Virus record (IMG/VR): IMGVR_UViG_3300037848_000009
Span: 1-60,396 of that record
Strand: one strand, 5' to 3'
DNA from: a virus
Taxonomy: Duplodnaviria > Caudoviricetes
Length of the DNA: 60,396 nucleotides
Shown here: piece after piece, positions 1-60,396 of the stretch
How positions within the stretch are numbered: the first letter of the stretch is position 1
Layout of the letters: every line of letters begins with the position of its first letter
The notes under the pieces: model-generated
The model's input: the letters and a program-made list of their open reading frames with translations, nothing else
The model's database searches: none
What the model was told of the DNA's origin: nothing
Made by a program: the position numbers and the translations under genes

Positions 1-127
1 ATACCGCAGGCGACGTAACAAAGCACACCGCAGGCGGGAAGAGTACCTGCGTTGGCGGTACAAGGCAGAAGCCAGCATCCGCGAGAAGATTCTCGACGCA
101 CGCACACCAGAAGAAAAAGAAGAAGCT
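1..127. repeat. Exact terminal overlap with 59473-59599 (similarity continues, diverged, to about 900 / 60396)
   Basis: Base-by-base identity for 127 nt, then divergent alleles of the same two genes. Confidence 0.9.
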
Positions 128-625
128 GTGTGGCAGAAGTTACGCGCCGAAATCATCCGCAGCCTGGGCTACATCGCGGACGCGGACACCAACGGTGGGC
201 CGTTCAACCGCAACGACTTTGTTCACTCGATAGCAGGTATAGTTGAGTGTTTAGCAAAGATCGGCAAAGTATCGCTAGTAGATCGCGCCGTGGACCTGGT
301 AGCTGATTACAACGCCAGCCACAACAAGCCCGCCATCGGTAAACGCCACAAGTTCTGGACATACCCGGACATGGCCCGCGCCGTTGACGCAGCGTGGCAG
401 GCAGCTACTGTAGACGGCGCAGTGATTGCAGAGGGCGAAGGTTGGCGCATCGAGACAGCGCCAGAAGACGACCGCGTGCGCATCTACTTCGACAGTAAGC
501 CGGATGAAACGATCCGTAGCGAGCTTAAAGGCACTGGTTGGAAATGGGCACCCTCGGCGGGCGCGTGGCAGCATAAGCTCACCAACAACGCCATCCTCAG
601 TGCAAAGGTGCTGATGGACTGCTAG
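2..625 (+). CDS. 5'-partial hypothetical protein, allelic variant of 59135..60097
   Basis: Same frame and near-identical C-terminus (DDRVRIYFDSKPDETIRSELKGTGWKWAPSAGAWQ). Confidence 0.8.
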   Translation, partial: YRRRRNKAHRRREEYLRWRYKAEASIREKILDARTPEEKEEAVWQKLRAEIIRSLGYIADADTNGGPFNRNDFVHSIAGIVECLAKIGKVSLVDRAVDLVADYNASHNKPAIGKRHKFWTYPDMARAVDAAWQAATVDGAVIAEGEGWRIETAPEDDRVRIYFDSKPDETIRSELKGTGWKWAPSAGAWQHKLTNNAILSAKVLMDC

Positions 626-685
626 GCAACAGGTCTGTACAGTTTTCAGGGGTCGCGCCTGACATAATCAGAAAGGGGAAGCAGG

Positions 686-1336
686 ATGAGTGTGTACGAC
701 ATAGAAGAGGAGTTGCGCGCAATTCTTAAAGCGCACGCACTCTGGCTTGATGATCCGGGCCAGGATGGGGCAAAGCGCGCTATTTTACACGGAGCCAAAC
801 TGGAAAGGGCCGACCTCAGTGGGGCCAACCTCAGCAGGGCCGACTTCAGCGAGGCCATCCTGAACGATGCCATCCTCGTAGGAGCCGAACTGGAAAGAGC
901 CAACCTCAGCGGGGCCTTGTTGTACAAGGTGAATCTGCATGAGGCTATCTTGTGTAAGGCGAATCTGACCGGGGCCGACCTGAAAAGGGTCGACCTCAGC
1001 GGGGCCGACCTCAGCGGGGTAACCGGTATACTTTCGCCATCAGAATGGATGGCTGCAACCTTTGAAGCAACAGACGAGGGCTATGTCGTGTACAAGACCG
1101 AAGAAACGTTTGAAGCGGGCGACTACTTGACAGAAGTGTGCAATCCGGATCGTAGCGCCGTCCATGGCACCGGTGTCAACTTCGCTACCCTGGAATGGTG
1201 TCAAGAAATCTATCTAGGGGCGCAAATTTGGAAGTGCATCATCGAATGGCGTGATCTACCGGGCGTTGTCGTGCCGTTTCATCCGGAAAGGCAGGCACGC
1301 TGTGAAAGATTGAGACTGGTAGAAAGCGTAAGCTAG
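686..1336 (+). CDS. Pentapeptide-repeat protein
   Basis: Repeated A(D/N)LxG pentapeptides; AGAAAGGGG RBS. Confidence 0.9.
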   Translation: MSVYDIEEELRAILKAHALWLDDPGQDGAKRAILHGAKLERADLSGANLSRADFSEAILNDAILVGAELERANLSGALLYKVNLHEAILCKANLTGADLKRVDLSGADLSGVTGILSPSEWMAATFEATDEGYVVYKTEETFEAGDYLTEVCNPDRSAVHGTGVNFATLEWCQEIYLGAQIWKCIIEWRDLPGVVVPFHPERQARCERLRLVESVS

Positions 1337-1408
1337 GAGAACATATAAGTTTTTCAAACCCTCTGGTGATCTGCCAGAGGTTTTTTTTGCGTTCCATCCA
1401 GCGGGCTT

Positions 1409-1765
1409 CGGGTACTTTCGGGTACTTCGATTCGGAAAACCTTCCCAACAGTCCAGGGGTGCCGTACATACGACCAGGTGTTTATGGCTTCCTGGTGCGA
1501 TTTATATTTGTTTTTTTTACTCTTCGTTCGGAGTTTTTGAGACGTTCCATCCAACGGGTACTTCGGGTACTTCGGGTACTTCTGACCACACTTTATAAAC
1601 ACGCTATACGCATGCGCGCGCATGACATGCGAGAATCTGTGTATAAAAGTACCCGAAGTACCCGAAGTACCCGTAAACCATGACAAGCACCGCATTGCAA
1701 TGGGATAAAAACCTTACGGGTACTTTTTTTGAAAAAATCCAAAGTACCCGTAAGTACCCGTACCC
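1409..1765. repeat. Cluster of direct and inverted CGGGTACTT 9-mers; putative origin-like element
   Basis: 3 direct copies at 1555-1581, 3 inverted at 1647-1673, further copies at 1409-1427, 1717-1725 and 1742-1760; AT-rich and non-coding. Confidence 0.8.
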
Positions 1766-1828
1766 CACTGGAAGGTCTTTTTTTTTGCCGCAACTGCCCA
1801 TACGTTCAACAACGGGGCTTTCTAAGTA

Positions 1829-1837
1829 TGCTATACT
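1829..1837 (+). promoter_or_regulatory. Extended -10 promoter (TGcTATACT) ahead of the lysis/late operon
   Basis: Consensus match upstream of the first late gene. Confidence 0.5.
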
Positions 1838-1913
1838 AAAAGGGGCGTTATCAGGTAGCCTATGATGCCCGAAGTTCCTGAAATTGTTTTATTCCTGGAG
1901 ACGTTCCGGTTGC

Positions 1914-2465
1914 GTGCTCGAAATCTTACAGATTGTCTTGCCAGTTGTTGGCGCTCTGTTTGCCGCCTGGTTTGCCTACCGAGGGCAACGCGATGTGGCA
2001 AGCCTGCAACGCGAGCAGGCGCGACGCGAGCACGATGCTGCGCAGGTCAACGAGGTATTGACCTGGCAGAAGAATGAACTGGACCGAGTACGAGCGGAAC
2101 TGGAATCGTGCAAGGCCAGTCTGGAGGACATAGCGGCTCTCCAGGCGGCTAAGAAGATTGCGGAGTATCAGTCTTCCAGAATGCAGCGCGAACTGGAGGC
2201 CGCGCACCGGGTTACTGCCGATCAGGAAGTCAAGCTGGCTGAGGCATTGGGAAAACTTGAAGAACGCTACCTGGAGGTCATGGCGTTGCGTGAACAGCTA
2301 CACGGCGTGCAGGCTGAGGTGCAATTGCAAAGCATCAGATATGGCATCAATACAGACCAGATGCAAGCTCGCCTGGACTATTATCGGCATTTGGCAAGGC
2401 GCGACAAAGACGCGACGAAGGAACTTCTACCACCGGAGAGGCTGAATGGACCCGAGACTGATTGA
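1914..2465 (+). CDS. N-terminal TM plus coiled-coil protein (lysis-associated)
   Basis: GTG start; ILQIVLPVVGALFAAWFAY helix followed by heptads; next to the endolysin. Confidence 0.6.
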   Translation: MLEILQIVLPVVGALFAAWFAYRGQRDVASLQREQARREHDAAQVNEVLTWQKNELDRVRAELESCKASLEDIAALQAAKKIAEYQSSRMQRELEAAHRVTADQEVKLAEALGKLEERYLEVMALREQLHGVQAEVQLQSIRYGINTDQMQARLDYYRHLARRDKDATKELLPPERLNGPETD

Positions 2466-2826
2466 AATACTCGGATACCTGACTACGACTGCCGGGGCCG
2501 GGGTTGCTGCGTCGTATTTGTTTGCCTGGCTGCGTCGTGTTGTGTCGTTTCCGGATCAGCGTCCTGATACTGCCTGGCAGTGCACGCTGTGGCGCATCCT
2601 CTACAAAGCACTCTGGTCTGATGCCTGGACCCTCTGGACGGCCCCGTTCCTGGCACTGCTGATCGGAACGGGCGCGTCTCTGTTTTTGGCGCTGGTGCAG
2701 GGCGATGACCTCTGGTATGTATTCTGGGCATTTGCTTCGGCCTGGATAAGCCAGCAGTGGTATCGTCACGGTAAGATGCAGCATTCCGAACTGGAGTGGC
2801 CGGATATACAGGAGGACGAACCGTGA
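2446..2826 (+). CDS. Putative holin
   Basis: 126 aa, several hydrophobic helices, charged C-terminus, upstream of amidase. Confidence 0.55.
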   Translation: MDPRLIEILGYLTTTAGAGVAASYLFAWLRRVVSFPDQRPDTAWQCTLWRILYKALWSDAWTLWTAPFLALLIGTGASLFLALVQGDDLWYVFWAFASAWISQQWYRHGKMQHSELEWPDIQEDEP

Positions 2827-3077
2827 CCCATCGTGTTGCCTATGAGATTGTGGAAAAGCTGTATACTGTGCAAAAACACTGCCAGCAGCAGCGACAGCAC
2901 ATTCTGAGCCAGTTGCAGGCTGACAATAAGGAGGCGGTCCGAAAGCTGGTCATAGACATTTATGACACGGTTGAGGCCGATCTCGAACAGGCAATAGCAA
3001 TGACGCGTGCCATCGAAGCCCAGATCGACACGCCACAAAGCAGCGAACGCGGCGACTCGTCGCATGATATGAGGTAA
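2823..3077 (+). CDS. Hypothetical protein
   Basis: GTGA overlap with previous stop, GGAGG RBS. Confidence 0.6.
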   Translation: MTHRVAYEIVEKLYTVQKHCQQQRQHILSQLQADNKEAVRKLVIDIYDTVEADLEQAIAMTRAIEAQIDTPQSSERGDSSHDMR

Positions 3078-3080
3078 GTA

Positions 3081-3818
3081 ATGCAGATTGAAAATGTCGG
3101 AATGACCCGCCCGCACTACCAAAAAGGCGGCAACCACTGCCGTGCCATCGTCCTCCATGCCACGGCGGGGCGCTACCCTGGCGATTATGACTGGTTGCGA
3201 CAGGGCGGTAGCAGCAGTGCTCCGGTTTCAATCCATTACTATATCCGCAAAAATGGCGACATCTCGCGCATGGTTGACGATGAGGACATCGCCTGGCACG
3301 CGGGGCGGAGCACCTGGGCCATTGACGGCAAGCAGGTGTCTTACGGCATCGGCCTCAACCCATACTCGCTCGGCATCGAACTGGAGAACTGGAATAATGG
3401 GCGCGACCCGTATCCACAGCCCCAATATGACGCCGCCGTGTGGCTGGTCGATACGCTTGTGGGGATATATGATATTCCACAGAGCCAGCTTGTCAGGCAC
3501 CTGGATATTGCGCCGCAGCGCAAGACCGACCCTGCCGGGTTTCCGTGGGAACAGTTTGTATCGGATGTGTACGATACAAAGGTACCCACACCGGAGCCGT
3601 ATCGCGCGCCGCACTGGTATACCGTGGCCCCTGGGGGCACCACCAATATCAGGTATCAGCCACGAGTGACGGCTGACAATATCGCAATGCAACTACAAGC
3701 AGGCCGACTGCACATTGACCAATGGGCTGATAGGGACGATCCTGAATATGGCGGGCGATGGGCAAAACTTAGCGGCGGCTCGTTATATGTGCATAGTAGC
3801 GGGGTAGTAGCTGAGTGA
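3081..3818 (+). CDS. Endolysin, N-acetylmuramoyl-L-alanine amidase (Amidase_2) with C-terminal SH3-like region
   Basis: IVLHATAG, SIHYYI, AWHAG, SLGIELEN, RHLDIAPQRKTDP motifs. Confidence 0.92.
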   Translation: MQIENVGMTRPHYQKGGNHCRAIVLHATAGRYPGDYDWLRQGGSSSAPVSIHYYIRKNGDISRMVDDEDIAWHAGRSTWAIDGKQVSYGIGLNPYSLGIELENWNNGRDPYPQPQYDAAVWLVDTLVGIYDIPQSQLVRHLDIAPQRKTDPAGFPWEQFVSDVYDTKVPTPEPYRAPHWYTVAPGGTTNIRYQPRVTADNIAMQLQAGRLHIDQWADRDDPEYGGRWAKLSGGSLYVHSSGVVAE

Positions 3819-3981
3819 CAACACACACTAACGTCACCATCGAATACCGCGCTCGGCGATTGTGGGTGTTTCACATCGCCGTCTGGCTTGCCAACTATTT
3901 GCCGTCGCGTGTCGGCTTCGCTCTGGCGCGTATTGTGGCGTGTTTGATCGTGATAATCGAGTTCCGTTATGGGGTGGGGTA

Positions 3982-5133
3982 GTGAACGAACCAATTGAAC
4001 AGACACGCAACATTGACACGCTGGTGCCCCATCCGCGCAACTACAACCAGCACCCGCCTGCACAGATTGAGCGGCTTGCTGCCAGCCTGCGCCAGTTCGG
4101 ACAGGTGCGCCCCATTGTGGTGCACGGCGATACCATCGTCGCGGGCCACGGTGTGTATATGGCAGCGCAGCACCTCAACTACCAGGCGTTGCGCGTCACC
4201 CAGCTACCAGACGACTGGACAGACGAGCAAGCAATGGCCTATCTGGTGGCTGACAACGAGACGCGGCGCGGGGCCGAACCCGACGATACCGAACTGGCCG
4301 CGTTGCTTGACGAGTTGCAGCAGCAAGATTTCGACCTGGATAGCCTGGGCTTCGATGAGCAGGAGTATGGCGCGCTGTTGGATGGGTTGACGCCGGAACT
4401 GCCCGAACCCGGCAACGGCGGCGATGAGTTTGAATCCGACGACGCCGCGCCCTGCCGGGTGCAGGCGGGTGACGTGTGGCTCATCGGCGGCGTGCATCGC
4501 CTGATCTGTGGGGACTGCACCGACCCGGCGACAGTTGAGCGGTTGATGCAGGGCGAGCGGGCGTCATTTTCTGAGGTTGATCCGCCATATGAAATGGGTG
4601 TGACCCAACAGGTTGACGCATTAGAACTATGCCAGGGTACTATAACCCTATGGGGCATGGCGTTTGAATTATCTCCGGTATGTTTGGAGTGGCAAAACTG
4701 GCCTGATGTTGATCTGGTGTGGCGATTCCATTTTGGGCGGATGTACAGCGGTCAACGTCCATTTTGCCATCATCGTAATATTTGGATTTTTAATATTGAT
4801 TATTACAACGCCGAATGGCGTGGAGAAAACGGGGCGCCACCGTCAACATTTTTCGAGAGTTCCTATACAAGCGTGCACCACAAACACGAAAAGCCGCTTG
4901 ATGTGCTCGTGTCGCTGCTTCAACAATACAGTTCACCTGAAAGCCTGGTGTATGTGCCTTTTGGGGGTAGCGGTGCTACACTGATTGCAGCACACCGCAC
5001 AGGCCGTATAGCCCGGATGATTGAAATCGATCCAGGATTTTGCGAGATTATCCTACAGCGCTGTGAGTCCGAGGGGCTTACAGCAGAGCGAGTTGCTCAG
5101 TCTTTGCAGGAGCCGAACCGTGATGCTGTGTGA
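3982..5133 (+). CDS. ParB-like domain fused to an N6/N4 DNA methyltransferase
   Basis: HPRNYNQH/PIVV/IVAGHG/ADN ParB motifs; HRLICGD, DPPY, HEKP, PFGGSG. Confidence 0.88.
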   Translation: MNEPIEQTRNIDTLVPHPRNYNQHPPAQIERLAASLRQFGQVRPIVVHGDTIVAGHGVYMAAQHLNYQALRVTQLPDDWTDEQAMAYLVADNETRRGAEPDDTELAALLDELQQQDFDLDSLGFDEQEYGALLDGLTPELPEPGNGGDEFESDDAAPCRVQAGDVWLIGGVHRLICGDCTDPATVERLMQGERASFSEVDPPYEMGVTQQVDALELCQGTITLWGMAFELSPVCLEWQNWPDVDLVWRFHFGRMYSGQRPFCHHRNIWIFNIDYYNAEWRGENGAPPSTFFESSYTSVHHKHEKPLDVLVSLLQQYSSPESLVYVPFGGSGATLIAAHRTGRIARMIEIDPGFCEIILQRCESEGLTAERVAQSLQEPNRDAV

Positions 5134-5920
5134 TATAGCGCGGGTTTTCGTAGCCCACCGGGAGATACCCTTGCAGGTCTTTTTTGATGTAATGCCGCAC
5201 GCCAAGGCGATGGCACAAATCAAGAATGCGATGGGTGTAACTCTCCCAGTCAGTCGTTCCGGTCATCGGCAGATAGTTTGCCCTGCCGATTTTATACAGA
5301 TCAACAAATTCGTGCGTCTGTTCGATAATTTGCAAACTAGCTTCGGTACTCAATGTCGGCTCCAGGCTGACCCACGTGAAGATTCCCGCCTTGTGGAACA
5401 GACGCAACGTATTGATGCGATCATCGGGCACTGCTGCACCGCGTTCCCATTTCTGGCTGAAATCAGCATCCAACGACGTGAGCGTGCTGGCGAACGCATC
5501 ACGCTCTGGTCTGAACAAATCCAAATCACGCAGTGCTCGTTTGCCGCCCTTTGTGAGCGTGCAAATGTCCAGACCGTGGGCTTGCAGTGTTTGCAGCACA
5601 GGACGCGTGAGCGAGTTGTCAAATGGATGGTATGGGTCTGTGGTGAACGACAGCATCACCTGTTCAGTGATACCAAGTTCCTGGTACTTCGCTGCGTCTT
5701 TACGCAACTTGCTAAGAAATTCAGGGCGAGGTTCTGCACCGGCGTCAAATTCGGGGCGCGTCATGCGCAGTACATTGGGCACGTAGCAATAGGCGCACTG
5801 ATGGCCGCAGCCACGATACGGGTTCGTGGCGAGTTTGGAGTACTCGCCAGCTTGTCCGCGTGGGGCATAGATGATCGAGCAGCCTTTGACGCTCCAGCCG
5901 TCGGGGTTCAGTGTTGGCAT
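5078..5920 (-). CDS. Radical SAM protein (spore photoproduct lyase-like)
   Basis: NPYRGCGHQCAYCY (CxxxCxxC), TDPY, LTK, SLEP. Confidence 0.88.
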   Translation of the reverse strand: MPTLNPDGWSVKGCSIIYAPRGQAGEYSKLATNPYRGCGHQCAYCYVPNVLRMTRPEFDAGAEPRPEFLSKLRKDAAKYQELGITEQVMLSFTTDPYHPFDNSLTRPVLQTLQAHGLDICTLTKGGKRALRDLDLFRPERDAFASTLTSLDADFSQKWERGAAVPDDRINTLRLFHKAGIFTWVSLEPTLSTEASLQIIEQTHEFVDLYKIGRANYLPMTGTTDWESYTHRILDLCHRLGVRHYIKKDLQGYLPVGYENPRYITQHHGSAPAKTEQLALL

Positions 5921-6017
5921 AACAGTCTCCGTTCTGTTTTCTCCGATGATCAACGGGGCTGCCGTTCGGAGTACCCGGCATTGTCACGCGCTGATCAGGC
6001 GCGTCTAGCCCACTTCT

Positions 6018-6026
6018 ATTGTAGCA
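6018..6026 (-). promoter_or_regulatory. Extended -10 promoter (TGcTACAAT) for the radical SAM gene
   Basis: Consensus match about 100 nt upstream of the ATG. Confidence 0.5.
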
Positions 6027-6064
6027 CGGTTTTCGGCATACCAAAGGCAAGAACAGGTTAAGAT

Positions 6065-6544
6065 GTGCTGCCAGAACAGTTACCCAACGAGAGCACCAAA
6101 GCATACGCCGCGTTTGTGGCGTATGCCGAGATGGGCAGCCAGCGCAGCCTGGAGAAACTATCCCAACAGTATGCCAAGAGTATACCAATTCTTAAGCGTT
6201 GGTCTGTACAACACCGTTGGCAGGAGCGGGTACGCCAGTATGACGCGGCGGTACTCGAAGAGCACAACGCCGCGCTACGTGCAAAGCGCAATCAGGAGAT
6301 TGAACGCTTACGACAGGATGCACTACTGGACGCCAAGACGCTCCGCCAGTTGGGGCGCGGCTCATCGGGCAAGCTCGGCGAGGCGATCAAAAATATGCAG
6401 GCAAAGGACATAGAGCCGAAGCACGTTGCATCGCTCCTGCGCACGATTGCACAATCATTAGAGGCCGCAACCAACATAGACGCGGCAGCACTCGGCATAG
6501 ATGAGGCACTGGAACATGCCCGCAACACTGACACAACAGAGTAG
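6065..6544 (+). CDS. terS: Terminase small subunit
   Basis: ESTKAYAAF..RSL..RWS..WQERVRQYD HTH type; directly before terL. Confidence 0.78.
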   Translation: MLPEQLPNESTKAYAAFVAYAEMGSQRSLEKLSQQYAKSIPILKRWSVQHRWQERVRQYDAAVLEEHNAALRAKRNQEIERLRQDALLDAKTLRQLGRGSSGKLGEAIKNMQAKDIEPKHVASLLRTIAQSLEAATNIDAAALGIDEALEHARNTDTTE

Positions 6545-7856
6545 GCGATGGTTGCGCCAGCAATGGCGAGCACCGCTAACGAACAGCACCGCACCACAAG
6601 CCACGAGTGAGCAGGTGCCCGTGTACATCCCGCGCGGCCCCGCTGCGGAACTGCAGGCCAATCATGCCACAGAGATTGTCATAAGCGGCCCGGCTGGCAC
6701 AGGCAAAAGTCGGGCCTGCCTGGAAAAGATGCACGTCTATGCACAACAGCACCCTCGCTTTCGTGGCCTGATCGTGCGCAAGACGCGCGAAAGCTTGAGC
6801 GAAACCGGGCTGTTTACGTATGAACAATATGTCCTCGGACGCGATCACCCGATGATTATTGATGGTAAACCTAAGCGCCGTATTCGGCAGGTCTACCAAT
6901 ACCCCAATGGTGCCGAAATCGTCATTGGCGGTATGGACAAGGCATCGAAAATTATGTCTACTGAGTATGATATAATATTTGTTCAGGAAGCCACCGAGTT
7001 GGAAGAGCAGGATTGGCAGGCGCTCCTTACCCGCCTTCGTAATCATGCACTGCCATTTCAGCAGATGATGGCAGACTGCAACCCATCAGCACCAACCCAC
7101 TGGCTGTATCAGCGATGTATGAGCGGGCGCGCCACGCTCCTGAATAGCCGCCACGAGGACAACCCGCGCCTCTACCAGGATGGTAAGTGGACAGAAGAAG
7201 GGAAAGAATACCTCTCCATTCTGGACAGTCTGACTGGAGCGGAATACCACCGGTTGCGACTCGGCCAATGGGTGCAATCGAGCGGGTTGGTGTATGATGT
7301 GTGGAGTGATGACAATGTCAGCGAGGATGCTGAGCATCAGCCAGGTGCAGGTGAGGTATATTGGGGGGTTGACGATGGCTATAGTGGTCAGATCGACCCG
7401 CGCACCGGGCTCTACACGGTAGACAGTCACCCCCGCGCATTCGTCCTGGCACAGTTACGAAGCAATGGGCGGCTCTGTGTGTTTGCTGAGCACCTGACTG
7501 TCAAAACACTCAGCGACAGTCATCTGCAGCAGGTGATGGCGTTAGGGTATCCCATGCCAGCGTATGCCGCCGTCGATAGTAGCGCAAGCGAGCTAAAACG
7601 CCGCATCTTTGATGTAGGCGTGCCAGTCAAGAGCAAGCCGGTGAATGTGGAGGAAAGTATCAAAGAGACGCGCCGCTGGCTTGCCCCCGATACGAACAAC
7701 TGGCGACGCATCCTGGTGCATCCGCGCTGCAAACATCTGCGCAATGAGATGATAAGCTATGTGCGCAACCCGGCGACCGGCACGCCATACAAGCAGCACG
7801 ATCACTGTCTGGACGCCTTACGGTATCTCACGCATGCATTGCGATACGAGGTGTGA
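6501..7856 (+). CDS. terL: Terminase large subunit
   Basis: Walker A SGPAGTGKS, IIFVQEATE, CNP, GVDDG, DHCLDALRY; exact start uncertain. Confidence 0.95.
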   Translation: MRHWNMPATLTQQSRRWLRQQWRAPLTNSTAPQATSEQVPVYIPRGPAAELQANHATEIVISGPAGTGKSRACLEKMHVYAQQHPRFRGLIVRKTRESLSETGLFTYEQYVLGRDHPMIIDGKPKRRIRQVYQYPNGAEIVIGGMDKASKIMSTEYDIIFVQEATELEEQDWQALLTRLRNHALPFQQMMADCNPSAPTHWLYQRCMSGRATLLNSRHEDNPRLYQDGKWTEEGKEYLSILDSLTGAEYHRLRLGQWVQSSGLVYDVWSDDNVSEDAEHQPGAGEVYWGVDDGYSGQIDPRTGLYTVDSHPRAFVLAQLRSNGRLCVFAEHLTVKTLSDSHLQQVMALGYPMPAYAAVDSSASELKRRIFDVGVPVKSKPVNVEESIKETRRWLAPDTNNWRRILVHPRCKHLRNEMISYVRNPATGTPYKQHDHCLDALRYLTHALRYEV

Positions 7857-9268
7857 TGACTATTGAAGAAATCAAAAAACGCAGCGTCACGAGAGACGAT
7901 GACGACCATGGCGGCGTGTACCATTTCCATCTGCCGTTTGGAAGCTATACTGATAGTGTCAGCTTACCACCCGATCCGCCTGCGTACTGGAGCCGTAGCA
8001 GAGATGCACGATTGCGAGCCACAGTGCATCACGGCACAACCTGGCCGAATGCCGTAAGCATTGCTATCAGCAAAATGGCGTCCCTTGCGTGGGAGGTGTC
8101 TGGGCCGGTGCCGTTGCGGGTACGGCGGGCACAGCACCTACTCCATACCATTGGTGCGGGGAATGGATGGGTGTCGTTCCTCTCGAAGCATTTGCGCGAT
8201 TACTTGACGTGCGACAATGGTGCATTTGTGGAAGTGGTACGCGCAAGCTCCGTGCGAGGAAGCCGTATTCTTGGATTGATGCATCTGGATAGCTTGCGCT
8301 GTGAGCGAACAGAAAACAGTCGCGCCCCGGTCATCTACACCGACAAAAGAGGCAAACGGCACGAACTGCAATACTACCAGGTCATGAATATCACCGACAT
8401 GCCAAATCCTGCCGATGATGATGATTATCCAGGAGTCGGCTTGTGCGCTGCGAGCCGCGCCTATGAAGCCATTGTGAAGGCAGCAGCCATTGATCGGTAT
8501 TTTATTGAGAAGATTACTGGTAACCGCCCAACCGCGCTCCATTTCATCCAAGGCGTGAGCCAAAAACAACTTAATGACGCGTTTCGTACCAGCGATCAAC
8601 ACAGCGCCAGCAAGGGCTATGTCGTGTACAAAGGAGCGGTCATGATCCCGGTCCTCGGAGACACGGCCACGCAACTTATGACCGTACCCATCGCAGAAGT
8701 ACCAGACGGGTTTGACGCGGAGCAGGAGCGCCAGGACGCCGCGCGCCATATGGCCGGTGCCATTGGTATTGACCCGCAAGACCTGGACCCCAACCTGCTC
8801 GCTTCGCGTGCATTAGGCACTGGTGCCCAATCGCTGGTCATTGCCGCAAAGGAGAAAGGTCGGGGGCTGGCGGCCTGGCGACAGGCATGGACACACATGC
8901 TCAATGAGTACGTACTTCCTGCTAGTGTGACATTCGAGTTTGTGGAAGACGATCCGCGTGATGAAGACCTGCGCGCGGATGTCACCAAAAAACGTGGTGG
9001 ATACGTGGTGGACCTCGTGAAAAATGGCGTGATCAGCCCACAGGAGGCCGTGCAGTACCTTGTTGATTGGGATGAACTGCCGAAAGAGTTTCTCTCCAGC
9101 GATGAAACCCCGGACACAAGCCTGGGGGATGATGAGAAGCCAGGTGAGCCCCAACCAGACACCGCACCGATGCCGGATGTAACCGAAAAACAGACGCGCA
9201 ACGCGGCAATGGTTATTGACGAACAATTGCCACAAGCGCGCGCGCTCTTTCTGGAGGTAACCTCATGA
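7853..9268 (+). CDS. Portal protein
   Basis: Follows terL, 471 aa, DYLTCDNGAFVEV..LMHLDS portal-like motif. Confidence 0.85.
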   Translation: MMTIEEIKKRSVTRDDDDHGGVYHFHLPFGSYTDSVSLPPDPPAYWSRSRDARLRATVHHGTTWPNAVSIAISKMASLAWEVSGPVPLRVRRAQHLLHTIGAGNGWVSFLSKHLRDYLTCDNGAFVEVVRASSVRGSRILGLMHLDSLRCERTENSRAPVIYTDKRGKRHELQYYQVMNITDMPNPADDDDYPGVGLCAASRAYEAIVKAAAIDRYFIEKITGNRPTALHFIQGVSQKQLNDAFRTSDQHSASKGYVVYKGAVMIPVLGDTATQLMTVPIAEVPDGFDAEQERQDAARHMAGAIGIDPQDLDPNLLASRALGTGAQSLVIAAKEKGRGLAAWRQAWTHMLNEYVLPASVTFEFVEDDPRDEDLRADVTKKRGGYVVDLVKNGVISPQEAVQYLVDWDELPKEFLSSDETPDTSLGDDEKPGEPQPDTAPMPDVTEKQTRNAAMVIDEQLPQARALFLEVTS

Positions 9269-9606
9269 CATATACGTATGACAGATGCGATAACGCGCTT
9301 GTGGCAGGCGGTACCGCGACGCCTATTGCGCACGCCAATGGCAAGCTCTACCATTACGCTGTGTCGGTTGGCAGTACCGCCACCGAAATTACATCAGCGA
9401 TCCTGCCACATGCCGAGCGCGTGGATATTGCTATTAAAAATCCATCAGCAGACACGGTTTACATTGGCGATGAAAATGTGACGACTGCGACCGGGTTCCC
9501 ACTGGCCCAGAACGAGAGCATCGTCATAGCCAGTACTGATTGCCCAATCTATGCTATCGGTGCAGATCAAGCCAGTATTGATTTGCGAGTTCTGGAGATC
9601 ATTTGA
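9265..9606 (+). CDS. Small beta-sandwich protein, probably virion-associated
   Basis: IKNPSADTVYIG..GFPL pattern; coupled to portal. Confidence 0.6.
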   Translation: MTYTYDRCDNALVAGGTATPIAHANGKLYHYAVSVGSTATEITSAILPHAERVDIAIKNPSADTVYIGDENVTTATGFPLAQNESIVIASTDCPIYAIGADQASIDLRVLEII

Positions 9607-10361
9607 TGACCGGCATTCGCATTACTCCTGCGGGCGCGCCATTGTATGTAGGCGCAATTTCGCCGGGCATACAGGTTGCCCAGAGCGGCGGCGCTGCCCC
9701 ATCGCCCCTGCTCACCGACCTCGTGGCCTACTGGAAACTGGACGACCTGACGTGGTCAGACAGCGTTGGCAGCAACGACCTGACCAACAACGGCAGCGTG
9801 ACGGTAGGCACACCAAAAGTCGGCGCAGGGAGTGCATCGTTTGATGCCACGAACTATCTCTCTGTAACCAGTACGAGCTTCCAGACAGGAAACATTGATT
9901 TCACATTGGCGTGTTGGATCTATCCTCGCTCTGTTTCGGGTATCAAAGGCATCCTGAACAAATACGAATCAGTGACAGATCAACGTGAATATCAATTATT
10001 TACGTCTGGTACGTCGGTGCAGTTTGTCGTATCGTCGCAGGGCGTCATAGGATTTAACAGCAATGTTGCAACGCCAACATCTACCATATCGCTGAATACG
10101 TGGTATTTTGTGGTTGCGTGGCACGATGCGACTGCACAGACGATCAATATCCAGGTAGACAATGGCACAACGTATAGTGCATCACACTCAGGTGGCGTAT
10201 TTGTTGGCACCAGCCCATTCCAGGTCGGCACAGCTGTGACAGACACCTTTCTCTGGATTGGACGGATTGATGAAGTGGCGCTCTGGAAACGTCTACTCAC
10301 ATTGAGCGAAATCAGCGACCTGTACAATAGCGGATCAGGGTTAAGTTATCCATTTAGTTAA
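9603..10361 (+). CDS. LamG/concanavalin A-like lectin domain protein
   Basis: LVAYWKLDD, FTLACWI, WYFVVA, GRIDEVALWKRLL..EISDLYN. Confidence 0.88.
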   Translation: MMTGIRITPAGAPLYVGAISPGIQVAQSGGAAPSPLLTDLVAYWKLDDLTWSDSVGSNDLTNNGSVTVGTPKVGAGSASFDATNYLSVTSTSFQTGNIDFTLACWIYPRSVSGIKGILNKYESVTDQREYQLFTSGTSVQFVVSSQGVIGFNSNVATPTSTISLNTWYFVVAWHDATAQTINIQVDNGTTYSASHSGGVFVGTSPFQVGTAVTDTFLWIGRIDEVALWKRLLTLSEISDLYNSGSGLSYPFS

Positions 10362-10375
10362 AAAGAGGTGAAAGT

Positions 10376-10645
10376 ATGGCAGTGACGTATATTAAAGTAG
10401 ACGTATCAAAGCGATTGGGCGCGGATTTGCGGCAGACGGTGGTATACGGCGAGCAGTTTGATGAGCGCCTGCACCGATTGAAAGACGTGATGGACACGAT
10501 GATCGACGGGACGGACTACAGCCGCCTGGAAACCGAGTTCGGGTTGGTGACGGGCAAGGGCGAGACAGTCTACAATCTCGTAGCGGGCGCGGCTACGGAC
10601 GTGAGCGGGGTGAATATCACGCAACTTCTCAATCGGCTGGGATAA
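10376..10645 (+). CDS. Hypothetical protein
   Basis: GAGGTG RBS, in operon. Confidence 0.7.
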   Translation: MAVTYIKVDVSKRLGADLRQTVVYGEQFDERLHRLKDVMDTMIDGTDYSRLETEFGLVTGKGETVYNLVAGAATDVSGVNITQLLNRLG

Positions 10646-10649
10646 CAGC

Positions 10650-11195
10650 ATGGACGAACTGGACGAACTGATAGCGCGGTTTGAGGCCGAGGTGCGCATC
10701 TTGATGGCGCGTCTTGAGTCAGGCAGCATCACGCCTGAAGCATGGCAGGCAGAGTTTGAAGACCTGCTTGCTCGCTATCACACGGCAGCGTCAATGACGG
10801 GCGTCGGTTCGGATGACCTTCCCCCTGCCGTACGCAGTCAGCTTGTTGCGGGGGTTCAGTCGCAGTTTGCATTCCTGGACGGCTTTCGTATCGAAATCCA
10901 GGGCACTGATGAATATATGGCAGGATGGAATGCCCGTGCGGATATGTATGCGAAGTCTATCAAAACCCCGTATTGGCAGGGACGCACCCGCATGCTGCCG
11001 TTGCCAGCCATGCCAGCAGAGGGGACCCAATGCCTCACCAACTGTGGCTGCAGTTGGGATATTGTCACCATTGATGAGGAGGCCGGGGATTATGATTGCT
11101 TCTGGCGGCGCGGGAAAGACGATAGTTGTCAAACGTGCATTGCCCGCGAGCAAAACTGGTCGCCGTTGCAAGTACGGGGAGGCGCGTTGATTTGA
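10650..11195 (+). CDS. Putative head morphogenesis (gpF-like) zinc-binding protein
   Basis: CLTNCGC and CQTC motifs; position after portal. Confidence 0.55.
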   Translation: MDELDELIARFEAEVRILMARLESGSITPEAWQAEFEDLLARYHTAASMTGVGSDDLPPAVRSQLVAGVQSQFAFLDGFRIEIQGTDEYMAGWNARADMYAKSIKTPYWQGRTRMLPLPAMPAEGTQCLTNCGCSWDIVTIDEEAGDYDCFWRRGKDDSCQTCIAREQNWSPLQVRGGALI

Positions 11196-11665
11196 AACCG
11201 CAAATCAAGGTTATTGTGCCAAAAGATTTGGCGATTGACCAGAGACGACTGAACCGCGCCATCGAAAATGGATTGAACGCCAGTGCGCAGGCAGCGAAAG
11301 CCGATTTCGATGTCACGACGCAAACATGGAAAACAGATGTGACATTCAGCATCAAAAAGCGAAACAAAGCACGCCGCGTGACAACAAGCAACCGCATCTA
11401 TGGCTATGTAAATGATGGCACTCGACCGCACATCATTCGCCCGAAACGCGCGCGGGCCTTGACGTTTTTGACGCCATATCGAGCAAAGACAAAGCCGCGC
11501 AAAATCAGGAGCGGGCGCGGCGGCGTTGGAAATACAATCGTCTACACAAAAATCGTGCAACATCCAGGCACGACAGCACGCGAATTTGACAAAACAATCC
11601 AGGAGAAATGGAGACGGGCATTCCCAACCACCATGCAACGCGCCATTGACAGCGAGGTGCGCTAA
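11192..11665 (+). CDS. HK97 gp10-like neck/tail completion protein
   Basis: YVNDGTRPHIIRPK..ALTF..VQHPGT; TTG start overlapping previous stop. Confidence 0.72.
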   Translation: MKPQIKVIVPKDLAIDQRRLNRAIENGLNASAQAAKADFDVTTQTWKTDVTFSIKKRNKARRVTTSNRIYGYVNDGTRPHIIRPKRARALTFLTPYRAKTKPRKIRSGRGGVGNTIVYTKIVQHPGTTAREFDKTIQEKWRRAFPTTMQRAIDSEVR

Positions 11666-12468
11666 TGCCCACGATGATTGACATAGGGATGTTGCCACAT
11701 TTGCCCCAGCCAGAAACCGAGGCAGAGGCGGCGTGGTTCGAGCGTGATGGCCTCCTGCGGGCGTGGATAGCACGGCACGGCTACCGCTCGTTCATCCGGT
11801 GCCCGGTGGTGCGGTCAACGATGTTTGTTGGTAATCAACCGTTTGTGCAGGATGAATATGCGTGGTTGCAGTCGCTCCCTGATTGGCAGGAGCGCTGGTA
11901 TCCTGCCACACGAGAGAGCTGGATTGGCGCCCCGCCTGCCAGCGATCCAGACGTAGGGACCAGTAGTCAGCTTATTCACCACGCGCATACTGCTGCGCAT
12001 TACGAACAATGGCGCGGCATATCAATCGCTGCCTATGATGCAATTGTTGAGGTTGGCGGCGGCTATGGCAGTTTTGCGCGACTGTGTCATAACTTAGGGT
12101 TTCGCGGGGACTATATCCTGTATGACCTTCCGGCGTTTGCCGCGTTGCAATCCTGGTATACAGCGCAAGCTGGGGTGGTAGCTGAGTGCTATTATGATCG
12201 TGAGGCGTGGCAACGTCGTGTCGCCACGATCACCGGGCATACCTTGTTCGTTAGTCTATGGGCGCTCTCGGAAACCAGTGCTCGCCAGCGACAGCCATTA
12301 TTGCAAGCGATACGCAACATCGATGATTTTTGTATTGCGTACCAGGGGCGGTTTCGAGAGATGCACAACGGCCCAGCGTTTCAGGAGTGGACAGCAACAA
12401 TGCCTGAACACACGTGGCGCACCGAGCGGTCATTCTTGTTCGGGAGGAGACGTAATGAAATGGACTAG
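11665..12468 (+). CDS. Putative sugar O-methyltransferase
   Basis: IVEVGGGYG, YILYDLP, SLWALSE motifs. Confidence 0.75.
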   Translation: MPTMIDIGMLPHLPQPETEAEAAWFERDGLLRAWIARHGYRSFIRCPVVRSTMFVGNQPFVQDEYAWLQSLPDWQERWYPATRESWIGAPPASDPDVGTSSQLIHHAHTAAHYEQWRGISIAAYDAIVEVGGGYGSFARLCHNLGFRGDYILYDLPAFAALQSWYTAQAGVVAECYYDREAWQRRVATITGHTLFVSLWALSETSARQRQPLLQAIRNIDDFCIAYQGRFREMHNGPAFQEWTATMPEHTWRTERSFLFGRRRNEMD

Positions 12469-12688
12469 TATACATGCTGCCTTGCCAGAACCAGGCGAAA
12501 CCGTTCTGGCCTGGGGTGCCGAAGGGTATAGCCTGGCGCGTTGTGTGCGAAAAGGGCCGGGTCCACAAGACTATATCTGGATGGGAGTATCGTTTCTCCT
12601 TGGGGAAGAAGGATGCGCAATGACTAGCGTGCAGGTGTCACACTGGCAACATCTGCCCAGGCCGCCGAAACGGGAACCCCACACATGA
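12455..12688 (+). CDS. DUF551-like protein
   Basis: WTSI..LPE..VL..VSHWQHLPRPP; GGAGG RBS. Confidence 0.75.
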   Translation: MKWTSIHAALPEPGETVLAWGAEGYSLARCVRKGPGPQDYIWMGVSFLLGEEGCAMTSVQVSHWQHLPRPPKREPHT

Positions 12689-13257
12689 CTACTGTTGATC
12701 GCATCGTTGAGGCTGTAGACTATAAGCAGCTTGCTCAACAGTTAGAAACGGTGCAATCGTTTTTGCGGCCTGATGAGATGCGGCTGCTCTATGATCTGGC
12801 GCAGCCTGGATACCGATGTGCTGATCTTGGGGTGGGGGCTGGAAAGAGCACCATGCTCATGGCAGCACGCGCGCACGTCGTTGCGGTGTCGCTGTGGCAT
12901 TGGCCTGGCGAGGGCGATTGTGCTGCCTTTCAGGCAACACTCGAAAAGTTTCCGGATTGTGCCGAGCGCATTACTGCAATCTGCGCAGACACGGCCCAGA
13001 CCGGGCGGCAACTTGCACCGTTCGGGCCGCAGTTTGATGTTATCTTTATCGATGCCGGGCACCAGGAGCACGACGTGCAGGCGGATGTTCTTGCGTGGGC
13101 ACCGCTCCTCTCATCTCGTGGCGTGCTGGTGTTTCACGATTACTCGCCCCGATGGGTCGGGGTGCGAACGGTGGTAGATCGGATGTGTGAGAACGGATGG
13201 GAATGTGTGCAGTCTGTGCAGTCGATACGCGTGTTAAAGAAAGGTACTGACCAATGA
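12685..13257 (+). CDS. Class I SAM-dependent methyltransferase (Methyltransf_24-like)
   Basis: DLGVGAGKST, FDVIFIDAGH, VFHDY. Confidence 0.85.
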   Translation: MTTVDRIVEAVDYKQLAQQLETVQSFLRPDEMRLLYDLAQPGYRCADLGVGAGKSTMLMAARAHVVAVSLWHWPGEGDCAAFQATLEKFPDCAERITAICADTAQTGRQLAPFGPQFDVIFIDAGHQEHDVQADVLAWAPLLSSRGVLVFHDYSPRWVGVRTVVDRMCENGWECVQSVQSIRVLKKGTDQ

Positions 13258-13568
13258 CCAGGGGCGGCTGCGTTCCATCCGCACAACCAACATCATACAG
13301 TTTAGAACACATCGAGCGTGTGCAGACGTTTATGCGCGACGTAGACGCCACCGCTCGTGAGCACGCCGATACACGCGGCGCGGTAGTAGTGACGATAGAC
13401 GAGCCAGTACATATTGCGTATGTGCCTGTTGAGTGCCTGACTGGTATAGTTCCGCCCGAATTGGCACCGAAGGTACGCGAGTATGATATGGCGAAAGAAT
13501 ACGTAGTAATTGCGGTAGATTTAAACAAGCAGTCGTTGGAATATCGCATTGTGAAACGGGGTGAGTGA
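13254..13568 (+). CDS. Hypothetical protein
   Basis: ATGA coupling. Confidence 0.6.
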   Translation: MTRGGCVPSAQPTSYSLEHIERVQTFMRDVDATAREHADTRGAVVVTIDEPVHIAYVPVECLTGIVPPELAPKVREYDMAKEYVVIAVDLNKQSLEYRIVKRGE

Positions 13569-13571
13569 ACA

Positions 13572-13796
13572 ATGACAGCCCATTACCACGACCTCCAACG
13601 CGAACAGACCCGCCGCCGCTATGCGGTGTGCGCGGCGCTGCTTGGCTTGCTAGACGTGGTAGAGTCGGGTGGTCAGGCCGAACGACAGGCACGGGCCCTG
13701 CTCTCGACATTGGAGGCCGAATTGCAGACCCGGCCTAGTGTACCTACACGGGAACAACAAAGGGCAGGCTTGCAGACTATAAAGCGCAAAGACTAG
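13572..13796 (+). CDS. Hypothetical protein
   Basis: Fills operon gap. Confidence 0.55.
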   Translation: MTAHYHDLQREQTRRRYAVCAALLGLLDVVESGGQAERQARALLSTLEAELQTRPSVPTREQQRAGLQTIKRKD

Positions 13797-13804
13797 CATC
13801 GGCA

Positions 13805-13896
13805 TGCTATAATACAGACAGAATTATATATATACAACCCAACCCCGAAAGGGCATCGGTGTTTTTCTCTATCAGGAGAAGAGCGCCGTTTTTTTT
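13805..13896 (+). promoter_or_regulatory. Extended -10 promoter followed by a terminator-like leader hairpin
   Basis: TGCTATAAT at 13805-13813; stem 13857-13888 followed by T8. Confidence 0.6.
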
Positions 13897-13903
13897 GTTG
13901 TTT

Positions 13904-15877
13904 ATGCCATACAGTGTTATAAATCGGAATAATATGCATTGTGTTGTAAAGCGGGACGATCCCGATGGGCGCGTGTTCGGTTGCCATCAGGACCCGCAGC
14001 GGGCGTATGCACAGATTGCCGCCATCGAAGCCAGCGAATACAGCACCAAAGCAGACCAGGATGAGATAGACGAAACATTTGCTCAGTATCACGACCTGGT
14101 CAACATGTCCGCATCTGAACTCGAAGCCTGGGCAGACACCGAGGCCAGCACCATGGCGAGCCTGAGCCGCGCGCCGATCAATCGCAACCTGCGACTATTG
14201 CGCACTCCGAAAGATGAATGGGGTAGTGATGAGGTACGCGAGGCAAACCGTACCATCAGCTTTATTAGCCGAATGAGTGCTGCCGAGCAGGGGGAGCCCG
14301 TCATCACGCAGGGCGGGCGCGACTACAGCAAGCGAGATATCTCACTCCTCAATTGGGCACACGACCCAGCAAAGACGAAAGAAACAGATGTACCGGAAGG
14401 CGTGCGTCATCCTGACCTCTGGCAGCAAGCACGCAACACGGTGCGTAATCGGGTACGCACCTGGCCGAGCGCCTATGCCAGTGGGCAGGTTGTCCAGGAA
14501 TACGAACGATTGGGTGGCACGTACACGAATGAAAAAGCTCTTGACGAATGGTTTGCAGAGCGTTGGGTTGACATAAGCCGCCCGAAAGATGGCGGCGGGT
14601 TTGAGCCGTGCGGACGCGATACGGCCAATATGAGTGAGGAAGACTACCGTCGCGCATACCCGAAATGCCTCCCGGCTCGTGAAGCAGCAGCACTCAGCGA
14701 AGCGGAACGTCAACGCCTGATTGACCGCAAACGCGATGCCCCAAACACTCCCGGCAGTCCGAGTTACGTGAGTAGCGATCCTGATCCTCGGCGCGGAAAA
14801 GGCTTGTTCACGGTGTTCAAGCAGGCGAACGGCGACTATCGCTGGGTCGCAATCAGCAGCACTGCCTATCTGGATCGAGACAACGAAATTGTCAGCACAA
14901 AGGCGTTGCAAGGGGTGGTGCAGCGTGGCGATCAGACAGGCGACCGAGGGGTGTTGCGCTGGTGGCATATGCAAGGCTCGGACCTGGGCAGTATTGATTT
15001 TCAGGCGCTCTCATCCAATGATCGGCTCCTGGTGGAGAGCGGGACGTTTGATGACCAGCGCGTTGCGCAATCGGTTGCGGCAAAGCAACACACGTTAGGG
15101 CTATCCATTGGCTTCAGCCATGCCGAAAGCGAGCCAGGGCCAGATGGCGTGTTTGATGATATCAGAAAATTTGAAACAAGCTTGCTACCAAAAGAGATGG
15201 CGAGCAATCGGTTTACCAGCCTGACAACAGTAGAGGAGAAGTCTATGGATACGGAAAAAATCAAGGCACTGAAGGCGCTTTTGGGCGACAGTGACGCATT
15301 CGGCGAGGTACTTGAAAAGATCGAGAAGACCAACAAGGCCGCGCAAGCATCAGGAGTGCGGTACAAAGACGCCGACACCATTGTCACGCCTGATGGGCGA
15401 GAATGGCGATATACGGACGGCAGCTTTGAAGTGGTGCCAGAGCCCGAACCAGTGCAGAGCGAAAAAATGGCAATGCCGATAGGGCGTGACGAACTCGCGT
15501 CGCTGGTGCGTAGCGCGATGATGACTGCAATGGATATGTATGTCAGCAAGATCGAAGACGGCATGGAAGAGAAGATGCGCAAGATGATGGGCGAATACGA
15601 CCGCAAGATGGAAGGCTCTTCGATGAAGGCCACCGATGGAGTAAAGTCAGCACTGGAAACCCTGAAACAGGAGCGCGCCGCATTGGGGGAAGAATTGAAA
15701 GATGTCAATCGTCGCCTTGAGGAATTGGAAGGCGATCAACCTCGTGCGAACGGGTATCGCGCCAGCATCGCAGAGGACACGGTTACAGACAAAGCCGCCC
15801 CACGGCCACCACAGGGCGAGGATGTACTTGGTGAGATTACTAGCGCGCTGTTTGGCATGAATGGAGGGTCACGGTAA
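13904..15877 (+). CDS. Multidomain prohead protease/scaffold protein
   Basis: STAYLDRDNEIVS..LRWWH..LSIGF protease-like core, C-terminal coiled coil, directly before capsid gene; extra N-terminal domains. Confidence 0.75.
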   Translation: MPYSVINRNNMHCVVKRDDPDGRVFGCHQDPQRAYAQIAAIEASEYSTKADQDEIDETFAQYHDLVNMSASELEAWADTEASTMASLSRAPINRNLRLLRTPKDEWGSDEVREANRTISFISRMSAAEQGEPVITQGGRDYSKRDISLLNWAHDPAKTKETDVPEGVRHPDLWQQARNTVRNRVRTWPSAYASGQVVQEYERLGGTYTNEKALDEWFAERWVDISRPKDGGGFEPCGRDTANMSEEDYRRAYPKCLPAREAAALSEAERQRLIDRKRDAPNTPGSPSYVSSDPDPRRGKGLFTVFKQANGDYRWVAISSTAYLDRDNEIVSTKALQGVVQRGDQTGDRGVLRWWHMQGSDLGSIDFQALSSNDRLLVESGTFDDQRVAQSVAAKQHTLGLSIGFSHAESEPGPDGVFDDIRKFETSLLPKEMASNRFTSLTTVEEKSMDTEKIKALKALLGDSDAFGEVLEKIEKTNKAAQASGVRYKDADTIVTPDGREWRYTDGSFEVVPEPEPVQSEKMAMPIGRDELASLVRSAMMTAMDMYVSKIEDGMEEKMRKMMGEYDRKMEGSSMKATDGVKSALETLKQERAALGEELKDVNRRLEELEGDQPRANGYRASIAEDTVTDKAAPRPPQGEDVLGEITSALFGMNGGSR

Positions 15878-17325
15878 TGCACAACCCGATTGATTACAAG
15901 CAGCTTGCGGCAGCCATGATGGCAGAACAGAGCCGCTACAAGGCTGCTGACACGCCCCCAACAGGCATTCACTCGCATGGCCCCGGGGGACTGTTCTCTG
16001 CACTTGGTCTATCGCGCCCGTTGTTCAGTGCCATGCAACTGCCTATGATGGGGTTGCAGGCACGCCTCCCGGTCATGCCCAGCCAGGATACCAACCCGCT
16101 GTATGGTATTATCACTGGCCAGACGGCAACATCCGGTGACGAACCGACGGCACAATGTGATGACCCGCCCACCGCCGGGACACTGAAGCTCTGCACACAA
16201 TCGCTGCCGTTCGGGTTGCAGGCGCGGCAAACACCGTCATACGACCTGCGGGAATTTGGGCAGCGTGTCAACCGTGGCGAGTTTATGGATTTCCAGATTT
16301 TTGGCAATCCGGCTGATATGTTTGAAACGGGCGTAGCTCCAACCATCCCGAACGCCAGCCCCGCCATGGCCGCGCAACGAGATACTGCCAAGCTCCTGGC
16401 AGAACTGGCGGTGTCGTGGAGTCGTGACTTCGCACGGGAGCTTTATAATGGCAACCCGGCGAGCAATACTGCCGGTCGACAGTATTTCAATGGGTTGGAC
16501 ATTTTGATCAATAACGGACGGGTGGATGCTGTAACCAATACCAGATGCGGGGCAGCCGACAGCTTGATCTACTCGTTTGGCGATAACGCGGTCAACACGA
16601 ATGGCGACGGGGCGGTGCGGAGCATCACAACAATATATCGCATTCTGCAGCATACTGCTGCGCATGCGAACCTGAACCCCGTGCGCTGGGTGTTGGCTAT
16701 GCCATTTGGTTTGTTCTACGCATTGACAGACGTCTGGCCTTGCTCGTACATGACATTCAGGTGCGCAAACAACACCAGCAACACCAATGCCTCGGTCGAC
16801 ATTGACACAGCAGAGGCTAATCGCATGCGTGATGGCATGCGCGGCGATCTTTACAGCTACACCGGGCAATACCTTCTCATTGATGGGCAGCAGGTGCCGG
16901 TCATTATTGACGATGCCATTCCTTACAGCACGAATGCAGGCGGCATTCACGAAAGCGACATCTATTTTATTCCGATGACCGTCAAAGGGGCAACGCGTGT
17001 CACGTATCTGGAGTATTTTAACTTTGACGTGCCAGGCGGCGCGATGCAGGCGGCAGGCATTATGGCAGGCCGTGATCAGTTCTACACCAGCGACGGCGGG
17101 CGCTTCCTCTGGGCGGTCAAGCCAAATACGAATTATTGTGTACAGTTACTCGCCAGTGCCAAGCCGCGTCTGGTGCTTCTTACGCCACAAATCGCGGCCC
17201 GCATGACCAATGTTGGATGGACGAGCCTGATTATGGAGCGTGATTGGGACCCGACCGGCACCTACTTCTACGATGGCGGCGTGACCACGTTTGCAGCACC
17301 ATCATACTTTGACCCGACTGGCTAG
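15877..17325 (+). CDS. Major capsid protein
   Basis: Position after protease/scaffold, 482 aa, LYNGN..FNGLD motif. Confidence 0.78.
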   Translation: MHNPIDYKQLAAAMMAEQSRYKAADTPPTGIHSHGPGGLFSALGLSRPLFSAMQLPMMGLQARLPVMPSQDTNPLYGIITGQTATSGDEPTAQCDDPPTAGTLKLCTQSLPFGLQARQTPSYDLREFGQRVNRGEFMDFQIFGNPADMFETGVAPTIPNASPAMAAQRDTAKLLAELAVSWSRDFARELYNGNPASNTAGRQYFNGLDILINNGRVDAVTNTRCGAADSLIYSFGDNAVNTNGDGAVRSITTIYRILQHTAAHANLNPVRWVLAMPFGLFYALTDVWPCSYMTFRCANNTSNTNASVDIDTAEANRMRDGMRGDLYSYTGQYLLIDGQQVPVIIDDAIPYSTNAGGIHESDIYFIPMTVKGATRVTYLEYFNFDVPGGAMQAAGIMAGRDQFYTSDGGRFLWAVKPNTNYCVQLLASAKPRLVLLTPQIAARMTNVGWTSLIMERDWDPTGTYFYDGGVTTFAAPSYFDPTG

Positions 17326-17327
17326 GA

Positions 17328-17987
17328 GTGGCGATGTATGCCGCGCTCATCATCACCTATAATCGCGCAAGCACGCTGGCCGAGACGCTGGCGTGCTTGC
17401 GGCGCAACCTCACACCCCAGCCAGATATCTGGATTGTGGCAGACGATGGGAGTACCGATAATACCCGCGAAGTTGTACACCAGTTTGGTGCCGACCTGGT
17501 GGTGACACAGCGCGGCGGGATGGGGAAAAATACAAACGCAGGACTCAGGGCGGCGTGGCAACAGACGCCGCTCGTGTTGCAAGTCCAGGATGATCGGCAA
17601 TTGCAAAAGCCGCTTAATCTCTCTGATATGCTCTTACGATTGGGGGAGCTAACATCGTCCTGGATACGGCTTGATACGCTCTTCAAAGGGCGTGCCATCA
17701 CCGCCACCATGGAGCGCGGGTATTGGCGAATGAACTGGAGTGACGAGTATCTGTATATAGCAAGCGATGCCCCACATATCAAGCACCGCAGATTTCATGA
17801 CGTTGCTGGGATGTATCCAGAGGATAAAAAAATAGGACACACGGAAAATGCCTGGTGTGCCCGGTGCCGGTCGTTCGGTCTCGATGGTGTATTGGCCGCG
17901 CCGCTTATTCCGGCATTCGGGCTACCTGATCATCTGTGGAAAAACGCCGGGCCGGATGTGGGGAGTTGGCAGGAGAAAGGCTTATGA
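17328..17987 (+). CDS. Glycosyltransferase family 2
   Basis: IITYNR, IVADDGSTD, QDD. Confidence 0.88.
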   Translation: MAMYAALIITYNRASTLAETLACLRRNLTPQPDIWIVADDGSTDNTREVVHQFGADLVVTQRGGMGKNTNAGLRAAWQQTPLVLQVQDDRQLQKPLNLSDMLLRLGELTSSWIRLDTLFKGRAITATMERGYWRMNWSDEYLYIASDAPHIKHRRFHDVAGMYPEDKKIGHTENAWCARCRSFGLDGVLAAPLIPAFGLPDHLWKNAGPDVGSWQEKGL

Positions 17988-20758
17988 AGCGCGTCTGGTT
18001 GCCATCGGCTGATAATAATGCAGTGGGTGGTGTTGGACAGGTCATTGCGGCGCAACGTCGTCACCTGCCGGGGCTTGGCTGGCAGGTGGTTGACGATCCG
18101 AACACAGTAGACATTATCGCAGTGCATATCACGGCTCAGCGAGACGTGCCGCGCATAGACGTGCATCATTTGCACGGCCTGCATTATGATAGCGATACCC
18201 CTGGCGACCGTGCCATCAACCGCAAACTTATCCACACGATTCGGGAGGCGCGCGCGCATACACTGCCATCGGAGTGGAGTGCAATGGCGTTGCGGCGCGA
18301 TTTACGCTTACACCCTGACATTATCCCCAACGGGATTGAGGTGGCGAACTGGCAGCCGGGCAACACCCAATCGTATGCCCTCTGGAATAAGACACGCAGC
18401 AGTCGTATTTGCGACCCACGCCCCGCCTATGAACTGGCATCTCAGGGTGTGCCAGTGGTCTCAACATTTTTACCAGACAATGTGGCACGCCCTGACAATG
18501 CGCGTGTGATTGGTCGTCAATCGTTTCAAGATATGCGGCAAACCATCCAGGATGCCGGGGTCTATATTGCAACCACACGCGAGGTCATGGCGGTCGGGGT
18601 GCTTGAAGCAATGGCTGCCGGGGTGCCCATCCTTGGATACACTGGCAGTGGAACGGAAGAGGTCGTCACGCATAAGGTCACGGGATGGCTGGTTGAAGAA
18701 GGCGACATTGCCGGTCTGGTTGCGGGCTATTACTGGCTGATGGAACACCGCTCCGAAATAAGCCGCGCCTGTAGAGATGCTGCACAGGCATACGATTGGG
18801 CGCGTATCATACCGCGTTATGCAGCACTTTACGAACGCGTATTGCACCAGCGCGAACACGAGCCGACAGGAGTCAGTATTGTCATTCCCTGCTATAACTA
18901 TGGGCGGTTTCTTGGTGATGCCATTCAGAGTTGTCTCAAGCAGACAGAAAAGCCAGCAGAAATTATTGTCGTTGACGATGGGAGCACCGACAATACCCGC
19001 GAGATTGCTCAACGTTATCCCGTGACATATATCTATCAGGAGAATGCAGGGCCAGGAGCCGCCCGCAATCGCGGCATTGCCCACGCCACACAGCCGTATA
19101 TTGTCTGTCTGGACGCTGACGACTGGCTTGATCGCGCGTATGTTGCCACGTTGCGCCCGGCATTGCACGCCAATCGTCAGTTGGGCGTTGTCTATAGCGG
19201 TATTACCTGGGAGCGCCCGGACGGGGCGCGGCGGTCACCAGGTGCTTCGTTTTCCTGGGAGCGTGAGGTCAAGGGCAATGCCATTACGTGCGCTGCAATG
19301 TTTCGACGAGAAATGTGGGAGCGCGCAGGGGGAGAAACCTTTACCTACAAACGTGCTGAGGATTACGAGTTCTGGTTGCGTGGTCTATCAGTTGGCTATG
19401 ACGCGCAACGTGTCACAACTGATGGCCTGTTCCACTACCGGAGCCATCCTGACCACAAAAGCTTGAAGCACAAATATACTGGCGTGTATGACTGGCTGCC
19501 GTGGGCATACGATGGCGACTACCCAGCAGGCGCGCCCGCCAGTGAGCAACCGCGTGTGCGTTCCTATCGCAAACCGCAGGTAAGTATCATTATTCCAGTC
19601 GGGCCGGGGCATGCCACCGATCTGCCGACCGCTTTAGAAAGTCTGCTCGGCCAATCGTTCCGCAATTGGGAAGCTATTGTCATAGATGACACCCATGACG
19701 GTATTCCTGCCTACCTGTTACGTCCGTATCCATTTGCTCGCGTCTTGCGTACCAGCGGTGCAACGGGAGCCGGGGCCGCGCGTAATGTCGGAATTGACGC
19801 CGCGCGTGCATCGTTGTGCCTGTTCCTGGATGCCGATGACTACCTGATACCTGCTGCCCTGCAGGCGTTTTTTGAGGGCTACCACAACAGCGATGCATGT
19901 TATGTCTATAGCGATTGGTTCACCTGGCATCATGGCAAGATTGCACCGCAGCAGTGCAAAGCATATTCACAGATAGGATGGCTTGAGCACGGCTGGCACG
20001 CGGTCACGGTGCTGATGCACATTGACCATGCTCGCACCATCCGGTTTGATGAGGATTTGCCATCCTGGGAGGATTGGGATTTCTTTGCGCGCTGCGCTAT
20101 CAATGGCATCTGCGGCGAGCGTATTGCGCTGCCGTTGCTGGGGTATCAGCCGAGCAAAGGCGCTCGTCGCCAATATGCGGTCAGGCACCAGGCCGAATTA
20201 AAATCGCTCCTGGAAGAGCGCTACAAACCGTATATGTCAGGAGGGAAAGAGATTATGCCGTGTTGTGGGGGAAAGGGCAAGCAGCCGACACCGCAGACAG
20301 TCAAAGAAGGGGCCACAACCGTGAGCAATGACAATAAGACAACCTACGTGCGTATGGAATACACAGGCAAAAACACGGGAGCCGTCACATTTTCAGGCAC
20401 AAATGGGCGCTCGTATCGCGGCGGGGCCAACCCGACCAACCGTTTTGCCAATGTCCACAAAGACGATGTGGAACGAATGGCCAATACGGGGAAGTGGAAG
20501 GTCGTTAAACGCCCTCAGTCAAGCGTTCATCGTGGGGCGCAACCAGTTCCGCCGCCACAGCCTGCGCTCGTTGCGGAGCCTGATGAGGAACATACAACAG
20601 AAGACGAAAATTTGCCGCACGACATGGAACAGTATTTTGCCGTCATGCTAGATGATGACGTACCCACAACAGAAGGCGAGCCAGACGAACCAGAAGAACC
20701 AGAAGAAACCGCACCAGCATCGCGCCGCAGGAGGAGGCCGAAACGTGTCCGAGAGTAA
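17984..20758 (+). CDS. GT4-GT2-GT2 glycosyltransferase fusion with C-terminal extension
   Basis: LEAMAAGVPI (GT4); two GT2 domains (SIVIPCYN..DDGSTD..LDADD; SIIIPV..FLDADD). Confidence 0.9.
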   Translation: MKRVWLPSADNNAVGGVGQVIAAQRRHLPGLGWQVVDDPNTVDIIAVHITAQRDVPRIDVHHLHGLHYDSDTPGDRAINRKLIHTIREARAHTLPSEWSAMALRRDLRLHPDIIPNGIEVANWQPGNTQSYALWNKTRSSRICDPRPAYELASQGVPVVSTFLPDNVARPDNARVIGRQSFQDMRQTIQDAGVYIATTREVMAVGVLEAMAAGVPILGYTGSGTEEVVTHKVTGWLVEEGDIAGLVAGYYWLMEHRSEISRACRDAAQAYDWARIIPRYAALYERVLHQREHEPTGVSIVIPCYNYGRFLGDAIQSCLKQTEKPAEIIVVDDGSTDNTREIAQRYPVTYIYQENAGPGAARNRGIAHATQPYIVCLDADDWLDRAYVATLRPALHANRQLGVVYSGITWERPDGARRSPGASFSWEREVKGNAITCAAMFRREMWERAGGETFTYKRAEDYEFWLRGLSVGYDAQRVTTDGLFHYRSHPDHKSLKHKYTGVYDWLPWAYDGDYPAGAPASEQPRVRSYRKPQVSIIIPVGPGHATDLPTALESLLGQSFRNWEAIVIDDTHDGIPAYLLRPYPFARVLRTSGATGAGAARNVGIDAARASLCLFLDADDYLIPAALQAFFEGYHNSDACYVYSDWFTWHHGKIAPQQCKAYSQIGWLEHGWHAVTVLMHIDHARTIRFDEDLPSWEDWDFFARCAINGICGERIALPLLGYQPSKGARRQYAVRHQAELKSLLEERYKPYMSGGKEIMPCCGGKGKQPTPQTVKEGATTVSNDNKTTYVRMEYTGKNTGAVTFSGTNGRSYRGGANPTNRFANVHKDDVERMANTGKWKVVKRPQSSVHRGAQPVPPPQPALVAEPDEEHTTEDENLPHDMEQYFAVMLDDDVPTTEGEPDEPEEPEETAPASRRRRRPKRVRE

Positions 20759-21020
20759 ACAATTACTCCTTGCTATGCTGGCGTCCTATCGTGTAGCGCA
20801 TATGATTGCAAACGAGGATGGACCAGGGTTCGTGTTTTTGCGTCTCCGAGCGTGGACTATGCGCTGGCCGTGGCTTGAGGCGGGCATCAGTTGCCCATTG
20901 TGTCTGTCATTCTGGGTCGCATTGCCAATGCTGTTTGTCCCACGCCGCATCCTGGAATGGCTTGGGGTTGCGGGCGGGGTGCTCATTGTTCATCGCTGGC
21001 TGGAAGGGGCCTGTGATTAA
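20745..21020 (+). CDS. DUF1360-like small membrane protein
   Basis: ASYRVAHMI..DGP..SCPLCLSFWVA. Confidence 0.68.
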   Translation: MSESKQLLLAMLASYRVAHMIANEDGPGFVFLRLRAWTMRWPWLEAGISCPLCLSFWVALPMLFVPRRILEWLGVAGGVLIVHRWLEGACD

Positions 21021-21029
21021 GGTCGTATT

Positions 21030-22271
21030 ATGAGTAACTTACTGGCACTCGAAACATTTCGTGCCTATCTCGGCTACCACCCATACCACTTCTGGGGGTT
21101 GGCGGGCAGCAAGGCGCCTATCCAGTCGAGTTGCAACCCTGTGGTGACCGAGTATGCGTGGCAGGCTGCCGACGCTGCCGGGCGCGATGACATTCGCGAG
21201 TCGATTGTGCGAGCCGAGGAGCGACTGCGCACGTATCTGCATTATAGCGTTGCGCCGCGTTATGGCAGTATCACCCTGCCATATCCTGACTACCTCAACC
21301 CCAACCTCTGGCGAGGATCATATGGCAGCCCGCGGGGGAAGTGGAATGCTATCCAATTGCCTGATGTGGGGTTTGTGCAGGCGCTTGGTACGGAACGCCT
21401 GACGCTGATTGATACACCTACCGTCACCTATAGCGATAGCGACGGGGATGGGCTCGACGATAGATTTACCGTCACCGTGAGCACAACGATTACTGACCCT
21501 GACCAGATACAACCCTATTTCGCAGAGGCGGATCGATTGGATGATGAGGGGGCAAACGAACGCTGGCGCATTCGCCCGGTGTCGGTGTCTATTAGTGGCG
21601 GTACTGCAACCATACGCGGGCGGGCGTGGCAACTGGTCAAGCCCATTCGGTATGAAGGGGTGAGCCCGGCTGAATTGGATGCGGCTGTTGCCGCCAACTA
21701 TGTTGACACGATTGACGTGTATCAGCGCACCACAGACGGCGATCAGCAGGCAACGCTGACATGGGAAACGACACCGTACCCACCATGGGCGTACACGGCA
21801 AAGACTGTGAGCACCGACCCGGCAGCCATCGCGACGGCAACAGCGCGTGTGGGTATTCGCGACGCGCGAACAGGACTGGTGACACCTGCCGAAGCGGTCT
21901 ATAACGCTGATACGGATAGCTGGTCTAGTCCGGAGTCGTGCCTGTATGGTAGCCGACTACCAGATCGGGTGACTATTAACTACTATGCAGGCTACCCACT
22001 CGAAAACCGAAAGATGGCCGCGTGGCTTATTCCTGTGGTGGCTCGCTTTGCTATGGCCGAATTGGCGCGCCGCATTTGCACGTGCGATTATGCCAATCGC
22101 GAACTCTGGCGTTGGCAGTTTGACCGCGCCTCAACGTCTGGCAATAATGATGAAACGTATCAGATCAGCATCGAAGACCTGAACAATCCATTCGGCACGC
22201 GGTTGGGGCATATTGACGCATGGAAGCGCGTGCAAGGTGAGCGAATTATGGCAGGGGTTATTCCATTCTAA
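21030..22271 (+). CDS. Putative head-tail connector/adaptor
   Basis: Position; AEERL..L and VTINYYAG adaptor-like patterns. Confidence 0.55.
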   Translation: MSNLLALETFRAYLGYHPYHFWGLAGSKAPIQSSCNPVVTEYAWQAADAAGRDDIRESIVRAEERLRTYLHYSVAPRYGSITLPYPDYLNPNLWRGSYGSPRGKWNAIQLPDVGFVQALGTERLTLIDTPTVTYSDSDGDGLDDRFTVTVSTTITDPDQIQPYFAEADRLDDEGANERWRIRPVSVSISGGTATIRGRAWQLVKPIRYEGVSPAELDAAVAANYVDTIDVYQRTTDGDQQATLTWETTPYPPWAYTAKTVSTDPAAIATATARVGIRDARTGLVTPAEAVYNADTDSWSSPESCLYGSRLPDRVTINYYAGYPLENRKMAAWLIPVVARFAMAELARRICTCDYANRELWRWQFDRASTSGNNDETYQISIEDLNNPFGTRLGHIDAWKRVQGERIMAGVIPF

Positions 22272-22282
22272 AGGAGTGAGAA

Positions 22283-23812
22283 ATGTCTCAACTTACAAAA
22301 GATCAGATTGTAACACATCAGCATGCGCGGCTCTTCCGGCAAGATGGCGGCGCGCGCCCTACAAACCGAATGACTTATAGCGGTGTCGATGACCAGAAGA
22401 TGGCCTTAACTGGTGTGTCAGCGCCGGTGTCAGGCGGTATCAACCCGATCCAGATTGGGGACCCGCGCCGCCGCAAAGCGTACATTAATGTCGGGCGCAC
22501 GGTGGACCCGCCCGATTTTGATAGTGCCACATTGTCCATGTACGAAGACCACGGTCAGCTACCATGGCAATTGATTCAAGGGGAATGCCCCTTCAACTTG
22601 TACCGCACGGTGGGCACCTGCAAAGACCCGTCGTCATTTTTGGATGGCGTCACGGATTATCTCGAAATCTATAGCGATTGTGAGGTAACAGATCGGAGTC
22701 TGGGTGATCGGGTTGCGTTTGACACTGATGATGCAGTAACCGATGAATTAAGCCTGACCGTGACTGGTGGTATTTATCCGGTCGGGGCGTTGGGGTTTGG
22801 GGAAAAGGCCGCAACACAGGTGACCGTTGAAGTCATTGATATTACATATGGAGACCGTTTCCAATGCGCTGATTGTGGCGTGCCCAATGATGGCACCGAA
22901 TGGATTTATGCCGCCGCCAAGTATAACACGCCTTCGGCGAGCAATGGCGAGGTCATCTATAGCACCGACGGCGGCGCAACCTGGACAGAGACTGCCGTGA
23001 CCGCAGAGGACCCGGTTGCTATTGGCATCGCAGGCGATAAACTGGTGGTCATTACTGGCACCAGTTTGTATTGGGCGGATATTAATGAGAAAACGGGCGT
23101 GCCTGGCACATTCACCACGGTGACGCCGTCCTCGTGGGCTGCGAATAATGCCACCGATGCCTACTTCGGTGGGCCTCGCGAGGTGTACGTGTGTGGGCAA
23201 AACGGCTATATCTGGCTCTTTACCGACGTGACGACAGCACCAGACATTCTGGATGCCGGAAGCGCCACGAGCAACAACCTGGCGCGCATCGATGGCACCG
23301 ATAATGTCATTGTTGCCAGTGGGGCGAGTGGTACCGTCATCATCAGCACCAACAATGGCGAAACGTTTGCTGCCACGAGTGCCACACCGTCTGCGGATAA
23401 TCAGCAAGCACTGGCGGTGTTTGACCAGAATTATATCTGGACAGGCACCGACGGCGGCGAAATCTATTACACCATCGATGGGGGCGAGACCTGGACAGAG
23501 AAAACATTCGGCGGCTCAGGTAGCGGCAATGTGTACGATATTGTGGCGGCCACGAGTGAGGTCATCTATTTCAGTTATGCCACCACCGATCCGACAGCAC
23601 AAATCTACTGGTCAGTGAACGGCGGACGCGATATTACCCGTTCTGGCTGGCGTATCCTGAACCTGCCCACATTTGACTACGGATTTCGCATTGCCGTGCC
23701 GCAAGCAGCTATCCCTGGAGTAGCAGCGAACAATATTGCTATTGCAGGGCTCGCTGGTGACGGGGCCGATGGCATTATCGTGCAGGGCATTGCCGCAGTG
23801 CGTGGAGGGTAA
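22283..23812 (+). CDS. Putative major tail protein with BNR/beta-propeller domain
   Basis: Precedes chaperones and TMP; Asp-box repeats STDGGATW, STNNGETF, TIDGGETW. Confidence 0.62.
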   Translation: MSQLTKDQIVTHQHARLFRQDGGARPTNRMTYSGVDDQKMALTGVSAPVSGGINPIQIGDPRRRKAYINVGRTVDPPDFDSATLSMYEDHGQLPWQLIQGECPFNLYRTVGTCKDPSSFLDGVTDYLEIYSDCEVTDRSLGDRVAFDTDDAVTDELSLTVTGGIYPVGALGFGEKAATQVTVEVIDITYGDRFQCADCGVPNDGTEWIYAAAKYNTPSASNGEVIYSTDGGATWTETAVTAEDPVAIGIAGDKLVVITGTSLYWADINEKTGVPGTFTTVTPSSWAANNATDAYFGGPREVYVCGQNGYIWLFTDVTTAPDILDAGSATSNNLARIDGTDNVIVASGASGTVIISTNNGETFAATSATPSADNQQALAVFDQNYIWTGTDGGEIYYTIDGGETWTEKTFGGSGSGNVYDIVAATSEVIYFSYATTDPTAQIYWSVNGGRDITRSGWRILNLPTFDYGFRIAVPQAAIPGVAANNIAIAGLAGDGADGIIVQGIAAVRGG

Positions 23813-23814
23813 CA

Positions 23815-24300
23815 ATGAGCGACAATGGGCATATCCAATTCACGTTTAGTACGGGCGTGGTGGCAACACTGCGTCCCGTGTCGCCATTTATCCGGCAGGC
23901 TGTGGAGCGTGCATTTCCGCCGCCACAGCCGCCTATTGTTGACGTGGATTATGGCGACACAATACAGCAGGAGCCCAACCCGAACGATCCCGACTATCTG
24001 AAGGCACTAGAAATACACGAAACACAGGTGAGCATCCGGTTACGCGACATGATGCTCTTGCATGGCATTGATGTAGAGATAGAGCCGGAGCGCAAACAGC
24101 AGGCTCTAGAACTCTTGCAATCGGTGGGGCTTGACTGGCCTACTGATGAGCCGGAAAAGCTGACATACATCAAATATTGTTGCATCGGCACGGATGACGA
24201 GGCCAATCGCGTCATTATGAGTATCCGTCGCAACCGCGAGGTATCGGAGGAGGACGTAGCAGCAGCTACCAGGATGTTTCGCGGCAACATACAAAAATAG
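23815..24300 (+). CDS. Tail assembly chaperone (G-like)
   Basis: Between tail tube and TMP. Confidence 0.68.
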   Translation: MSDNGHIQFTFSTGVVATLRPVSPFIRQAVERAFPPPQPPIVDVDYGDTIQQEPNPNDPDYLKALEIHETQVSIRLRDMMLLHGIDVEIEPERKQQALELLQSVGLDWPTDEPEKLTYIKYCCIGTDDEANRVIMSIRRNREVSEEDVAAATRMFRGNIQK

Positions 24301-24556
24301 AGACATTTTCAAGTATCGCACGCCTCGCAGTGCTGTGCGATATTCGCTGGAATACGAACTGATGGAAGTTGCCCGTTGGAAAGGCTATGCGGACGAAGAG
24401 GAGCTTTTCCAAAAACCCCCAGACGTGCAGGCGCGCGCAATTGCGCACTATCGCATCTATCATCAAATACAGGCAGTGCTTGCTCACGAGCAAGCCACAG
24501 AGGCAAAACGGCAGCGAAACGCAACACGAAACACAGGAAGGCGAAAGAAGCGTTAA
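24278..24556 (+). CDS. Tail assembly chaperone extension (T-like), probably reached by a +1 frameshift
   Basis: +1 frame open from 24260 to 24556; TTT-CGC at 24277; no clear RBS. Confidence 0.55.
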   Translation, partial: FAATYKNRDIFKYRTPRSAVRYSLEYELMEVARWKGYADEEELFQKPPDVQARAIAHYRIYHQIQAVLAHEQATEAKRQRNATRNTGRRKKR

Positions 24557-27466
24557 ATGGCAGTGCAGGAAGTTGGTATTCGGCTCGTTGCGCTCGATTC
24601 GCGCCGGTTCAACCGGGCGGTTAAGTCTGCCGATGATGTGGTTGCAGACCTGCGAAGCGAACTCAATGCAACCGCACGCACGGCCAGGCGGAGCGGTGGC
24701 GATATTGATGGCCTATCGGCAACCATGGCCGCGATACCGACAGGCGCCGTCGTTGCTGGCACAACAGCCATTGCCGCAGGCATAGGTGCCATCGGCGTCG
24801 CATCGGTCAGTGCTGCTGCTGATTTTGAGCAATCTATGGCGCGCGTCGGGGCCGTGTCTGGGGCAACAACCGAAGAGTTAGAAGAGCTTGAAGCTGTTGC
24901 CAAGGAGATGGGGAGCACCACTGTGTTCAGTGCCCGCCAGGCAGCAGATGGCATGTCATTTCTGGCAATGGCCGGATTTGACGTGAATGAAACGATTGAC
25001 GCCATGCCTGGCGTGTTAAACCTCGCTGCTGCTGGCCAGATGGAACTGGCGCGCACCTCTGATATTGCCTCCAATGTCCTGTCAGGCTTTCGTCTGAACG
25101 CTGACCAGATGACCCGCGTCTCGGACGTGATGGCCGCCACGATGACCAGCGCCAATACCAATATTGAGCAGCTTGGCTTCGCAATGAGTTATGCCGCGCC
25201 GATTGCGGCAGATATGGGTATCAGCATTGAGGAGACTGCCGCCGCGATTGGTCGCCTGAGTGACGCGGGCATCCAGGGCGAGCGGGCTGGCACAGCCCTA
25301 CGCGGCATTATGCTTACGTTGTCAGCACCCACGGCAAGTACCCGCAATGCCATGGAAGACCTGAACATTGCGGTAACCGACGCGCAAGGCGAATTCCTGC
25401 CGCTCGCTGATATTGTTGGGCAGTTTGAAGAGCGACTGGACGGGATGACCGACGCCCAGCGTAGCGCGGCCCTCGGCACGGTCTTTACCACCGAGCAGAT
25501 CGGCGCGTTTAATGTGTTGTTGGGGGTGGGCAGCGATGAACTAGCCAGCTACACCGATGAACTCGAAGCAAGTGGCGGGGCTGCCGAGTCACTTGCCGGG
25601 CAACAGATGGCGACATTCCAGGGGGCCATGACCGAACTCCAGAGCGCCGTGGAAGGTGTGGCGATTGAGGTCGGCCAGGAACTGCTGCCGGTGATGACCG
25701 AACTCACGCGGGATGTGTTGATCCCGTTTGTGCGCACCTATGGCCCGGAGTTGGTTAACCAGACGGCTGCGTTTGCGCAAGAAGTTACAGACCTGTATGC
25801 TATCCTCAAGCCCCTGCTTGATCTAATGAACAATGAGTCAGGCCCCGAATCAGTACGGGCCGCACTGGCAGTGTATCGCGGTGAGTATGCCGAGGCGACC
25901 GGGACGGTGATCGATGCCGTCGGCGCGGCTAATCGCTCAGCAGCAGACTTTGCCACCGTGCAGGCCACAGCCTTGCAGGATGTTGTTACGGAAATGCAAA
26001 ATCTCGATCCTGCTGCCGAAGACGCCGCTGGTGCCGTTGATGCATTCGGAAATGCGGTCAGCGTGGCAAATGAAGAACTGGAGAGCATGCGCGAAGCCGC
26101 GCGTGATGCTGGCCTGCGCGCATTCCGTGATGCGGTGCAGACCGAGGTAGACTTCCTTGCCGAGCGAGAAGATGCACATCGCAGCCACAGGGAACGAATG
26201 GTCGATATCACTGCAGATGGCGAGGAGCGCCGCATCCGTGTGCAACAAGACCTGGCCGAGTCAGAGGAGCGCTTCCAACGCGACACCGCTGAGAACCAGG
26301 CGCGCATGGCCGAGGAACTGGCCGAGGCCGAAACCCAGGCCGAGCGTCAAGCAGCCTACGACCGACACAACGAGCGCCAGGCGGCAATAGATGAGCGAAT
26401 TATCCAGGCACGTGAGGCAAACACCGAAGAATTGCAAAACCTGGAAACCGCAAATGCTGAAAAAGCAGCAGCGGAAGCGGAGGCGTTTGCAGAACAGGAG
26501 CGTATTGCCGCTGAGGCATATGCCCGCCAGCAGGCAGAGCAGATGGCCCACCTTGGGCAAATGCTCATAGACTATGCGACTGCACAGGCCGAGATGAACG
26601 GTGTGAGTGCTGATGCTCTTGCTGAAATGACTTCGCAAATTGCAGATGAATACGGCGTCCAACAATCACTCACCGAGCGATCCTTTGGGGATATGACCCG
26701 TGTGATCGACCAGTGGGCAACTAGCGGTGGAAATGACGCTAATCGCTATATTGGCAGCATGCGCGACGTGCAAAGCGCGGCAACCGCAACTCAACAGCAA
26801 GTGAATGCCAGAATTGAACAACTGACACGGCAAGCAACGGAGGCATTCCAACGCGGTGAGTTAGGACCAGAGCAATACGCGCAACGATTGCAGCAGATAC
26901 CTGGCGAAGCACGCGCGTCAGTCGAGGGCACCAACAATGCACTCAGGCAACTTACCACTGAAATGATAACCGCACACAGTCTGGATAGCACGGCAGCGCA
27001 GGATGTGTCCCGTATACAGTCTGATATTAATGAAATCCCGCGTGAAGTGACCACAATCCACCGGATCAAGCAGCAAGCAGAAGCACAGAAGCGGACGGCT
27101 ACTGCAAGCGGCGGTGGCGGGGCTGCTGTCGCAGGTGCCCGCGCGCGTGGGGGTCCTGTCGGGGCATCGGCATTGTACGAGGTTACCGAGCCGGGGGTCG
27201 GGCCGGAACTGCTCACGTTTGGCGGGCGGCAGTACCTTATGACGCCACCCACCGGGACTGGCGAGGTATCGCCATTAGACAGCCCTCGTGTTGCGATGCC
27301 GAATACCAGCACAACGAGCACCAGCACATTTGCACCAGTCGTGAACCTGAATATCACCACATCGGGAGACATGGGCGCAACCACACAGCAGATTGCAGCA
27401 GCCATTGAGGACACGGTTATCAATAGCCTATTGTCTGGTTGGAACAGAGCAGAAAGTAGTCGATAA
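24557..27466 (+). CDS. Tail tape measure protein
   Basis: DFEQSMARVGAVSGA..FSARQAA TP901-type core; Ala-rich helices; ARGGPV..GPE tail. Confidence 0.93.
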   Translation: MAVQEVGIRLVALDSRRFNRAVKSADDVVADLRSELNATARTARRSGGDIDGLSATMAAIPTGAVVAGTTAIAAGIGAIGVASVSAAADFEQSMARVGAVSGATTEELEELEAVAKEMGSTTVFSARQAADGMSFLAMAGFDVNETIDAMPGVLNLAAAGQMELARTSDIASNVLSGFRLNADQMTRVSDVMAATMTSANTNIEQLGFAMSYAAPIAADMGISIEETAAAIGRLSDAGIQGERAGTALRGIMLTLSAPTASTRNAMEDLNIAVTDAQGEFLPLADIVGQFEERLDGMTDAQRSAALGTVFTTEQIGAFNVLLGVGSDELASYTDELEASGGAAESLAGQQMATFQGAMTELQSAVEGVAIEVGQELLPVMTELTRDVLIPFVRTYGPELVNQTAAFAQEVTDLYAILKPLLDLMNNESGPESVRAALAVYRGEYAEATGTVIDAVGAANRSAADFATVQATALQDVVTEMQNLDPAAEDAAGAVDAFGNAVSVANEELESMREAARDAGLRAFRDAVQTEVDFLAEREDAHRSHRERMVDITADGEERRIRVQQDLAESEERFQRDTAENQARMAEELAEAETQAERQAAYDRHNERQAAIDERIIQAREANTEELQNLETANAEKAAAEAEAFAEQERIAAEAYARQQAEQMAHLGQMLIDYATAQAEMNGVSADALAEMTSQIADEYGVQQSLTERSFGDMTRVIDQWATSGGNDANRYIGSMRDVQSAATATQQQVNARIEQLTRQATEAFQRGELGPEQYAQRLQQIPGEARASVEGTNNALRQLTTEMITAHSLDSTAAQDVSRIQSDINEIPREVTTIHRIKQQAEAQKRTATASGGGGAAVAGARARGGPVGASALYEVTEPGVGPELLTFGGRQYLMTPPTGTGEVSPLDSPRVAMPNTSTTSTSTFAPVVNLNITTSGDMGATTQQIAAAIEDTVINSLLSGWNRAESSR

Positions 27467-27864
27467 TGCGCAACCGTTTCAATTTTGGCACCATTCGCTT
27501 CAGCTATGAAAGCCTGAGCGGAGACGGCTCTACTGTTCGGGCGTATTATGGCGAGCGCGCTGCGGAGGACCGTGCCGAATGGGAAAATGAAGAACAGTGG
27601 GAACTACTACGATTCATCGGCACAACTGAGGCGAGCGCCCATGCGTACCAGATACAATACATTCTCACTCAGCAAGTGGAAATCAAAGGCCAGTCGAATT
27701 ATGACAACCTGCGAACTGCAGCCGTGCGCAAAAGACCTGGCACGTGGGATAACAGCCTTGAAAGTTACACCAGTGTCATTATTGACACATTCGGTGTGCC
27801 GCGCCGTGTGGATTGTGATGGAATATGGCGCGGCTCAATTACGTGGCGAAGGTTGCGGGGGTAA
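27466..27864 (+). CDS. Putative distal tail protein
   Basis: Coupled to the TMP. Confidence 0.55.
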   Translation: MRNRFNFGTIRFSYESLSGDGSTVRAYYGERAAEDRAEWENEEQWELLRFIGTTEASAHAYQIQYILTQQVEIKGQSNYDNLRTAAVRKRPGTWDNSLESYTSVIIDTFGVPRRVDCDGIWRGSITWRRLRG

Positions 27865-27870
27865 GTTTTT

Positions 27871-30800
27871 ATGACCTGGCCTACCAATAATGACACCTAT
27901 GAATATCGGCTGCGCTGTTGGATTGCGGGCGTCCCTTACAAGCTGGCAGCGTTTCCGGCGCGGCGCATTGAATTAGGCCAGCGCACCACCTGTCCCGTTG
28001 AACTTGATCGGGCTGTGCCTGTCTCGAACAATCCACAGACGGCGCGCATTGATGTGGGGGTCTTTGTTGACGGGGGTATTCTTTGGAAACGCTTTGTCAC
28101 GGGCTATTTTTTGCATGACCAGACCGCAGGCGGGCCGCAATTGTACCGGGGCACCATCATTGATTGCCTCTGGAAAATGGACACTGCATTACAATCAGAT
28201 ATTGTCTGGAGTAACACGACGGTGGTAGACGCGCTGACAGACAGCACTGATGGGTTGTTTGCGCGCGCGGGGCTGGATGCCAGCGAGCAGGGGTTTGTGT
28301 TTGATCCCGGCACCGTCTGGAACCTGGGTAATGTCGCAGATATCACCATTGAGCAGGGCACCACCATTCGCGACGTGTTTGATCGTATCCTTGAGCACGC
28401 CGGATTGACGTATTTTGTCAATGCAGGCGGTGCCGTCTGCGTTGTACCAGATGTCAGTATTCCTAATCAGAACGGGGCCCCAACGTTTTCGAGCGGTATT
28501 GATAACGATTTCAGCTTACCAGATGGCACACTAGGGCTGAACAGACCAGAACGGCTCTGGACCGATTGGCAGGCAGTCATCATCTCGTACACGGCAACCG
28601 GGCCAGAGATTGACGGGGCCACCCCGAACGCCACCGTGAGTACATCATTCTTCAGTGTTGGCAAAGAGGACGGTAGCAATTTTCCGTATTATCAAACAAC
28701 TGAGGTGTGTGAGGCAAAAGCGCGTCAAATTGTGCGCAGGTCGTGTGCGCGAACCCAATCAGCGTCGTTTCGCGCTAATCTCAATCCTGAGATTTTCTCG
28801 TGGCAAAGCATCAAACTCTTTTGTCCAGAAATCGGAATTGATAGCGTTGAGTCGGTCATTGTGCGAAGTACCGCCAATACGGGCGGTATCACCACGTTTA
28901 TTATTGATTTCGGACCATCGCTGGTTGCCACAGACACCACCGTCGAGCCGCCTCCTGATGACAATGGCGACGGTGGTATACTGGAACCGATTGGTCTGAT
29001 TTCCGGGGTCGATCCTATCGCATCGATCACGTATATCATTGATTACGAGCGCGATAATGCTGGCAACGCCATCTATTATGTATCTGCAGACGGCACCGGG
29101 TCGCTTTCCAATTCAGGTGCAGGCGTGACATACTCCTGGGATGCGACAACCGGCAGCACCAACGGCAGTCCCACCAGCAGCACCGAGGCCAGCGATATAT
29201 TTACCTATAGTAGCCTGACCGATGCACAACTCACATTAACCGTCGCTGATGCCAGCGATGCAACCCTGACCGATACAATCACCGTGTTTTTTGACGACCC
29301 ATCCATCGATGTGTTTACACGCGTGCTCACGTACGAGTTAGACGATGCCTGGTATGTTGATTACAACCCCGATATTGCAGCGGCGGTATTTGCCCCGGCA
29401 GGCGAAACGTGTGTGGCTGTCCCTCGCTACAACGAAGAGGGATTTCTATGGGCGATTTTCACCACCGGGGGCAACACGAAAGTATATCGGCGTGATCCTG
29501 AAAACTACCTGTCTGCGCCTGAAGAAATCGTCACCCTGGCCGGGTCGGGGGTCGATATTTTCGTGGGGGAGCCATTCGTTAGTGAACAATTGCTCAACAC
29601 GGTACTCGTTGCTATTGACCAGTCTATTGCCTATACACGCAACGCAACCGGTGACGAACCAACATGGCAAACAACAACGGCAACGGGCGAAACCCTGACA
29701 AGCGTGCTGGTGAGTGCCTACAACGATCAAGAGTTTTTTGCAACCGGCGGGAACAAACTCTTTCGCAGCACAGACAGCGGAGCAACCTGGAACACAATCA
29801 TCACCAGTGCTGACGCCGGGGCAATAGCTGAGGATTTTGCTATTGCCCCCTGGGGGACCGCGGCGGTCTTTTCGGGCGCGTCAACTGATGCGCGGCGCAT
29901 CTCTTTTGCCCAACCGGCACTCACCGTCGCCTATACAGACACGCCAGCAGGCGGCGAGGAATTCCAAACCATTACGCCGTTGCTTTTGCGCAATGGATAC
30001 AAAATCGGCAGTAGTGCAGGTGATGTTTACCTGCTGCTGCAAAACAGCGTAACACCCACCCAATTTGATGTTACGCGCCTGGTGAGCAGCGGCCCGGCAG
30101 ATATTCAGCGCGCCGTCCGTGATGGCGAATTGCCACTGGCGTTTTTTGCTGATGACAATGGCGTATACAAGCAGGCGGCAGACGAGGCAACACTCACACT
30201 GATTGACAGTGGGGTTTCGCGTCGCGTCGGGTTCGGTCCGTTGCGGGCGGCCATTGTGTCCTCCGAGACGGTACTCATCCCCACCGTCGGGCTATCCGGC
30301 GGCGGCGTGTACGAATACACTGGCGGCTCGTGGGCGCTGCGTAACAATGGCCTGCCCGCTACCACGCTGTATGGGCAGGGAGTGATGGCAGAGCCGAATA
30401 ACCCTGACATCTGGTATGCGGTGTTCACTACCAACAGTGCCGGTGATGTGCAGGTGTCAGGCGGCGAGCTTGTCGGCTCGGACGGCAGCACCGGCATATT
30501 CTGGCGATGGGATGGGAGCACCTGGGCAAATGTGCCGATATCAGCTGCAAGCGTCCCGGCAAACTCGCTCTTCTTTGAATTCACGGTCAGGGGCGCAGAG
30601 TGGGCAATCAGTGTGAACGATGTCTCTACATTCAGTGTGAGCATGAGCTACGTTTTTCGTGGTGTTGGGGCTACACAGGGCACGACAGCAAGTATTGCGA
30701 ACGTGGCAATTGGTGGCGTCGTCTTTATGGCTGATCGCACGATTGCCGCAACGTCGATATTTAGTCCCAGCCTGGCGACTGATGACAGTCTGTATTATGT

Positions 30801-31302
30801 CAGTGGCTCAGGATTAATCCTGTCCGGAGGTGTTGGCACGACATTTGACTCCGATCCGCGCTATCCGGCATCGTATCCTACAGGTGATCGCCTGGTCGTG
30901 TGTGGATATGACACGAATAGCGGCAGACCGGGGCGGGTGTATGCCACCCCGGACTACCGAAACAACCAGATCACTGAGCGGCTTGGAAATAACACGGCCT
31001 GGAGTGTTGTTGTCACGACAGATGAGCGCGTCTATGTCGGCGGCGGCGGTGGCAATACACGCACGGGTATTGCGGAGATTACCGATCTCTTTGGCACGCC
31101 ATCGGTGTCGGTGGTGGCTGCTTCTGGTGTGGCAGTCGGGCGCATCGGCATAGATCAGCAGACACGCTCGCTCGTGGCTGCGCTTAACAGTGCAAAAGAT
31201 ACGGTGTATCTCTGGGATGGCACGACGGAAACAACCATCGACGCAAGCAGCCTGACAGCGGCAAACCTGTCGGATTTTATAGAAGTTATCAGGAGGTCAT
31301 AA
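27871..31302 (+). CDS. Tail tip/receptor-binding protein (hub, PKD-like and propeller regions)
   Basis: 1143 aa, beta-rich, VTYSWD..LTLTVAD PKD-like, RSTDSGATW Asp-box. Confidence 0.7.
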   Translation: MTWPTNNDTYEYRLRCWIAGVPYKLAAFPARRIELGQRTTCPVELDRAVPVSNNPQTARIDVGVFVDGGILWKRFVTGYFLHDQTAGGPQLYRGTIIDCLWKMDTALQSDIVWSNTTVVDALTDSTDGLFARAGLDASEQGFVFDPGTVWNLGNVADITIEQGTTIRDVFDRILEHAGLTYFVNAGGAVCVVPDVSIPNQNGAPTFSSGIDNDFSLPDGTLGLNRPERLWTDWQAVIISYTATGPEIDGATPNATVSTSFFSVGKEDGSNFPYYQTTEVCEAKARQIVRRSCARTQSASFRANLNPEIFSWQSIKLFCPEIGIDSVESVIVRSTANTGGITTFIIDFGPSLVATDTTVEPPPDDNGDGGILEPIGLISGVDPIASITYIIDYERDNAGNAIYYVSADGTGSLSNSGAGVTYSWDATTGSTNGSPTSSTEASDIFTYSSLTDAQLTLTVADASDATLTDTITVFFDDPSIDVFTRVLTYELDDAWYVDYNPDIAAAVFAPAGETCVAVPRYNEEGFLWAIFTTGGNTKVYRRDPENYLSAPEEIVTLAGSGVDIFVGEPFVSEQLLNTVLVAIDQSIAYTRNATGDEPTWQTTTATGETLTSVLVSAYNDQEFFATGGNKLFRSTDSGATWNTIITSADAGAIAEDFAIAPWGTAAVFSGASTDARRISFAQPALTVAYTDTPAGGEEFQTITPLLLRNGYKIGSSAGDVYLLLQNSVTPTQFDVTRLVSSGPADIQRAVRDGELPLAFFADDNGVYKQAADEATLTLIDSGVSRRVGFGPLRAAIVSSETVLIPTVGLSGGGVYEYTGGSWALRNNGLPATTLYGQGVMAEPNNPDIWYAVFTTNSAGDVQVSGGELVGSDGSTGIFWRWDGSTWANVPISAASVPANSLFFEFTVRGAEWAISVNDVSTFSVSMSYVFRGVGATQGTTASIANVAIGGVVFMADRTIAATSIFSPSLATDDSLYYVSGSGLILSGGVGTTFDSDPRYPASYPTGDRLVVCGYDTNSGRPGRVYATPDYRNNQITERLGNNTAWSVVVTTDERVYVGGGGGNTRTGIAEITDLFGTPSVSVVAASGVAVGRIGIDQQTRSLVAALNSAKDTVYLWDGTTETTIDASSLTAANLSDFIEVIRRS

Positions 31303-32649
31303 ATGCCGGACCAGACCCGAACCGATTATCTCATGGGACGCATCCTGGGGCGTTCTATCCAGATTGGTGACAATGCCGTGCGTTTAGCGCGCCAGGATGC
31401 GCAGTCCATTGCGAATAACATTGCAAATGACATAGTGGAGGATGCTTTGGGTGATTTTCAATTCGACTTCGCAGGCCAATTAGAGGTTGTCGAGCCGGTT
31501 ATTCTGTTTGATATCTCGCACGAATACGACAAGCAGCCGCTCTTGATAGAGGAAACAACTGTCGGCGGCGGGAATACTGCAACGTTTGACAACAACGAAC
31601 GCCTTGTCAAAATGACATTAGGCGGGACGAATACCGGCAGCGTAACCCGTCAGAGCCGTCAATACATCCGCTATCAGCCAGGCCGTACGGCCTCTGCGCA
31701 GTTCACGGGCGTGATGGGCGCAGCAACTGAAAATGTGACACAGCGCATCGGTTTGTTTGACGATGACAATGGGATGTTCTTTGAGCAGACTTTCACCGAA
31801 AAGCGGGTTGTTATTCGCAATAGTAGTAGTGGTGCAACTATTGACGATCCTGTTGCCCAGGCTGATTGGAACGTTGACAAACTGGACGGCACCGGCAAAA
31901 GCGGTATCACCATTGACTGGACCAAAAATCAAGTATTCGTGATTGACTATTTGTGGCTTGGCACGGCGGGGGCCAATTTCGGGTTCATCCTGGATGGCGA
32001 TATTGTGTGGTGCCACAAAGCGCCCCAATCAAACGTCAATACCACCAGTTTTACACAAACGGGGGTGCTGCCGGTCAGGTATCAGATCGTCAACGATACA
32101 TCCGCCGCCGCCGCCGAGATGAAAATGATCTGCGCCGCCGTAAAAAGCAAGGGCGGCGTCCAGAACGAAAGGGCGCTGCCGTTCAGCGCTACGACGGGTA
32201 CCGCGGGGCGCTCTATTGGGGGGACACTTGATCCGGTCATTGGTATTCGGCAGAAAAACACCTTCAACACTATCACCAATCGAGGCATTACGATCCCGTA
32301 TGGTGTCAATATCACGACAGAGGATCAGGGCATACGCTGGGCGGTGCTATACGATCCAACGTCGGTCACCGGGGCCTCGTGGGTATCGGCGGACGCTGAC
32401 AGTCATATGGAGTATGACATATCAGCGACAGCCATATCAGGCGGCATTAAGATTATTAGCGGCTTTCTGCTGGTCGGCAATGGCAATAACGACATCGGCA
32501 ACCTGTCAAACGTCATCAATAGCCGCCTGCCGCTGGGGCTCAATGCAGCAGGCGCGTCTGGCAGTGGCATTGCGCTCTATCTGGTGGCGGAGTCGTTTAC
32601 GGGCACCGCCACTGTGCGAGCTGCGATGGAATGGGGCGAGCTACGGTAG
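31303..32649 (+). CDS. Putative virion beta-sandwich/lectin-like protein
   Basis: RQSRQYIRYQPG..RIGLFDDDNGMFF..QADWNVD; last gene of tail operon. Confidence 0.62.
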   Translation: MPDQTRTDYLMGRILGRSIQIGDNAVRLARQDAQSIANNIANDIVEDALGDFQFDFAGQLEVVEPVILFDISHEYDKQPLLIEETTVGGGNTATFDNNERLVKMTLGGTNTGSVTRQSRQYIRYQPGRTASAQFTGVMGAATENVTQRIGLFDDDNGMFFEQTFTEKRVVIRNSSSGATIDDPVAQADWNVDKLDGTGKSGITIDWTKNQVFVIDYLWLGTAGANFGFILDGDIVWCHKAPQSNVNTTSFTQTGVLPVRYQIVNDTSAAAAEMKMICAAVKSKGGVQNERALPFSATTGTAGRSIGGTLDPVIGIRQKNTFNTITNRGITIPYGVNITTEDQGIRWAVLYDPTSVTGASWVSADADSHMEYDISATAISGGIKIISGFLLVGNGNNDIGNLSNVINSRLPLGLNAAGASGSGIALYLVAESFTGTATVRAAMEWGELR

Positions 32650-32889
32650 GGAGCCCCTTCCTTTCTTCCTCCTATACTGCTGTCGTTCGCTCAACTCATC
32701 AAACAGCTTCCGCTGTCGCTGACCACGCTCGGCAGCATAGCGTTCCACACTGGCGCGGGTAACGCGCCCCTGGTTGCCGATGGTAGGTACAACTTCCAGT
32801 TTGCCGCGCTGTACCATCTTGCGCTCGGCAGCATTGCATACGACTAGCAGCGCGGCAGCTTCGCGGTAGGTGAGGGTATCATCTGGCAT
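32641..32889 (-). CDS. HTH_17/excisionase-like DNA-binding protein
   Basis: LTYREAAALL..VQRGKL..RVTRASVERY. Confidence 0.75.
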   Translation of the reverse strand: MPDDTLTYREAAALLVVCNAAERKMVQRGKLEVVPTIGNQGRVTRASVERYAAERGQRQRKLFDELSERQQYRRKKGRGSLP

Positions 32890-32890
32890 T

Positions 32891-33112
32891 CTATACCTGG
32901 CTTTCCAGATATTGCAACACCTTTACCACATCATACCCGTCGGCAACGACCAAGTCATACAGGTTTTTGTGCATGAAAGCTTCATAAACTGTGCTGAACT
33001 CTTGCGCTGTATCTACAATCGACAGCGCGTCGGGCGTGTGTACTGTAATGCGTATGATGCGGTCTGCTGTCTGGCGTACGATTGCCTCTTGTGCTGGTTG
33101 TGGTTTGTTCAT
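32891..33112 (-). CDS. Hypothetical protein
   Basis: AGGAG RBS before MNKPQP. Confidence 0.55.
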   Translation of the reverse strand: MNKPQPAQEAIVRQTADRIIRITVHTPDALSIVDTAQEFSTVYEAFMHKNLYDLVVADGYDVVKVLQYLESQV

Positions 33113-33223
33113 CGCGCTGTCTCCTGTGTTGCTATGGGCGGCTTGCGCCGCCCGTGTATAAGTTTGATTCCGACTAATAGTCTGTGCCAAGCAAGTGGTG
33201 GTATCACTAGGGGTTTGTATGGT

Positions 33224-33385
33224 TGGAAACTGGCAGGAGTCGAACCTGCACCTCCAGACATCTACACCCTCGTGATAGTCATTGCCTCTGTCAAGACTTT
33301 GAACTATCCGTAAAGTGGAACACAGACACCCGTGACAGCGGATACCTGTGTACCTGGCGTCCTGCCGTTAAGACGACAGTTTCCA
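33224..33385 (-). ncRNA. tRNA-shaped RNA with a ~95-nt structured insert in place of the anticodon loop
   Basis: Acceptor GGAAACTG/CAGTTTCC, D arm GTCT-TAACGGCA-GGAC, stem CCAGG/TCTGG, T arm GCAGG-TTCGACT-CCTGC. Confidence 0.8.
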
Positions 33386-33427
33386 CGTGGTTGCCGTTAC
33401 AATGCCACGGACACGGGCGCAAATCTA

Positions 33428-33697
33428 TCAGTCATTATTGTTGTAATCGCACACCGCTTTTGCAGCCCTCGCATAATCATCATACGTATGCGGTTTGCCG
33501 TCAATGACTGCGCGGGTTTCACATCCAAAAGGGCCGTACCCGTGAGTAATCTCGACGTGTTGTACCCCGTTTTCAATCGCCTGAACAAGAAATGCTATTT
33601 CCCGTTCGTTGGGGAAGAACTCCCCGAAGTCGTTGTATAGGTCGGGGTTTTCTTTAGCAATTGCCAAAGCCTTTTCACGTGCTGTTGTGTTTGTCAT
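33428..33697 (-). CDS. Hypothetical protein
   Basis: AAGGAG RBS. Confidence 0.7.
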   Translation of the reverse strand: MTNTTAREKALAIAKENPDLYNDFGEFFPNEREIAFLVQAIENGVQHVEITHGYGPFGCETRAVIDGKPHTYDDYARAAKAVCDYNNND

Positions 33698-33785
33698 CTG
33701 TCTCGTCTCCTTGTCTGTGTTCGTTGTCTCTCAACTGACAATAGGGGATATGATAGAAGATTGCTACGAAACCGCTATCTGCGCA

Positions 33786-34187
33786 TTACGATCCTGTATC
33801 AAATCGCTTGACATACGACAGGATATCAACCTCATCAGCCGTTGCAAGCCATTTCAAACCGTTTGTGCCTTGCAGCGTCACCAGCCTATAGTCGTCAAAC
33901 GGGGCGAGTGCTGCCCAATACTTACAAAGCTTAGGCGATGAAAGTACGCGCTGCTCTGCAAGATGTTGCCATGCTTCCAGGTCGCCATTTTCGCGGTAGT
34001 CGGCCTTGCGTACCTTGGGATGGCGCGCGCCAATGGTGTCACGATAGCCCGGTGCGCTCATCTCAGGCGGGCCAGCCGCTACCCAGGCGTCACGCAATCG
34101 GCGCGATGTAAATCTCAGCACCCGATCCGCTCGCTGTCCATTGTTAACGACGTTACCACCATAAGCGTGTTCGATTGCGTAAAACAT
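33786..34187 (-). CDS. Hypothetical protein
   Basis: GAGG RBS. Confidence 0.7.
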   Translation of the reverse strand: MFYAIEHAYGGNVVNNGQRADRVLRFTSRRLRDAWVAAGPPEMSAPGYRDTIGARHPKVRKADYRENGDLEAWQHLAEQRVLSSPKLCKYWAALAPFDDYRLVTLQGTNGLKWLATADEVDILSYVKRFDTGS

Positions 34188-34243
34188 AGATTTTCCTCTT
34201 CCGGCAAGGCCCCGGCATCGCGCCAGGGGCCTTTGTGTTGGGA

Positions 34244-34597
34244 TTACAGATAGTCAGAGGCTTCTAGCTCCTGCCATGCCGCCTCAATCGCCCATTGCTT
34301 ATAAGATGAACGATTGAATAGCTCGTCGTCTGGATTGTCGCCATAGGAAACGACGAGTTCATTCACAAGCTTTTCCCGCTTCCCTTCCCAGTCACACCTA
34401 AGGTCGTCTGCGTATTCTTGCGCCGCCGCTTGTGTGTCGAAGATGCGCTGGCCTTCCATATCCGCCGACCATAGGGCAGTGCCACTTTTAATCTCATACA
34501 CTGATTTCGGAAGCATACCGTAATAGATATACGTCGATACCGTCCATTTACCCCTCCAGTTTTCTTCGTTCTGATACTTCGGGTTTGGTCCTCCCAT
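34244..34597 (-). CDS. Hypothetical protein
   Basis: AGAAAGGA RBS. Confidence 0.7.
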   Translation of the reverse strand: MGGPNPKYQNEENWRGKWTVSTYIYYGMLPKSVYEIKSGTALWSADMEGQRIFDTQAAAQEYADDLRCDWEGKREKLVNELVVSYGDNPDDELFNRSSYKQWAIEAAWQELEASDYL

Positions 34598-34652
34598 GGT
34601 GTGTTCCTTTCTGCCCGATACGATGCCTCGGAGCCGGGCTGCTTATTTTTAC

Positions 34653-34952
34653 TTAGACCACTTCAAACGCCATATCGAAATTCTGATGCATTTGCTCGAT
34701 AGCATTCTCATAGAATGCAGGCACATTATCATCACCCATATCATCATCACTCAGCGCGGGCACTGGAACAATAATGCCAGGGCTATCATACAGATTGCCG
34801 ATGTTATTGTTCCACAGCAGCCGATATGTGCCGTCTATGAACAGTTCTACACTGTAACCGCTGCCGCCAAACGATGCCTGTGTGCTCTTGTCGATAGCAA
34901 TCTCGATCTCTTCCTGGAATGCTGCGTATGCTGACTGAAATTGTTCCTTCAT
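34653..34952 (-). CDS. Hypothetical acidic protein
   Basis: AAGGGA RBS; TATAAT upstream at 34997-35002. Confidence 0.7.
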   Translation of the reverse strand: MKEQFQSAYAAFQEEIEIAIDKSTQASFGGSGYSVELFIDGTYRLLWNNNIGNLYDSPGIIVPVPALSDDDMGDDNVPAFYENAIEQMHQNFDMAFEVV

Positions 34953-35024
34953 CGTTGTTTCCCTTCTGTATCGCTCATATCGTTTTCTATGTCCCTATTA
35001 TAGCGCGAACAGGGGTAGAGTTGT

Positions 35025-35066
35025 ATGATAAATTCCTGATAGACACCTGATAAATACCTGATAAAA
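35025..35066. repeat. Four 11-bp-spaced (CC)TGATA boxes upstream of a minus-strand -10; putative operator
   Basis: atgataaatt-cctgatagaca-cctgataaata-cctgataaaa. Confidence 0.55.
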
Positions 35067-35102
35067 GTGACAGGGGTATCTTGCGCGTACAAAATCCAGA
35101 CA

Positions 35103-35140
35103 ACACAAAACCCCGCCTTTCTGGGGTAAAACTGGCGGGG
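35103..35140 (-). terminator. Intrinsic terminator after the FtsK operon
   Basis: CCCCGCC..GGCGGGG stem followed by TTTTGTGT on the minus strand. Confidence 0.6.
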
Positions 35141-35197
35141 CCTGTGCTATGCACGTACTTGATTTATGCCGCCCGTCTTTCGGACGACCTGGTGCTA

Positions 35198-35356
35198 TTA
35201 TAGCATAGCAGCAACAATAGTCGCTGCAATAACTGCCGAGGCAAACGCGATGCCCCGCTGGTGAGCACGTGAGCCATTGCGCTGCGCATACCACACGATA
35301 GCAAATACAAGCAATGCAACAACGATGAGGCGCGCCAGGTAGATCAGGTGGTGCAT
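35198..35356 (-). CDS. Small two-helix membrane protein
   Basis: MHHLIYLARLIVVALLVFAIVWY..; TGATG coupling. Confidence 0.6.
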   Translation of the reverse strand: MHHLIYLARLIVVALLVFAIVWYAQRNGSRAHQRGIAFASAVIAATIVAAML

Positions 35357-35520
35357 CACTCCCGCTCGCGTGTCGCAATGCCACGCATCGCCCCGCTCAC
35401 CCGGCTCGCGGCATCGTTCACACCCTGCGTGTAGCCGCGTCCGTAGCCAATGTTCCAGCCAGCAACCAGACCAGCGATCAGGACGATGATCAGCACGATG
35501 ATGTAAGGGTCCAGATTCAC
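35356..35520 (-). CDS. Small membrane protein (54 aa, below the ORF-track cutoff)
   Basis: MNLDPYIIVLIIVLIAGLVAGWNIGYGRGY; GTGA overlap with the ATPase stop. Confidence 0.65.
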   Translation of the reverse strand: MNLDPYIIVLIIVLIAGLVAGWNIGYGRGYTQGVNDAASRVSGAMRGIATRERE

Positions 35521-36995
35521 GCGCCCACCTTTCTTTCTTGCAGCGCACCACGCACCACGGCCTGCACCTGCTCGCTGGCTTCCGTGTAGCGCCTTCCGTT
35601 CTTTGCTCCGCTGATTTCACGTGCAATTTCTGCCATACTTGCCCCGTTTGCGAACATATCCAGAATACGGCGTTCTGCTGCAGTATACTCTTTTGCCGTG
35701 GGGTTGCCAGTGCCTTGCCGAGGTAGCGCCGGTTCCAGGGTTTCAGCTTGACTGTGCAGGTCATCTGGCAATAGCCTGGCAATACCCTGGTTGCTTGCGA
35801 GCGGGACCCTGGCAAGGGTGGTCTGTGGCCTTGCGGCGCTGCGCAAGAGTACCACGCCCTGCCCAAGTTGGCGCTCATAGGTGGCAATATCCTTTTTGCT
35901 CATATCGAGTAACTGGACCGCGCTATGCCCGGCGCCGCCAGAATAGTATGCGGTGCGCAGGTTCTCACGGATTTCGCCGCCGGTTTGTAAGGTTTTGGTG
36001 AGCAGGTCTTGCGAACTGGTCACGAGATACAGTCGCACCTTGCGACCCTCCCTGAGTAGGCTTCCCAGCGTGTCCATAGCACCAGGGACGTTGGCAACAA
36101 TGGCTGGCAATTCGTCCACATACGCCACGAGCGGCGCGCCAGGGCGCTGGCCTGCGTTGCGCAGGTCGTAGCGCCGCGTCATTTCATCAGCGAGCCAGCG
36201 AAACAGGTCCTCTATCTGGCCTGCCTTGACTGCCGGTGTCAGGTGCAACCGCTGCGCTATGGCGCGCCAATCTTCCCCGCTCTCGGCATCGTATGCAGCG
36301 AAGTGGGGGTCTGCTATCACACACTGCACATTGCACGCCAATAGCTGAGAGAGCAGCAAGCGGCCCGTGTTACTCTTGCCGCCGCCGGTGGCTCCTACCA
36401 GCCCGGTGTGCATCAGATTTTTGGCGCTGACCGTGATGGGCTGCCCATCGTCTCCAATGGCAAGCAGGATGCTGTGGGGCGTCGGGGTATGGCTGATGCT
36501 TGCCAGGTCAACAGGGCCGGGTAAGGTCGGGGATTGCGCCACATCACCCGGCAATACAGATGCCGCCTCATGCTTCGCGTGCTGTGTATAACTGAGGCTG
36601 TGCGGGACGTGGGGGTGCCGGTTATTGGCATCAGCCACGAGTACCTGTGCTTGCAACCCAAGCTGGCGCATTGCGTAGCGCCGATCCCACTGCACGCCCT
36701 GTGCTGCGTTGATAGCGGCCAGCACCAGACTGTAGCCGACACCTGCCAGGAACAGAAACACGAGCATACCGAATGCCACGCTGCCATAGGTCTGGGCAGC
36801 AGACACAAGCGGCTCGTGTTGTTGCTGCAAAGCATCCCAGCGCTGCGCTTGTTGTAGCCGTAGCTCTGCGTGACCTTGCTCATAGGGTAGCATCGCACTG
36901 CGAGCGGCTACGGCGTCGGGGCTGGTGTAGGTAACGATGCCCCACGCGACCAGGGCAAAAGCAGCGATAGTAATGATAAAGGGGGCAAACTTCAT
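35517..36995 (-). CDS. Membrane-anchored FtsK/HerA-family ATPase with C-terminal HTH
   Basis: Two TM segments, GATGGGKS, YVDEL, EGRK..SSQ. Confidence 0.85.
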   Translation of the reverse strand: MKFAPFIITIAAFALVAWGIVTYTSPDAVAARSAMLPYEQGHAELRLQQAQRWDALQQQHEPLVSAAQTYGSVAFGMLVFLFLAGVGYSLVLAAINAAQGVQWDRRYAMRQLGLQAQVLVADANNRHPHVPHSLSYTQHAKHEAASVLPGDVAQSPTLPGPVDLASISHTPTPHSILLAIGDDGQPITVSAKNLMHTGLVGATGGGKSNTGRLLLSQLLACNVQCVIADPHFAAYDAESGEDWRAIAQRLHLTPAVKAGQIEDLFRWLADEMTRRYDLRNAGQRPGAPLVAYVDELPAIVANVPGAMDTLGSLLREGRKVRLYLVTSSQDLLTKTLQTGGEIRENLRTAYYSGGAGHSAVQLLDMSKKDIATYERQLGQGVVLLRSAARPQTTLARVPLASNQGIARLLPDDLHSQAETLEPALPRQGTGNPTAKEYTAAERRILDMFANGASMAEIAREISGAKNGRRYTEASEQVQAVVRGALQERKVGA

Positions 36996-37023
36996 ATGTC
37001 AGACCTCCATATGATAAGATAGA

Positions 37024-37097
37024 GTTGGCAGGCCAGCGGGGGACAGACCCCCTCGTTATGCCCTGCGTCACCAGGGCGGCCTGCCAACAGTATAGCA
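37024..37097 (-). other. Three-way-junction structure with overlapping extended -10 (TGcTATACT, 37089-37097)
   Basis: GTTGGCAGGCC/GGCCTGCCAAC 11-bp inverted repeat enclosing two hairpins. Confidence 0.6.
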
Positions 37098-37126
37098 CAT
37101 TCGGCCTGAGAGTACTATTCTTCCTT

Positions 37127-37765
37127 TTACAGTAAACATTTTGCCTGGTGCTCTGGCAACCAGTAGGGCGGGCGGATACCCATCAGGATGCCTGTTTCAT
37201 CCGGCAATGCTCGCATCTGTTTACCATCGTCGTCATATTCGCTCCAATCTGCGTGCCACGGCTCAATAAGCCAATCCACGCGCCCCCATCCCTGGCTGGT
37301 CTTTTTGCCGATAAACAGCATTGTTCTGAGGAGCGCCGCAATGCGATCCGCATCTCCCACCGCGTACCAGGAGACGAACAGAGCGTGCCGGTAGAACACA
37401 GGCATATGATACGATTTATAGCGCCCCGCCTCAACAAGCACTTTACCACGCCTGTTCTTAAAGTCCACAAGCCCACTGTGTTGATCAAAGCGTTTGTTCC
37501 AATGGTCGGTCCCCTCTGTTACCGTGCCGTGCCAGTGCGCAAAAGAGCACGCATAGTACCAGTGTTCGCCTATACCACGCCGATCAAGTGGCAGATCGAC
37601 CAGGGGCACGTCAAGTAACGCGCCCGAAACCGTGACATCTTGCGGGCCGTATGTTTCACGCATTGCCTGATACAGCAAGATGCCATCCAGGGGCAACGTC
37701 GCATCACTCAATACAGGTGTGCGCAATTTAGCTGTGATGCGAAGCGGCTCTAATCCTCCAGACAT
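37127..37765 (-). CDS. csf3: Type IV CRISPR Cas5-group protein Csf3
   Basis: PLRITAKL..LPLDGIL..YACS..WYAVGD..IGKKTSQGWGRV. Confidence 0.88.
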   Translation of the reverse strand: MSGGLEPLRITAKLRTPVLSDATLPLDGILLYQAMRETYGPQDVTVSGALLDVPLVDLPLDRRGIGEHWYYACSFAHWHGTVTEGTDHWNKRFDQHSGLVDFKNRRGKVLVEAGRYKSYHMPVFYRHALFVSWYAVGDADRIAALLRTMLFIGKKTSQGWGRVDWLIEPWHADWSEYDDDGKQMRALPDETGILMGIRPPYWLPEHQAKCLL

Positions 37766-38397
37766 ATATGTCCCCATCCTTGCGTCGTGTGGCTCCCCAC
37801 GCCGCTATATTCGGCAAAACGTGCCAGTATTGCTATCCATCGTTGCGGTGCCTGCATACGATAGCGAACACGCCCGACAAAACCGTTTAACCAGTGATGG
37901 CGATAGCGTACCCGGCGCGTCTCGCCTGCCAACTCTGTGATTTTGATGTGGTCATACTGGATTTCTGGCACAGCTATATCGGTAATCACCAGCCACCGCC
38001 GCAACACGGCACCAAAAACCACGTTCGGCGCTGGCGAGACGTGACATACACTCTTGCTGCGCACAAAAAAAGGCGACAAAAAGCGTAGCGTTATGTATTG
38101 CTGTGGCTCTGTTGTGTCGATAAGTGATTGATACGACACAGGCGCGCTGCTACGTTGGACTAATGACGATTGATTAAGCGCAGCGCATAGTTCCCCCGTC
38201 AAGGCAGACAGCCAGAGCAATGAGCATCCATCGAGATATGCAGCATAGGGCGGTAGTCCAGTATTATCATGTAGACGTGTTGCCAGGTCGGGCGCGGTCT
38301 GACGAAGGACATGCAACGCTGCATAAAGCGCACCTTCATATTCCGTACATGCTTCCTGGTGGCGCCAGGGCGTGACGTAATGAGCGAGATTACACAT
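37750..38397 (-). CDS. cas6: Cas6-family RAMP endoribonuclease
   Basis: ITLRFLSP, GFVGRVRY, terminal G-loop FAEYSGVGSHTTQGWG. Confidence 0.85.
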   Translation of the reverse strand: MCNLAHYVTPWRHQEACTEYEGALYAALHVLRQTAPDLATRLHDNTGLPPYAAYLDGCSLLWLSALTGELCAALNQSSLVQRSSAPVSYQSLIDTTEPQQYITLRFLSPFFVRSKSVCHVSPAPNVVFGAVLRRWLVITDIAVPEIQYDHIKITELAGETRRVRYRHHWLNGFVGRVRYRMQAPQRWIAILARFAEYSGVGSHTTQGWGHICLED

Positions 38398-39136
38398 ACT
38401 GGCGCACCTCCGGTATTTCGGCAGCAAGTTTATTCCACAGTTCAGGGTAATTTCGCTTCAGCCAGGCATAACGTCCCCACCGGCGTTTCGTCTCGCCTGC
38501 CCAATACGAGACACGCTGGTCATCCTCTGGCATATCCCACATCTTGTCATATGTGCCAGCATACGGCACATTATTACTCACGATATAGGCCCACACATCA
38601 TCATATGTCCAGTGCCCTAATGGTTGGCATTGCCACACGCCGTACTGCCGCGAAAAAAACAGCGCGCCATTGTAGCGCACGCTCTGGCGGCGCCCGTAGC
38701 TCTCTGCTGCCCGGATGCCATACACACAACCGTCATAGCCATATTCGGTAATGAGTGCCCTCACTGGCTGATAGACTGTGCTTTTCATCGTCTGTCGGTC
38801 CAGATCAGCGCCGCCTTCAAGGCCAAATCGTTTCAGTGTTTCAAGAAACGGCTCAGATGTGGGGTAGCGCAAACAATTCGGCGTATTGCCTATCAGGTCC
38901 GATACCTCTGGAAAACAGTTGTCCGCATCCAGGTAAACAGCAGGCACAGCAGGCGCTTGCTCACGCACCAGGTGGAGTACACACACACTATCTTTGCCGC
39001 CGCTGAATGCGATGTAGGGTCGCTCGCAATGTGACAACCAGTTATCAATAATGCCGCGGCTGTATTGGACGCGCTGGCGAAAACCCTTTAAGCGGCTGTG
39101 AGTTTCAAAACGCAGCCGCACAACGTCTGGCATCAT
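38390..39136 (-). CDS. cysH: CysH/PAPS reductase-like accessory protein of type IV-B
   Basis: AFSGGKDS PP-loop, GIRAAES..R, PLGHWT..DVWAYI. Confidence 0.9.
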   Translation of the reverse strand: MMPDVVRLRFETHSRLKGFRQRVQYSRGIIDNWLSHCERPYIAFSGGKDSVCVLHLVREQAPAVPAVYLDADNCFPEVSDLIGNTPNCLRYPTSEPFLETLKRFGLEGGADLDRQTMKSTVYQPVRALITEYGYDGCVYGIRAAESYGRRQSVRYNGALFFSRQYGVWQCQPLGHWTYDDVWAYIVSNNVPYAGTYDKMWDMPEDDQRVSYWAGETKRRWGRYAWLKRNYPELWNKLAAEIPEVRQYV

Positions 39137-40104
39137 TGCATTGCCCCCAGGAACGCACGAATATCATTGCCGTGCTGCTGTAAATGCTGCTGATATTGCG
39201 CACCCAACGGTAGCGATAAAGCATCCCCCTGCACTTCGGTGCGGCTGTCAATGCGCAGCCAGTTGTCGAACTTGACCGCCACTTTGCCTAACCCGACAGC
39301 ACTTTTGCCGCCAATATAGGGGCGCTTGCTGAACTCAACCAGGGTCGTCGCAAACGCCTCAAATTCGACCTCGGACACATCATTCAGTGCAAGTTCCCAA
39401 TAGAAGCGCGTGCCCGCCGCCAGTGTTTCTACGTAGTACATCATCTGCTGATGCTGGCCTGTATCGCGTTGCGGCTCTGTTAACGCGGTCGCCTCCGCCT
39501 TCTCGCGGCGTGTATCATCAAGCAGCTTGCGCGTCTCGCCAGTGAGCAACGGCTGATAATGTTCGTTTTTGGCATCATCTTTGCGCGTGTACATCTCCTC
39601 CTGCAGATACTCCCAGATGGATGTCGTGGCGTGTAACTGATACGCCTCCGGCAACAGGTGGGTAGTCTCCTCGCAGATAGGGATCAGTTTGCCTGTGATT
39701 AACTTCCCCGGCATAATCTGATTGCCCATCCCGCCACCAAAAACGCCCACCAGCGGGATAAGCGAACGCACGCGGCGAGCGGCGTCCACGTCCAAACCGT
39801 GCCCACCACTTTTACTCAGCGAGCCGCCAGAAAACAGGAAATAAAACGCGCTGAGGGGCATGCCAGATACTGTACTATCCTGCTCCACGCCGTAGCCAAG
39901 CTGGCGACACATATGCAGCATGCCAATATCGCGCAACAGGCCGCGCAACCCATTACCGCTAATGACTGGCACATCCTCAACGCTGCCGTTGGGTTGGACG
40001 ATCTTCTCACGGCGTAGCTTCTGGTTGATACCAAACGACTCGCCGCCATTGTGTGTGATACTACTTAGGGCAGTGACCACACCCTCAAAATAATATGTCT
40101 GCAT
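39133..40104 (-). CDS. csf2: Type IV CRISPR Cas7-group backbone Csf2
   Basis: TALSSITH, VPVISGNGLRGLLRD, LFSGG, QMMYYVE, IGGKSAVGLG. Confidence 0.92.
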   Translation of the reverse strand: MQTYYFEGVVTALSSITHNGGESFGINQKLRREKIVQPNGSVEDVPVISGNGLRGLLRDIGMLHMCRQLGYGVEQDSTVSGMPLSAFYFLFSGGSLSKSGGHGLDVDAARRVRSLIPLVGVFGGGMGNQIMPGKLITGKLIPICEETTHLLPEAYQLHATTSIWEYLQEEMYTRKDDAKNEHYQPLLTGETRKLLDDTRREKAEATALTEPQRDTGQHQQMMYYVETLAAGTRFYWELALNDVSEVEFEAFATTLVEFSKRPYIGGKSAVGLGKVAVKFDNWLRIDSRTEVQGDALSLPLGAQYQQHLQQHGNDIRAFLGAMQ

Positions 40105-40472
40105 TAAAAAAGCTCCTCTCCTGTCCGCGCCACTGGCTGTTCAGCTTCTATTGCGTCGCGCCGTTCTTCGTTCATCACGCGCACCAGTAGCACCAGGAGT
40201 GCTGTTTCGTCGCGTAAGGTTTTGAGGATGGCGCGGTCCTGACCACTTGTAAGCACGGTCTGAACGGTTTGCGTGCCGTCTTTGCGTAGCCGAATATCAA
40301 GCCGCCTGCACAGCACATCAAAAAAAGTCGAAAGTTTGCTGGTGTAGGCTGCGCTCTTGATCTGATTCTGAAACTGTTCCCAGATGTTCCTCGCATACTT
40401 GCTCTTGTAACCGTCCGCTATCCCCCGCCACAGGGGATAGAGTAGCTTCTCCGCTATCTCCTGATGCTCCAT
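40104..40472 (-). CDS. cas11: Cas11-like small subunit (type IV-B)
   Basis: 122-aa helical protein between csf1 and csf2; GGAGG RBS. Confidence 0.75.
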   Translation of the reverse strand: MEHQEIAEKLLYPLWRGIADGYKSKYARNIWEQFQNQIKSAAYTSKLSTFFDVLCRRLDIRLRKDGTQTVQTVLTSGQDRAILKTLRDETALLVLLVRVMNEERRDAIEAEQPVARTGEELF

Positions 40473-41112
40473 AGTCTTCCTCCTTCTGTGCCAGAAATAT
40501 GGCGAGTTGGAGCAGTAGCGAGCCGCGCAACGGACTGACCTGCTGCTCTAATGTGTGCCAGCGCTCGATTCCAAACTGGCGTATACGATGCTGCCCATAG
40601 CGCCCCGTTTCGATTTCGGATTTCGTGAAGCCCAAATAGAGGGCGTCTACAAGTTCTTGCGTGGCCTGCCAATGGGGCACATCAGGGCGTGTTGCTTGCT
40701 CTTCAATCTGCCACCAGCCAGGCTGGGCACGAAATATGATATGCTTCTGCCCCGATGTGGCAATGATTGCCACGTCGGCAGTTGGCAGCAATGCTCGCAT
40801 TTGCCGCTTGTCGCCTTTGCTGAGCGGGTGCCAGACGCCTGCCACAACAAAATGGCTATAGTTGCGCATGCGTTGCGGCTTGTCTTTGCCAGTGCGAGCC
40901 TGGAGCAGTTCGGAGGCGTCGTGCACACAGAACTGGCACGCGTGGCACAGGATGGTGCCGGGTCGCAGCTTGTCATGATCGGTGAATGTGTCTTTGACCC
41001 ACCGGGCAAATTCAATGCCCACACCCGGTTGCCCACACATTCGACACACGCCCGATTGCGCGCCTGTCATTGACGGCTCACTGGCAGCCTGATAGATAAG
41101 ATGTGTGCTCAT
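40318..41112 (-). CDS. csf1: Type IV CRISPR large subunit Csf1
   Basis: CRMCG, FTDHD, CHAC zinc finger, SGQKH, GFTKSEIETGRY; 3' end overlaps cas11 by 155 nt. Confidence 0.85.
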   Translation of the reverse strand: MSTHLIYQAASEPSMTGAQSGVCRMCGQPGVGIEFARWVKDTFTDHDKLRPGTILCHACQFCVHDASELLQARTGKDKPQRMRNYSHFVVAGVWHPLSKGDKRQMRALLPTADVAIIATSGQKHIIFRAQPGWWQIEEQATRPDVPHWQATQELVDALYLGFTKSEIETGRYGQHRIRQFGIERWHTLEQQVSPLRGSLLLQLAIFLAQKEEDYGASGDSGEATLSPVAGDSGRLQEQVCEEHLGTVSESDQERSLHQQTFDFF

Positions 41113-41756
41113 AGTCTTTTCGCTCGATTGTACAATGTCTGCCGTTGAACGCCCAATGCCCGCGCGGCGGCTGTCAAATTGCCGTATTCTGCCGTCAAAC
41201 TGTCCAGATAGGCGCGCCCTGGATCGTCTACCGTGTCCATATGCGGCGTGTCATCTGTCAATGCTGGGGTTGACAGGCGTTCAATATGACTTGACATCGC
41301 CTGCATTTGCCGTGCCATCTCCTGCTGCTGCTCTGCGATGTCACGCACAATAATGTACGGGTCGTTGACAACCTGTGTTGTGTCTCGATTGCTGTGCAAA
41401 ACGAGCATCGAAACGAAAAACAGCAGGACCGTAAACGGCGCGCCGTGGAGCAGGGCCAGGGCAATGATGGCCCACGTGGGCAGCGGCATGGCGAACCAGT
41501 CTGGTGAGAGCCGCGCCAGTCCTGCCAGCGTGCCGTAGACCATTTCGATACCCATTGCCAGGGCCGAAATACCAATAGCTAGCTTATGGCGTTCCTGCGG
41601 AATAGGTACCCATCCCAGGCCAATATAGACCCCAACCAGCGACCCGGCAGACAGCAACGCCACCCACCAGGGGAAGATATGCAACGAAAAGTCATAGACC
41701 AAAAACATCGCAACAATAGCCAGCAAGACCATTGCAGAGCGGATGATGAATTGCAT
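41109..41756 (-). CDS. Four-TM membrane protein with C-terminal Fis-type HTH
   Basis: Hydrophobic N-terminal half, coiled coil, GNLTAAARALGVQRQTLYNR. Confidence 0.8.
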   Translation of the reverse strand: MQFIIRSAMVLLAIVAMFLVYDFSLHIFPWWVALLSAGSLVGVYIGLGWVPIPQERHKLAIGISALAMGIEMVYGTLAGLARLSPDWFAMPLPTWAIIALALLHGAPFTVLLFFVSMLVLHSNRDTTQVVNDPYIIVRDIAEQQQEMARQMQAMSSHIERLSTPALTDDTPHMDTVDDPGRAYLDSLTAEYGNLTAAARALGVQRQTLYNRAKRL

Positions 41757-41775
41757 AGTGCTATCCTTTCTGTAA

Positions 41776-41850
41776 ACCCTGCCTTGCCTTGCCCAGCCGA
41801 GCCCAGCCTAGCCCAACCCGGCCCTACCAAGCCTTGCCCAGCCGAGCCCT
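41776..41850 (-). ncRNA. 5-nt periodic (NN-GGY)x15 array C; candidate VIPR-type guide RNA
   Basis: 15 of 15 units read RCC-NN on the plus strand; intergenic. Confidence 0.85.
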
Positions 41851-41860
41851 GAAATGGCGA

Positions 41861-42370
41861 CTATTCGCCGTCCGGTAATTCGCGGCGGCGCATATCCAGA
41901 CGAAACTGCATATCCATTGCCTTGGTCAGTGTGTCCATATGTTGCCGTCGCTCTTCGGTAGTAAGTTGGCTCATATCAACGTGCTGAATGCGCGCCAGTC
42001 CTTTGCCGACTTCATTCTTGATACGTCGGTTCATGTCGCGTAATGCGCGTGCTGCCTGCTCTGAAGGCCGAATGACGAAGTAACTACCGCGTTGATCGGA
42101 TATTAAATCCATTTGCTCTTGCTGCAGCAATGCCTCTTTGAATGCCGTCATATTTTGCAAGAGTGCCAGGTCGTAATCCTGGAGTTCCTTGTGTGTGTAG
42201 CGGCGGCTTTCATCAGGCGGAGTCAATCCAAACGCCTCCGCAAACCATTCACGAGGGATCAAATCGCCATAGGTGAACCCGGCACGCACGAAGGTGCGCA
42301 ACGCCTCTTTCCATGGCGGGTATAATTCCAAATCTTCTATCATATCTTCATGCTCGTGGTTGTCACTCAT
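41861..42370 (-). CDS. Partner protein coupled to the RAMP-like gene
   Basis: ATGA overlap at 42367-42370; 169 aa; enclosed by the arrays. Confidence 0.75.
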   Translation of the reverse strand: MSDNHEHEDMIEDLELYPPWKEALRTFVRAGFTYGDLIPREWFAEAFGLTPPDESRRYTHKELQDYDLALLQNMTAFKEALLQQEQMDLISDQRGSYFVIRPSEQAARALRDMNRRIKNEVGKGLARIQHVDMSQLTTEERRQHMDTLTKAMDMQFRLDMRRRELPDGE

Positions 42371-42975
42371 GCGATACTCCATTCTGCTACACGAAACTTG
42401 CCGAATGTACCGCCGGATTTGCCGGGTCGATAATCCCCGATGCCAACCAGTTGCCCCGCAATCTCAGCGCATTGCCTCAGGTCGTTCGCATTGATCTGTT
42501 CGGGGAAGTATTCCAGTGTAAAGGTCAGCGACCAGGGCGGCGCAAACACCGGACGAGTGCGAAGGACGCGCCCGCCGGTTGCGGTTGGCTTGACCATCCG
42601 CACATCAACAAACGGTTCTTGTTCAAACAGCTTTGCAGGCTCACGAGGGCCATTATAGACCAGCGAAACAGCTTCTTCGGAGACAGTTACCGCAGTCTCA
42701 ATCGCCTTGCCTTTCTTGATCTTGCGCCCACCTTCCACAATCGATTTGCGGACGTTGCGACCCGGCATATAAACGCCCGTGTCCTTGCTGTAATAAATAC
42801 CGCCCAGGAATTCAATCTTGCTCATTTCCTGGATATCGGCATCGGTTTTGGTGCGCTTGCTGCTGATCTCTTTCAGCATACGCGCATACTCGTTCATCGG
42901 GTTTGCCAATCGATCATTGTGCATCATCAGTGGCGTTGCACCGCTGATCGTGACGTGAATGTACTTGAGTTCCAT
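42367..42975 (-). CDS. Stand-alone RAMP/Cas7-like protein (Vipr-like), 202 aa
   Basis: VTISGATPLMMH first strand, YMPGRNVRKSI helix, RTRPVF..WSLTF, G-rich loop GQLVGIGDYRP..GTFGKF; AGAAAGGA RBS. Confidence 0.8.
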   Translation of the reverse strand: MELKYIHVTISGATPLMMHNDRLANPMNEYARMLKEISSKRTKTDADIQEMSKIEFLGGIYYSKDTGVYMPGRNVRKSIVEGGRKIKKGKAIETAVTVSEEAVSLVYNGPREPAKLFEQEPFVDVRMVKPTATGGRVLRTRPVFAPPWSLTFTLEYFPEQINANDLRQCAEIAGQLVGIGDYRPGKSGGTFGKFRVAEWSIA

Positions 42976-42995
42976 GAGTGTTCCTTTCTGTAAAA

Positions 42996-43100
42996 ACCTC
43001 GCCTTGCCGCGCCACGCCCCGCCATGCCCTGCTGTACCTCGCCTTGCCCTGCCTAGCCCAACCACACCACGCCGTGCATCGCCATGCCGAGCCTTGCCCT
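42996..43100 (-). ncRNA. 5-nt periodic (NN-GGY)x21 array B; candidate VIPR-type guide RNA
   Basis: 19 of 21 units read RCC-NN; phase unbroken. Confidence 0.85.
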
Positions 43101-43159
43101 GGAATGGTCGCCACTATGGGCGTCGTGTGGGCAGTTTGCGAACATGCCCAGGTTCCCAA

Positions 43160-43214
43160 GCCCTGCCGCGCCCTGCCGCACCTAGTCCTGCCCTGCCGCG
43201 CCCCGCCTTGCCTT
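43160..43214 (-). ncRNA. 5-nt periodic (NN-GGY)x11 array A; candidate VIPR-type guide RNA
   Basis: 10 of 11 units read RCC-NN; begins about 11 nt after the -10 box. Confidence 0.8.
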
Positions 43215-43225
43215 GAAGTGTCGTT

Positions 43226-43254
43226 ATTATAGCACACCTTCACACGCAATACAA
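43226..43254 (-). promoter_or_regulatory. Sigma70 promoter driving arrays, RAMP gene and cas operon
   Basis: TTGTAT-17-TATAAT with extended TG. Confidence 0.8.
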
Positions 43255-43296
43255 CAGTCGTGTAATAAAGGTAAACAAAATTACCCCACAGACCCC

Positions 43297-43325
43297 TTGA
43301 CATGTCACCTTGAATAGTGTATACT
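43297..43325 (+). promoter_or_regulatory. Divergent sigma70 promoter
   Basis: TTGACA-17-TATACT; palindrome TGACATGTCA overlaps the -35. Confidence 0.82.
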
Positions 43326-43367
43326 GTATTCAAGTTAAGGGAACGCATTACTGAAAGGACACACACG

Positions 43368-43550
43368 ATGATTGAGACACGCGAAGAACTACAGACATGG
43401 CTGGCGGACAATCGGGGAAATCTGGACGTGTACGAATACAGTGACAAAAAAGGCGTGTACGAACTCGACAAAGGGCCAGCCCTCAGCTTTCGCGTACTTG
43501 GCACGACCTGGGAGGAAGTAGCCGACGCGATTGGGGCAAACGACGAATAG
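43368..43550 (+). CDS. Hypothetical protein
   Basis: GAAAGGA RBS before MIETREEL. Confidence 0.65.
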   Translation: MIETREELQTWLADNRGNLDVYEYSDKKGVYELDKGPALSFRVLGTTWEEVADAIGANDE

Positions 43551-43553
43551 AAC

Positions 43554-43947
43554 GATGGCAAACAAGCACGGGGGCCGCCGCCCAGGTAGCGGCCCCAAGC
43601 CCAAAAACACACCCTGGTTGCGAACTGTGAGCGGTAAGTTCACGCCAGAGGAGATTGAACGCATTGACAAGCAACGCCAGCCAAACGAGAGCCGCGCCGC
43701 GTGCGTGCGGCGGCTGGTGATGGAGATCGTTAGAATAATGGAGCAAACCATGAACAGGCAAATAGTCGTGAACGAAGAAGTGCTGGAGGAGTTAATCCGC
43801 CGCTGGACAGGCGCGGAGATCAATCTTGCGCATGAGTTTTCAGGCGACATCGAGGCTTCTCACAGGGAGCTTGACGAAGAAGAGAAGGGTTTGCGGGAAC
43901 GGCTGATTGTGGGCGTCCTGACAAGCGGATCAATGGCAAAGGAGTAA
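43554..43947 (+). CDS. Ribbon-helix-helix-like DNA-binding protein
   Basis: HGGRRPGSGPK followed by an RHH-like segment. Confidence 0.6.
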
Positions 43948-43952
43948 TAGGC

Positions 43953-44180
43953 ATGAAATTCGATATCGACCAGATCAAGCAGTTGCAGCAGGCAATGGAT
44001 GGGATGGGGTTACGGGATGCGTTTTTATGGTTGCGTGAAAACGCACCGGACATCTATGAAACGCCCATCGGAGAGGCGATTGTCACTGGGTTATACGATC
44101 CCGTGGCATGGGCACGGGAATACAACGCCATCGCTGGAGACAAGGCAATGGAATACGCAAGTGGAAAGGTAGAACTGTGA
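43953..44180 (+). CDS. Hypothetical protein
   Basis: AAGGAG RBS. Confidence 0.65.
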   Translation: MKFDIDQIKQLQQAMDGMGLRDAFLWLRENAPDIYETPIGEAIVTGLYDPVAWAREYNAIAGDKAMEYASGKVEL

Positions 44181-45043
44181 AGACGATCATCACACACACA
44201 TCACCGGATTGGGACGCCATTGGGGCTGCGTGGCTCGTGCAGCGGTTCTTATTGCCAGATGCGCAAATCATCTGCGCAGATCGTGAGACTATTGAGAAGT
44301 GCATGAGCGATAGAGAATGCGCGGTCGTGGATTGTGGGGGACAATACGCCCCGCCCTTGCACCACTTCGACCACCACCACCTGCCGGGCGACGCAGCGAA
44401 CCAGACCTGCGCCACTCAACAAGTGTTTGAATGGGCGGCGCGAACCCAACCAATTGCGTATCTTACCCCCATCGTTGATCTGATATGGGCAGGCGACACA
44501 GGGCGCGCCCTGTACGGTGCGGACACAAGCCGCGAGGTCGGTTTACACGCGCTGTTGGCTGGTCGCAAGGTCCTAGGTTGGACAGACGACGCGCTGATGG
44601 AATGGGGATGCCAGGAGCTTGATCTGCTGGCAGCACGGCTGAAGCGCCAGTCAGAAGCCGCTGCCGAGCTTGCGGAGAAATGTGTATGGCAATCGGATGA
44701 TGGAAAGATTGTAGGTATCGAGCACGGGGAGCCGCGCCACAGCCAGGCCGCGTTCGCCACCGGGGCAACGCTTGTCGTGTTTCGTAGCGACATCCCCACT
44801 ACTGATGGGGTGACGCACGCCATTGGTATTCAGCGCAATCAAACGGCTGAATTTCCGCATGTCGGGGAACTGTTGGGCGCGTCCGAGATTGATTTCGAAA
44901 CAGAGGCCGATGGGTGGGTGCGGCTTGAGGCGGGGTTTTTCGCTGGGCGCGGCACCCCCAAAGGTCCGCGCTTTGACCCGGTGCCTGATGGCCTGACTGC
45001 TGAGAGCGTAGCCCGCGCCGTTGACGCGGCTTGGAGGCGATAG
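44177..45043 (+). CDS. DHH/MYG1-like phosphoesterase
   Basis: ITHTSPDWDA, VVDCGG, FDHH. Confidence 0.75.
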   Translation: MKTIITHTSPDWDAIGAAWLVQRFLLPDAQIICADRETIEKCMSDRECAVVDCGGQYAPPLHHFDHHHLPGDAANQTCATQQVFEWAARTQPIAYLTPIVDLIWAGDTGRALYGADTSREVGLHALLAGRKVLGWTDDALMEWGCQELDLLAARLKRQSEAAAELAEKCVWQSDDGKIVGIEHGEPRHSQAAFATGATLVVFRSDIPTTDGVTHAIGIQRNQTAEFPHVGELLGASEIDFETEADGWVRLEAGFFAGRGTPKGPRFDPVPDGLTAESVARAVDAAWRR

Positions 45044-45069
45044 TTTAAGTAGATATGAGGTAAGATAAA

Positions 45070-45104
45070 GCCCCTGGTGAAATGCCAGGGGCCTTGTTTT
45101 ATTC
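45070..45104. terminator. Terminator between convergent genes
   Basis: GCCCCTGG-tgaaatg-CCAGGGGC followed by a T-rich tract. Confidence 0.7.
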
Positions 45105-45105
45105 A

Positions 45106-45732
45106 TCAGGCAGCGCGCCGCCCGCGCCGGTCGTGCTGGCTCGCGTCAAAATTGTCGAGCGCCTCCTGCGGAATGTAGCGCCGCCGTCCAAGCTGGATAT
45201 GCGACAATATCCCCCGATAGCACCACGAGCCTATGGTGTGCCGTGTGACACACATCCGCGCGGCGGCCTCGTCCATCGTGTGCAGGCGATGCACGGCGCG
45301 GGCATCTTCGACCACTTCGCGCCAGTCCGGGTCAGTTACGCGGGCCGGGTCAACAAGCACGCTGTAGATCGGGTCGCTCAAAAAATCTTCTAGCGTTTCA
45401 TCGGTCACAATATAGTGACCGTTTGGTTGTGGGCTGCAGCGCGTTTTACCTGCTCGCGTTCGCTGTGCTTTCAGCCACCCGCGCCGATACCAGAGATAAA
45501 TAGTGCTCTGGCACACGCCGAGCAATGGTGCCAGCCCGTGCAGGGTATGCGATTGGATAGCGCCGCTGGTGCGCAGCGACCGGACGCTATAACCACGGTA
45601 GTTCAACATCGCATACAGAGCATTATCCGATGTGTGATAGTAGTGGGCAATGTTCCGCACGCTCTCACCGTGGCTGATCCTCGTTAAAACGTCCTGCAAC
45701 TCGTTTTCTTTCCAGGTACGCGGTGGCCTCAT
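45106..45732 (-). CDS. Multi-HTH DNA-binding protein
   Basis: Three HTH-like segments, the last HTH_17-like. Confidence 0.72.
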   Translation of the reverse strand: MRPPRTWKENELQDVLTRISHGESVRNIAHYYHTSDNALYAMLNYRGYSVRSLRTSGAIQSHTLHGLAPLLGVCQSTIYLWYRRGWLKAQRTRAGKTRCSPQPNGHYIVTDETLEDFLSDPIYSVLVDPARVTDPDWREVVEDARAVHRLHTMDEAAARMCVTRHTIGSWCYRGILSHIQLGRRRYIPQEALDNFDASQHDRRGRRAA

Positions 45733-45754
45733 TGGTGTGTCTCCGTGGTCATTA

Positions 45755-46357
45755 TTACATCCTCGATTCAGTTACATCCTTTTGCCCCTGGTACTTGCCT
45801 TTCTTGTCCGCATATGACACCTCACACATCACAGCAGCCCGCCAGAACTGCACCTGTGCAATACCCTCACCAATGTGGATAACTGACGCCAGTGGCGCGG
45901 TATTGCTAATTTCGATGGTAACGTGACCTTCCCATTCGGGTTCGAGCGGAGTCACGTTAACAATGGTGCCATTGCGGGCATACGTGCTCTTCCCCAACAC
46001 TGTGCATGTTACATCACGCGGGATGCGGAAACGCTCTACAGAGCGCCCCAGCACAAACGAATATGGTGGCATAACTAAGAAAATCGGCTTCTCATTTGCC
46101 TGGTAGACATACGGGTCTGTAATATATGGGAGGTCCTGATCATATACCTGCACGTCAACCCATTGTGCCAATTCGGGCCGTTTTGGGTCGAGTGCCATTC
46201 CTCGCTGGGGATAACGAAATATAGAGTCAATCCGCATATCATAGCCATAGGACGTAAGTCCATATGATACAGCCGGAGTTCCTACAGATTCGCTACACGG
46301 CGTTATCATGCCGCCACGGGCGAGTGCTCGAATTTGATGATCTGCTAGTGGTGTCAT
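45755..46357 (-). CDS. dcd: dCTP deaminase
   Basis: SYGLTSYGYD, GKSTYAR, TPLEPEWEG, YQGQ. Confidence 0.95.
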   Translation of the reverse strand: MTPLADHQIRALARGGMITPCSESVGTPAVSYGLTSYGYDMRIDSIFRYPQRGMALDPKRPELAQWVDVQVYDQDLPYITDPYVYQANEKPIFLVMPPYSFVLGRSVERFRIPRDVTCTVLGKSTYARNGTIVNVTPLEPEWEGHVTIEISNTAPLASVIHIGEGIAQVQFWRAAVMCEVSYADKKGKYQGQKDVTESRM

Positions 46358-46400
46358 ATTCCCCTCTCTTTTCTGATGGCGTTATTCCCCAGGATCACGG

Positions 46401-46694
46401 TTACCCCTCCACATTCTTCAAAAATGCCCGTATATCCGCCAGGGTGTCCATATCAAGTGCAAAGCCGCCCTCCCAGCCAGTGACCACGCGCCCCAACAAA
46501 TCCAGCGCATACTCGAGGTTGTCGTTGCTGCTATAATGCCCCTGCAGCGCTCTTTGCACATCCCCGCGCAGGTGTGGGTGGGCATTGGTCCACCCGTCAA
46601 TGTCTTGCACGCTGGCAAGTTCTGCCAGCAGGTCTTGCAGCGCGGCCCGCTCCGCTCGTGGCTCAATCGTGTTCAGTTCTTCCTCAGTCAACAT
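46401..46694 (-). CDS. Hypothetical protein
   Basis: In operon; N-terminus paralogous to next gene. Confidence 0.6.
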   Translation of the reverse strand: MLTEEELNTIEPRAERAALQDLLAELASVQDIDGWTNAHPHLRGDVQRALQGHYSSNDNLEYALDLLGRVVTGWEGGFALDMDTLADIRAFLKNVEG

Positions 46695-47049
46695 CTCGAA
46701 ACATCTCCAATTCTTCCATCAGATCACTCGGTAGGCGGTACATATCAGTCAGTTTCATCTCATTGGCGACACGATACACCAGCGACTGCAGACGGGTATT
46801 CTCTTGCTGCAATTCGCGGATATGCGCCAGCAACGCGGGCACGTCTCGACGAGCGTGCGCGATGAATGCTGCGTTGTTCTGGCTGTTCTTGCCACCCTGG
46901 ATAGGATAGGCCAGCAATTCTTGTGTGACAGGGTTCCCGATAGGGTACAGCAACATTGTTTTGGGGTGATACTCTGCCATTGCCCACGGCCCTGACGTTG
47001 CTGCGTTCACTCGTGCCTCTATCGCGTTCAGTTCTTCTTCACTCATCAA
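46684..47049 (-). CDS. Ead/Ea22-like protein
   Basis: AATSGPW..NAAFIAHARRDVPALL. Confidence 0.7.
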   Translation of the reverse strand: MMSEEELNAIEARVNAATSGPWAMAEYHPKTMLLYPIGNPVTQELLAYPIQGGKNSQNNAAFIAHARRDVPALLAHIRELQQENTRLQSLVYRVANEMKLTDMYRLPSDLMEELEMFRDVD

Positions 47050-47341
47050 TCGCTCCTATTACTCGTAATGCATCATCTTCTGATAGCACGACGTGATACC
47101 CCACGCCGTGACGAGCAAGCGCGGCCTGTTGCTCTTGCTCATTCGGTGTCAATTGGCGTTCGGATGGCGGTTTGCTACCGTCCTTGACCTCTATAATATA
47201 TATTTTCCCACGATAGGCCACGAGCAGATCAAATCCCAATGTGGGGGCCGCTGCTGCGTCTATAACATGCGCACCAACCTGGCGCAAAAGGCGCGCAATC
47301 ACGGCGTGGTTGGCATCCTTACGGTTAGCGCGGCGTGCCAT
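47039..47341 (-). CDS. PD-(D/E)xK nuclease (VRR-NUC-like)
   Basis: DANH..GFDLLV..IEVKDG..LTPNE. Confidence 0.82.
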   Translation of the reverse strand: MARRANRKDANHAVIARLLRQVGAHVIDAAAAPTLGFDLLVAYRGKIYIIEVKDGSKPPSERQLTPNEQEQQAALARHGVGYHVVLSEDDALRVIGAIDE

Positions 47342-47528
47342 GGCGAAGCTCCTTTACTATGCGCTCATTTTGCTCCTGCTCCTGCTCCTGCTTCCATTTT
47401 TGATACTCCTGAAAATCGCGTGGACCTGGTTCGAACGGTCCCAACAGATATTTGCCCAGCGCCAGGAAAAACACCATTTGGGTGACGGGCGACAGGTCGG
47501 CTTCGGGTTTCATGTTGAATTTACTCAT
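47325..47528 (-). CDS. Hypothetical protein
   Basis: GGAGG RBS. Confidence 0.5.
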   Translation of the reverse strand: MSKFNMKPEADLSPVTQMVFFLALGKYLLGPFEPGPRDFQEYQKWKQEQEQEQNERIVKELRHGTPR

Positions 47529-47550
47529 TGGGCCTCCATTACCCGCCGCA

Positions 47551-47745
47551 TCAACAGCGGCGGAACTGCATTACCACATCCTGCACAGGCGCTATGAGCA
47601 TCTGTGTATCAGGCAGGTTGCGTGTGTGCCATTCCGCTATGGCGGCGTCATATTCGACCGCCCATAGCGGCGTATAGCCTGCCTGAAGCGCGCCAATGTC
47701 CGCACCGCCGCCGCCGCTAAAAAGTGAGGCAAAAGTAGGCATCAC
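47551..47745 (-). pseudogene. Truncated C5-cytosine methyltransferase
   Basis: SLFSGGGG and AVEYD motifs only; stops before the PC motif. Confidence 0.78.
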
Positions 47746-48785
47746 GCGGACTCTTCTCCAAACATCGGCAACATCTGTTGTGCGAGCCTGCCCACAATCG
47801 TCTCGCAGTATCCTGCGTCCATTTCGACACCGATAGACCGCCGCCCCAGGTCACGAGCAGCAACCAGGGTTGTGCCGGAGCCTGCGAAACAATCCAGGAT
47901 TACCGCGCCGGGGCGCGTGCTTGTCTCGATAATATCCATCATCATTGCAAGTGGCTTTTGTGTCGGGTGCTTGCCTGGATACGGTGCAACTGTGTGATAA
48001 TGCCACATGTCCTCACGATGGCGGGGCATCGCCTGAAACGGGCGGCGGAGGTCCTCGTACTCGCGGCGGAGGTCCTCGTACTCGCGGCGGAGGTAGTCGC
48101 CTGGTCTGTTTTGGTTCAGTAACTCGCGCAACCGTTGGTATGTTTCGGCTGTTGGTAAACTGCTACCCTCTTCCCACCGATAACACAACGCGGTGCCTTG
48201 TGTTGGGTCTTTGCTTGATACAAAACCTAATGCCACTTCAACTTCGCGGCGGGTCAATCCGGCGCGCTCGCGTTCTTGTTTAATATACGCACCAACAACA
48301 TTGCCATACACTTGTTTGTGTAGTTCGCGGCATTGACTACCATAACCTGCCCATTCATCGGCCACACTATCGCTCCCGTACTGCTCAGCAAAAATACACG
48401 CCTCCCAGGGTGACAGGTACGACCGCAGTGCATCGGTTTGCGCTTTCTGGTGCCACCCATCGCGCTTGTACCATCTGATGTTATTTAGTACGGCAAAATA
48501 CTCAGCAATCAGCAACTCAATGTGTGTGGACATATCCGGCGATGCAAAACAGTATACGCAACCGTTTGGCACCAACACCCGCCGCCACTCTGCGACAATT
48601 GTGCGCAACCAGTCCAGATAATGCGCCCGCTTTGCCCACTGCCTATCCCAGTCGTCATCTTTAACTTTATAGTACGGCGGGTCGGTCACTACCGCATGCA
48701 CACTTGCATCGGGCAACGTGCGCAATACGTCCAGTGCATCGCCGTGGTAGAGCGTGATGTGATTGTCAGTGTGGTATGGTTTCAT
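47742..48785 (-). CDS. N6/N4 DNA methyltransferase with inserted HTH
   Basis: TDPPY, HPTQKP, DCFAGSG; ERERAGLT..RWEEG HTH; 21-bp tandem repeat at 48042-48093. Confidence 0.92.
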   Translation of the reverse strand: MKPYHTDNHITLYHGDALDVLRTLPDASVHAVVTDPPYYKVKDDDWDRQWAKRAHYLDWLRTIVAEWRRVLVPNGCVYCFASPDMSTHIELLIAEYFAVLNNIRWYKRDGWHQKAQTDALRSYLSPWEACIFAEQYGSDSVADEWAGYGSQCRELHKQVYGNVVGAYIKQERERAGLTRREVEVALGFVSSKDPTQGTALCYRWEEGSSLPTAETYQRLRELLNQNRPGDYLRREYEDLRREYEDLRRPFQAMPRHREDMWHYHTVAPYPGKHPTQKPLAMMMDIIETSTRPGAVILDCFAGSGTTLVAARDLGRRSIGVEMDAGYCETIVGRLAQQMLPMFGEESA

Positions 48786-49381
48786 AGTGTGTCCTCCACT
48801 TGGGCCACAGCGTCAAACAGGGGCATCTGCCCATCGGGGCGGCGATGAATGGTCACGAACGTCAACGGCGATCCGATACTCAACCCGAACGTGTACCAGC
48901 AAGTTGGAAACTGCGCACCGTTGCCACTCCAGCCCGCGTTGGGCATCTTGAAGTTGATACGCTTGTCGGGCATCAGGATTTCGATACCGTACTGCCTGAA
49001 CAGGCGTTGCGCGGTGCTGGCGGCGATCATCTCGACGGGCATCAACAGCGCAAAGGGCTTGCCAAGCGCGTAACAGCGTGCCAACCAGTCGTATTTGATG
49101 CTGTAGGGTGGGTTGGTGACGATCACTGTCCAGTCTATCGGCGGCTCGTAGTGGAAAAAGTTCTGCCCGGTCAGGATGTCCGACTGCGCCACCGCGTAGC
49201 CGTGGTCGTAGAGCGCCGAGGACAGGTACGCCTCGCCTGCGGCTGGCTCCCAGATGACCGTCTGCTCATCTGGCGGTGGCAGGTAGGGCAGCAGGGGGTC
49301 GAGCGCATATGTCGGAGTCTGGCAGCGGTCAATCAGACTGCTCTTATCGGGCGTGCCTGTGTGGTTGCGTTTGGGTTTCAT
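48782..49381 (-). CDS. Small amino-DNA methyltransferase
   Basis: TP, WEPAAG, TNPPY. Confidence 0.82.
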   Translation of the reverse strand: MKPKRNHTGTPDKSSLIDRCQTPTYALDPLLPYLPPPDEQTVIWEPAAGEAYLSSALYDHGYAVAQSDILTGQNFFHYEPPIDWTVIVTNPPYSIKYDWLARCYALGKPFALLMPVEMIAASTAQRLFRQYGIEILMPDKRINFKMPNAGWSGNGAQFPTCWYTFGLSIGSPLTFVTIHRRPDGQMPLFDAVAQVEDTL

Positions 49382-50289
49382 AGTGTGTCCTCCACGCCTA
49401 TCATCAGCAGCGGATTGTGCTCTGCATCCTCTGCTGCCTGATCAGTGCAGTCAGAGCAAAACGCAAACATATCCATCTGCTCACTGGCAACGCGAAGTTG
49501 CTTCTTGCAGCCGCCCCAGGTAGCGCACAGGCCGCGCCGTGCGCATTCGGCAGCCAGCGCGTCAATGCGTGCAGCGAAGTCGGGATAATGATGGCGTATC
49601 TGCTCAAGGCGCGCCGCGCCACCATTGCCCGCGCCGCACTCGCATTCGCCAGAATGTCCCAGGAGCACCGACACGGGGTTGCGTTCGATACCGTGCTGCT
49701 CGAAATACGACAGCAGATCGGCGTGCGTCCAGTGGATGACGGGGTTGGCCCATGTCATGGTGCCTCTGCGTTCATACTCTGGCCTGTTTTTTCGTTTGCG
49801 GCTCTCAGCGCGCCGCATGCCTGTCGCCAGTAAAACATGTAGCCCTCCCCATTGTTCACGCTTGTACCGTTGGAAACTGTATTGCTTCAGGTCGGTATAG
49901 ACGATGCCATGCCCCTGGCCAGACACAAAGCCGCGCCATATACCTAACACTAGGGCTTCGTATATCTTCGGATTTGGCGTGCCATCCTCATACGTGTTCT
50001 CTGCTGCACGATAGATATACAGCGGAAAGCCGTGCTCCTGACAATGCCTGACCACATACTCTTGCGTGTCTGGTATGCCGATGCCGGTATCGAGGTGCAG
50101 TACCTCGAACCGATAACCGTGTTCACGGGCAAACCGGGCCGCAATGTGCAATGTTGCAAGGCTATCATCGCCGCCGGAGAATGCAGCAGTGATGACCTCT
50201 GGTTGCCGCTCGGCACACGCTGCTGCCAGTATCTCATCTGGCGTTCGTTGTGGGTTGCCGTTCAGGTCAAGTTGTGTGTAGCTCATCAC
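49378..50289 (-). CDS. PAPS reductase/PP-loop family protein
   Basis: AFSGGDDS, DTG, GMRRAES, SGECEC. Confidence 0.88.
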   Translation of the reverse strand: MMSYTQLDLNGNPQRTPDEILAAACAERQPEVITAAFSGGDDSLATLHIAARFAREHGYRFEVLHLDTGIGIPDTQEYVVRHCQEHGFPLYIYRAAENTYEDGTPNPKIYEALVLGIWRGFVSGQGHGIVYTDLKQYSFQRYKREQWGGLHVLLATGMRRAESRKRKNRPEYERRGTMTWANPVIHWTHADLLSYFEQHGIERNPVSVLLGHSGECECGAGNGGAARLEQIRHHYPDFAARIDALAAECARRGLCATWGGCKKQLRVASEQMDMFAFCSDCTDQAAEDAEHNPLLMIGVEDTL

Positions 50290-50516
50290 TCACTCCCCTC
50301 CACTTGCTCCCGTAGTTGTTCCACAGCACGCGGCAAGCTATACCACGGCGGGACATCATCATTGTCTAGCGTCCAGTATGGTGCCGTAGGCGTCTTGATA
50401 CCGAGTGTAGCAGCAAGGTGCTGCAATTCGACGTACAAGGCGCGACGCTGCTCGGCCCGCGCTGCCAGTTCGGGCTGGTCGGGGTAGTAGCGTTGTGGAA
50501 GTCTGCGGCGTGCCAT
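50286..50516 (-). CDS. Hypothetical protein
   Basis: Coupled to primase. Confidence 0.6.
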   Translation of the reverse strand: MARRRLPQRYYPDQPELAARAEQRRALYVELQHLAATLGIKTPTAPYWTLDNDDVPPWYSLPRAVEQLREQVEGSE

Positions 50517-50517
50517 C

Positions 50518-53121
50518 TCACTCTCCTTGCTGCCGTTTCAATGCGGCGTTACGTGCATCTTCTTCAGTCGCGTAGGCAATGCCATCGATGTAGGTCATCT
50601 GCCCATCTGCGCTTTGCTCACAGACATACCAACCCTCGCTGTCATTCCCGTAGATCACCATCGGTGGGGTTACGGGTACTTCTGGTACTTCGGGTACTTT
50701 CAAGGACACTTCACTTTCACTCTGTACATGCGCGCGCGCGTACATGCGCGCGTTACTGTGTATAGAAGCACCCGAAGTACCCGTAATATCGACGGGAATA
50801 AGGCGATACATATTGCCTTTTGTGGCTGTGTTTTTTGCCTTCTCGATGCGGTATTGTGTGCCTTCAATGGTATACACTGCATCAACCTGGCTGTTGAGCA
50901 AGTACCCGAGAGACTGAAGGCGCTTACGCTCGGTGTCGCCCTTGACCGGCAGGTCTATGTCGCGTATTGCTTCACAGACCTGCCCGGCAGACACCCATGC
51001 ATTACCGAACTCCTCATGCCAGAGTGTAAAAAATGCCCGCCACATATTAATGCGCTCGTTGTCACTTTCAATCCTCTGGATCGCATTTTCTAGAAATGTG
51101 TCAATACCGCACGATGCAAGGATTTTGCTCATCACTGCGCAGTATTTCGTGAATGAACCAAGTCGGGGAGTTGTTGCACGAACGGTACTGGATAGGCTAT
51201 ACTGAATAATGGTCAGGCATGCCTGGATTAATTGCACACGATGGTCATATACCCACTGCACAATGTCGAAGTGTCGAAAATTGTTCCGCAGCGCTGGTTG
51301 TTCACAATCTGCTACCAGACGAATAGGCACAACACGGCGCGGCATATCACCGGATACAGATACATTATTCCCGGTTGCAATCCAGATGGTATACACTGGT
51401 ACATCCGCAATACGCCCGGTGCCTATCACGCGATCTGACCAGTGCTGTGCTGTGATGGCCTTTTCGAGTTGCGCAGAATTGATATAACGTACGTTGTCAT
51501 AGGTGATCGAGAGCGGCATATGCTCAAGCGCGCTGGTCAAGCTTTTGCGTACCTCCTCATCATTATCAGCTAATGAGGACAACGGGGCGGGCGCGTTTGT
51601 CCAGATAATATGAAACAGGTCGTTCAGTAGTCCTTTGCCTGTACCCTCGCGGGCCGCTTCAATCAGATGTAATGGCGTCGCGCCACGAATAGCGCCGCGC
51701 ACAAACGGCAGGAGTAGCAGCGCCAGCGCGTTAGCATAGTCGGCATGTGTTTTAAATGGGAAATCAACGAGCATATCATCAATCAGCCTCATCGCCTCAC
51801 TCACGTGCTGATCGGAGCATTCCCCAGGAATATCGATATCAATTTCGGGCTTATAATAATAGCCGCTTTGTTGATCGTAGCCCGGTATTTTGACAATATG
51901 CCCCTGCGGCGCAACCACAGGAATAGCAATAATCCGCTCTATGGCAGGCAGATCGGGCATACCATAGCGCATACTGTCAACGATAGACGCAGGCGGCGCA
52001 ACAAAGCGGATTTTTGTATTCTTTCCCGTGCCCACGTCCTTCGGAAACAACGCGACATTGCCCAGCAGATACCGCATATTCCTACGGTCAATCGACTCGA
52101 TCTTGTTGTCAACAATGCGATAGAGCTCACTCCCCATTGTGTATAGTTGCGGGCCGTATTCGCTCCCGATCAGCGCGCTCCACGCCGCTGGCACCAGTTC
52201 TGCTATATCCTCATTGGTAACATCAATAACCGGCCTGTCGTCGCCCTGATCGCCATTGCTATGGCTGTTGTCGTCGCCCTGCGGTTCGTCGCGTGCCTGT
52301 TCGGGCACGCGGTATCTGCTGTGGTTATCCTCTGGTAACCCGGCATACTCAGGCGTGCCACCGCTGCGAGCGCTGGCGATGGTGCCGGAAATCTCCTTTT
52401 CGGGCAGTCCTTTTTGTCGCGCCATTGTTTCGATTTCAGTAAAAACGCTCTCGGGTAATCGGCCTGCCAAAACAAATTCATTCACGCGCCGCGCAACCTT
52501 GAATAATGTGGCGTTGCGCGTGCCGTTCTGGCAGCGCGCCAGTTCTGTCAGTTCTGCATTGAGCGCCGTTTCTGCGTATAAATCTTCAGTATTGGCACTG
52601 CCTTTCCTCCGGGGCGCAGGTTGCTTCTGTCGCTCTCGTTCTGGCTTGCGCGTCACCCACGCGGGCAGCGGTGCCAGGTCGATATCATTCTCCCAGGCAT
52701 ACACGACGCCAGAGGGATGCACCGATGGCGCAGCGACAATATAGCCGCCATCCCCGCGTACATCCAACCCTGTTATGCCGCGTATTGCAGCGCGATTGCG
52801 TATCTCGCCGCCAGGGTGCTGATACACTCGGTGCTTGCCGTGCGCGGTGGCCTGGGTCAGCGTGGGTGCGTCGCCTTGCAGGGTGACATATTCTTCGGCC
52901 TCTGGATTATCGGTATCAACAACCACAATGCCGGATACTGCGCCAGTTGCAATGCCGATGTTATAACGCGGATTGCGCTCCCACCAGGCGCGTATCTGGT
53001 CGGGGTCGGCGGTGGCGTCTTTGAAGCCCTGTCCTGTGGCAGGTATTTTGCCGCGTGGCTTCAGAGGAAAAACACGCCATCCACGCGCGGCGTAGGCGAG
53101 TGCTGAGTCTAGGAAAGTCAT
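50518..53121 (-). CDS. Bifunctional primase-polymerase fused to a helicase-like ATPase
   Basis: GWRVFPL, NIGIATG..VVDTD, H, DVRGDGGYIVAAPS; GTGKG, YDN, ATGNN. Confidence 0.92.
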   Translation of the reverse strand: MTFLDSALAYAARGWRVFPLKPRGKIPATGQGFKDATADPDQIRAWWERNPRYNIGIATGAVSGIVVVDTDNPEAEEYVTLQGDAPTLTQATAHGKHRVYQHPGGEIRNRAAIRGITGLDVRGDGGYIVAAPSVHPSGVVYAWENDIDLAPLPAWVTRKPERERQKQPAPRRKGSANTEDLYAETALNAELTELARCQNGTRNATLFKVARRVNEFVLAGRLPESVFTEIETMARQKGLPEKEISGTIASARSGGTPEYAGLPEDNHSRYRVPEQARDEPQGDDNSHSNGDQGDDRPVIDVTNEDIAELVPAAWSALIGSEYGPQLYTMGSELYRIVDNKIESIDRRNMRYLLGNVALFPKDVGTGKNTKIRFVAPPASIVDSMRYGMPDLPAIERIIAIPVVAPQGHIVKIPGYDQQSGYYYKPEIDIDIPGECSDQHVSEAMRLIDDMLVDFPFKTHADYANALALLLLPFVRGAIRGATPLHLIEAAREGTGKGLLNDLFHIIWTNAPAPLSSLADNDEEVRKSLTSALEHMPLSITYDNVRYINSAQLEKAITAQHWSDRVIGTGRIADVPVYTIWIATGNNVSVSGDMPRRVVPIRLVADCEQPALRNNFRHFDIVQWVYDHRVQLIQACLTIIQYSLSSTVRATTPRLGSFTKYCAVMSKILASCGIDTFLENAIQRIESDNERINMWRAFFTLWHEEFGNAWVSAGQVCEAIRDIDLPVKGDTERKRLQSLGYLLNSQVDAVYTIEGTQYRIEKAKNTATKGNMYRLIPVDITGTSGASIHSNARMYARAHVQSESEVSLKVPEVPEVPVTPPMVIYGNDSEGWYVCEQSADGQMTYIDGIAYATEEDARNAALKRQQGE
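50671..50786. repeat. Inverted CGGGTACTT iterons inside the primase 3' end; putative origin
   Basis: 3 direct copies at 50673-50699, 2 inverted at 50766-50783, CATGCGCGCG core. Confidence 0.75.
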
Positions 53122-53129
53122 AGGTGCTC

Positions 53130-55304
53130 CTATGCAATATCAGGACTGCTCAATGCTATCAGGCGCTCTGCAAGTGCCGTTCGGCGGCTATCCTCTCTGA
53201 TATTGTTCACTGCCTTTTGCACTGCTGCTCTCTCGCCGATGATAATACCTAACTGCTTCCCCCTGGTAACAGCGGTATAAAGTAATCGCCGCGTAAGCAT
53301 AAACTGATGCACGCTATGCGCTACCACAATTGCGCAGGGGTACTCGCTGCCTTGCGCTTTGTGAACGGTCACAGCATAGCCGTGCGTAGCCGTCAATTCA
53401 TCTAGTGGTATGCCGGTTGACACATCGAGATCAATAAGTGTTTTCCTGTTATCCTGGTAAATGCTCTCAACGCGGCATTCCTCGCCATTAACCAGGCCAC
53501 GATCCAGGTTGTTGGCAGTCCAGATCAATTTATCGCCTTCACGCAAGATTCTATCAAACCAGCGCACTTCATTCTTATCGAATGATTGTTCGTTTAACAC
53601 TGCCTGAAGTTCAACGTTTAACGCCTCGATACCACAGGCGTGCTTGTATTGCGGCGCAATCACCGTGATCTCACCAGGCTCTATACTGTATTTCTCAGGT
53701 ATCGCGTTGGTGATAAGTCGCAATATATGCTCTGCTACTTTCTCAGGCTGTGTTACCTCAAAGAGAAACATATCACTATCAGGATCGTTATCCAGGTCGG
53801 GCATCGTACCATCATTGATACTATGGCTTGTCGATATGATCTTACTTTCGCCAGCCTGCCGTAGCACTTGCGTGAGCCGCGCCATGGGCACATCGGCACT
53901 GATCAGATCAAACAGGACGCGCCCCGGCCCTACCGATGGCAACTGGTTGTCATCGCCAACAAAGATCAGATGGCACTGATCGGGCAATGCATTGACCAGC
54001 CACTCTGCAACCTGGGTATCAAGCATCGATGCCTCATCAACAATGACCACATCAGGATCAGGGTCATTTTTCATCAACCAATTGACCAGACGATGTACTG
54101 TTGTGGCCTGCATACCGCTCGTTTCACTCAGTCGCTTTGCTGCCTTGCCCGTAGGAGCGCAGAGGTCAATACGTTTTACACCTGCACGATGCAGCGCGTC
54201 AAGCACCAGGCGTTGTACTGTCGATTTGCCAACACCGGCACCTCCAGCGAGTACACTTACCTTATTCTCCAGGAGAAACCGCACTGCCTCTTGCTGCTCA
54301 TCAGTCGGCTTGAATGTGGCATTATCAAAGATGGCTTGCCAGTCGAGCGTTTTGATATTACTGGCAATGTGGCTATGACCTGTCATTAGGCGATGCAGAC
54401 CATGCGCAAGTTGCTGTTCTGTTCGTAGCATCTCAGGGGTATAGCAGCGCTGCTGCTCATCGATCACGAGCAACGCATTACTAGCGCGCTCCTGGTTCAT
54501 CAGGGCATCCATGATCTTATGGCTCGGCAATCCGAGCATATCACTTGCCGCTGCCAGTACAGTATCTTTGCCCGTCCATGTATGCCCGTTGCTTTCCTCT
54601 TTGCTGGCAATATGCTTACACGCAGCTTCGAGCCGTCGCGGGTCATCTGCCGCAACACCCATGGCCTCTGCTATGGCGTCGGCTGTTTTCCAGCCAACGC
54701 GCGGCGCATTCATCAGGTAATAGGGGTCGTCGTTTGCAATTTGCCCCAGCGTTGCGCCCTGGCCTCTCGCCCATTCATTGAGGCGAGCGATCATCTTTGT
54801 GCCAACACCTGCAACGCCAATCAGCAACCGCTCAGTATCCTTCTCTGCTACGCTGCATTGCCACTCAGTAAGAAATTGCGCTGCTGTGGATTGGTCAATG
54901 CCGATTGCAGTCAACTGCTCGGGCGTGGCAGTATCCAACACGCCACGCAATTCCGGGCCGTATTGAGTGACGATCTTGTTTGCGTCTTCGAACTCCAGTG
55001 CATAGGTATCAGTAAGATACCGGAGCACTCCCAGGCGATCACGCGGCATCGTTTCTACCACGCCAGAGAGTTCGTAGCTATCGCCATAGCGAGGGTGCGT
55101 CTTAAGGGCGCCGTAGGCTTCATAGCTGCGCCCTAGATCGCAATTTGGAAAGGTGCCCTTAAAATCAATAATACGATTGGTTAGATCGCCTTCCTCTACC
55201 CGTGCCCTGCCGATCACAAAACCATCGCGCTCGAACTTGATTGAGGTAACAGAGAACACTTTCAGATGCACCTGCTGCTGTTGCTGTGTCTTTGTGGTTG
55301 CCAT
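53130..55304 (-). CDS. recD2: RecD2-like SF1B helicase
   Basis: HhH repeats, GGAGVGKS, APTGKAA, DEASM, GDDNQLPSVG, HKAQGSEY, YTAVTR. Confidence 0.93.
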   Translation of the reverse strand: MATTKTQQQQQVHLKVFSVTSIKFERDGFVIGRARVEEGDLTNRIIDFKGTFPNCDLGRSYEAYGALKTHPRYGDSYELSGVVETMPRDRLGVLRYLTDTYALEFEDANKIVTQYGPELRGVLDTATPEQLTAIGIDQSTAAQFLTEWQCSVAEKDTERLLIGVAGVGTKMIARLNEWARGQGATLGQIANDDPYYLMNAPRVGWKTADAIAEAMGVAADDPRRLEAACKHIASKEESNGHTWTGKDTVLAAASDMLGLPSHKIMDALMNQERASNALLVIDEQQRCYTPEMLRTEQQLAHGLHRLMTGHSHIASNIKTLDWQAIFDNATFKPTDEQQEAVRFLLENKVSVLAGGAGVGKSTVQRLVLDALHRAGVKRIDLCAPTGKAAKRLSETSGMQATTVHRLVNWLMKNDPDPDVVIVDEASMLDTQVAEWLVNALPDQCHLIFVGDDNQLPSVGPGRVLFDLISADVPMARLTQVLRQAGESKIISTSHSINDGTMPDLDNDPDSDMFLFEVTQPEKVAEHILRLITNAIPEKYSIEPGEITVIAPQYKHACGIEALNVELQAVLNEQSFDKNEVRWFDRILREGDKLIWTANNLDRGLVNGEECRVESIYQDNRKTLIDLDVSTGIPLDELTATHGYAVTVHKAQGSEYPCAIVVAHSVHQFMLTRRLLYTAVTRGKQLGIIIGERAAVQKAVNNIREDSRRTALAERLIALSSPDIA

Positions 55305-55374
55305 AGTTGCCCCATGCAATACAAGTGCCTGCAATAAATACAATATGTTTATTGCAGGCACATACACTTAAAAC

Positions 55375-56514
55375 TTAAAACGGGATTTTGCCTTCTGTCT
55401 GCTCAACTCCGAACTTTGCCGCGTCATACGGCTCGAAGCGCTTGACGACCAGCTTATCATCTTCGTAATACCCCACTACCAGAAGGCTATCGCCTTCAGT
55501 GATTTCTGCCAGAGCCTTCTGTACCACGCCTTTAAAAAAGATGGTACAGAATTGCTCTTGTTCGTCTGGGGTATAGAGCTTGAAGCCCATCCAGGTTTTT
55601 TTATCATTCACTTTCTGGTCGGTGACAATGCCGATCAGCGCTACTTCTTCTTTGCCGTTGCCGCCTGTGGCTTGCTGTGCGGGCTTCTGCGCGCCGCCTC
55701 CCTCGCTACTGCCACCACTGCCGGCATTCTCGCTCTCAGCGGGGCCCTCAGTTCCGTTATTGAAGGCGTTTGCCCACTTCTGGATGGCAGAAAAATCAAC
55801 CTCGGCCTTGCGCTTGATATCCTCGTTGGTGAGGTAGTTTGCCTTAATGTAACTGGCATCTGGCTGTGCAGGATGCATCGAGACAATAGGCACGACCAGA
55901 GAGGTGCTTTCTTTGCCGAAAGCCGTCTGCTCGCCTGGGCCAAGCCTCCAGACGATTTCATGCAACTCGACAGGGTCGGGGTGCTTTTCCCGATCTACAA
56001 TGCTGTCAGCAAACTGGCACACCCTCGTGTGATCTGCCAGTGCTTTGAGGATATAATCCACCATCAAACTGCGAGCGCCAATCTTGAACGGCTGCATGTA
56101 GCCGCGCTCGGCCAGCAGCTTGACATAGCCGATAACACCAACAAGCGCACGTTCGCCCTGGGGCCAGCGGATACCGATCCCTGCTTGCGCTGCTTTGTCT
56201 TTCATGCGGAGTAACGCGCTTGTTGCTGTTGCGGGTGTACCCATCGTGACCGGTAGGAAATCCAGGTTTTCGCCCAGGTTCCAGTGCTTTTTGATAATCG
56301 GCTCTGTACCTTGCCGGGGGTGTTGGGCTTCGATAGTCAAGTAACCCGCTTCTTCCATTGCCTTGTCGAGTGCGTGATCTTCGCCTGCTGTGACGAAAAA
56401 CCCCACGTACTCACTAAAGCGTTCCTTTGAGCTCTTGCGCGCCCGCATCAAGCCGTTGCCCCATCCGATGGCGGGGTAATCTGTCTGCACATTATCAATT
56501 CGTCCGATTCCCAT
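55375..56514 (-). CDS. Putative ssDNA-binding/recombination protein
   Basis: C-terminal OB-fold-like domain ending in IPF; in replication module. Confidence 0.5.
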   Translation of the reverse strand: MGIGRIDNVQTDYPAIGWGNGLMRARKSSKERFSEYVGFFVTAGEDHALDKAMEEAGYLTIEAQHPRQGTEPIIKKHWNLGENLDFLPVTMGTPATATSALLRMKDKAAQAGIGIRWPQGERALVGVIGYVKLLAERGYMQPFKIGARSLMVDYILKALADHTRVCQFADSIVDREKHPDPVELHEIVWRLGPGEQTAFGKESTSLVVPIVSMHPAQPDASYIKANYLTNEDIKRKAEVDFSAIQKWANAFNNGTEGPAESENAGSGGSSEGGGAQKPAQQATGGNGKEEVALIGIVTDQKVNDKKTWMGFKLYTPDEQEQFCTIFFKGVVQKALAEITEGDSLLVVGYYEDDKLVVKRFEPYDAAKFGVEQTEGKIPF

Positions 56515-56533
56515 CGTTTTTGCTCCTTTGTAA

Positions 56534-56833
56534 TCAGTTACTCGCTTTTGCGATTGTTTCGTTGTTCGCTTCCGGCTCGTTGTTTTCGTAGATCACCACG
56601 CCGCGCACGGTGTGTCCATCAACACCATGAGTTATGTTGAGTAGATAACCTAGTATCCGCCAATCGCTCATGCCTGCTATGAACGCGTCCAGACGCTCAT
56701 ACACGTCGTCAAGTGCGTCCCGCTGGTGAGGGCGCGTGATGCTTACATGGTACACATCGCTGTGTCTTGACCACCGGGGCGCTTGACGCGCCAATGGTGA
56801 GGTTATTGCGTGGTAATGTCCTTCCTCGCTCAT
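56534..56833 (-). CDS. Hypothetical protein
   Basis: AAGGAG RBS before MSEEG. Confidence 0.55.
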   Translation of the reverse strand: MSEEGHYHAITSPLARQAPRWSRHSDVYHVSITRPHQRDALDDVYERLDAFIAGMSDWRILGYLLNITHGVDGHTVRGVVIYENNEPEANNETIAKASN

Positions 56834-56852
56834 CCTGTCTCCTTTCCTATTG

Positions 56853-57074
56853 TCATAGTGGTACCTCTTCTTCATCTACACCTTGCGGCGCTTCGGGTTC
56901 AGGCTCTCGGATAATCATGTGGCACTTTGGACAAAACACCACATCATCATAATCGATTTCTGGCACAATCATTGCGGCGCAATGCGGGCACTCCTCTTCT
57001 TCGGAATAGTCGCCTTCACAGGCGTCATACACTCCAAGCCATTGGTATACTTGAACGTGGTCAAACTTGTTCAC
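56853..57074 (-). CDS. Small zinc-ribbon protein
   Basis: CPHC..CPKC; GTGA coupling. Confidence 0.65.
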   Translation of the reverse strand: MNKFDHVQVYQWLGVYDACEGDYSEEEECPHCAAMIVPEIDYDDVVFCPKCHMIIREPEPEAPQGVDEEEVPL

Positions 57075-57343
57075 GCCGCCACCTTCCGTATTGTGCGCTC
57101 TATTTCCCGTGCCAGCGCACTTGCGGCCTCTCGCGTATGCCGTGACCCGCGTATGCCGTGACAGGGATTGCAATTTTTGTATGTACCATCATCCTGGCGC
57201 TGATACACGTAGTACAACGTGCGGTGTTTTTGGACGAAAAACCGATAATCGTCCGTAATAACGAATGGGCGATACCCAGCAAGCATCAGGTCAGTGCGTA
57301 CCTTTTGATCGGCTTGTTCTATTCTTATAAGAAAAACGTTCAC
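57071..57343 (-). CDS. Hypothetical protein
   Basis: GAGGGGG RBS. Confidence 0.6.
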   Translation of the reverse strand: MNVFLIRIEQADQKVRTDLMLAGYRPFVITDDYRFFVQKHRTLYYVYQRQDDGTYKNCNPCHGIRGSRHTREAASALAREIERTIRKVAA

Positions 57344-57373
57344 GCCGCCACCCCCTCTTCGTCGTACTGACTG

Positions 57374-57622
57374 TTATTCTCGTTCATCACGCATCCTCGC
57401 TTTCATCTCTCTTCGCAACTGCTCTACTTCTGCTCGTCGTTGTGCGAAACTTTGTATAACGCTTTCCGGAACGAGTATACGATCCCGGTTCCGTCCAACG
57501 GATACATAATCAAGCTGCCCCTCTTTTATCCACTGGTAAACAGCTTGACTTGATACCTCTAACTCTTTCGCCACCTCTGTGACTGTCCAGAGGTTATCAT
57601 CTTCATACATGTGTTGTTTCAC
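57374..57622 (-). CDS. HTH_17/Cro-like regulator
   Basis: TVTEVAKELEVSSQAVYQWIKEG; GGAGG RBS before GTG. Confidence 0.82.
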   Translation of the reverse strand: MKQHMYEDDNLWTVTEVAKELEVSSQAVYQWIKEGQLDYVSVGRNRDRILVPESVIQSFAQRRAEVEQLRREMKARMRDERE

Positions 57623-57649
57623 ATCCCTCCTCCTCTCTTTCATAGAGAC

Positions 57650-57678
57650 AGTATACATTATAAATAGATACCTGTCAA
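57650..57678 (-). promoter_or_regulatory. Sigma70 promoter for the replication arm
   Basis: TTGACA-17-TATACT. Confidence 0.85.
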
Positions 57679-57692
57679 TCCTGAATTAGAGC

Positions 57693-57721
57693 TTGACAGG
57701 TGTAAAGCACCATGCTATACT
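57693..57721 (+). promoter_or_regulatory. Sigma70 promoter for early genes
   Basis: TTGACA-17-TATACT with extended TG. Confidence 0.85.
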
Positions 57722-57759
57722 AGCATCAGTGAACGAAACAACAGCAGGGAGATAGGCAG

Positions 57760-58278
57760 ATGTACACCGCAATGAATAAAGACATCACGGTACACAAACT
57801 GGAAGATGGAAGCGGCATAGAGTTTGAAGCGACGCTGGACGGCGAACTCATCGGGTACTTTGGCACTCGCATCGAGGCCGAGGCGGCGCTCGACGATGCC
57901 GCATACCGCAGGTTGCAGCAGCAGCCACTGGCTGCTGAGGAAATAACGACGGATTATAATCCCTCAATCGACGCGCTTGAAGCCGCCTATGAACACGCCA
58001 GCCGGCAGGATATGCCGCAGGCGTGGCGTAACGCCCTTGAGAAAGCCTATGATTTGCTGCTGGCAAGTGGCGGTATCACTGTTATTTATGCCGCCGATGA
58101 TAGCATCGGCCTGGCATACATCCCTTCACAGAGTGAACCGGGCAAGACCTATCTGGTCAATGGACACTGCACCTGCCAGGCTGGGCAGCACGGCAAACCG
58201 TGTGCACATCGGGCAGCCAAGCGCCTGCTCAATATCGCGACTAAAAAGCAGACTGCATGGGCAAAACCCGCGGCTTGA
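57760..58278 (+). CDS. SWIM zinc-finger protein
   Basis: CTC..CAH. Confidence 0.8.
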   Translation: MYTAMNKDITVHKLEDGSGIEFEATLDGELIGYFGTRIEAEAALDDAAYRRLQQQPLAAEEITTDYNPSIDALEAAYEHASRQDMPQAWRNALEKAYDLLLASGGITVIYAADDSIGLAYIPSQSEPGKTYLVNGHCTCQAGQHGKPCAHRAAKRLLNIATKKQTAWAKPAA

Positions 58279-58342
58279 TGAGGGATAGAGGCAGCAGCAG
58301 CGGGTCGGCGCGGTGCTGGCCCGCCAGAAAGGAGCAGAAACC

Positions 58343-58654
58343 ATGATCCTGGAAACCATAATCAACGTACTGGAAGAGGAGAAGCGAAGTCTGGAGCGCG
58401 GTCGGGCGGTTGTTCCGGCAGATGACACAGCAGATGCCACAGCGGAAATAGACGAAGTGAAGGCGGCACTCCAGGATGCACGCCGAACGCTTCGCGATGA
58501 CACACAACTTTATGCGCTGTATCGCCAGATCGCAGCGGTGCAGGCGCGCATCAGAGAGCGTGAGGCCAAACTAGCACAGGAGTTGTTGGCACGCCACGAA
58601 ATGACAATCGGCGGCGCGACTATCTATTATGCAATACAGGAGACACAGGCGTGA
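58343..58654 (+). CDS. Coiled-coil hypothetical protein
   Basis: AGAAAGGAG RBS. Confidence 0.7.
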   Translation: MILETIINVLEEEKRSLERGRAVVPADDTADATAEIDEVKAALQDARRTLRDDTQLYALYRQIAAVQARIREREAKLAQELLARHEMTIGGATIYYAIQETQA

Positions 58655-58731
58655 TCCGCGAGCAGTCAATGCGCGAGATAGCAGCAGCAGCGCCGGGTTC
58701 CGGCCCGGCCTGCCAGAAAGGACACACGACA

Positions 58732-59079
58732 ATGCTAGACGGAAACACCGCCGCCCTGCGCCAGCAAGAAGACCTGTGGGACGAACAGTTTGATTCGGAT
58801 GTTTCGGCTTTGGCAGCAGAGATTTTTTATACGAACGTTCAACTGCACGGCGTGCCAGTAGATGACCGCAACGCCCAGGTTGCCGCCCTGAGACAAGCCC
58901 ACGGACAGCACGCCGAATTACTTGCCTTCGCAGTGCAATGGGATGCACAGGTAGCAGCAGACTGGATCTGTCCTCGCTTCAGCCCGGCCACCTGCAGCAG
59001 CGAAGAAGCAATCAACATCGTGCTTCGGCCTGCTACCTGTGCCTGGATACGCGAGCAAATCAGGCAGGAGTTTGACTGA
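58732..59079 (+). CDS. Hypothetical protein
   Basis: AGAAAGGA RBS. Confidence 0.65.
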   Translation: MLDGNTAALRQQEDLWDEQFDSDVSALAAEIFYTNVQLHGVPVDDRNAQVAALRQAHGQHAELLAFAVQWDAQVAADWICPRFSPATCSSEEAINIVLRPATCAWIREQIRQEFD

Positions 59080-59134
59080 TTAACAGGAAGTGAGCAGGTC
59101 GGCAATGGGTCGGCCTGCCAGAAAGGAACCAGCG

Positions 59135-60097
59135 ATGACCAAAGCCCCGATTATCGCGCACGAAGATGATCTGAGCTTTGAATTGGCACTGGCGGCGTGG
59201 CGTAGCAACAGACACACGCGCGAGCGCGAAACGACCGCCCGCAGTGAACAGAGCGGATACGTTGCCAGCGTGCAGGCAGTATACGAACAGATGCTCGCCA
59301 TTTGCACAAACGACCAGCAGCGCGATCTGCTGGCGGACGAAATGGAACGCTTCCGGCAGAACTACCTGAAGCACTACACGGCGCTGTTGAGTGCAATAGG
59401 CCGCTTCAACAGCGTGTTTTTTGACTGGTACGAACTGCCGGAGCACAACCAGAAGCGGCTTAACAAAAAAGTATACCGCAGGCGACGTAACAAAGCACAC
59501 CGCAGGCGGGAAGAGTACCTGCGTTGGCGGTACAAGGCAGAAGCCAGCATCCGCGAGAAGATTCTCGACGCACGCACACCAGAAGAAAAAGAAGAAGCTA
59601 CGTGGGAGGCATTGCGCGCCGAAATCGTCCGCAGGCTTCATGTTATCACAGCTGTAGATACCAATAATGCACCGTATCGCCGCAACGACTTTGTTCACTC
59701 GATAGCGTTTATAGTTGAGCGACTGGCGAAGATCGGCAAAGTATCGCTAGTAGATCGCGCCGTGGCCCTGGTAGCTGATTACAACGCCAGCCACAACAAG
59801 CCCGCCATCAGTAAACGCCACAAGTTCTGGACATACCCGGACGTGGCCCGCGCCGTTGACGCAGCGTGGCAGGCAGCTACTGTAGACGGCGCAGTGATTG
59901 CAGAAGGCGACGGTTGGCGCATCGAGACAGCGCCAGAGGATGACCGCGTGCGCATCTATTTTGACAGCAAGCCCGATGAAACGATCCGTAGCGAGCTCAA
60001 AGGCACTGGTTGGAAATGGGCACCATCGGCGGGCGCGTGGCAGCATAAGCTCACCAACAAAGCGATCGCCAGTGCGAAGGTGTTGATGGACTGCTAA
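59135..60097 (+). CDS. Hypothetical protein (possibly related to DUF3560/polyvalent-protein domains)
   Basis: AGAAAGGA RBS; RVRIYFDSKP..GWKWAPS..AWQ; family call tentative. Confidence 0.7.
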   Translation: MTKAPIIAHEDDLSFELALAAWRSNRHTRERETTARSEQSGYVASVQAVYEQMLAICTNDQQRDLLADEMERFRQNYLKHYTALLSAIGRFNSVFFDWYELPEHNQKRLNKKVYRRRRNKAHRRREEYLRWRYKAEASIREKILDARTPEEKEEATWEALRAEIVRRLHVITAVDTNNAPYRRNDFVHSIAFIVERLAKIGKVSLVDRAVALVADYNASHNKPAISKRHKFWTYPDVARAVDAAWQAATVDGAVIAEGDGWRIETAPEDDRVRIYFDSKPDETIRSELKGTGWKWAPSAGAWQHKLTNKAIASAKVLMDC

Positions 60098-60183
60098 GAT
60101 ACGCCGGGGCGCGGCTCTGCCTGTGTTACAGGTCCGTACAGTTTCAGGGGCCGCGCCTGACATAATCAGAAAGGGGAAGCAGA

Positions 60184-60396
60184 ATGAGTGTGTACGACAC
60201 AGAACAGCAGTTGCGTGAAATCCTTAAAGCGCACAAGCTCTGGCTCGATGATCCGGACCAGGCTGGGGCAGCCCGTGCCAACCTGCGTGGAGCCGACCTG
60301 AGTCGGGCTGACTTGAGCGGGAATGACTTGAGCGGGGCTGATTTGCGTGGAGCCGACCTGAGCTTAGCCAACCTGCGTGGAGCCGACCTGAGCTTA
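60184..60396 (+). CDS. 3'-partial pentapeptide-repeat protein (variant of 686..1336)
   Basis: [29 protein letters not shown]; runs off the window. Confidence 0.8.

What the first reader, a model, noticed from the sequence alone, without database searches (positions are those of the whole stretch)
33224..33385. tRNA-shaped RNA carrying a kissing-loop domain instead of an anticodon loop
Seen (minus strand): acceptor stem of 8-9 bp, D arm, anticodon stem, 4-nt variable loop and a perfect T arm. The anticodon loop is replaced by ~95 nt: TACAC/GTGTA closes two hairpins whose loops, CTGTCA (33333-33338) and TGACAG (33288-33293), are exactly complementary. No obvious splice restores a U33 anticodon loop, and the insert is too short for a group I intron or a tmRNA. 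Inference: a natural tRNA-scaffolded functional RNA, such as a decoy for anticodon nucleases, an aptamer or ribozyme, or a Cas-complex ligand.
Basis: partly seen in the sequence, partly recalled or inferred. Interest (0 to 1): 0.8.

Follow-up and report, generated by a model that had tools for sequence, protein, structure and literature searches.

The report
Phage tRNA-shaped RNA with inserted domain
A bacteriophage from tidal-flat sediment carries a small self-contained gene for an RNA that has the body of a transfer RNA but, where the anticodon loop should be, a 94-base forked domain with two mutually complementary hairpin loops; it matches no described RNA family and its job is unknown.

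Summary
On the minus strand, 33385..33224 folds as a tRNA: 9-bp acceptor, D arm with GG, 5-bp anticodon stem, 4-nt variable loop and a canonical T arm. A 94-nt insert replaces the anticodon loop. ARAGORN in intron mode calls it; 0 of 40 shuffled windows gave any call. My model of it aligns real tRNAs end to end with the insert deleted. The insert is a three-way junction on the anticodon stem: a 13-bp hairpin with loop CUGUCA and a longer bulged hairpin with loop UGACAG. Loop complementarity of 6 nt or more arose in 9 of 2000 shuffles. The RNA lies in a 227-nt cassette (33422..33196) that is 96.5% identical in a second, otherwise unrelated phage contig, and it occurs in three further tidal-flat metagenome runs. 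Its 5' end is a promoter-like module also found upstream of a tRNA array and of a major head gene in other phages. There is no Rfam family, no second tRNA, no integrase, Ro60, reverse transcriptase or RtcB. The host is bacterial. The array-less type IV Cas cluster 4 kb upstream is absent from the second phage. Best reading: a stand-alone tRNA-scaffolded non-coding RNA. Function, expression and covariation remain unshown.

The parts
33392..33422 (-). Promoter-like upstream module (GCCCGTGTCCGTGGCATTGTAACGGCA); 5' edge of the conserved 227-nt cassette
   Evidence: The cassette edge is at 33422. The 19-25-nt core recurs upstream of other genes in 7 further viral or metagenome loci: L016, L017, L018, L019, L020, L021, L022. 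It occurs once in the window at up to 3 mismatches. Its role as a promoter is inferred.
33386..33391 (-). 6-nt spacer ACCACG between the module and the first base of the acceptor stem
   Evidence: Sequence; identical in L002.
33224..33385 (-). tRNA-shaped RNA, 162 nt (acceptor to acceptor)
   Evidence: ARAGORN -i, MFE fold, model R1 at 205.6 bits.
33377..33385 (-). Acceptor stem 5' strand UGGAAACUG. It pairs with 33224-33232; 7 canonical pairs plus a G:C and a U:A extension.
   Evidence: pair probabilities 0.52-0.97.
33359..33374 (-). D arm: stem GUCU/GGAC, loop UAACGGCA containing GG
   Evidence: C27 is U in L002, which keeps a G-U pair.
33353..33357 (-). Anticodon stem 5' strand CCAGG (pairs with 33254-33258)
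33259..33352 (-). 94-nt insert in place of the 7-nt anticodon loop: a three-way junction (J1/2 U, J2/3 UC, J3/1 UAGAUG)
   Evidence: z = -4.0.
33320..33351 (-). Hairpin P2: 13 bp, with the 6-nt loop CUGUCA at 33333-33338
   Evidence: pair probabilities 0.82-1.0; loop invariant in all variants seen.
33265..33317 (-). Hairpin P3: about 20 pairs with bulges and a 2x2 internal loop; distal loop within UGACAG at 33288-33293
   Evidence: U90C and C102U in L002 both keep pairing.
33233..33253 (-). Variable loop AGGU and T arm GCAGG-UUCGACU-CCUGC
   Evidence: (Rfam tRNA local hit, 19.8 bits).
33196..33223 (-). Conserved 3' trailer. It starts with ACCA directly after the 9-bp stem and ends at the cassette edge.
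   Evidence: contigs of other runs stop matching at 33196.

Best explanation
A stand-alone phage gene cassette of 227 nt makes a stable non-coding RNA built on a tRNA scaffold.

Proposed steps, all inferred:
1. Transcription starts from the conserved upstream module, a few bases before the acceptor stem.
2. The tRNA-like body (acceptor, D arm, T arm, elbow nucleotides) makes the transcript a substrate for the host's tRNA end-processing and CCA-adding enzymes and protects it from decay.
3. The anticodon loop is replaced by a 94-nt forked domain, so the RNA cannot decode.
4. That domain is the working part. It exposes two 6-nt loops, CUGUCA and UGACAG, that pair with each other. P2 has 13 bp and P3 about 20, and the linker between them is only 2 nt. 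Pairing between two molecules (dimers or chains) is therefore at least as likely as pairing within one molecule.
5. What the assembled RNA then binds (a host tRNA-recognising enzyme or nuclease, or a phage protein) is not known.

Shown: the shape, its non-random stability, the cassette boundaries, its conservation, and the recurrence of the module elsewhere.

Inferred: transcription, processing, loop pairing and any target.
For: tRNA shape:
- ARAGORN -i gives 1 call in the window, the same call in the second phage, and 0 calls in 40 of 40 shuffles.
- Model R1 built from the two copies matches them at 205.6 and 200.6 bits. After the two copies, 25 of the other 35 rows are full-length matches (model positions 1-166, 10-34 bits) with the insert deleted in the two alignments shown; the one I checked is an unannotated tRNA of phage POI1126.

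Not a decoding tRNA:
- Default ARAGORN gives 0 calls.
- Rfam tRNA scores 19.8 bits against a gathering score of 29, and only on the 3' half.
- No 7-nt anticodon loop is present.

Insert structure:
- MFE -35.7 kcal/mol, z = -4.0, 2 of 2000 shuffles as stable. Loops complementary over 6 nt or more in 9 of 2000 shuffles.
- The loop-loop duplex is -6.3 kcal/mol, or -10.5 with flanking bases.

Cassette:
- Window 33196-33422 matches G001 at 96.5% over 227 nt, and neither flank matches.
- Other genes shared by the two phages are 24-50% identical in protein, except a methylase (71%) and one ORF (88%).
- Contigs of 3 further runs (X2, X4, X5) stop matching at 33422, and the X2 contig also at 33196.

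Variation:
- There are 6 variable sites in the 162-nt RNA.
- Of the 5 that lie in stems, 4 keep pairing through G-C to G-U changes.
- None of the six lies in the acceptor, T arm or anticodon stem, in loops L2 or L3, or in junctions J2/3 or J3/1.

Own expression signal:
- The module recurs upstream of three tRNA genes (L019), of a major head protein gene (L021, phrog_267, E 1e-76), of a protein gene (L022) and of another covarying structured RNA (L016, L017, L018).

Absent partners: no match to integrase, resolvase, TROVE/Ro60, reverse transcriptase or RtcB, with controls positive.
Against: - There is no evidence of expression. No RNA run holds the sequence.
- There is no covariation. All copies are at least 96% identical, and 0 of 56 pairs show a change on both sides.
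- One of the 5 stem substitutions breaks a pair: U44-G57 becomes U-C in P2.
- High identity in two unrelated phages may reflect recent transfer rather than selection.
- A 6-nt complementary pair somewhere within 94 nt is expected by chance. Only its placement in both loops is unusual (0.45% of shuffles).
- Seven pattern scans of IMG/VR, two of 185,579 genomes and two of metagenome contigs found no diverged relative. BLAST against 50,697 phage records, PLSDB and E. coli genomes found none either. The family is therefore tiny.
- That the module is a promoter is inferred from its position alone.
Confidence: 0.5

Rival explanations
1. It is a real tRNA gene interrupted by an 87-94-nt intron that is removed to give a decoding tRNA.
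For: ARAGORN -i models it this way: an 87-nt intron at 33/34, leaving the loop UUAGAUG with U33. Introns in the anticodon loop of bacterial and phage tRNA genes are known (bioRxiv 10.1101/2020.01.27.920355, abstract in the listing). A group I intron is present in a contig that shares the upstream module (L016, 73.1 bits).
Against: - Rfam's group I model gives no hit in 33100-33520 at E up to 10. The insert is less than half the length of the group I match seen in L016 (211 nt).
- The host is bacterial: Amidase_2 endolysin, a tRNA-Tyr with a long variable arm in the related locus L019, and a hairpin plus T-run terminator in L002. The archaeal splicing endonuclease route is therefore not expected.
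- By inspection, the two bulges and the 4-bp central helix of a bulge-helix-bulge motif are not formed.
- No RtcB ligase is encoded.
- The only splices that give U33 leave anticodon AGA with U37. All other 7-nt joins give A33.
Confidence: 0.1
2. It is a dead tRNA gene: a phage tRNA disrupted by a small insertion, carried along and recently exchanged between phages, with no function.
For: All known copies are near-identical, so selection is not demonstrated. There are no compensatory double changes, and one substitution breaks a pair. The family is very small.
Against: - The insert is itself unusually stable (z = -4.0) and sits exactly between intact anticodon-stem strands.
- The unit moves as a cassette with sharp edges that include a promoter-like module.
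- It is the most conserved DNA shared by the two phages.
- The insert has no other copy in either genome, so it is not a multicopy mobile repeat.
- 4 of 5 stem changes keep pairing.
Confidence: 0.13
3. It is the RNA partner of the phage's array-less type IV Cas cluster (Csf2, Csf3, Cas6, CysH-like): Cas6 or the Csf filament binds one of its hairpins.
For: The window encodes Csf2 (39133-40104, TIGR03115, E 8e-21), Csf3 (37127-37777, TIGR03116, E 7e-17), a Cas6 domain protein (37750-38427, PF10040, E 8e-15) and a CysH-like protein (38390-39136). These lie on the same strand, 3.7-6.7 kb upstream. No CRISPR array or mini-array was found. A type IV-B complex was reported to assemble on non-CRISPR RNA (PMC7937560, abstract in the listing).
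Against: - The second phage has the RNA but no Csf2 match in 75 kb. That record is 71% complete, and 72 kb of it lie upstream of the RNA.
- Five ORFs lie between csf3 and the RNA: 35517-36995, 34998-35384, 34244-34597, 33786-34187 and 33428-33697.
- The two hairpins are not repeats of each other.
- A different, very stable structured element (z = -4.78) lies directly after csf3 and is the nearer candidate.
Confidence: 0.07
4. It is a cis-acting processing or stability signal in the minus-strand operon. In this reading a tRNA-like punctuation mark is cut by RNase P and RNase Z to separate or stabilise the flanking messages, and the insert is incidental.
For: In the window it lies between two ORFs of one strand (33428-33697 and 32891-33112). 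The scan found no terminator-like site in 32900-33800.
Against: In the second phage it is followed within about 45 nt by a hairpin plus T-run terminator, and its neighbours are unrelated. The conserved block carries its own promoter-like module. This reading does not explain a conserved 94-nt domain.
Confidence: 0.1

Closest known systems
tmRNA (SsrA)
   Same: A bacterial or phage RNA whose 5' and 3' ends form a tRNA-like acceptor and T-arm domain, with a large insertion where the anticodon arm would be.
   Different: ARAGORN -m finds no tmRNA and Rfam gives no hit. This RNA has no tag reading frame and no pseudoknots, and the insert is 94 nt rather than about 300. It keeps a full D arm and anticodon stem, which tmRNA lacks (the last point is recalled).
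YrlA / bacterial Y RNAs (PMC4201824, passages read)
   Same: Non-coding RNAs of bacteria and phages with a domain that mimics the tRNA D arm, T arm and acceptor stem. One of them is cut by RNase P and receives CCA.
   Different: No Rfam hit. No Ro60/TROVE gene in either phage, with the control positive. In YrlA the RNA ends lie in the Ro-binding stem. Here the ends form the acceptor stem and the extra domain sits on the anticodon stem.
Synthetic tRNA scaffold for recombinant RNA (PMC3753655 and PMC3401473, abstracts in the listing; design details recalled)
   Same: The same architecture: a foreign structured RNA is placed on the anticodon stem of a tRNA so that the cell processes and stabilises it.
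   Different: That is a laboratory design. This would be a natural counterpart with an unknown payload.
phi29 packaging RNA (pRNA) (recalled; the pRNA three-way junction is mentioned in PMC5733572, listing)
   Same: A phage RNA with a three-way junction and two loops that are complementary to each other and join molecules hand in hand.
   Different: No Rfam hit to any family, pRNA included. pRNA has no tRNA body. This phage has an ordinary large terminase and is not phi29-like. Intermolecular pairing is only inferred here.
tRNA genes with group I introns, and archaeal bulge-helix-bulge introns
   Same: An insertion in the anticodon loop of an otherwise intact tRNA gene.
   Different: No group I core. 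The host is bacterial. No bulge-helix-bulge motif is seen by inspection. No sensible anticodon loop results after any splice (and inspection).

Membership tests
tRNA (Rfam RF00005) | Cloverleaf with acceptor, D, anticodon and T stems and the elbow nucleotides (G18 G19, T-loop UUCRA) | tested here: met
   ARAGORN -i call. R1 aligns real tRNAs over positions 1-166 with the insert deleted. GG in the D loop and UUCGACU in the T loop.
tRNA (Rfam RF00005) | 7-nt anticodon loop with U33 and an anticodon; score at or above the family's gathering threshold | tested here: not met
   94 nt lie between the strands of the anticodon stem. Rfam scores 19.8 bits against 29, on the 3' half only. Default ARAGORN gives 0 genes.
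tRNA (Rfam RF00005) | Aminoacylation and use on the ribosome | not testable with these tools
   Needs charging assays. G(-1):C73-like pairing and a downstream ACCA are present, but their meaning is unknown.
Group I intron in a tRNA gene (RF00028) | Catalytic core P3-P9 detectable by the covariance model | tested here: not met
   No hit at E up to 10 in 33100-33520. The same library found a group I intron in L016 at 73.1 bits.
Archaeal-type tRNA intron | Bulge-helix-bulge motif at the exon-intron borders, and a host with the splicing endonuclease | tested here: not met
   By inspection of the fold: a 6-nt single strand on the 3' side, 1 nt on the 5' side, and no 3-4-3 motif. The host is bacterial.
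tmRNA | tRNA-like domain plus a tag-peptide frame and pseudoknots | tested here: not met
   ARAGORN -m found nothing. No Rfam hit.
YrlA / Y RNA | Ro60 (TROVE) partner gene nearby, and a match to the Rfam Y RNA-like models | tested here: not met
   No TROVE match in G000 or G001, while 2 control genomes rang. No Rfam hit.
crRNA of the phage's type IV system | Repeat-spacer unit, and co-occurrence with the cas genes | tested here: not met
   No array or mini-array. The upstream module gave 0 hits in 185,579 genomes, so it is not a known host repeat. G001 has the RNA without Csf2.
Self-cleaving ribozymes (hammerhead, twister, pistol, hatchet, HDV-like) | Match to the family covariance models or conserved core | tested here: not met
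   No such family at E up to 10. The junction strands U, UC and UAGAUG do not hold the hammerhead core (inspection; the core is recalled).
Phage attachment site in a tRNA gene | An integrase, and a partial tRNA copy identical to a host tRNA | tested here: not met
   No tyrosine or serine recombinase in the complete 60-kb record, while controls rang in 14 and 12 genomes. Both halves of the tRNA shape are present.

The most novel reading that the evidence does not exclude
The cassette makes a tRNA-capped RNA whose forked domain links molecules hand in hand through the CUGUCA and UGACAG loops, as phi29 pRNA does. The resulting dimers or rings would display several tRNA bodies and act as a sponge for a host factor that recognises tRNA shape, such as an anticodon nuclease of a defence system, RNase P or Z, or a synthetase. 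That would make it a natural RNA-only anti-defence or host-takeover device that moves between unrelated phages as a 227-nt moron.
Probability: 0.12. Interest if true: 0.85.

Novelty: new variant of a known kind. Interest (0 to 1): 0.55.

Why it matters
tRNA mimicry by non-coding RNAs is known from tmRNA and Y RNAs. Engineers put foreign RNAs on a tRNA anticodon stem to make them stable in bacteria. A natural phage RNA with that design, travelling as a self-contained cassette, would show that phages use the same trick. It would also point to a payload domain whose target could be a host tRNA-handling enzyme or a tRNA-directed defence. The case is cheap to test, because the RNA is short and its loops invite compensatory mutation. 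The shared upstream module also marks other unannotated structured RNAs in sediment phages.

Tried and rejected
Searches for relatives that found none beyond L002:
- BLAST of 301 nt against phages and against E. coli genomes.
- 227 nt against plasmids.
- The insert alone against phages: only chance hits at E 0.9-3.
- IMG/VR pattern scans for the T arm plus acceptor, the two loops plus T loop (the 6 other loci are tRNA arrays), the D loop plus T loop (the 3 other loci are neighbouring tRNAs), an insert 18-mer, and J3/1 plus T loop with free stems.
- An insert pattern in genome contigs and in metagenome contigs: 0 hits each.
- Model R1 over 22 sources (251,875 bases) and over records G002-G005: no further copy carrying the insert.

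Expression: no RNA holder was listed among the 6 runs found, so nothing can be said about expression.

Origin of the tRNA body:
- The 5' half resembles D arms of phage tRNA-Gln genes only weakly (E 2-8).
- The 3' half resembles T arms of several isotypes. The best hit is an unannotated tRNA in phage POI1126.
- No isotype could be assigned.

Identity of the upstream module:
- It is not a CRISPR repeat of any of 185,579 species genomes (0 hits).
- It is not repeated within the window, L018, L021 or L022 at up to 3 mismatches.
- It is not tied to a T7-like RNA polymerase. There was no PF00940 match in G000 (100% complete) or G005 (98% complete), while T7 itself rang at 1e-109.
- Its likeness to a sigma-54 -24/-12 promoter (TGGCA, then GC 12 bases on) rests on my recollection of the consensus. 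It is partial and was not tested.
- The simple sigma-70 scan found nothing at the module.

Other readings rejected:
- Protein-coding. The overlapping ORFs on both strands run across the edges of the conserved block, and their tblastn hits in G001 only mirror the DNA identity.
- Archaeal virus. This was raised by the paper on Bathyarchaeia viruses with type IV-B systems (PMC10848311, passages read). I rejected it because of the Amidase_2 endolysin, the bacterial-type tRNA-Tyr in L019 and the group I intron in L016.

Family scans covered 45 window ORFs and 5 G001 ORFs in Pfam, 10 ORFs in PHROGs and 10 in NCBIfam. No tRNA- or RNA-processing enzyme was seen.

Supplementary files of papers were not opened. 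The supplements of PMC4201824 list phage YrlA RNAs and might bear on the comparison.
Full report
WHAT IS THERE

The window is a complete 60,396-base virus record. Structural genes lie on the plus strand up to 32649. Replication and accessory genes lie on the minus strand from about 57170 down to 32641.

Read on the minus strand, 33385..33224 gives the following parts:
- a 9-bp helix UGGAAACUG/CAGUUUCCA;
- U and C as the two linker bases;
- a 4-bp D stem with the loop UAACGGCA;
- G26;
- a 5-bp anticodon stem CCAGG/UCUGG;
- a 4-nt variable loop AGGU;
- a T arm GCAGG-UUCGACU-CCUGC;
- ACCA directly after the helix.

Default ARAGORN and Rfam at gathering thresholds report nothing in the whole window. 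At E up to 10, Rfam gives only a local tRNA hit of 19.8 bits (gathering score 29) on the T-arm half, plus one chance hit. With introns allowed, ARAGORN calls a tRNA at c[33224,33384] with an 8-bp acceptor and an 87-nt 'intron'.

IS IT MORE THAN CHANCE?

- ARAGORN with introns of 0-150 nt gives exactly one call in the window and none in 40 of 40 dinucleotide shuffles of the window.
- The 162-nt RNA folds at -62.7 kcal/mol, z = -3.25.
- The 94-nt insert alone folds at -35.7 kcal/mol, z = -4.0, with 2 of 2000 shuffles as stable.
- I built a covariance model from the two known copies. It scores them at 205.6 and 200.6 bits. Of the other 35 rows, 25 are full-length matches (model positions 1-166, 10-34 bits) in the other loci held. 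The two alignments shown have the insert deleted, and the one I checked is an unannotated tRNA of phage POI1126. The body is therefore tRNA-like by a reciprocal test.

THE INSERT

The minimum-energy fold keeps the cloverleaf and places a three-way junction directly on the anticodon stem:
- one unpaired U (J1/2);
- hairpin P2, 13 bp, with loop CUGUCA at 33338-33333;
- UC (J2/3);
- hairpin P3, about 20 pairs with two bulges and a 2x2 internal loop, with UGACAG at 33293-33288 at its tip;
- six unpaired bases UAGAUG (J3/1).

Its first pair is also lost in the second phage, where U34 is C.

The two loops are exactly complementary over 6 nt. With one mismatch on each side, the complementarity runs to 10 of 12 positions (duplex -6.3 and -10.5 kcal/mol). 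In shuffles of the insert, two hairpin loops shared 6 or more complementary bases in 9 of 2000 cases.

P2 and P3 differ in length (13 against about 20 pairs) and are joined by only two bases. I cannot tell whether the loops meet within one molecule or between molecules. No tool here models kissing contacts.

RELATIVES AND BOUNDARIES

One IMG/VR contig (G001, 75 kb, 71% complete) holds the same element.
- BLAST of the two records shows identity of 96.5% over exactly 33196-33422 (227 nt). Neither flank matches.
- The rest of the two genomes shares few genes, at 24-50% protein identity. The exceptions are a DNA methylase (71%) and one ORF of 199 aa (88%).
- In G001 the element lies between replication genes and a portal gene, and is followed by a hairpin plus T-run terminator.

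Six tidal-flat metagenome runs hold words of the stretch, and none is an RNA run. I laid four of them on the window. Contigs of X2, X4 and X5 stop matching at 33422, and the X2 contig also at 33196, with loose ends beyond.

They carry the same six variable sites as G001, or subsets of them. In RNA numbering these are C27U, U34C, C45U, G57C, U90C and C102U.
- X4 and X5 lack U34C.
- Of these six, X3 shows only C45U, plus one change that was not listed.

Placement of the six sites:
- Five of the six lie in stems.
- Four of those five keep the pair by a G-C to G-U change.
- One (G57C) breaks a U-G pair.
- U34C is in the linker.
- No variable site lies in the acceptor, T arm or anticodon stem, in the two loops, in the proximal part of P3, or in junctions J2/3 and J3/1.
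- No pair shows a change on both sides (0 of 56).

Structure is therefore compatible with the variation but not proven by it. All other searches for relatives were blank (listed under Tried and rejected).

THE UPSTREAM MODULE

The first 31 nt of the cassette (33422-33392) include CCGTGGCATTGTAACGGCA. This core occurs in other contexts in viral and metagenome contigs:
- 160 nt before three tRNA genes: Arg-CCT, an 82-nt Tyr with a long variable arm, and Met (L019);
- before a roughly 150-nt RNA whose helices differ by compensatory changes between L016 and L017, followed by a head gene;
- before a T-arm-like hairpin and a major head protein gene (L021; phrog_267, E 1e-76);
- 15 nt before a protein start (L022);
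- according to 30 loose letters in runs X3 and X5, 8 nt before what looks like the 5' end of another tRNA.

It occurs once per locus at up to 3 mismatches. It is absent from 185,579 species genomes. It is not linked to a T7-like RNA polymerase.

I read it as a strong promoter used by several phages of one host group. This is an inference from position. Its partial likeness to a sigma-54 promoter is recalled, not tested. In the window the acceptor stem starts 6 nt after the module, so the primary transcript would begin at or just before the tRNA-like 5' end.

CONTEXT

The host is a bacterium:
- an Amidase_2 endolysin;
- a bacterial-type tRNA-Tyr in L019, which carries the same upstream module;
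- a group I intron in L016, which also carries the module.

The phage has no other tRNA gene. It gave no match to integrase or resolvase, TROVE/Ro60, reverse transcriptase or RtcB, with positive controls in each case.

On the same strand, 3.7 to 6.7 kb upstream, lie the following genes, and no CRISPR array is present:
- Csf2 (Cas7);
- a CysH-like protein;
- a Cas6-domain protein;
- Csf3 (Cas5).

Virus-borne type IV-B systems with CysH-like genes have been described (PMC10848311, passages read). A IV-B complex was reported to assemble on non-CRISPR RNA (PMC7937560, abstract in the listing).

This is what makes a Cas link tempting. Against it, G001 carries the RNA without any Csf2 match. Five ORFs separate the cas genes from the RNA. 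A different, very stable 91-nt element (z = -4.78) lies immediately after csf3.

HOW IT MOST LIKELY WORKS

I commit, at about 50%, to a stand-alone tRNA-scaffolded non-coding RNA.
- The cassette is transcribed from its own module.
- The tRNA body recruits the host's tRNA end-processing and CCA-adding enzymes and gives stability. The synthetic tRNA scaffold does the same for recombinant RNAs (PMC3753655 and PMC3401473, abstracts in the listing; design details recalled).
- The forked domain is the payload and acts through its two exposed loops.

All of these steps are inferred. None is shown.

Two details of the ends may matter:
- The eighth pair, G:C, would correspond to G(-1):C73, which is the hallmark of tRNA-His (recalled).
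- ACCA follows the ninth pair.

The related phage tRNAs in L019 do not encode CCA, so the encoded ACCA may be coincidental.

Rivals are an intron-bearing tRNA (10%), a dead tRNA gene (13%), a Cas-complex ligand (7%) and an mRNA punctuation signal (10%). The remainder is left for readings I have not thought of.

COMPARISON AND NOVELTY

The element works like the known tRNA mimics (tmRNA, YrlA) and like the laboratory tRNA scaffold. It fails the membership tests of each natural family that I could run.

Four literature searches turned up no natural RNA in which a domain replaces the anticodon loop on an otherwise complete tRNA:
- tRNA-like, bacteriophage, anticodon loop, kissing;
- phage-encoded tRNA, intron, anticodon loop, tRNA-like;
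- tRNA scaffold, anticodon, recombinant RNA, Escherichia coli;
- tRNA-like, phage, noncoding RNA, three-way junction, metagenom.

These searches cover only the held open-access library.

Unusual tRNAs with 8/4 and 9/3 acceptor/T-stem branches are known from bacteria and phages (PMC5389517, abstract in the listing). Those are decoding tRNAs with a 12-bp branch. This RNA has 9/5 or 8/5.

I rate it a new variant of a known kind (tRNA-mimic non-coding RNA). Interest is moderate. The shape is real and unusual. The family is tiny, and expression and function are unshown.

Noticed in passing
window 37127-41112 (minus strand): Array-less type IV Cas cluster in a complete phage genome. It comprises Csf2/Cas7 (39133-40104), a CysH-like PAPS-reductase-domain protein (38390-39136), a Cas6-domain protein (37750-38427) and Csf3/Cas5 (37127-37777). 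Two unassigned ORFs lie upstream (40104-40472, 40318-41112), and a HerA/FtsK-like ATPase lies downstream (35517-36995). No CRISPR array or mini-array was found in the 60 kb.
   Followed up: partly
window 37010-37100 (minus strand): Intergenic element right after csf3. An 11-bp helix GUUGGCAGGCC/GGCCUGCCAAC encloses two GC-rich hairpins. MFE is -45.8 kcal/mol, z = -4.78, and 0 of 200 shuffles were as stable. It may be a terminator or the RNA partner of the Cas cluster.
   Followed up: partly
L016 345-580, L017 (minus strand, downstream of 149-173), L018 3420-3655: A structured RNA of about 150 nt follows the same upstream module and precedes a head gene. L016 and L017 differ by compensatory changes in at least one helix (GAAGUAGAG/CUCUACUUC against GAAGUGGGG/CCCCGCUUC). 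No Rfam family matched.
   Followed up: partly
L016 926-1136: Group I intron (Rfam RF00028, 73.1 bits, E 1e-17). It begins where the reading frame of the major-head-like gene stops (ORF 584-937), so the capsid gene of this phage appears to be intron-split.
   Followed up: no
L019 228-883: The upstream module is followed after 160 nt by tRNA-Arg(CCT), tRNA-Tyr(GTA) and tRNA-Met(CAT). An 8-bp helix AGGCAGGC/GCCUGCCU brackets the leader and the first tRNA.
   Followed up: no
window 1-900 and 59473-60396: The two ends of the record carry diverged copies (76-95% identical) of the same region, including pentapeptide-repeat genes (PF00805 for 686-1336). They are paralogous ends rather than an exact terminal repeat.
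   Followed up: no
window 38390-39136 and 49378-50289 (minus strand): There are two separate PAPS-reductase/PP-loop domain proteins in one phage. The second lies next to a methylase (47742-48785) and to an ORF (48782-49381) that are the only proteins highly conserved with the second phage, at 71% and 88%.
   Followed up: no
L023 1457-1534 (Ochrobactrum phage POI1126, record 6932-7009 region): An apparently unannotated tRNA with anticodon CAT and an encoded ACCA end lies between gp08 and gp07 of the deposited record.
   Followed up: no
window 17936-20758: A 940-aa protein within the plus-strand gene block (1-32649) carries both GT1 and GT2 glycosyltransferase domains.
   Followed up: no

Follow-up and report, generated by a model that had tools for sequence, protein, structure and literature searches.

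The window that we analysed, a stretch of 60,396 nucleotides, is an entire virus record with a CheckV completeness of 100%, whose ends overlap imperfectly (1-484 against 59473-59956, 92-95% match). On its minus strand, from 41112 to 37127, lie csf1, cas11, csf2, a cysH-like gene, cas6 and csf3, as recognised with PADLOC, Pfam and NCBIfam (Table 1). A preliminary description had read these six genes in this order, with overlapping stops and starts, and all six are found where it placed them. They abut or overlap one another, and the 3' end of csf1 shares 155 nt with cas11 in a different frame; an overlap of at least 60 nt between the two is present in 68 of 84 related loci. The match of csf1 to TIGR03114 is weak (0.019). 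The cysH-like gene belongs to the family of PAPS reductases and PP-loop ATP pyrophosphatases and is the signature accessory gene of type IV-B. Upstream lies the gene of a membrane protein, whose stop shares 4 nt with the start of csf1.

Table 1. Features of the minus-strand block and its downstream flank, in the direction of transcription
Feature	Positions	Strand	Evidence and remarks
Promoter-like extended -10 box TGCTATAAT	43226-43234	-	Motif scan; heads the whole block
vrRNA tract 1	43155-43214	-	12 NNGGY units, then a tail to ~43101 with a GGGCA...TGCCC hairpin
vrRNA tract 2	42996-43100	-	21 NNGGY units, directly into RBS and vipr ATG
vipr	42367-42975	-	202-aa single-domain RAMP protein, glycine-rich loop
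vap-like accessory gene	41861-42382	-	173 aa; no Pfam or PADLOC match
vrRNA tract 3	41776-41850	-	15 NNGGY units; end motif GGTTTACAGAAAGGA as in tract 2; then the next gene's ATG
Membrane protein, C-terminal Fis-type helix-turn-helix	41109-41756	-	PF02954 HTH_8 1e-4; hydrophobic N-terminal half
csf1	40318-41112	-	PADLOC Csf1_0_IV 4.5e-16; Cas8-like large subunit with zinc-finger cysteines
cas11 (small subunit)	40104-40472	-	PADLOC Cas11_1_IV 5.6e-28, full-length match
csf2 (Cas7 backbone subunit)	39133-40104	-	PADLOC Csf2_0_IV 7.2e-81; TIGR03115 8.4e-21; PF03787
cysH-like	38390-39136	-	PF01507 1.4e-17; PP-loop SGGKDS in translation
cas6	37750-38397	-	Compact, 215 aa; PF10040 7.9e-15, above cut-off
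csf3 (Cas5)	37127-37777	-	PADLOC Csf3_0_IV 1.9e-46
Promoter-like TGCTATACT	37097-37089	-	Motif scan; just past the csf3 stop
Three-way-junction RNA structure	37088-37024	-	Ahead of FtsK/HerA-like gene 35517-36995

Having cas11 and a cysH-like gene but neither helicase nor array, the cassette is very probably of type IV-B, and the profile searches agree with the earlier typing of a phage-borne IV-B system. Like type IV-B (Makarova et al.; Pinilla-Redondo et al. 2020, PMC7038947), it combines the four effector genes with the cysH-like gene, sits on a mobile element and is without adaptation genes, array, DinG or RecD. Unlike the usual type IV-B, it includes Cas6, and its carrier is a phage of about 60 kb and not a plasmid. 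Type IV-D (RecD-associated type IV) also has Cas6 and a Cas7 related to that of IV-B, and the Cas6 of the window weakly matches the PADLOC model for IV-D Cas6 (3.3e-5). Unlike type IV-D, however, the cassette has a cysH-like gene, no array and no helicase within or adjoining it: no DinG or RecD was found in the cassette, and a RecD/Dda-like helicase (53130-55367) lies 12 kb off, amid replication genes.

The absence of an array, cas1 and cas2 from an apparently complete genome, as first described, is borne out. Tandem Repeats Finder, a repeat search and our own scan for two-copy mini-arrays detected no CRISPR-type repeat-spacer array in the window, and six-frame Pfam searches gave zero matches to Cas1 or Cas2. 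A CRISPR mini-array in the window, which would have refuted the preliminary description, was thus not found by these scans, nor was a repeat-like or solitary repeat unit.

Immediately upstream of the cassette and on the same strand lies a complete VIPR module (43234-41776, minus strand), made up of vipr, whose product has a RAMP fold, together with a vap-like gene and three tracts of GGY/NN pentanucleotide guide RNA. The three NNGGY tracts lie 0.65-2.1 kb upstream of csf1, with 23 pattern matches against 0 expected. In VIPR, GGY/NN guide RNAs repress competing phages, and types I-VII have been described (bioRxiv 10.64898/2026.04.26.720920). The module of the window resembles those of the preprint in its RAMP gene for a single-domain protein of about 20 kDa, a second small gene, the phage carrier, tandem YNNGG/GGY-NN tracts on both sides of the genes and a structured 3' tail; one of its tracts has 21 units, against 9-16 described. 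The position of the vap-like gene agrees with the vipr-vap operon of the same preprint, whose main text does not contain 'type IV', 'Csf' or 'CysH' and does not mention adjacency to IV-B. Vipr matches no Pfam or PADLOC family. Its AF2 model (pLDDT 90.8) finds the Cas7 subunits Csm3 and Cmr4 as best PDB folds (E 1.7e-6, TM 0.56), and its family profile matches 85 of 120 viral loci that were retrieved by the pattern (GGCNN)9 only. Vap-like homologues adjoin vipr in three of these 120 loci (L210, L111, L215). The tail motif of vrRNA1 recurs behind the tracts of L114, L210 and L215, with base changes that preserve the stem, and a tract running through an RBS into the vipr ATG is also seen in L110, L114 and L158. 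In 1.97 Mb of DNA searched we found no natural target of the tracts. Neither the VIPR module nor the 155-nt overlap of csf1 and cas11 appeared in the preliminary description.

Motifs of the TGCTATAAT type also precede gene blocks at 1829, 13805, 46529 and 57713 (plus strand) and at 37097 and 35205 (minus strand). Because a scan for the sigma-70 consensus gave no excess over shuffles, the promoter function of this box is something we can only infer.

The identification of 37750-38397 as Cas6 holds up well. The gene has an ATG start at 38397, while its longest open reading frame begins at a TTG (38427), and its match to TIGR01877 (1.3e-11) falls under the curated cut-off. The AF2 model has a pLDDT of 96. 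The best PDB folds are Thermus thermophilus Cas6A (4c8y on top, E 8.5e-17, TM 0.78), its H37A mutant and TtCas6B. In a profile-to-PDB match (8.2e-27) the near-invariant His43 aligns with the segment EVHDQ in 4c8y and would thus be the putative counterpart of the catalytic His37 of TtCas6A, given a presumed numbering offset of four residues. TtCas6A (TTHA0078; PDB 4c8y, 4c8z, 4c97) and the phage protein both have a G-rich loop, each has a histidine within the aligned segment, and neither gene adjoins an array; the phage protein is 26-27% identical and about 25 residues shorter, and its gene, unlike that of TtCas6A, lies inside a cas operon. The glycine-rich loop is kept, together with 8 of 8 invariant and 6 of 6 near-invariant residues of a subfamily that, when clustered at 50%, numbers about 25 full-length representatives. 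One orthologue on another contig is 85% identical. Among the variants listed from three other samples 14 of 17 are synonymous, and cas6 is under purifying selection. Hence, this Cas6 is genuine and probably catalytically competent.

Cas6 is rare in such company. It occurs in only three of 64 related complete cassettes (L005, L006, L021), where the order is csf2-cas6-cysH-csf3 and not csf2-cysH-cas6-csf3 as in the window. The available portion of Pinilla-Redondo 2020 (PMC7038947) counts 12 IV-B loci with Cas6 as a rare exception, so Cas6-bearing IV-B is rare, but precedents exist. Phage IV-B has also been published: in the accessible part of PMC10541130, the locus of Fuxiviridae, a Bathyarchaeia virus, is virus-borne, carries a cysH-like gene and is without an adaptation module, as in the window. 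It differs in having a two-repeat mini-array and no Cas6 reported there, whereas the window has Cas6, no array and a bacterial host. Among the Cas6-bearing relatives, L021 has a CRISPR array of five 29-nt repeats 4.3 kb downstream of csf3, and its cas6 is split by a frame change; no array was found in the L005 record (56 kb, 78% complete).

It is reasonable to argue, as was done at the outset, that a Cas6 implies a defined RNA substrate, be it host crRNA or a phage ncRNA, although none was found in the window. Our best explanation is that the 6.1-kb minus-strand block (43234-37127) of this tailed phage holds two separate RAMP-based RNA-guided modules, head to tail. The first (vrRNA1, vrRNA2, vipr, vap-like gene, vrRNA3) is VIPR and would repress competing phages by the published mechanism. 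The second is a rare Cas6-bearing IV-B cassette without its own array, in which Csf1, Cas11, Csf2 and Csf3 may assemble a Cascade-like filament on an RNA and the cysH-like PP-loop enzyme may act on anything bound by the Csf complex. Cas6 would be an active hairpin-specific endoribonuclease of the kind of T. thermophilus Cas6A, an enzyme whose gene reportedly lies apart from CRISPR loci and which cleaves repeats in trans. Of the readings considered, the likeliest is that it cuts transcripts of CRISPR repeats that the host or a co-resident element produces elsewhere in the infected cell, and the resulting crRNAs could be fed to the phage Csf complex or sequestered in it, possibly for competition between mobile elements or for blunting host immunity. 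That Cas6 processes transcripts in trans is a tentative proposal, which we would not yet call probable.

The array of L021 indicates that the clade of this Cas6 can accompany arrays. Yet a TnpB-like ORF ends 240 nt upstream of it, and the array may hence belong to that gene and not to Cas6. Uptake of crRNAs from other systems by IV-B complexes is suggested in the available text of two reviews (PMC7038947, PMC8175902). Several observations speak against processing in trans. First, 61 of the 64 related complete cassettes have no Cas6, so the Csf complex of the clade is generally independent of it. Second, the sole biochemical study of IV-B, as summarised in the accessible part of PMC8175902, found heterogeneous RNA bound to the complex and not the co-expressed I-E crRNAs. 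Third, the available portion of Pinilla-Redondo et al. (PMC7038947) describes a negative correlation, in hosts, between IV-B and other CRISPR systems. Fourth, related contigs sit in six MAG bins spanning four phyla, and the 29 and 59 spacers from two of the six bins do not match the window. Whatever the answer, the RNA partner of an array-less Cas6-bearing cassette is now open to testing.

One could also argue that Cas6 is a remnant of an array-bearing ancestor, kept temporarily or as a subunit that binds or caps RNA in the Csf complex without catalysis. The complex would then assemble, as in Mycobacterium IV-B, on RNA of the cell or the phage that does not come from CRISPR, and Cas6 would have no specific substrate. 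We consider this somewhat unlikely. It would account for the scarcity of Cas6, its two different positions among cassettes, the broken gene of L021, the lack of an array in both the window and the L005 record, and the heterogeneous RNA bound by one IV-B complex (PMC8175902, available text). A mere leftover would not, however, be expected to keep His43, the G-loop and the other subfamily residues intact, to have mostly synonymous variants among those listed or to retain a closely similar orthologue, and the number of full-length representatives is that of a maintained family.

Cas6 processing of a phage-encoded non-CRISPR RNA, whose cleaved product would nucleate or guide the Csf complex, seems improbable. 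The candidates are the VIPR precursor at the head of the same transcription unit, to be cut for example at the conserved hairpin in the tail of vrRNA1, and the three-way junction just behind csf3. The vrRNA tracts are the only phage-encoded guide-RNA array actually present in the window; they share a strand and one promoter-like site with the cassette, and terminator signals in between are not above chance. Since vrRNA2 and vrRNA3 continue into mRNAs, an endonuclease must release both. The three-way junction is unusually stable (-61.2 kcal/mol, z = -4.9, 0 of 200 shuffles equally stable) and has no Rfam family, but it was not found in the other loci compared. Against the VIPR precursor, none of the 120 pattern-retrieved loci has Cas6 or csf/cysH genes within the retrieved DNA, and relatives with the same tail hairpin do without Cas6. 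Conversely, the Vipr profile matches none of 90 IV-B loci, only the window passes a strict tract scan, and the other Cas6-bearing loci (L005, L006, L021) are without tracts. Cas7 backbones also read RNA in a 6-nt period (bioRxiv 10.64898/2026.04.26.720920), and the tracts have one of 5 nt. In favour of the VIPR precursor, csf1 is preceded in a second IV-B locus, L027, by a GGC tract and a weak Vipr-like ORF, 2.4 kb upstream. Because VIPR and IV-B occur together only in the window, and possibly in L027, a functional link between them is unproven, and comparisons of loci give no sign that Cas6 needs VIPR or VIPR needs Cas6.

That the system has its own array, as a CRISPR array or solitary repeat elsewhere in the strain population or in very degenerate form in the window, is very unlikely despite the two-repeat mini-array of Fuxiviridae (PMC10541130, accessible part), since the best match to the L021 repeat in the window (19/29) equals the shuffle maximum and no unit of stem-loop plus ATTG was found outside its coding sequence. 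An array could lie at the junction 37748/37757: there, past the stop of cas6 and ahead of the main part of csf3, sibling contigs from three other samples (X2, X3, X4) hold 695 letters where the window has 8. However, the net difference of 687 nt is 229 codons, in frame. The first nine or so codons of csf3 differ from those of the sibling strains, whose Csf3 (P0178) has a different start and N-terminus of its own, and those of the window look like native Csf3. Tandem csf3 copies, 657-665 nt apart, are found in the related loci L003 and L059. Hence, the insert is consistent with a second csf3 paralogue, or with a different gene, lost in the window by recombination.

IV-B-like is the right type for this cassette, which has a Cas6 but no CRISPR array. 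The six genes listed in the preliminary description, csf1-cas11-csf2-cysH-cas6-csf3, were all recovered on the minus strand as open reading frames with PADLOC, Pfam and NCBIfam profiles (see table), and HMM typing matched Csf1, Cas11, Csf2 and Csf3 as well as the cysH-like gene, which gives type IV-B. The window holds Csf2, the combination of Csf1, Csf3 and Cas11, and an adjacent cysH-like gene, with no adaptation genes or array. A DinG or RecD helicase was found neither among the six cassette genes nor in the flanking ORFs scanned, and no Cas1 or Cas2 domain turned up in any of the six frames of the window. The one usual trait of type IV-B that the cassette departs from is the lack of Cas6. 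Since the paper that defined the subtype counts 12 IV-B loci with Cas6 and allows them as exceptions (PMC7038947), the cassette is an atypical member rather than a non-member. Type IV-D is different: it has a RecD-family helicase inside the cas locus and a CRISPR array, whereas the cassette has neither, and the only RecD/Dda-like helicase of the window lies 12 kb away among replication genes.

Features of the cas cassette and of the module upstream of it, with the evidence for each
Feature	Coordinates	Strand	Evidence
csf1	40318-41112	-	PADLOC Csf1_0_IV 4.5e-16
cas11	40104-40472	-	PADLOC Cas11_1_IV 5.6e-28
csf2	39133-40104	-	PADLOC Csf2_0_IV 7.2e-81; TIGR03115 8.4e-21
cysH-like	38390-39136	-	PF01507 1.4e-17; PP-loop SGGKDS intact; between csf2 and cas6
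cas6	37750-38397	-	PF10040 7.9e-15
csf3	37127-37777	-	PADLOC Csf3_0_IV 1.9e-46
vrRNA tract 1	43214-43155	-	12 units, GGC/GGT alternating with two variable bases
vrRNA tract 2	43100-42996	-	21 units, GGC/GGT alternating with two variable bases
vrRNA tract 3	41850-41776	-	15 units, GGC/GGT alternating with two variable bases
vipr	42975-42367	-	202-residue ORF; single-domain RAMP protein
vap-like gene	41861-42382	-	next ORF after vipr; homologues beside vipr in 3 of 120 listed loci

Neighbouring genes of the cassette overlap by 1–28 nt, but between csf1 and cas11 the shared stretch is 155 nt long. Here, at 40318-40472 on the minus strand, the 3' end of csf1 and the entire 5' third of cas11 are encoded by the same DNA in two frames. 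Overlaps of at least 60 nt between these two genes occur in 68 of 84 related loci. The shared stretch could be true dual coding, or it could be a frameshift site that yields a Csf1-Cas11 fusion.

Of the 90 related loci that our Csf2-based searches yielded, 80 are metagenomic, 6 come from MAGs binned to four phyla and 4 are viral; 64 of the 90 contain csf2, cysH and csf3. Cas6 is present in three of these 64 (L005, L006 and L021), a count on which the profiles of the compact Cas6 family and of ordinary Cas6 agree. The gene order in all three is csf2-cas6-cysH-csf3, compared to csf2-cysH-cas6-csf3 in the window; their Cas6 proteins are 30–35% and their Csf2 proteins 62–63% identical to ours. Taken together with the exceptions in the literature, these numbers make Cas6-bearing type IV-B rare but recorded, and the cassette is a further example of this form, not a new kind. 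For close relatives of the cassette, a blastn search of the phage collection returned no match, and neither did Cas6-based locus searches of viral and genome contigs.

Is the protein encoded at 37750-38397 really a Cas6? An exhaustive HMMER search with it retrieved 607 proteins (E ≤ 0.001). About 25 of these, 209–245 residues long, align with it end to end, while ordinary Cas6 proteins (250–300 residues) match its C-terminal half only. An alignment of the compact proteins (A2) has eight invariant positions (P109, P122, G175, L191, G199, G201, G207 and G209) and six near-invariant ones, among them His43 within an LHD motif. Four of the invariant glycines (199, 201, 207 and 209) belong to the glycine-rich C-terminal loop GVGSHTTQGWG. 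An AlphaFold2 model built on A2 (pLDDT 96, pTM 0.92), the Foldseek matches and the loop agree on two RRM/ferredoxin-like domains followed by a C-terminal glycine-rich loop, as in Cas6. The ten best Foldseek matches are all Cas6 chains, so that the preliminary assignment holds. They are led by Thermus thermophilus TTHA0078 (TtCas6A; 4c8y, E 8.5e-17, TM 0.78), its H37A mutant 4c97 and TTHB231; the type IV-A Cas6 (6njy) is just tenth.

The catalytic residue or residues of Cas6 lie at the active-site loop; in TtCas6A this is His37. Aligned to the 4c8y sequence (8.2e-27), the A2 profile has its LHD histidine opposite the EVHDQ segment of that chain (4c8y_A). In the model, His43 sits at the end of helix 36-44, ahead of strand 51-56; for Arg22 of TtCas6A we identified no counterpart. 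Judging from the alignment, His43 is likely equivalent to His37, presuming a four-residue tag offset. Contigs of three other samples differ from the window at many places in the region; within cas6, 14 of the 17 differences listed are synonymous when taken singly, which points to purifying selection. The Cas6 of the window is conserved and seemingly active.

What the phage itself can supply to this enzyme is fixed by the genome being complete. The preliminary description had called it apparently complete, in line with the CheckV completeness of 100% for the 60,396 bases that make up the whole IMG/VR virus record. Tandem Repeats Finder, a general repeat search and a custom two-copy mini-array scan found no CRISPR-type array in the window; all they returned were pentapeptide repeats within coding sequence, the vrRNA tracts and short pairs attributable to chance. 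The reported absence of an array, cas1 and cas2 is therefore borne out by the repeat searches and a six-frame domain search, and the two-copy scan found no mini-array that might have been overlooked. We also slid the repeats of L021 and L062 (two related IV-B loci) along the window, L005 and L006 in search of a solitary repeat, and the best scores equalled the shuffle maxima. A stem-loop plus ATTG unit outside coding sequence was not found in the window; all 3 matches lie within plus-strand coding regions. The window thus holds neither an array nor a solitary repeat that could give a cognate repeat RNA for its Cas6.

Among the relatives, L021 has, 4.3 kb downstream of its csf3, five 29-nt repeats that are spaced 61–63 nt apart and accompanied by degenerate copies. 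L062 (533-1195) has four 38–40-nt repeats directly after a 129-residue TnpB-like N-terminal fragment, 8 kb upstream of its cassette, and no Cas6 across the 21 kb examined. Arrays are absent from L005 (whole record, 56 kb, 78% complete) and from L006 (13 kb). A link between the compact Cas6 clade and arrays is possible but ambiguous, because the L021 array starts 240 nt past a 416-residue TnpB/IS605-OrfB-like ORF, the L021 cas6 is broken by a frame change, and L005 and L006 are array-free. In L021 these features fall at 7875-9680 and 3700-4394; the RuvC motifs of its TnpB-like ORF appear altered by eye, and a HAD-like plus SpoU-methyltransferase-like ORF sits between cysH and csf3. A virus family that combines type IV-B with a mini-array is among those already described (PMC10541130).

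Our preferred reading, which we hold tentatively, is that the Cas6 substrate consists of CRISPR transcripts from elsewhere in the cell. Cas6 would cut these in trans, as TtCas6A does, and the Csf proteins would form a Cas7-Cas11 filament on RNA. Such a filament has been solved for a mycobacterial type IV-B complex, as described in a review (PMC8175902). The cysH-like PP-loop enzyme would be the effector. Two MAGs that contain related contigs have Cas6 and arrays. None of their 88 spacers matches the window, and their lone weak match is to L021 (25 nt, 3 mismatches, E 0.26).

We consider it rather unlikely that Cas6 is retained or structural, without a specific substrate; the residues conserved in A2 and the excess of synonymous differences speak against it. 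Less probable still is that Cas6 processes a non-CRISPR RNA of the phage, either a precursor from the module upstream of csf1 or a very stable three-way-junction RNA. The latter follows a promoter-like TGCTATACT between csf3 and an FtsK/HerA-like gene (37024-37097, minus strand), and the stability of its fold (37088-37024, z = -4.9) speaks in favour of this reading. The junction matches no Rfam family, and its loops carry small indels among other samples. Neither the junction nor the leaders were found in other loci, save for a tract similarity to the IV-B locus L027. For the leader at 43225-42960 the fold has z = -0.01, which indicates no stable structure.

The module at 41776-43234 on the minus strand, directly upstream of the cas cassette, had been missed in the preliminary description; it is an apparently complete VIPR module, in the order promoter-like site, two vrRNA tracts, vipr, vap-like gene and third tract. 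VIPR systems were described in a June 2026 preprint (bioRxiv 10.64898/2026.04.26.720920), according to whose main text they consist of a ~20-kDa ancestral RAMP protein (Vipr), an accessory vap and vrRNAs with 9–16 YNNGG repeats and a structured tail. The same text reports that VIPR reads double-stranded DNA via a one-nucleotide-skip code and represses competing phages. In the window, tandem YNNGG (GGY/NN) tracts of 12, 21 and 15 units flank vipr, and the pentanucleotide pattern has 23 matches where 0 are expected. The vipr ORF, which has no Pfam or PADLOC family, encodes a small single-domain RAMP protein outside a CRISPR locus. Its model (pLDDT 90.8) has the Csm3/Cmr4 Cas7 subunits as best PDB folds (E 1.7e-6), and in its C-terminal G-rich loop, G174, G178 and G192 are invariant and G180 nearly so. 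The pattern (GGCNN)9 alone retrieved viral loci, at least 120 in number. Of the 120 listed, 85 match a profile built from the Vipr family of the window, always beside tracts; none of the 90 IV-B loci does. Tract 1 is followed by a tail whose hairpin is shared, with base changes that leave the stem intact, by three of the VIPR loci (L114, L210 and L215). The assignment to VIPR, at the level of the system rather than of a type (I–VII), is well supported, as judged against the published description.

We searched for vrRNA targets with skip rules 0–3 over 1.97 Mb of DNA, including the window, and nothing exceeded the shuffled-order and reversed controls; the perfect skip-3 matches are the tracts themselves. 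In four other VIPR loci (L196, L115, L185 and L120) the sequence behind each GGY/NN tract contains GGTTCGA(C/A)(T/C)CC with a stem on its flanks, which is tRNA T-arm-like. Such tails could recruit tRNA-processing enzymes and thereby release vrRNAs.

Could the VIPR module and the cassette be one system? Both lie on one strand behind one promoter-like TGCTATAAT at 43234, and no terminator signal above chance is found from there to the csf3 stop. Tract 3 lies directly before a membrane/HTH gene whose stop overlaps csf1. In L027, a GGC tract lies 2.4 kb upstream of csf1, and before the tract stands an ORF with weak similarity to Vipr (hhalign probability 69%, E 4.4e-5). However, csf, cysH or cas6 occurs in none of the 120 VIPR loci listed, within the DNA examined per locus, and of the IV-B loci that extend 3 kb or more upstream of csf1, 27 in all, L027 alone has a tract. 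The tracts are also absent from the other Cas6-bearing loci (L005, L006 and L021), and relatives of the VIPR module have the same tail without Cas6. The main text of the VIPR preprint does not mention type IV, Csf or CysH. In our view the two are independent conflict modules that lie next to each other in one accessory region. We consider it very improbable that the VIPR transcript supplies the RNA of the cassette, be it that Cas6 cuts a vrRNA-mRNA precursor, that a Csf filament assembles on GGY/NN RNA, or both. If it did, type IV-B would have its long-sought RNA partner in a non-CRISPR guide made of tandem repeats, and the locus would be a surviving link between effectors of the VIPR and CRISPR types.

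Sibling strains of the phage differ at two places near these genes. In the metagenome runs X2, X3 and X4, whose contigs are about 96–97% identical to the window over the cas genes, the 8 bases at 37749-37756, between the cas6 stop and the csf3 body, are replaced by 695 letters. This is a net gain of 229 codons (687 nt). In the siblings, Csf3 (P0178) is 97% identical to ours over 94% of the length and has a different start. The start of the window's Csf3 resembles native Csf3 starts, for example that of the protein P0180; none of the 120 listed of 268 matches is a Csf3-like protein that starts like the window's. Two related cassettes have tandem csf3 pairs (L003, 12119-13423; L059, 10998-12280). 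On the simplest reading, one gene (possibly another csf3) has been lost, which left the csf3 of the window as an in-frame fusion. The absence of an array holds for the window, and the 695-letter insert is the main loose end; that an array exists in the population, missing or unseen in the window, strikes us as a very slim prospect. The second place is the VIPR module, where contigs of the runs X1–X4 join tract 3 (41803-41833) to the tracts before vipr (42997-43124), skipping the 1.2–1.3 kb of vipr and the vap-like gene and carrying extra GCCNN units at the joints. Either the tracts and VIPR genes vary or recombine among strains, or the repeats confuse the assembler.

The function of type IV-B and the RNA it binds have been an open question since the subtype was defined. 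Lacking both an array and a processing enzyme, most type IV-B loci give no handle on it. With a conserved and, by prediction, probably active Cas6, one experiment, a cleavage assay or a pull-down, can identify the RNA. Because the cassette lies in one transcription block with the VIPR module, crosstalk of two RAMP-based systems can be tested as well, and the sibling strains, with their changes in the vrRNA tracts and where cas6 meets csf3, offer ready-made genetic comparisons. The question of the type IV-B RNA thus becomes directly testable in a phage locus that is complete, varies naturally and combines a seemingly active Cas6 with a neighbouring VIPR array. Should Cas6 simply take up crRNAs of the host, the phage would clearly exemplify either the use of host immune memory or the action of a crRNA sponge. 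Should it turn out that nothing specific is bound, type IV-B would look more like a non-guide RNA machine.

Near-identical DNA was found in tidal-flat metagenome runs only (20 runs). No RNA run containing the locus is among these 20, and the aligned runs, being DNA contigs, are uninformative on transcripts. Depth differs between the cassette and its flanks, but as these are summed contig depths nothing firm can be drawn from this. A scan for promoter and terminator consensus sequences showed no excess over shuffles, no Rfam family matched at gathering thresholds, and there are no tRNAs.

The genome encodes a large terminase, a primase-polymerase and the RecD/Dda-like helicase. Its ends are imperfect copies of each other (1-484 versus 59473-59956 at 92–95%, and 644-892 versus 60142-60390 at 76%), and a pentapeptide-repeat gene spans both. 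From the overlapping ends, this gene and the CheckV rating, we treat the genome as complete, with about 59.5 kb per unit. The diverged copies (1-892 and 59473-60390) fit a circular or terminally redundant genome from a mixed-strain assembly, or two paralogous pentapeptide-repeat genes. Triple 9-mers (CGGGTACTT) occur in inverted arrangement at 1554-1674, close to the genome end, and at 50667-50788, just past the stop of the primase-polymerase (50518); they look like iterons or operators. A hairpin motif with a 7-bp stem occurs three times (1355-1383, 45066-45094 and 56018-56046), and the two copies that lie between convergent genes are probably bidirectional terminators.

Follow-up and report, generated by a model that had tools for sequence, protein, structure and literature searches.

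Evidence for a complete type II-like VIPR cassette beside an array-less type IV-B-like Cas cluster in an uncultured tailed phage

Organization of the locus

The window, that is the whole 60,396-base stretch of DNA analysed here, comes from a tailed phage of a tidal flat; the phage is uncultured, measures about 59.5 kb and has a GC content of approximately 55 %. Profile matches to terminase, tape measure, amidase and primase-polymerase genes were found in it. Between positions 41776 and 43254, on the minus strand, lie a putative promoter, three arrays of five-nucleotide NN-GGY units (A, B and C), a vipr gene and a vap1-like gene; a gene for a membrane protein and an array-less type IV-B-like Cas cluster follow on the same strand (Table 1). 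VIPR (Viral Interference Programmable Repeat) is a CRISPR-related RNA-guided DNA silencer first reported in preprints of 2026 (10.64898/2026.04.26.720920, 10.64898/2026.04.26.720927, 10.64898/2026.10.15.759431). The locus is a true VIPR, of a kind already known from these preprints, and 41776..43254 is very probably a complete type II-like cassette, the designation type II-like being taken solely from the homology of Vap1. A resemblance to phage VIPR systems had been noted in an initial annotation of the sequence, and it is borne out by two proteins homologous to the Vipr-Vap1 pair of phage SUSP1 and by the adjoining arrays. The same annotation had proposed a RAMP/Cas7-like protein that polymerises on the repeat RNA, with one subunit to each unit and the NN bases shown as a non-contiguous guide. 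This interpretation is supported, as the three refuting conditions open to sequence analysis all turned out in its favour.

Table 1 Features of the VIPR cassette and of the genes downstream of it
Feature	Position	Strand	Remarks
Putative promoter	43226..43254	-	TTGTAT 43254..43249, 17 nt, TATAAT 43231..43226 after TGc (extended -10)
vrRNA array A	43160..43214	-	11 NN-GGY units, 10 conforming; first GGY at 43212, last ends at 43160
vrRNA A tail / A-B spacer	43101..43159	-	59 nt; two predicted hairpins; ends in CCATTCCAG junction preceding array B
vrRNA array B	42996..43100	-	21 units, 19 conforming; off-consensus GATGC and ACAGC
vipr	42367..42975	-	202 aa, single-RRM RAMP; AAAGGA ribosome-binding site upstream
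vap1-like gene	41861..42370	-	169 aa; ATGA overlap with vipr stop codon
vrRNA array C	41776..41850	-	15 of 15 units conforming; CCATTTCAG before, TTTACAGAAAGGA after
TM-HTH gene	41109..41756	-	215-aa membrane protein, C-terminal HTH; outside VIPR cassette; stop overlaps csf1 start by 4 nt
Type IV-B-like Cas cluster	37127..41112	-	Array-less; directly downstream of VIPR cassette and TM-HTH gene
csf1	41112..40318	-	PADLOC Csf1 5e-16
cas11	40472..40104	-	PADLOC Cas11 6e-28
csf2	40104..39133	-	PADLOC Csf2 7e-81
cysH-like (PAPS-reductase-like)	39136..38390	-	PAPS_reduct 1e-17
cas6	38427..37750	-	PADLOC Cas6 1e-17; CRISPR_Cas6 8e-15
csf3	37777..37127	-	PADLOC Csf3 2e-46

Vipr and the Vap1-like protein

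When the product of vipr was compared with solved structures, it matched PDB chain 36pp_D ('SUSP1 Vipr protein') with an E-value of 2.2e-27, the alignment covering residues 4-194. It shares 32 % identity with phiSUSP1 YP_009199429.1 in a pairwise comparison (E-value 7e-36) and matches phrog_4652 with an E-value of 4.6e-54. An AlphaFold2 model of the protein (pLDDT 90.9, pTM 0.85) gave 126 PDB matches at E≤0.001 in Foldseek, led by Csm3, Cmr4 and type VII Cas7, and the ten best matches had query-normalised TM-scores of 0.42-0.57. Thus the RAMP/Cas7-like protein suspected in the initial annotation does have a Cas7-like fold by model, and the chains that it matches best belong to the Cas7 family.

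The residues by which SUSP1 Vipr contacts GGY are given as H17, R138, D177, W178 and R179 in section 5 of 10.64898/2026.04.26.720927. They align to H19, R141, D181, Y182 and R183 of the window Vipr, four of the five being identical and the change from W to Y being conservative. Across 22 Vipr homologues, R141 and R183 never change, and H19 and D181 almost never do. In the Y3 pocket, E71 and M72 of SUSP1 align to R73 and N74, so that neither residue is retained here.

Both open reading frames are intact, with the second translationally coupled to the first, as originally described. The Vap1-like protein shares 25 % identity (E-value 5e-14) with the product of the phiSUSP1 gene directly downstream of vipr and matches phrog_5926 with an E-value of 3.3e-23. 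In 64 of the 81 VIPR loci compared, the gene that follows vipr encodes a homologue of it, and 546 cluster representatives were obtained at E≤0.001. No solved relative was returned for this protein by sequence search and no match at E≤0.001 by Foldseek. The sub-threshold Foldseek rows are mostly winged-helix regulators of the MarR/PurR type, which is only a hint that the protein may bind DNA.

GGY-NN arrays and the putative promoter

VIPR arrays were defined as at least 4 tandem units, a criterion stated in the Methods of 10.64898/2026.04.26.720920, and the array caller recovered all four SUSP1 vrRNAs as a positive control. When the arrays of the window were re-counted, the unit numbers reported in the initial annotation (11, 21 and 15) were obtained again, with 44 of the 47 units conforming and no phase break within any array. 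Of the 16 possible dinucleotides, 13 occur at the variable positions, as counted from the unit lists. No further run of at least five GGY units was called on either strand of the window. In 100 dinucleotide-preserving shuffles of the window, runs of at least five GGY units occurred at a mean of 0.13, the largest having 6 hits. When each array segment was shuffled 1000 times, the best shuffles reached 6 to 7 hits, compared with 10, 18 and 14 in the segments themselves.

The 59-nt segment between arrays A and B, earlier described as a hairpin spacer, contains two hairpins in a consensus fold of -19.1 kcal/mol that is built on two sequences and shows no covariation. Such a structured tail is kept after array A only. 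Arrays B and C run directly into TTTACAGAAAGGA and a gene start, so that they abut ribosome-binding sites, and TTTACAGAAAGGA is common to the end of array C and the vipr leader. According to 10.64898/2026.04.26.720920, the SUSP1 vrRNAs have an invariant 3' tail after the repeat tract, and arrays of 9-16 units are reported. Array B is larger than this and may be a fusion of two guides, one of 13 and one of 7 units, with the off-consensus ACAGC between them. No Rfam family reached its gathering score anywhere in the window, although two chance-level rows (E-value about 0.5) fell in 41000..44000, and there are no tRNAs in the window.

The promoter that had been proposed upstream of array A is present in its letters and its 17-nt spacing. 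Its -35 element is weak, matching TTGACA at three of six positions, and it is because of this poor fit that the promoter is missing from the list of a consensus scan. A promoter at this place is plausible. Its sequence is not kept in the aligned cassette copy of a second phage contig (see below).

Homologous loci and a second copy of the cassette

When 80 homologous viral loci were searched, GGY arrays were found on the vipr strand within -1500/+2500 nt in 70 of them, an outcome that favours the interpretation of the initial annotation. The vipr-strand flanks held 151 arrays in 347 kb, compared with 4 in 745 kb elsewhere on the same strand and 5 in 1,092 kb of the opposite strand. Ten loci were array-less at the threshold of the caller; five of these have less than 1 kb downstream of vipr. 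In most IMG/VR relatives vipr is followed by vap and then by one to three downstream arrays approximately 110-125 nt apart. Metagenome contigs that join array C to array A or B without vipr-vap were also observed.

One of the homologous loci, a second phage contig (L002), carries a close copy of the cassette in which Vipr is 98 % and Vap 88 % identical to those of the window. The DNA homology is confined to 43215..41782, which is the 1.4-kb cassette, and other genes follow in L002. The boundaries of the cassette lie only a few bases from its outermost arrays, which suggests that the VIPR module is mobile and moves as one unit.

In the alignment with this one close relative, 70 of 75 GGY positions are identical, compared with 18 of 50 NN positions, and the tail is identical at 50 of 54. 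The same pattern is seen in array A (GGY 33/36, NN 6/24) and in array C (GGY 37/39, NN 12/26). Array B has 13 units in L002, and the alignment puts the length difference of 40 nt (8 units) inside the array. A near-identical Vipr combined with turnover of the NN positions would be expected if the protein is under purifying selection and the guides are replaced. The window and L002 thus form a natural pair of cassettes in which Vipr is constant and the guides are replaced.

Comparison with known systems

The type II VIPR of the Escherichia phage SUSP1 (Vipr, Vap1 and four vrRNAs) resembles the window cassette in its homologous protein pair, its location on a phage and the absence of a self-target, and the two also agree in the G1/G2 contact residues and in having same-strand GGY-NN arrays on both sides of vipr-vap. 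They differ in layout, with two arrays upstream and one downstream in the window and one upstream and three downstream in SUSP1. In addition, the window units are mostly GGC whereas those of SUSP1 are mostly GGT, array B has 21 units, W178 of SUSP1 is Y182 here, and the sole structured tail of the window, that of array A, looks by eye unlike the SUSP1 tails. This departure from the SUSP1 layout (two upstream guides, a possible fused double guide and two tail-less arrays) bears on what vrRNA loading needs, and the locus adds a well-preserved example to a kind of system described only in 2026.

Pseudomonas VIPRs are also related. The best match of Vipr among annotated phages is phage vB_Pae_LESphi2 (39 % identity, E-value 2e-41), and an experimentally studied relative, the VIPR of a Pseudomonas fulva prophage, is described in 10.64898/2026.04.26.720920. 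The IMG/VR relatives that have their arrays after vap show a ATGGGCTG...CAGCGG-type tail, whereas the window arrays are mostly upstream and this tail is absent.

With the Cas7 filaments of Class 1 systems (Csm3, Cmr4 and type VII Cas7) Vipr shares an RRM core, a thumb and a glycine-rich loop (Foldseek E-values from 7e-7) and, by analogy, one subunit would be used for each fixed step of RNA. Sequence identity is 9-18 % among the listed matches. VIPR advances in steps of 5 nt, each of which sequesters 3 bases, unlike the 6 nt with 1 flipped base of Cas7. CRISPR repeats and spacers are absent from the cassette, as are partners of the Cas5, Cas6, Cas8 or Cas11 kind, which also sets it apart from Class 1 CRISPR systems.

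Proposed function and guide targets

From the SUSP1 and P. fulva experiments reported in the preprints, we infer by analogy that the cassette would assemble a ribonucleoprotein, follow a one-base-skip rule and silence DNA. The promoter would give a transcript of array A, its structured tail, array B, vipr, vap1 and array C, which would yield vrRNAs. Each GGY would be bound by one Vipr protomer through H19, R141, D181, Y182 and R183, and the protomers would form a helical filament in which the NN dinucleotides are displayed. The filament would bind double-stranded DNA reading NNxNNx..., with one base skipped per unit, and an R-loop triplex would form that keeps a competing mobile element, present in the same host, from being transcribed. 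The guides would specify about 22 (A), up to 42 (B) and 30 (C) bases. Vap1, helical with a weakly winged-helix-like core, would assist.

Targets were searched with exact one-base-skip seeds, a scan that misses targets mismatched inside the seed. Under the one-base-skip rule there was no self-target at 80 % or above, the best NN agreement being 15/24, 23/42 and 19/30 for arrays A, B and C, respectively; the VIPR systems of 10.64898/2026.04.26.720920 are likewise reported to be without a self-target. No convincing natural target was found by exact seeds in public collections of viral contigs, species genomes or metagenome contigs. In viral contigs, units 1-9 of array C gave 25 hits and units 7-15 gave 6, which were rejected as their extension is at chance level (at most 24/30). 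Units 2-11 of the same array gave 3 hits in species genomes and 1 in metagenome contigs. The top array C candidate, L116, reached 26/30, or 26/28 when the constant first AG was omitted. It was treated as a chance match because its GC content is 32-41 %, well below the 55 % of the window, and because it is the second codon position that is skipped. The 3 hits of array B units 6-13 (at most 24/42) and the 6 hits of array A units 3-11 (at most 21/24, of which 18 are set by the seed) were also rejected. When the guides of the window and of L002 were compared with 1.26 Mb of loci, no convincing target was obtained and matches were at the level of shuffled guides, except in L115-L118, which had been fetched by seed.

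These null results, together with the lack of a structured tail after arrays B and C, would fit a VIPR by descent that no longer silences, either as a decaying remnant or with arrays that act as decoys or as guides for the Vipr of another phage. Orphan vrRNAs that redirect the Vipr of other elements are described in 10.64898/2026.10.15.759431, and the metagenome contigs in which array C is fused with A or B free of vipr-vap point in the same direction. However, both reading frames are intact and coupled, the GGY-contact residues and nearly all conforming units are retained, and Vipr has stayed almost unchanged in two phage backgrounds while NN turned over, so we consider loss of silencing very unlikely. 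It could also be asked whether the arrays are simple repeats of the slippage type, or belong to a G-rich stretch with a coding or regulatory role, and have no relation to the adjacent gene, given the 5- and 10-nt periods of low score that Tandem Repeats Finder lists there. Against this, a fixed scaffold holds variable dinucleotides, a 5-nt period is incompatible with a reading frame, and the arrays are strand- and position-specific in the homologous loci and almost never arise in shuffles. Slippage, which the initial annotation had already doubted, is refuted by the shuffles, the homologous loci and the GGY/NN contrast with L002, and a simple-repeat, coding or regulatory origin can be given virtually no credence. 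A VIPR cassette is the preferred explanation of the locus.

Neighbouring type IV-B-like Cas cluster

The cluster downstream of the cassette is assigned to type IV-B on the presence of csf1, cas11, csf2, csf3 and the cysH-like gene, and it is without a CRISPR array, nuclease or helicase. It resembles known type IV-B in its four Csf/Cas11 genes, its PAPS-reductase-like gene and its lack of an array, and the gene order is common to four phage relatives. Type IV-B is not known to include Cas6, which would be atypical for it; a cas6 gene is present in the window cluster and in one of the four phage relatives. CRISPR arrays were found neither in the window nor near the type IV-B genes of the four relatives.

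As the cluster has a Cas6 and the window no CRISPR array, the GGY arrays could stand in for the latter, with VIPR and the type IV-B cluster forming one operon or functional unit in which the VIPR transcript supplies RNA to the Csf complex or Cas6 cleaves the pre-vrRNA at conserved CCATTYCAG junctions. The genes from vipr through csf3 lie on the same strand with tight or overlapping junctions, no terminator-like site was detected from 43200 to 40314 on the minus strand, and array C, which has TTTACAGAAAGGA in common with the vipr leader, lies immediately before the gene that opens the downstream block. Moreover, the sole solved type IV-B complex is reported to be built on heterogeneous non-CRISPR RNA (PMC7937560). 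If true, type IV-B would gain a source of guides, and one phage would connect an 'ancestral' RAMP system with a derived one. The comparison of loci speaks otherwise. Among 81 VIPR loci, tblastn returned no match to Csf1, Cas11, Csf2, Cas6, Csf3 or the TM-HTH gene, and L079 alone had a weak PAPS-reductase-like match (25 % identity, E-value 5e-5). Conversely, within 10 kb none of the four phage type IV-B relatives (57-62 % Csf2 identity) shows a Vipr, a Vap or any GGY array, and the near-identical L002 cassette stops at 41782 with different genes after it. Under the rule stated for Class 1 systems in general in 10.64898/2026.04.26.720920, type IV Cas7 filaments advance by 6 nt, not 5 nt. The comparative data therefore give no support to a functional link, which we regard as very unlikely, and the adjacency of the VIPR cassette and the type IV-B cluster is probably that of a defence or competition island.

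The term 'Type IV' is absent from the main text of four VIPR preprints, and this is the first juxtaposition of a VIPR with a type IV-B Cas cluster that we could find. Homologues of the TM-HTH protein, which is encoded between the two systems, are absent from the 81 VIPR loci and the 4 type IV-B loci, and its matches are to HTH_8 (E-value 1e-4) and HTH_30 (E-value 2e-4).

Cassette layout and array periodicity

The layout of promoter, arrays and genes described in the initial annotation was borne out on the sequence, and its observation on the cassette is confirmed as written. One caveat concerns the putative promoter, which was absent from the consensus-scan list because just three of the six positions of its -35 element agree with the consensus. 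When GGYs were counted every 5 nt with a single consecutive miss allowed, the array caller reproduced the 44 conforming units out of 47 (10 in array A, 19 in B and 15 in C) and found no further GGY array anywhere in the window (60,396 bases, both strands). Shuffling the window with dinucleotides preserved gave a mean of 0.13 runs of at least five units (maximum 6 hits), and shuffled array segments reached at most 6 to 7 hits. As a positive control, the caller recovered the four published vrRNAs (guide RNAs) of Escherichia phage SUSP1, the reference type II VIPR. At 43297..43325 (+) lies a strong promoter-like site (TTGACA, 17 nt, TATACT; 11/12) that is divergent from the cassette, pointing away from it to small ORFs without assigned function and a DHH-like gene.

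Features of the cassette and of the adjoining block
Feature	Position	Strand	Details
Putative promoter	TTGTAT 43254..43249, 17 nt, TGc-TATAAT 43231..43226	-	read in sequence
Array A, NN-GGY pentamers	GGYs 43212 to 43160	-	11 units
Spacer A-to-B	43159..43101	-	59 nt
Array B	43100..42996	-	21 units
ORF, 202 aa	42975..42367	-	AAAGGA ribosome-binding site 5' of it
ORF, 169 aa	42370..41861	-	ATG overlaps TGA of the 202-aa gene
Array C	41850..41776	-	15 units
Cas cluster and 215-aa membrane/HTH gene	37127..41756	-	directly 3' of array C

Proteins of the cassette

The 202-aa protein, a member of phrog_4652 (no function annotated), matched PDB 36pp_D ('SUSP1 Vipr protein') over almost its full length (E 2.2e-27) and YP_009199429.1 of Escherichia phage phiSUSP1 (32 % identity, E 7e-36), which is designated Vipr in 10.64898/2026.10.15.759431. 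Its AlphaFold2 model, built from 22 homologues, had a pLDDT of 90.9. When this model was searched with Foldseek, 126 PDB chains were returned at E<=0.001, headed by Csm3, Cmr4 and type VII Cas7 subunits; these top matches point to a RAMP fold, as the initial annotation had guessed. In SUSP1 Vipr, two guanines are held by H17, R138, D177 and W178, and R179 is named for the pyrimidine (10.64898/2026.04.26.720927). These five residues align with H19, R141, D181, Y182 and R183 of the window protein. Across the alignment of 22 sequences, R141 and R183 do not vary and H19 and D181 hardly do.

The 169-aa protein shares 25 % identity (E 5e-14) with the SUSP1 gene product encoded directly 3' of vipr, namely the accessory protein Vap1. 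It is a member of phrog_5926 and of a family for which 546 representatives of clusters were counted at E<=0.001. Long helices predominate in its model (pLDDT 91.7), for which no significant structural match was found, just weak winged-helix-regulator rows.

Homologous loci and a second copy of the cassette

A profile scan of IMG/VR yielded 80 loci encoding Vipr relatives. When their flanks were checked for GGY periodicity, 70 contained at least one array of five or more units between -1500 and +2500 nt on the strand of vipr; of the ten loci without an array, five offer under 1 kb of sequence 3' of vipr. On this strand, 151 arrays were found in 347 kb near vipr versus 4 in 745 kb elsewhere; the opposite strand gave 5 in 1,092 kb. 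In 64 of 81 loci, vipr is followed by a Vap homologue (L001 and L002 being one contig).

One further phage contig (L002) carries a near-identical cassette, with Vipr 98 % and Vap 88 % identical to those of the window. DNA homology (85 % identity) is confined to window positions 43215 to 41782, beginning with unit 1 of array A and stopping among the last units of array C. The cassette is therefore present in two phage backgrounds that are otherwise unrelated. The L002 arrays have 13, 13 and 13 units. When compared in phase, 70/75 GGY positions but 18/50 NN positions were identical, and the A-to-B tail agreed at 50/54 positions. This pattern, a fixed scaffold with variable content, is the one by which vrRNAs are defined (10.64898/2026.04.26.720920).

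Classification

VIPR systems were described in preprints of 2026 (10.64898/2026.04.26.720920, 10.64898/2026.04.26.720927, 10.64898/2026.10.15.759431 and 10.64898/2026.10.21.760802). Features of VIPR membership found by sequence analysis of the window are a Vipr homologue that keeps the GGY-contact residues, arrays beside vipr on its strand and in homologous loci, constant GGY with variable NN, and a Vap1 homologue, which argues that the locus belongs to this known kind. The VIPR-like reading of the initial annotation is supported by Vipr and Vap1 homology, the predicted RAMP fold and the arrays in homologous loci. Judged from sequence, the cassette appears to be a genuine, well-preserved type II-like VIPR of a kind already published, its type being assigned by the Vap1 homologue. 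It differs from SUSP1 in having two arrays 5' and one 3', in units that are mostly GGC rather than GGT, and in a conserved structured tail restricted to array A. Array B, with its 21 units, exceeds the 9-16 reported for VIPR in 10.64898/2026.04.26.720920. Of modest interest are the second copy of the cassette in L002, the unusual arrangement of the arrays and the type IV-B genes next to them.

Array junctions and a possible fused guide

A structured conserved tail with two hairpins, a fold based on two sequences without covariation, follows array A only. Directly 3' of arrays B and C, each, stands TTTACAGAAAGGA plus a start codon, and a similar junction (CCATTCCAG, CCATTTCAG or CACTTCAAG) precedes all three arrays. 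In the distant VIPR locus L079 (125..1608), ten arrays were observed, four 5' and six 3' of vipr, mostly about 25 nt apart; the gaps end in TTTCTCAG, a junction akin to that of the window. The 40-nt length difference between array B and its L002 counterpart falls within the array. Unit 14 of array B is ACAGC, followed by AGGGC, which re-forms the CAGGGC start common to arrays B and C. Together, the internal difference and the re-formed start suggest that array B may be two guides fused in phase.

Search for targets

Targeting follows a one-base-skip rule, in which the target reads NNxNNx, and no self-targeting is reported for the systems studied (10.64898/2026.04.26.720920). Under this rule no self-target at 80 % NN identity was found in the phage's own genome either; the best self-matches of the three guides were 63 %, 55 % and 63 %. 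When seeds from the guides were scanned against viral contigs, species genomes and metagenome contigs, the hits extended at chance level only, as did matches in 1.26 Mb of related or fetched loci. The best hit lay in a 145-kb metagenome contig (L116, 298..341), where 12 consecutive guide C dinucleotides were matched under the rule (26/30 overall). This site was discounted as a guide C target; it is AT-rich, out of codon register and probably due to chance.

Adjoining type IV-B cluster

The contig is that of a tailed phage and encodes terminase, tape measure, amidase, primase-polymerase and RecD-like helicase. After array C the gene order is membrane/HTH (215 aa), csf1, cas11, csf2, a PAPS-reductase-like (cysH-like) gene, cas6 and csf3, with tight or overlapping junctions; about 155 nt are shared by csf1 and cas11, which are read there in different frames, an arrangement that recurs in relatives L121, L123 and L124. 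No CRISPR array was found within the window, and the gene content is that of a phage-borne, array-less type IV-B-like cluster. Another PAPS-reductase-domain gene was observed beside replication genes (49378..50289, -), in addition to that of the cluster (38390..39136, -).

No terminator-like site was detected on the minus strand from 43200 to 40314. Csf1, Cas11, Csf2, Cas6, Csf3 and the membrane-HTH gene had no match in any of the 81 VIPR loci, and the PAPS-reductase-like gene had a weak match in one (L079). Among four phage-borne relatives of the cluster (Csf2 57-62 % identical; one with Cas6), no Vipr, Vap, GGY array or CRISPR array was found within 10 kb, and the genes 3' of the L002 cassette differ from those of the window. 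Given this absent co-occurrence and the other genes after the L002 cassette, the adjacency looks like two independent modules side by side, and a functional link between them is very improbable. 'Type IV' is not mentioned in the main text of any of four VIPR preprints (including 10.64898/2026.10.15.759431 and 10.64898/2026.10.21.760802).

A Y-shaped RNA structure was observed at 37023..37088 (-), within the gap of 131 nt that follows csf3 and immediately 3' of a TGCTATACT -10-like motif, with an outer stem TTGGCAGGCC/GGCCTGCCAA and two inner hairpins (minimum free energy -45.5 kcal/mol; z -4.5 versus shuffles). It had no match in Rfam or among tRNAs, and could be a small RNA or the terminator of the Cas operon.

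Population data and genome-wide repeats

The window was matched in DNA runs labelled tidal flat metagenome, one at 0.99 of sampled words, possibly its source, and three at 0.30-0.37. Contigs from these runs showed many variants across 41800..43175, some with different units between the same flanks. In other contigs array C was joined to array A or B, with 1,193-1,320 bases including vipr and vap skipped. These joints could reflect 'solo vrRNA' variants that lack vipr, or else artefacts of assembling across repeats; we draw no conclusion from them because their flanks are just 22-41 bases.

The contig end (59473..60390) imperfectly repeats its start (1..892) at a spacing of 59,472 nt, positions 1-484 being 92-95 % identical and positions 644-892 76 %. 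This suggests that the assembly, made from a mixed population, ran beyond the unit length of a genome of about 59.5 kb. A 9-nt repeat (CGGGTACTT and its complement) was also observed in clusters at 1555..1762 and 50673..50788, 49 kb apart with shared flanks. One of the clusters falls within the primase-polymerase gene, close to its end; both may serve as iterons or as sites for a regulator.
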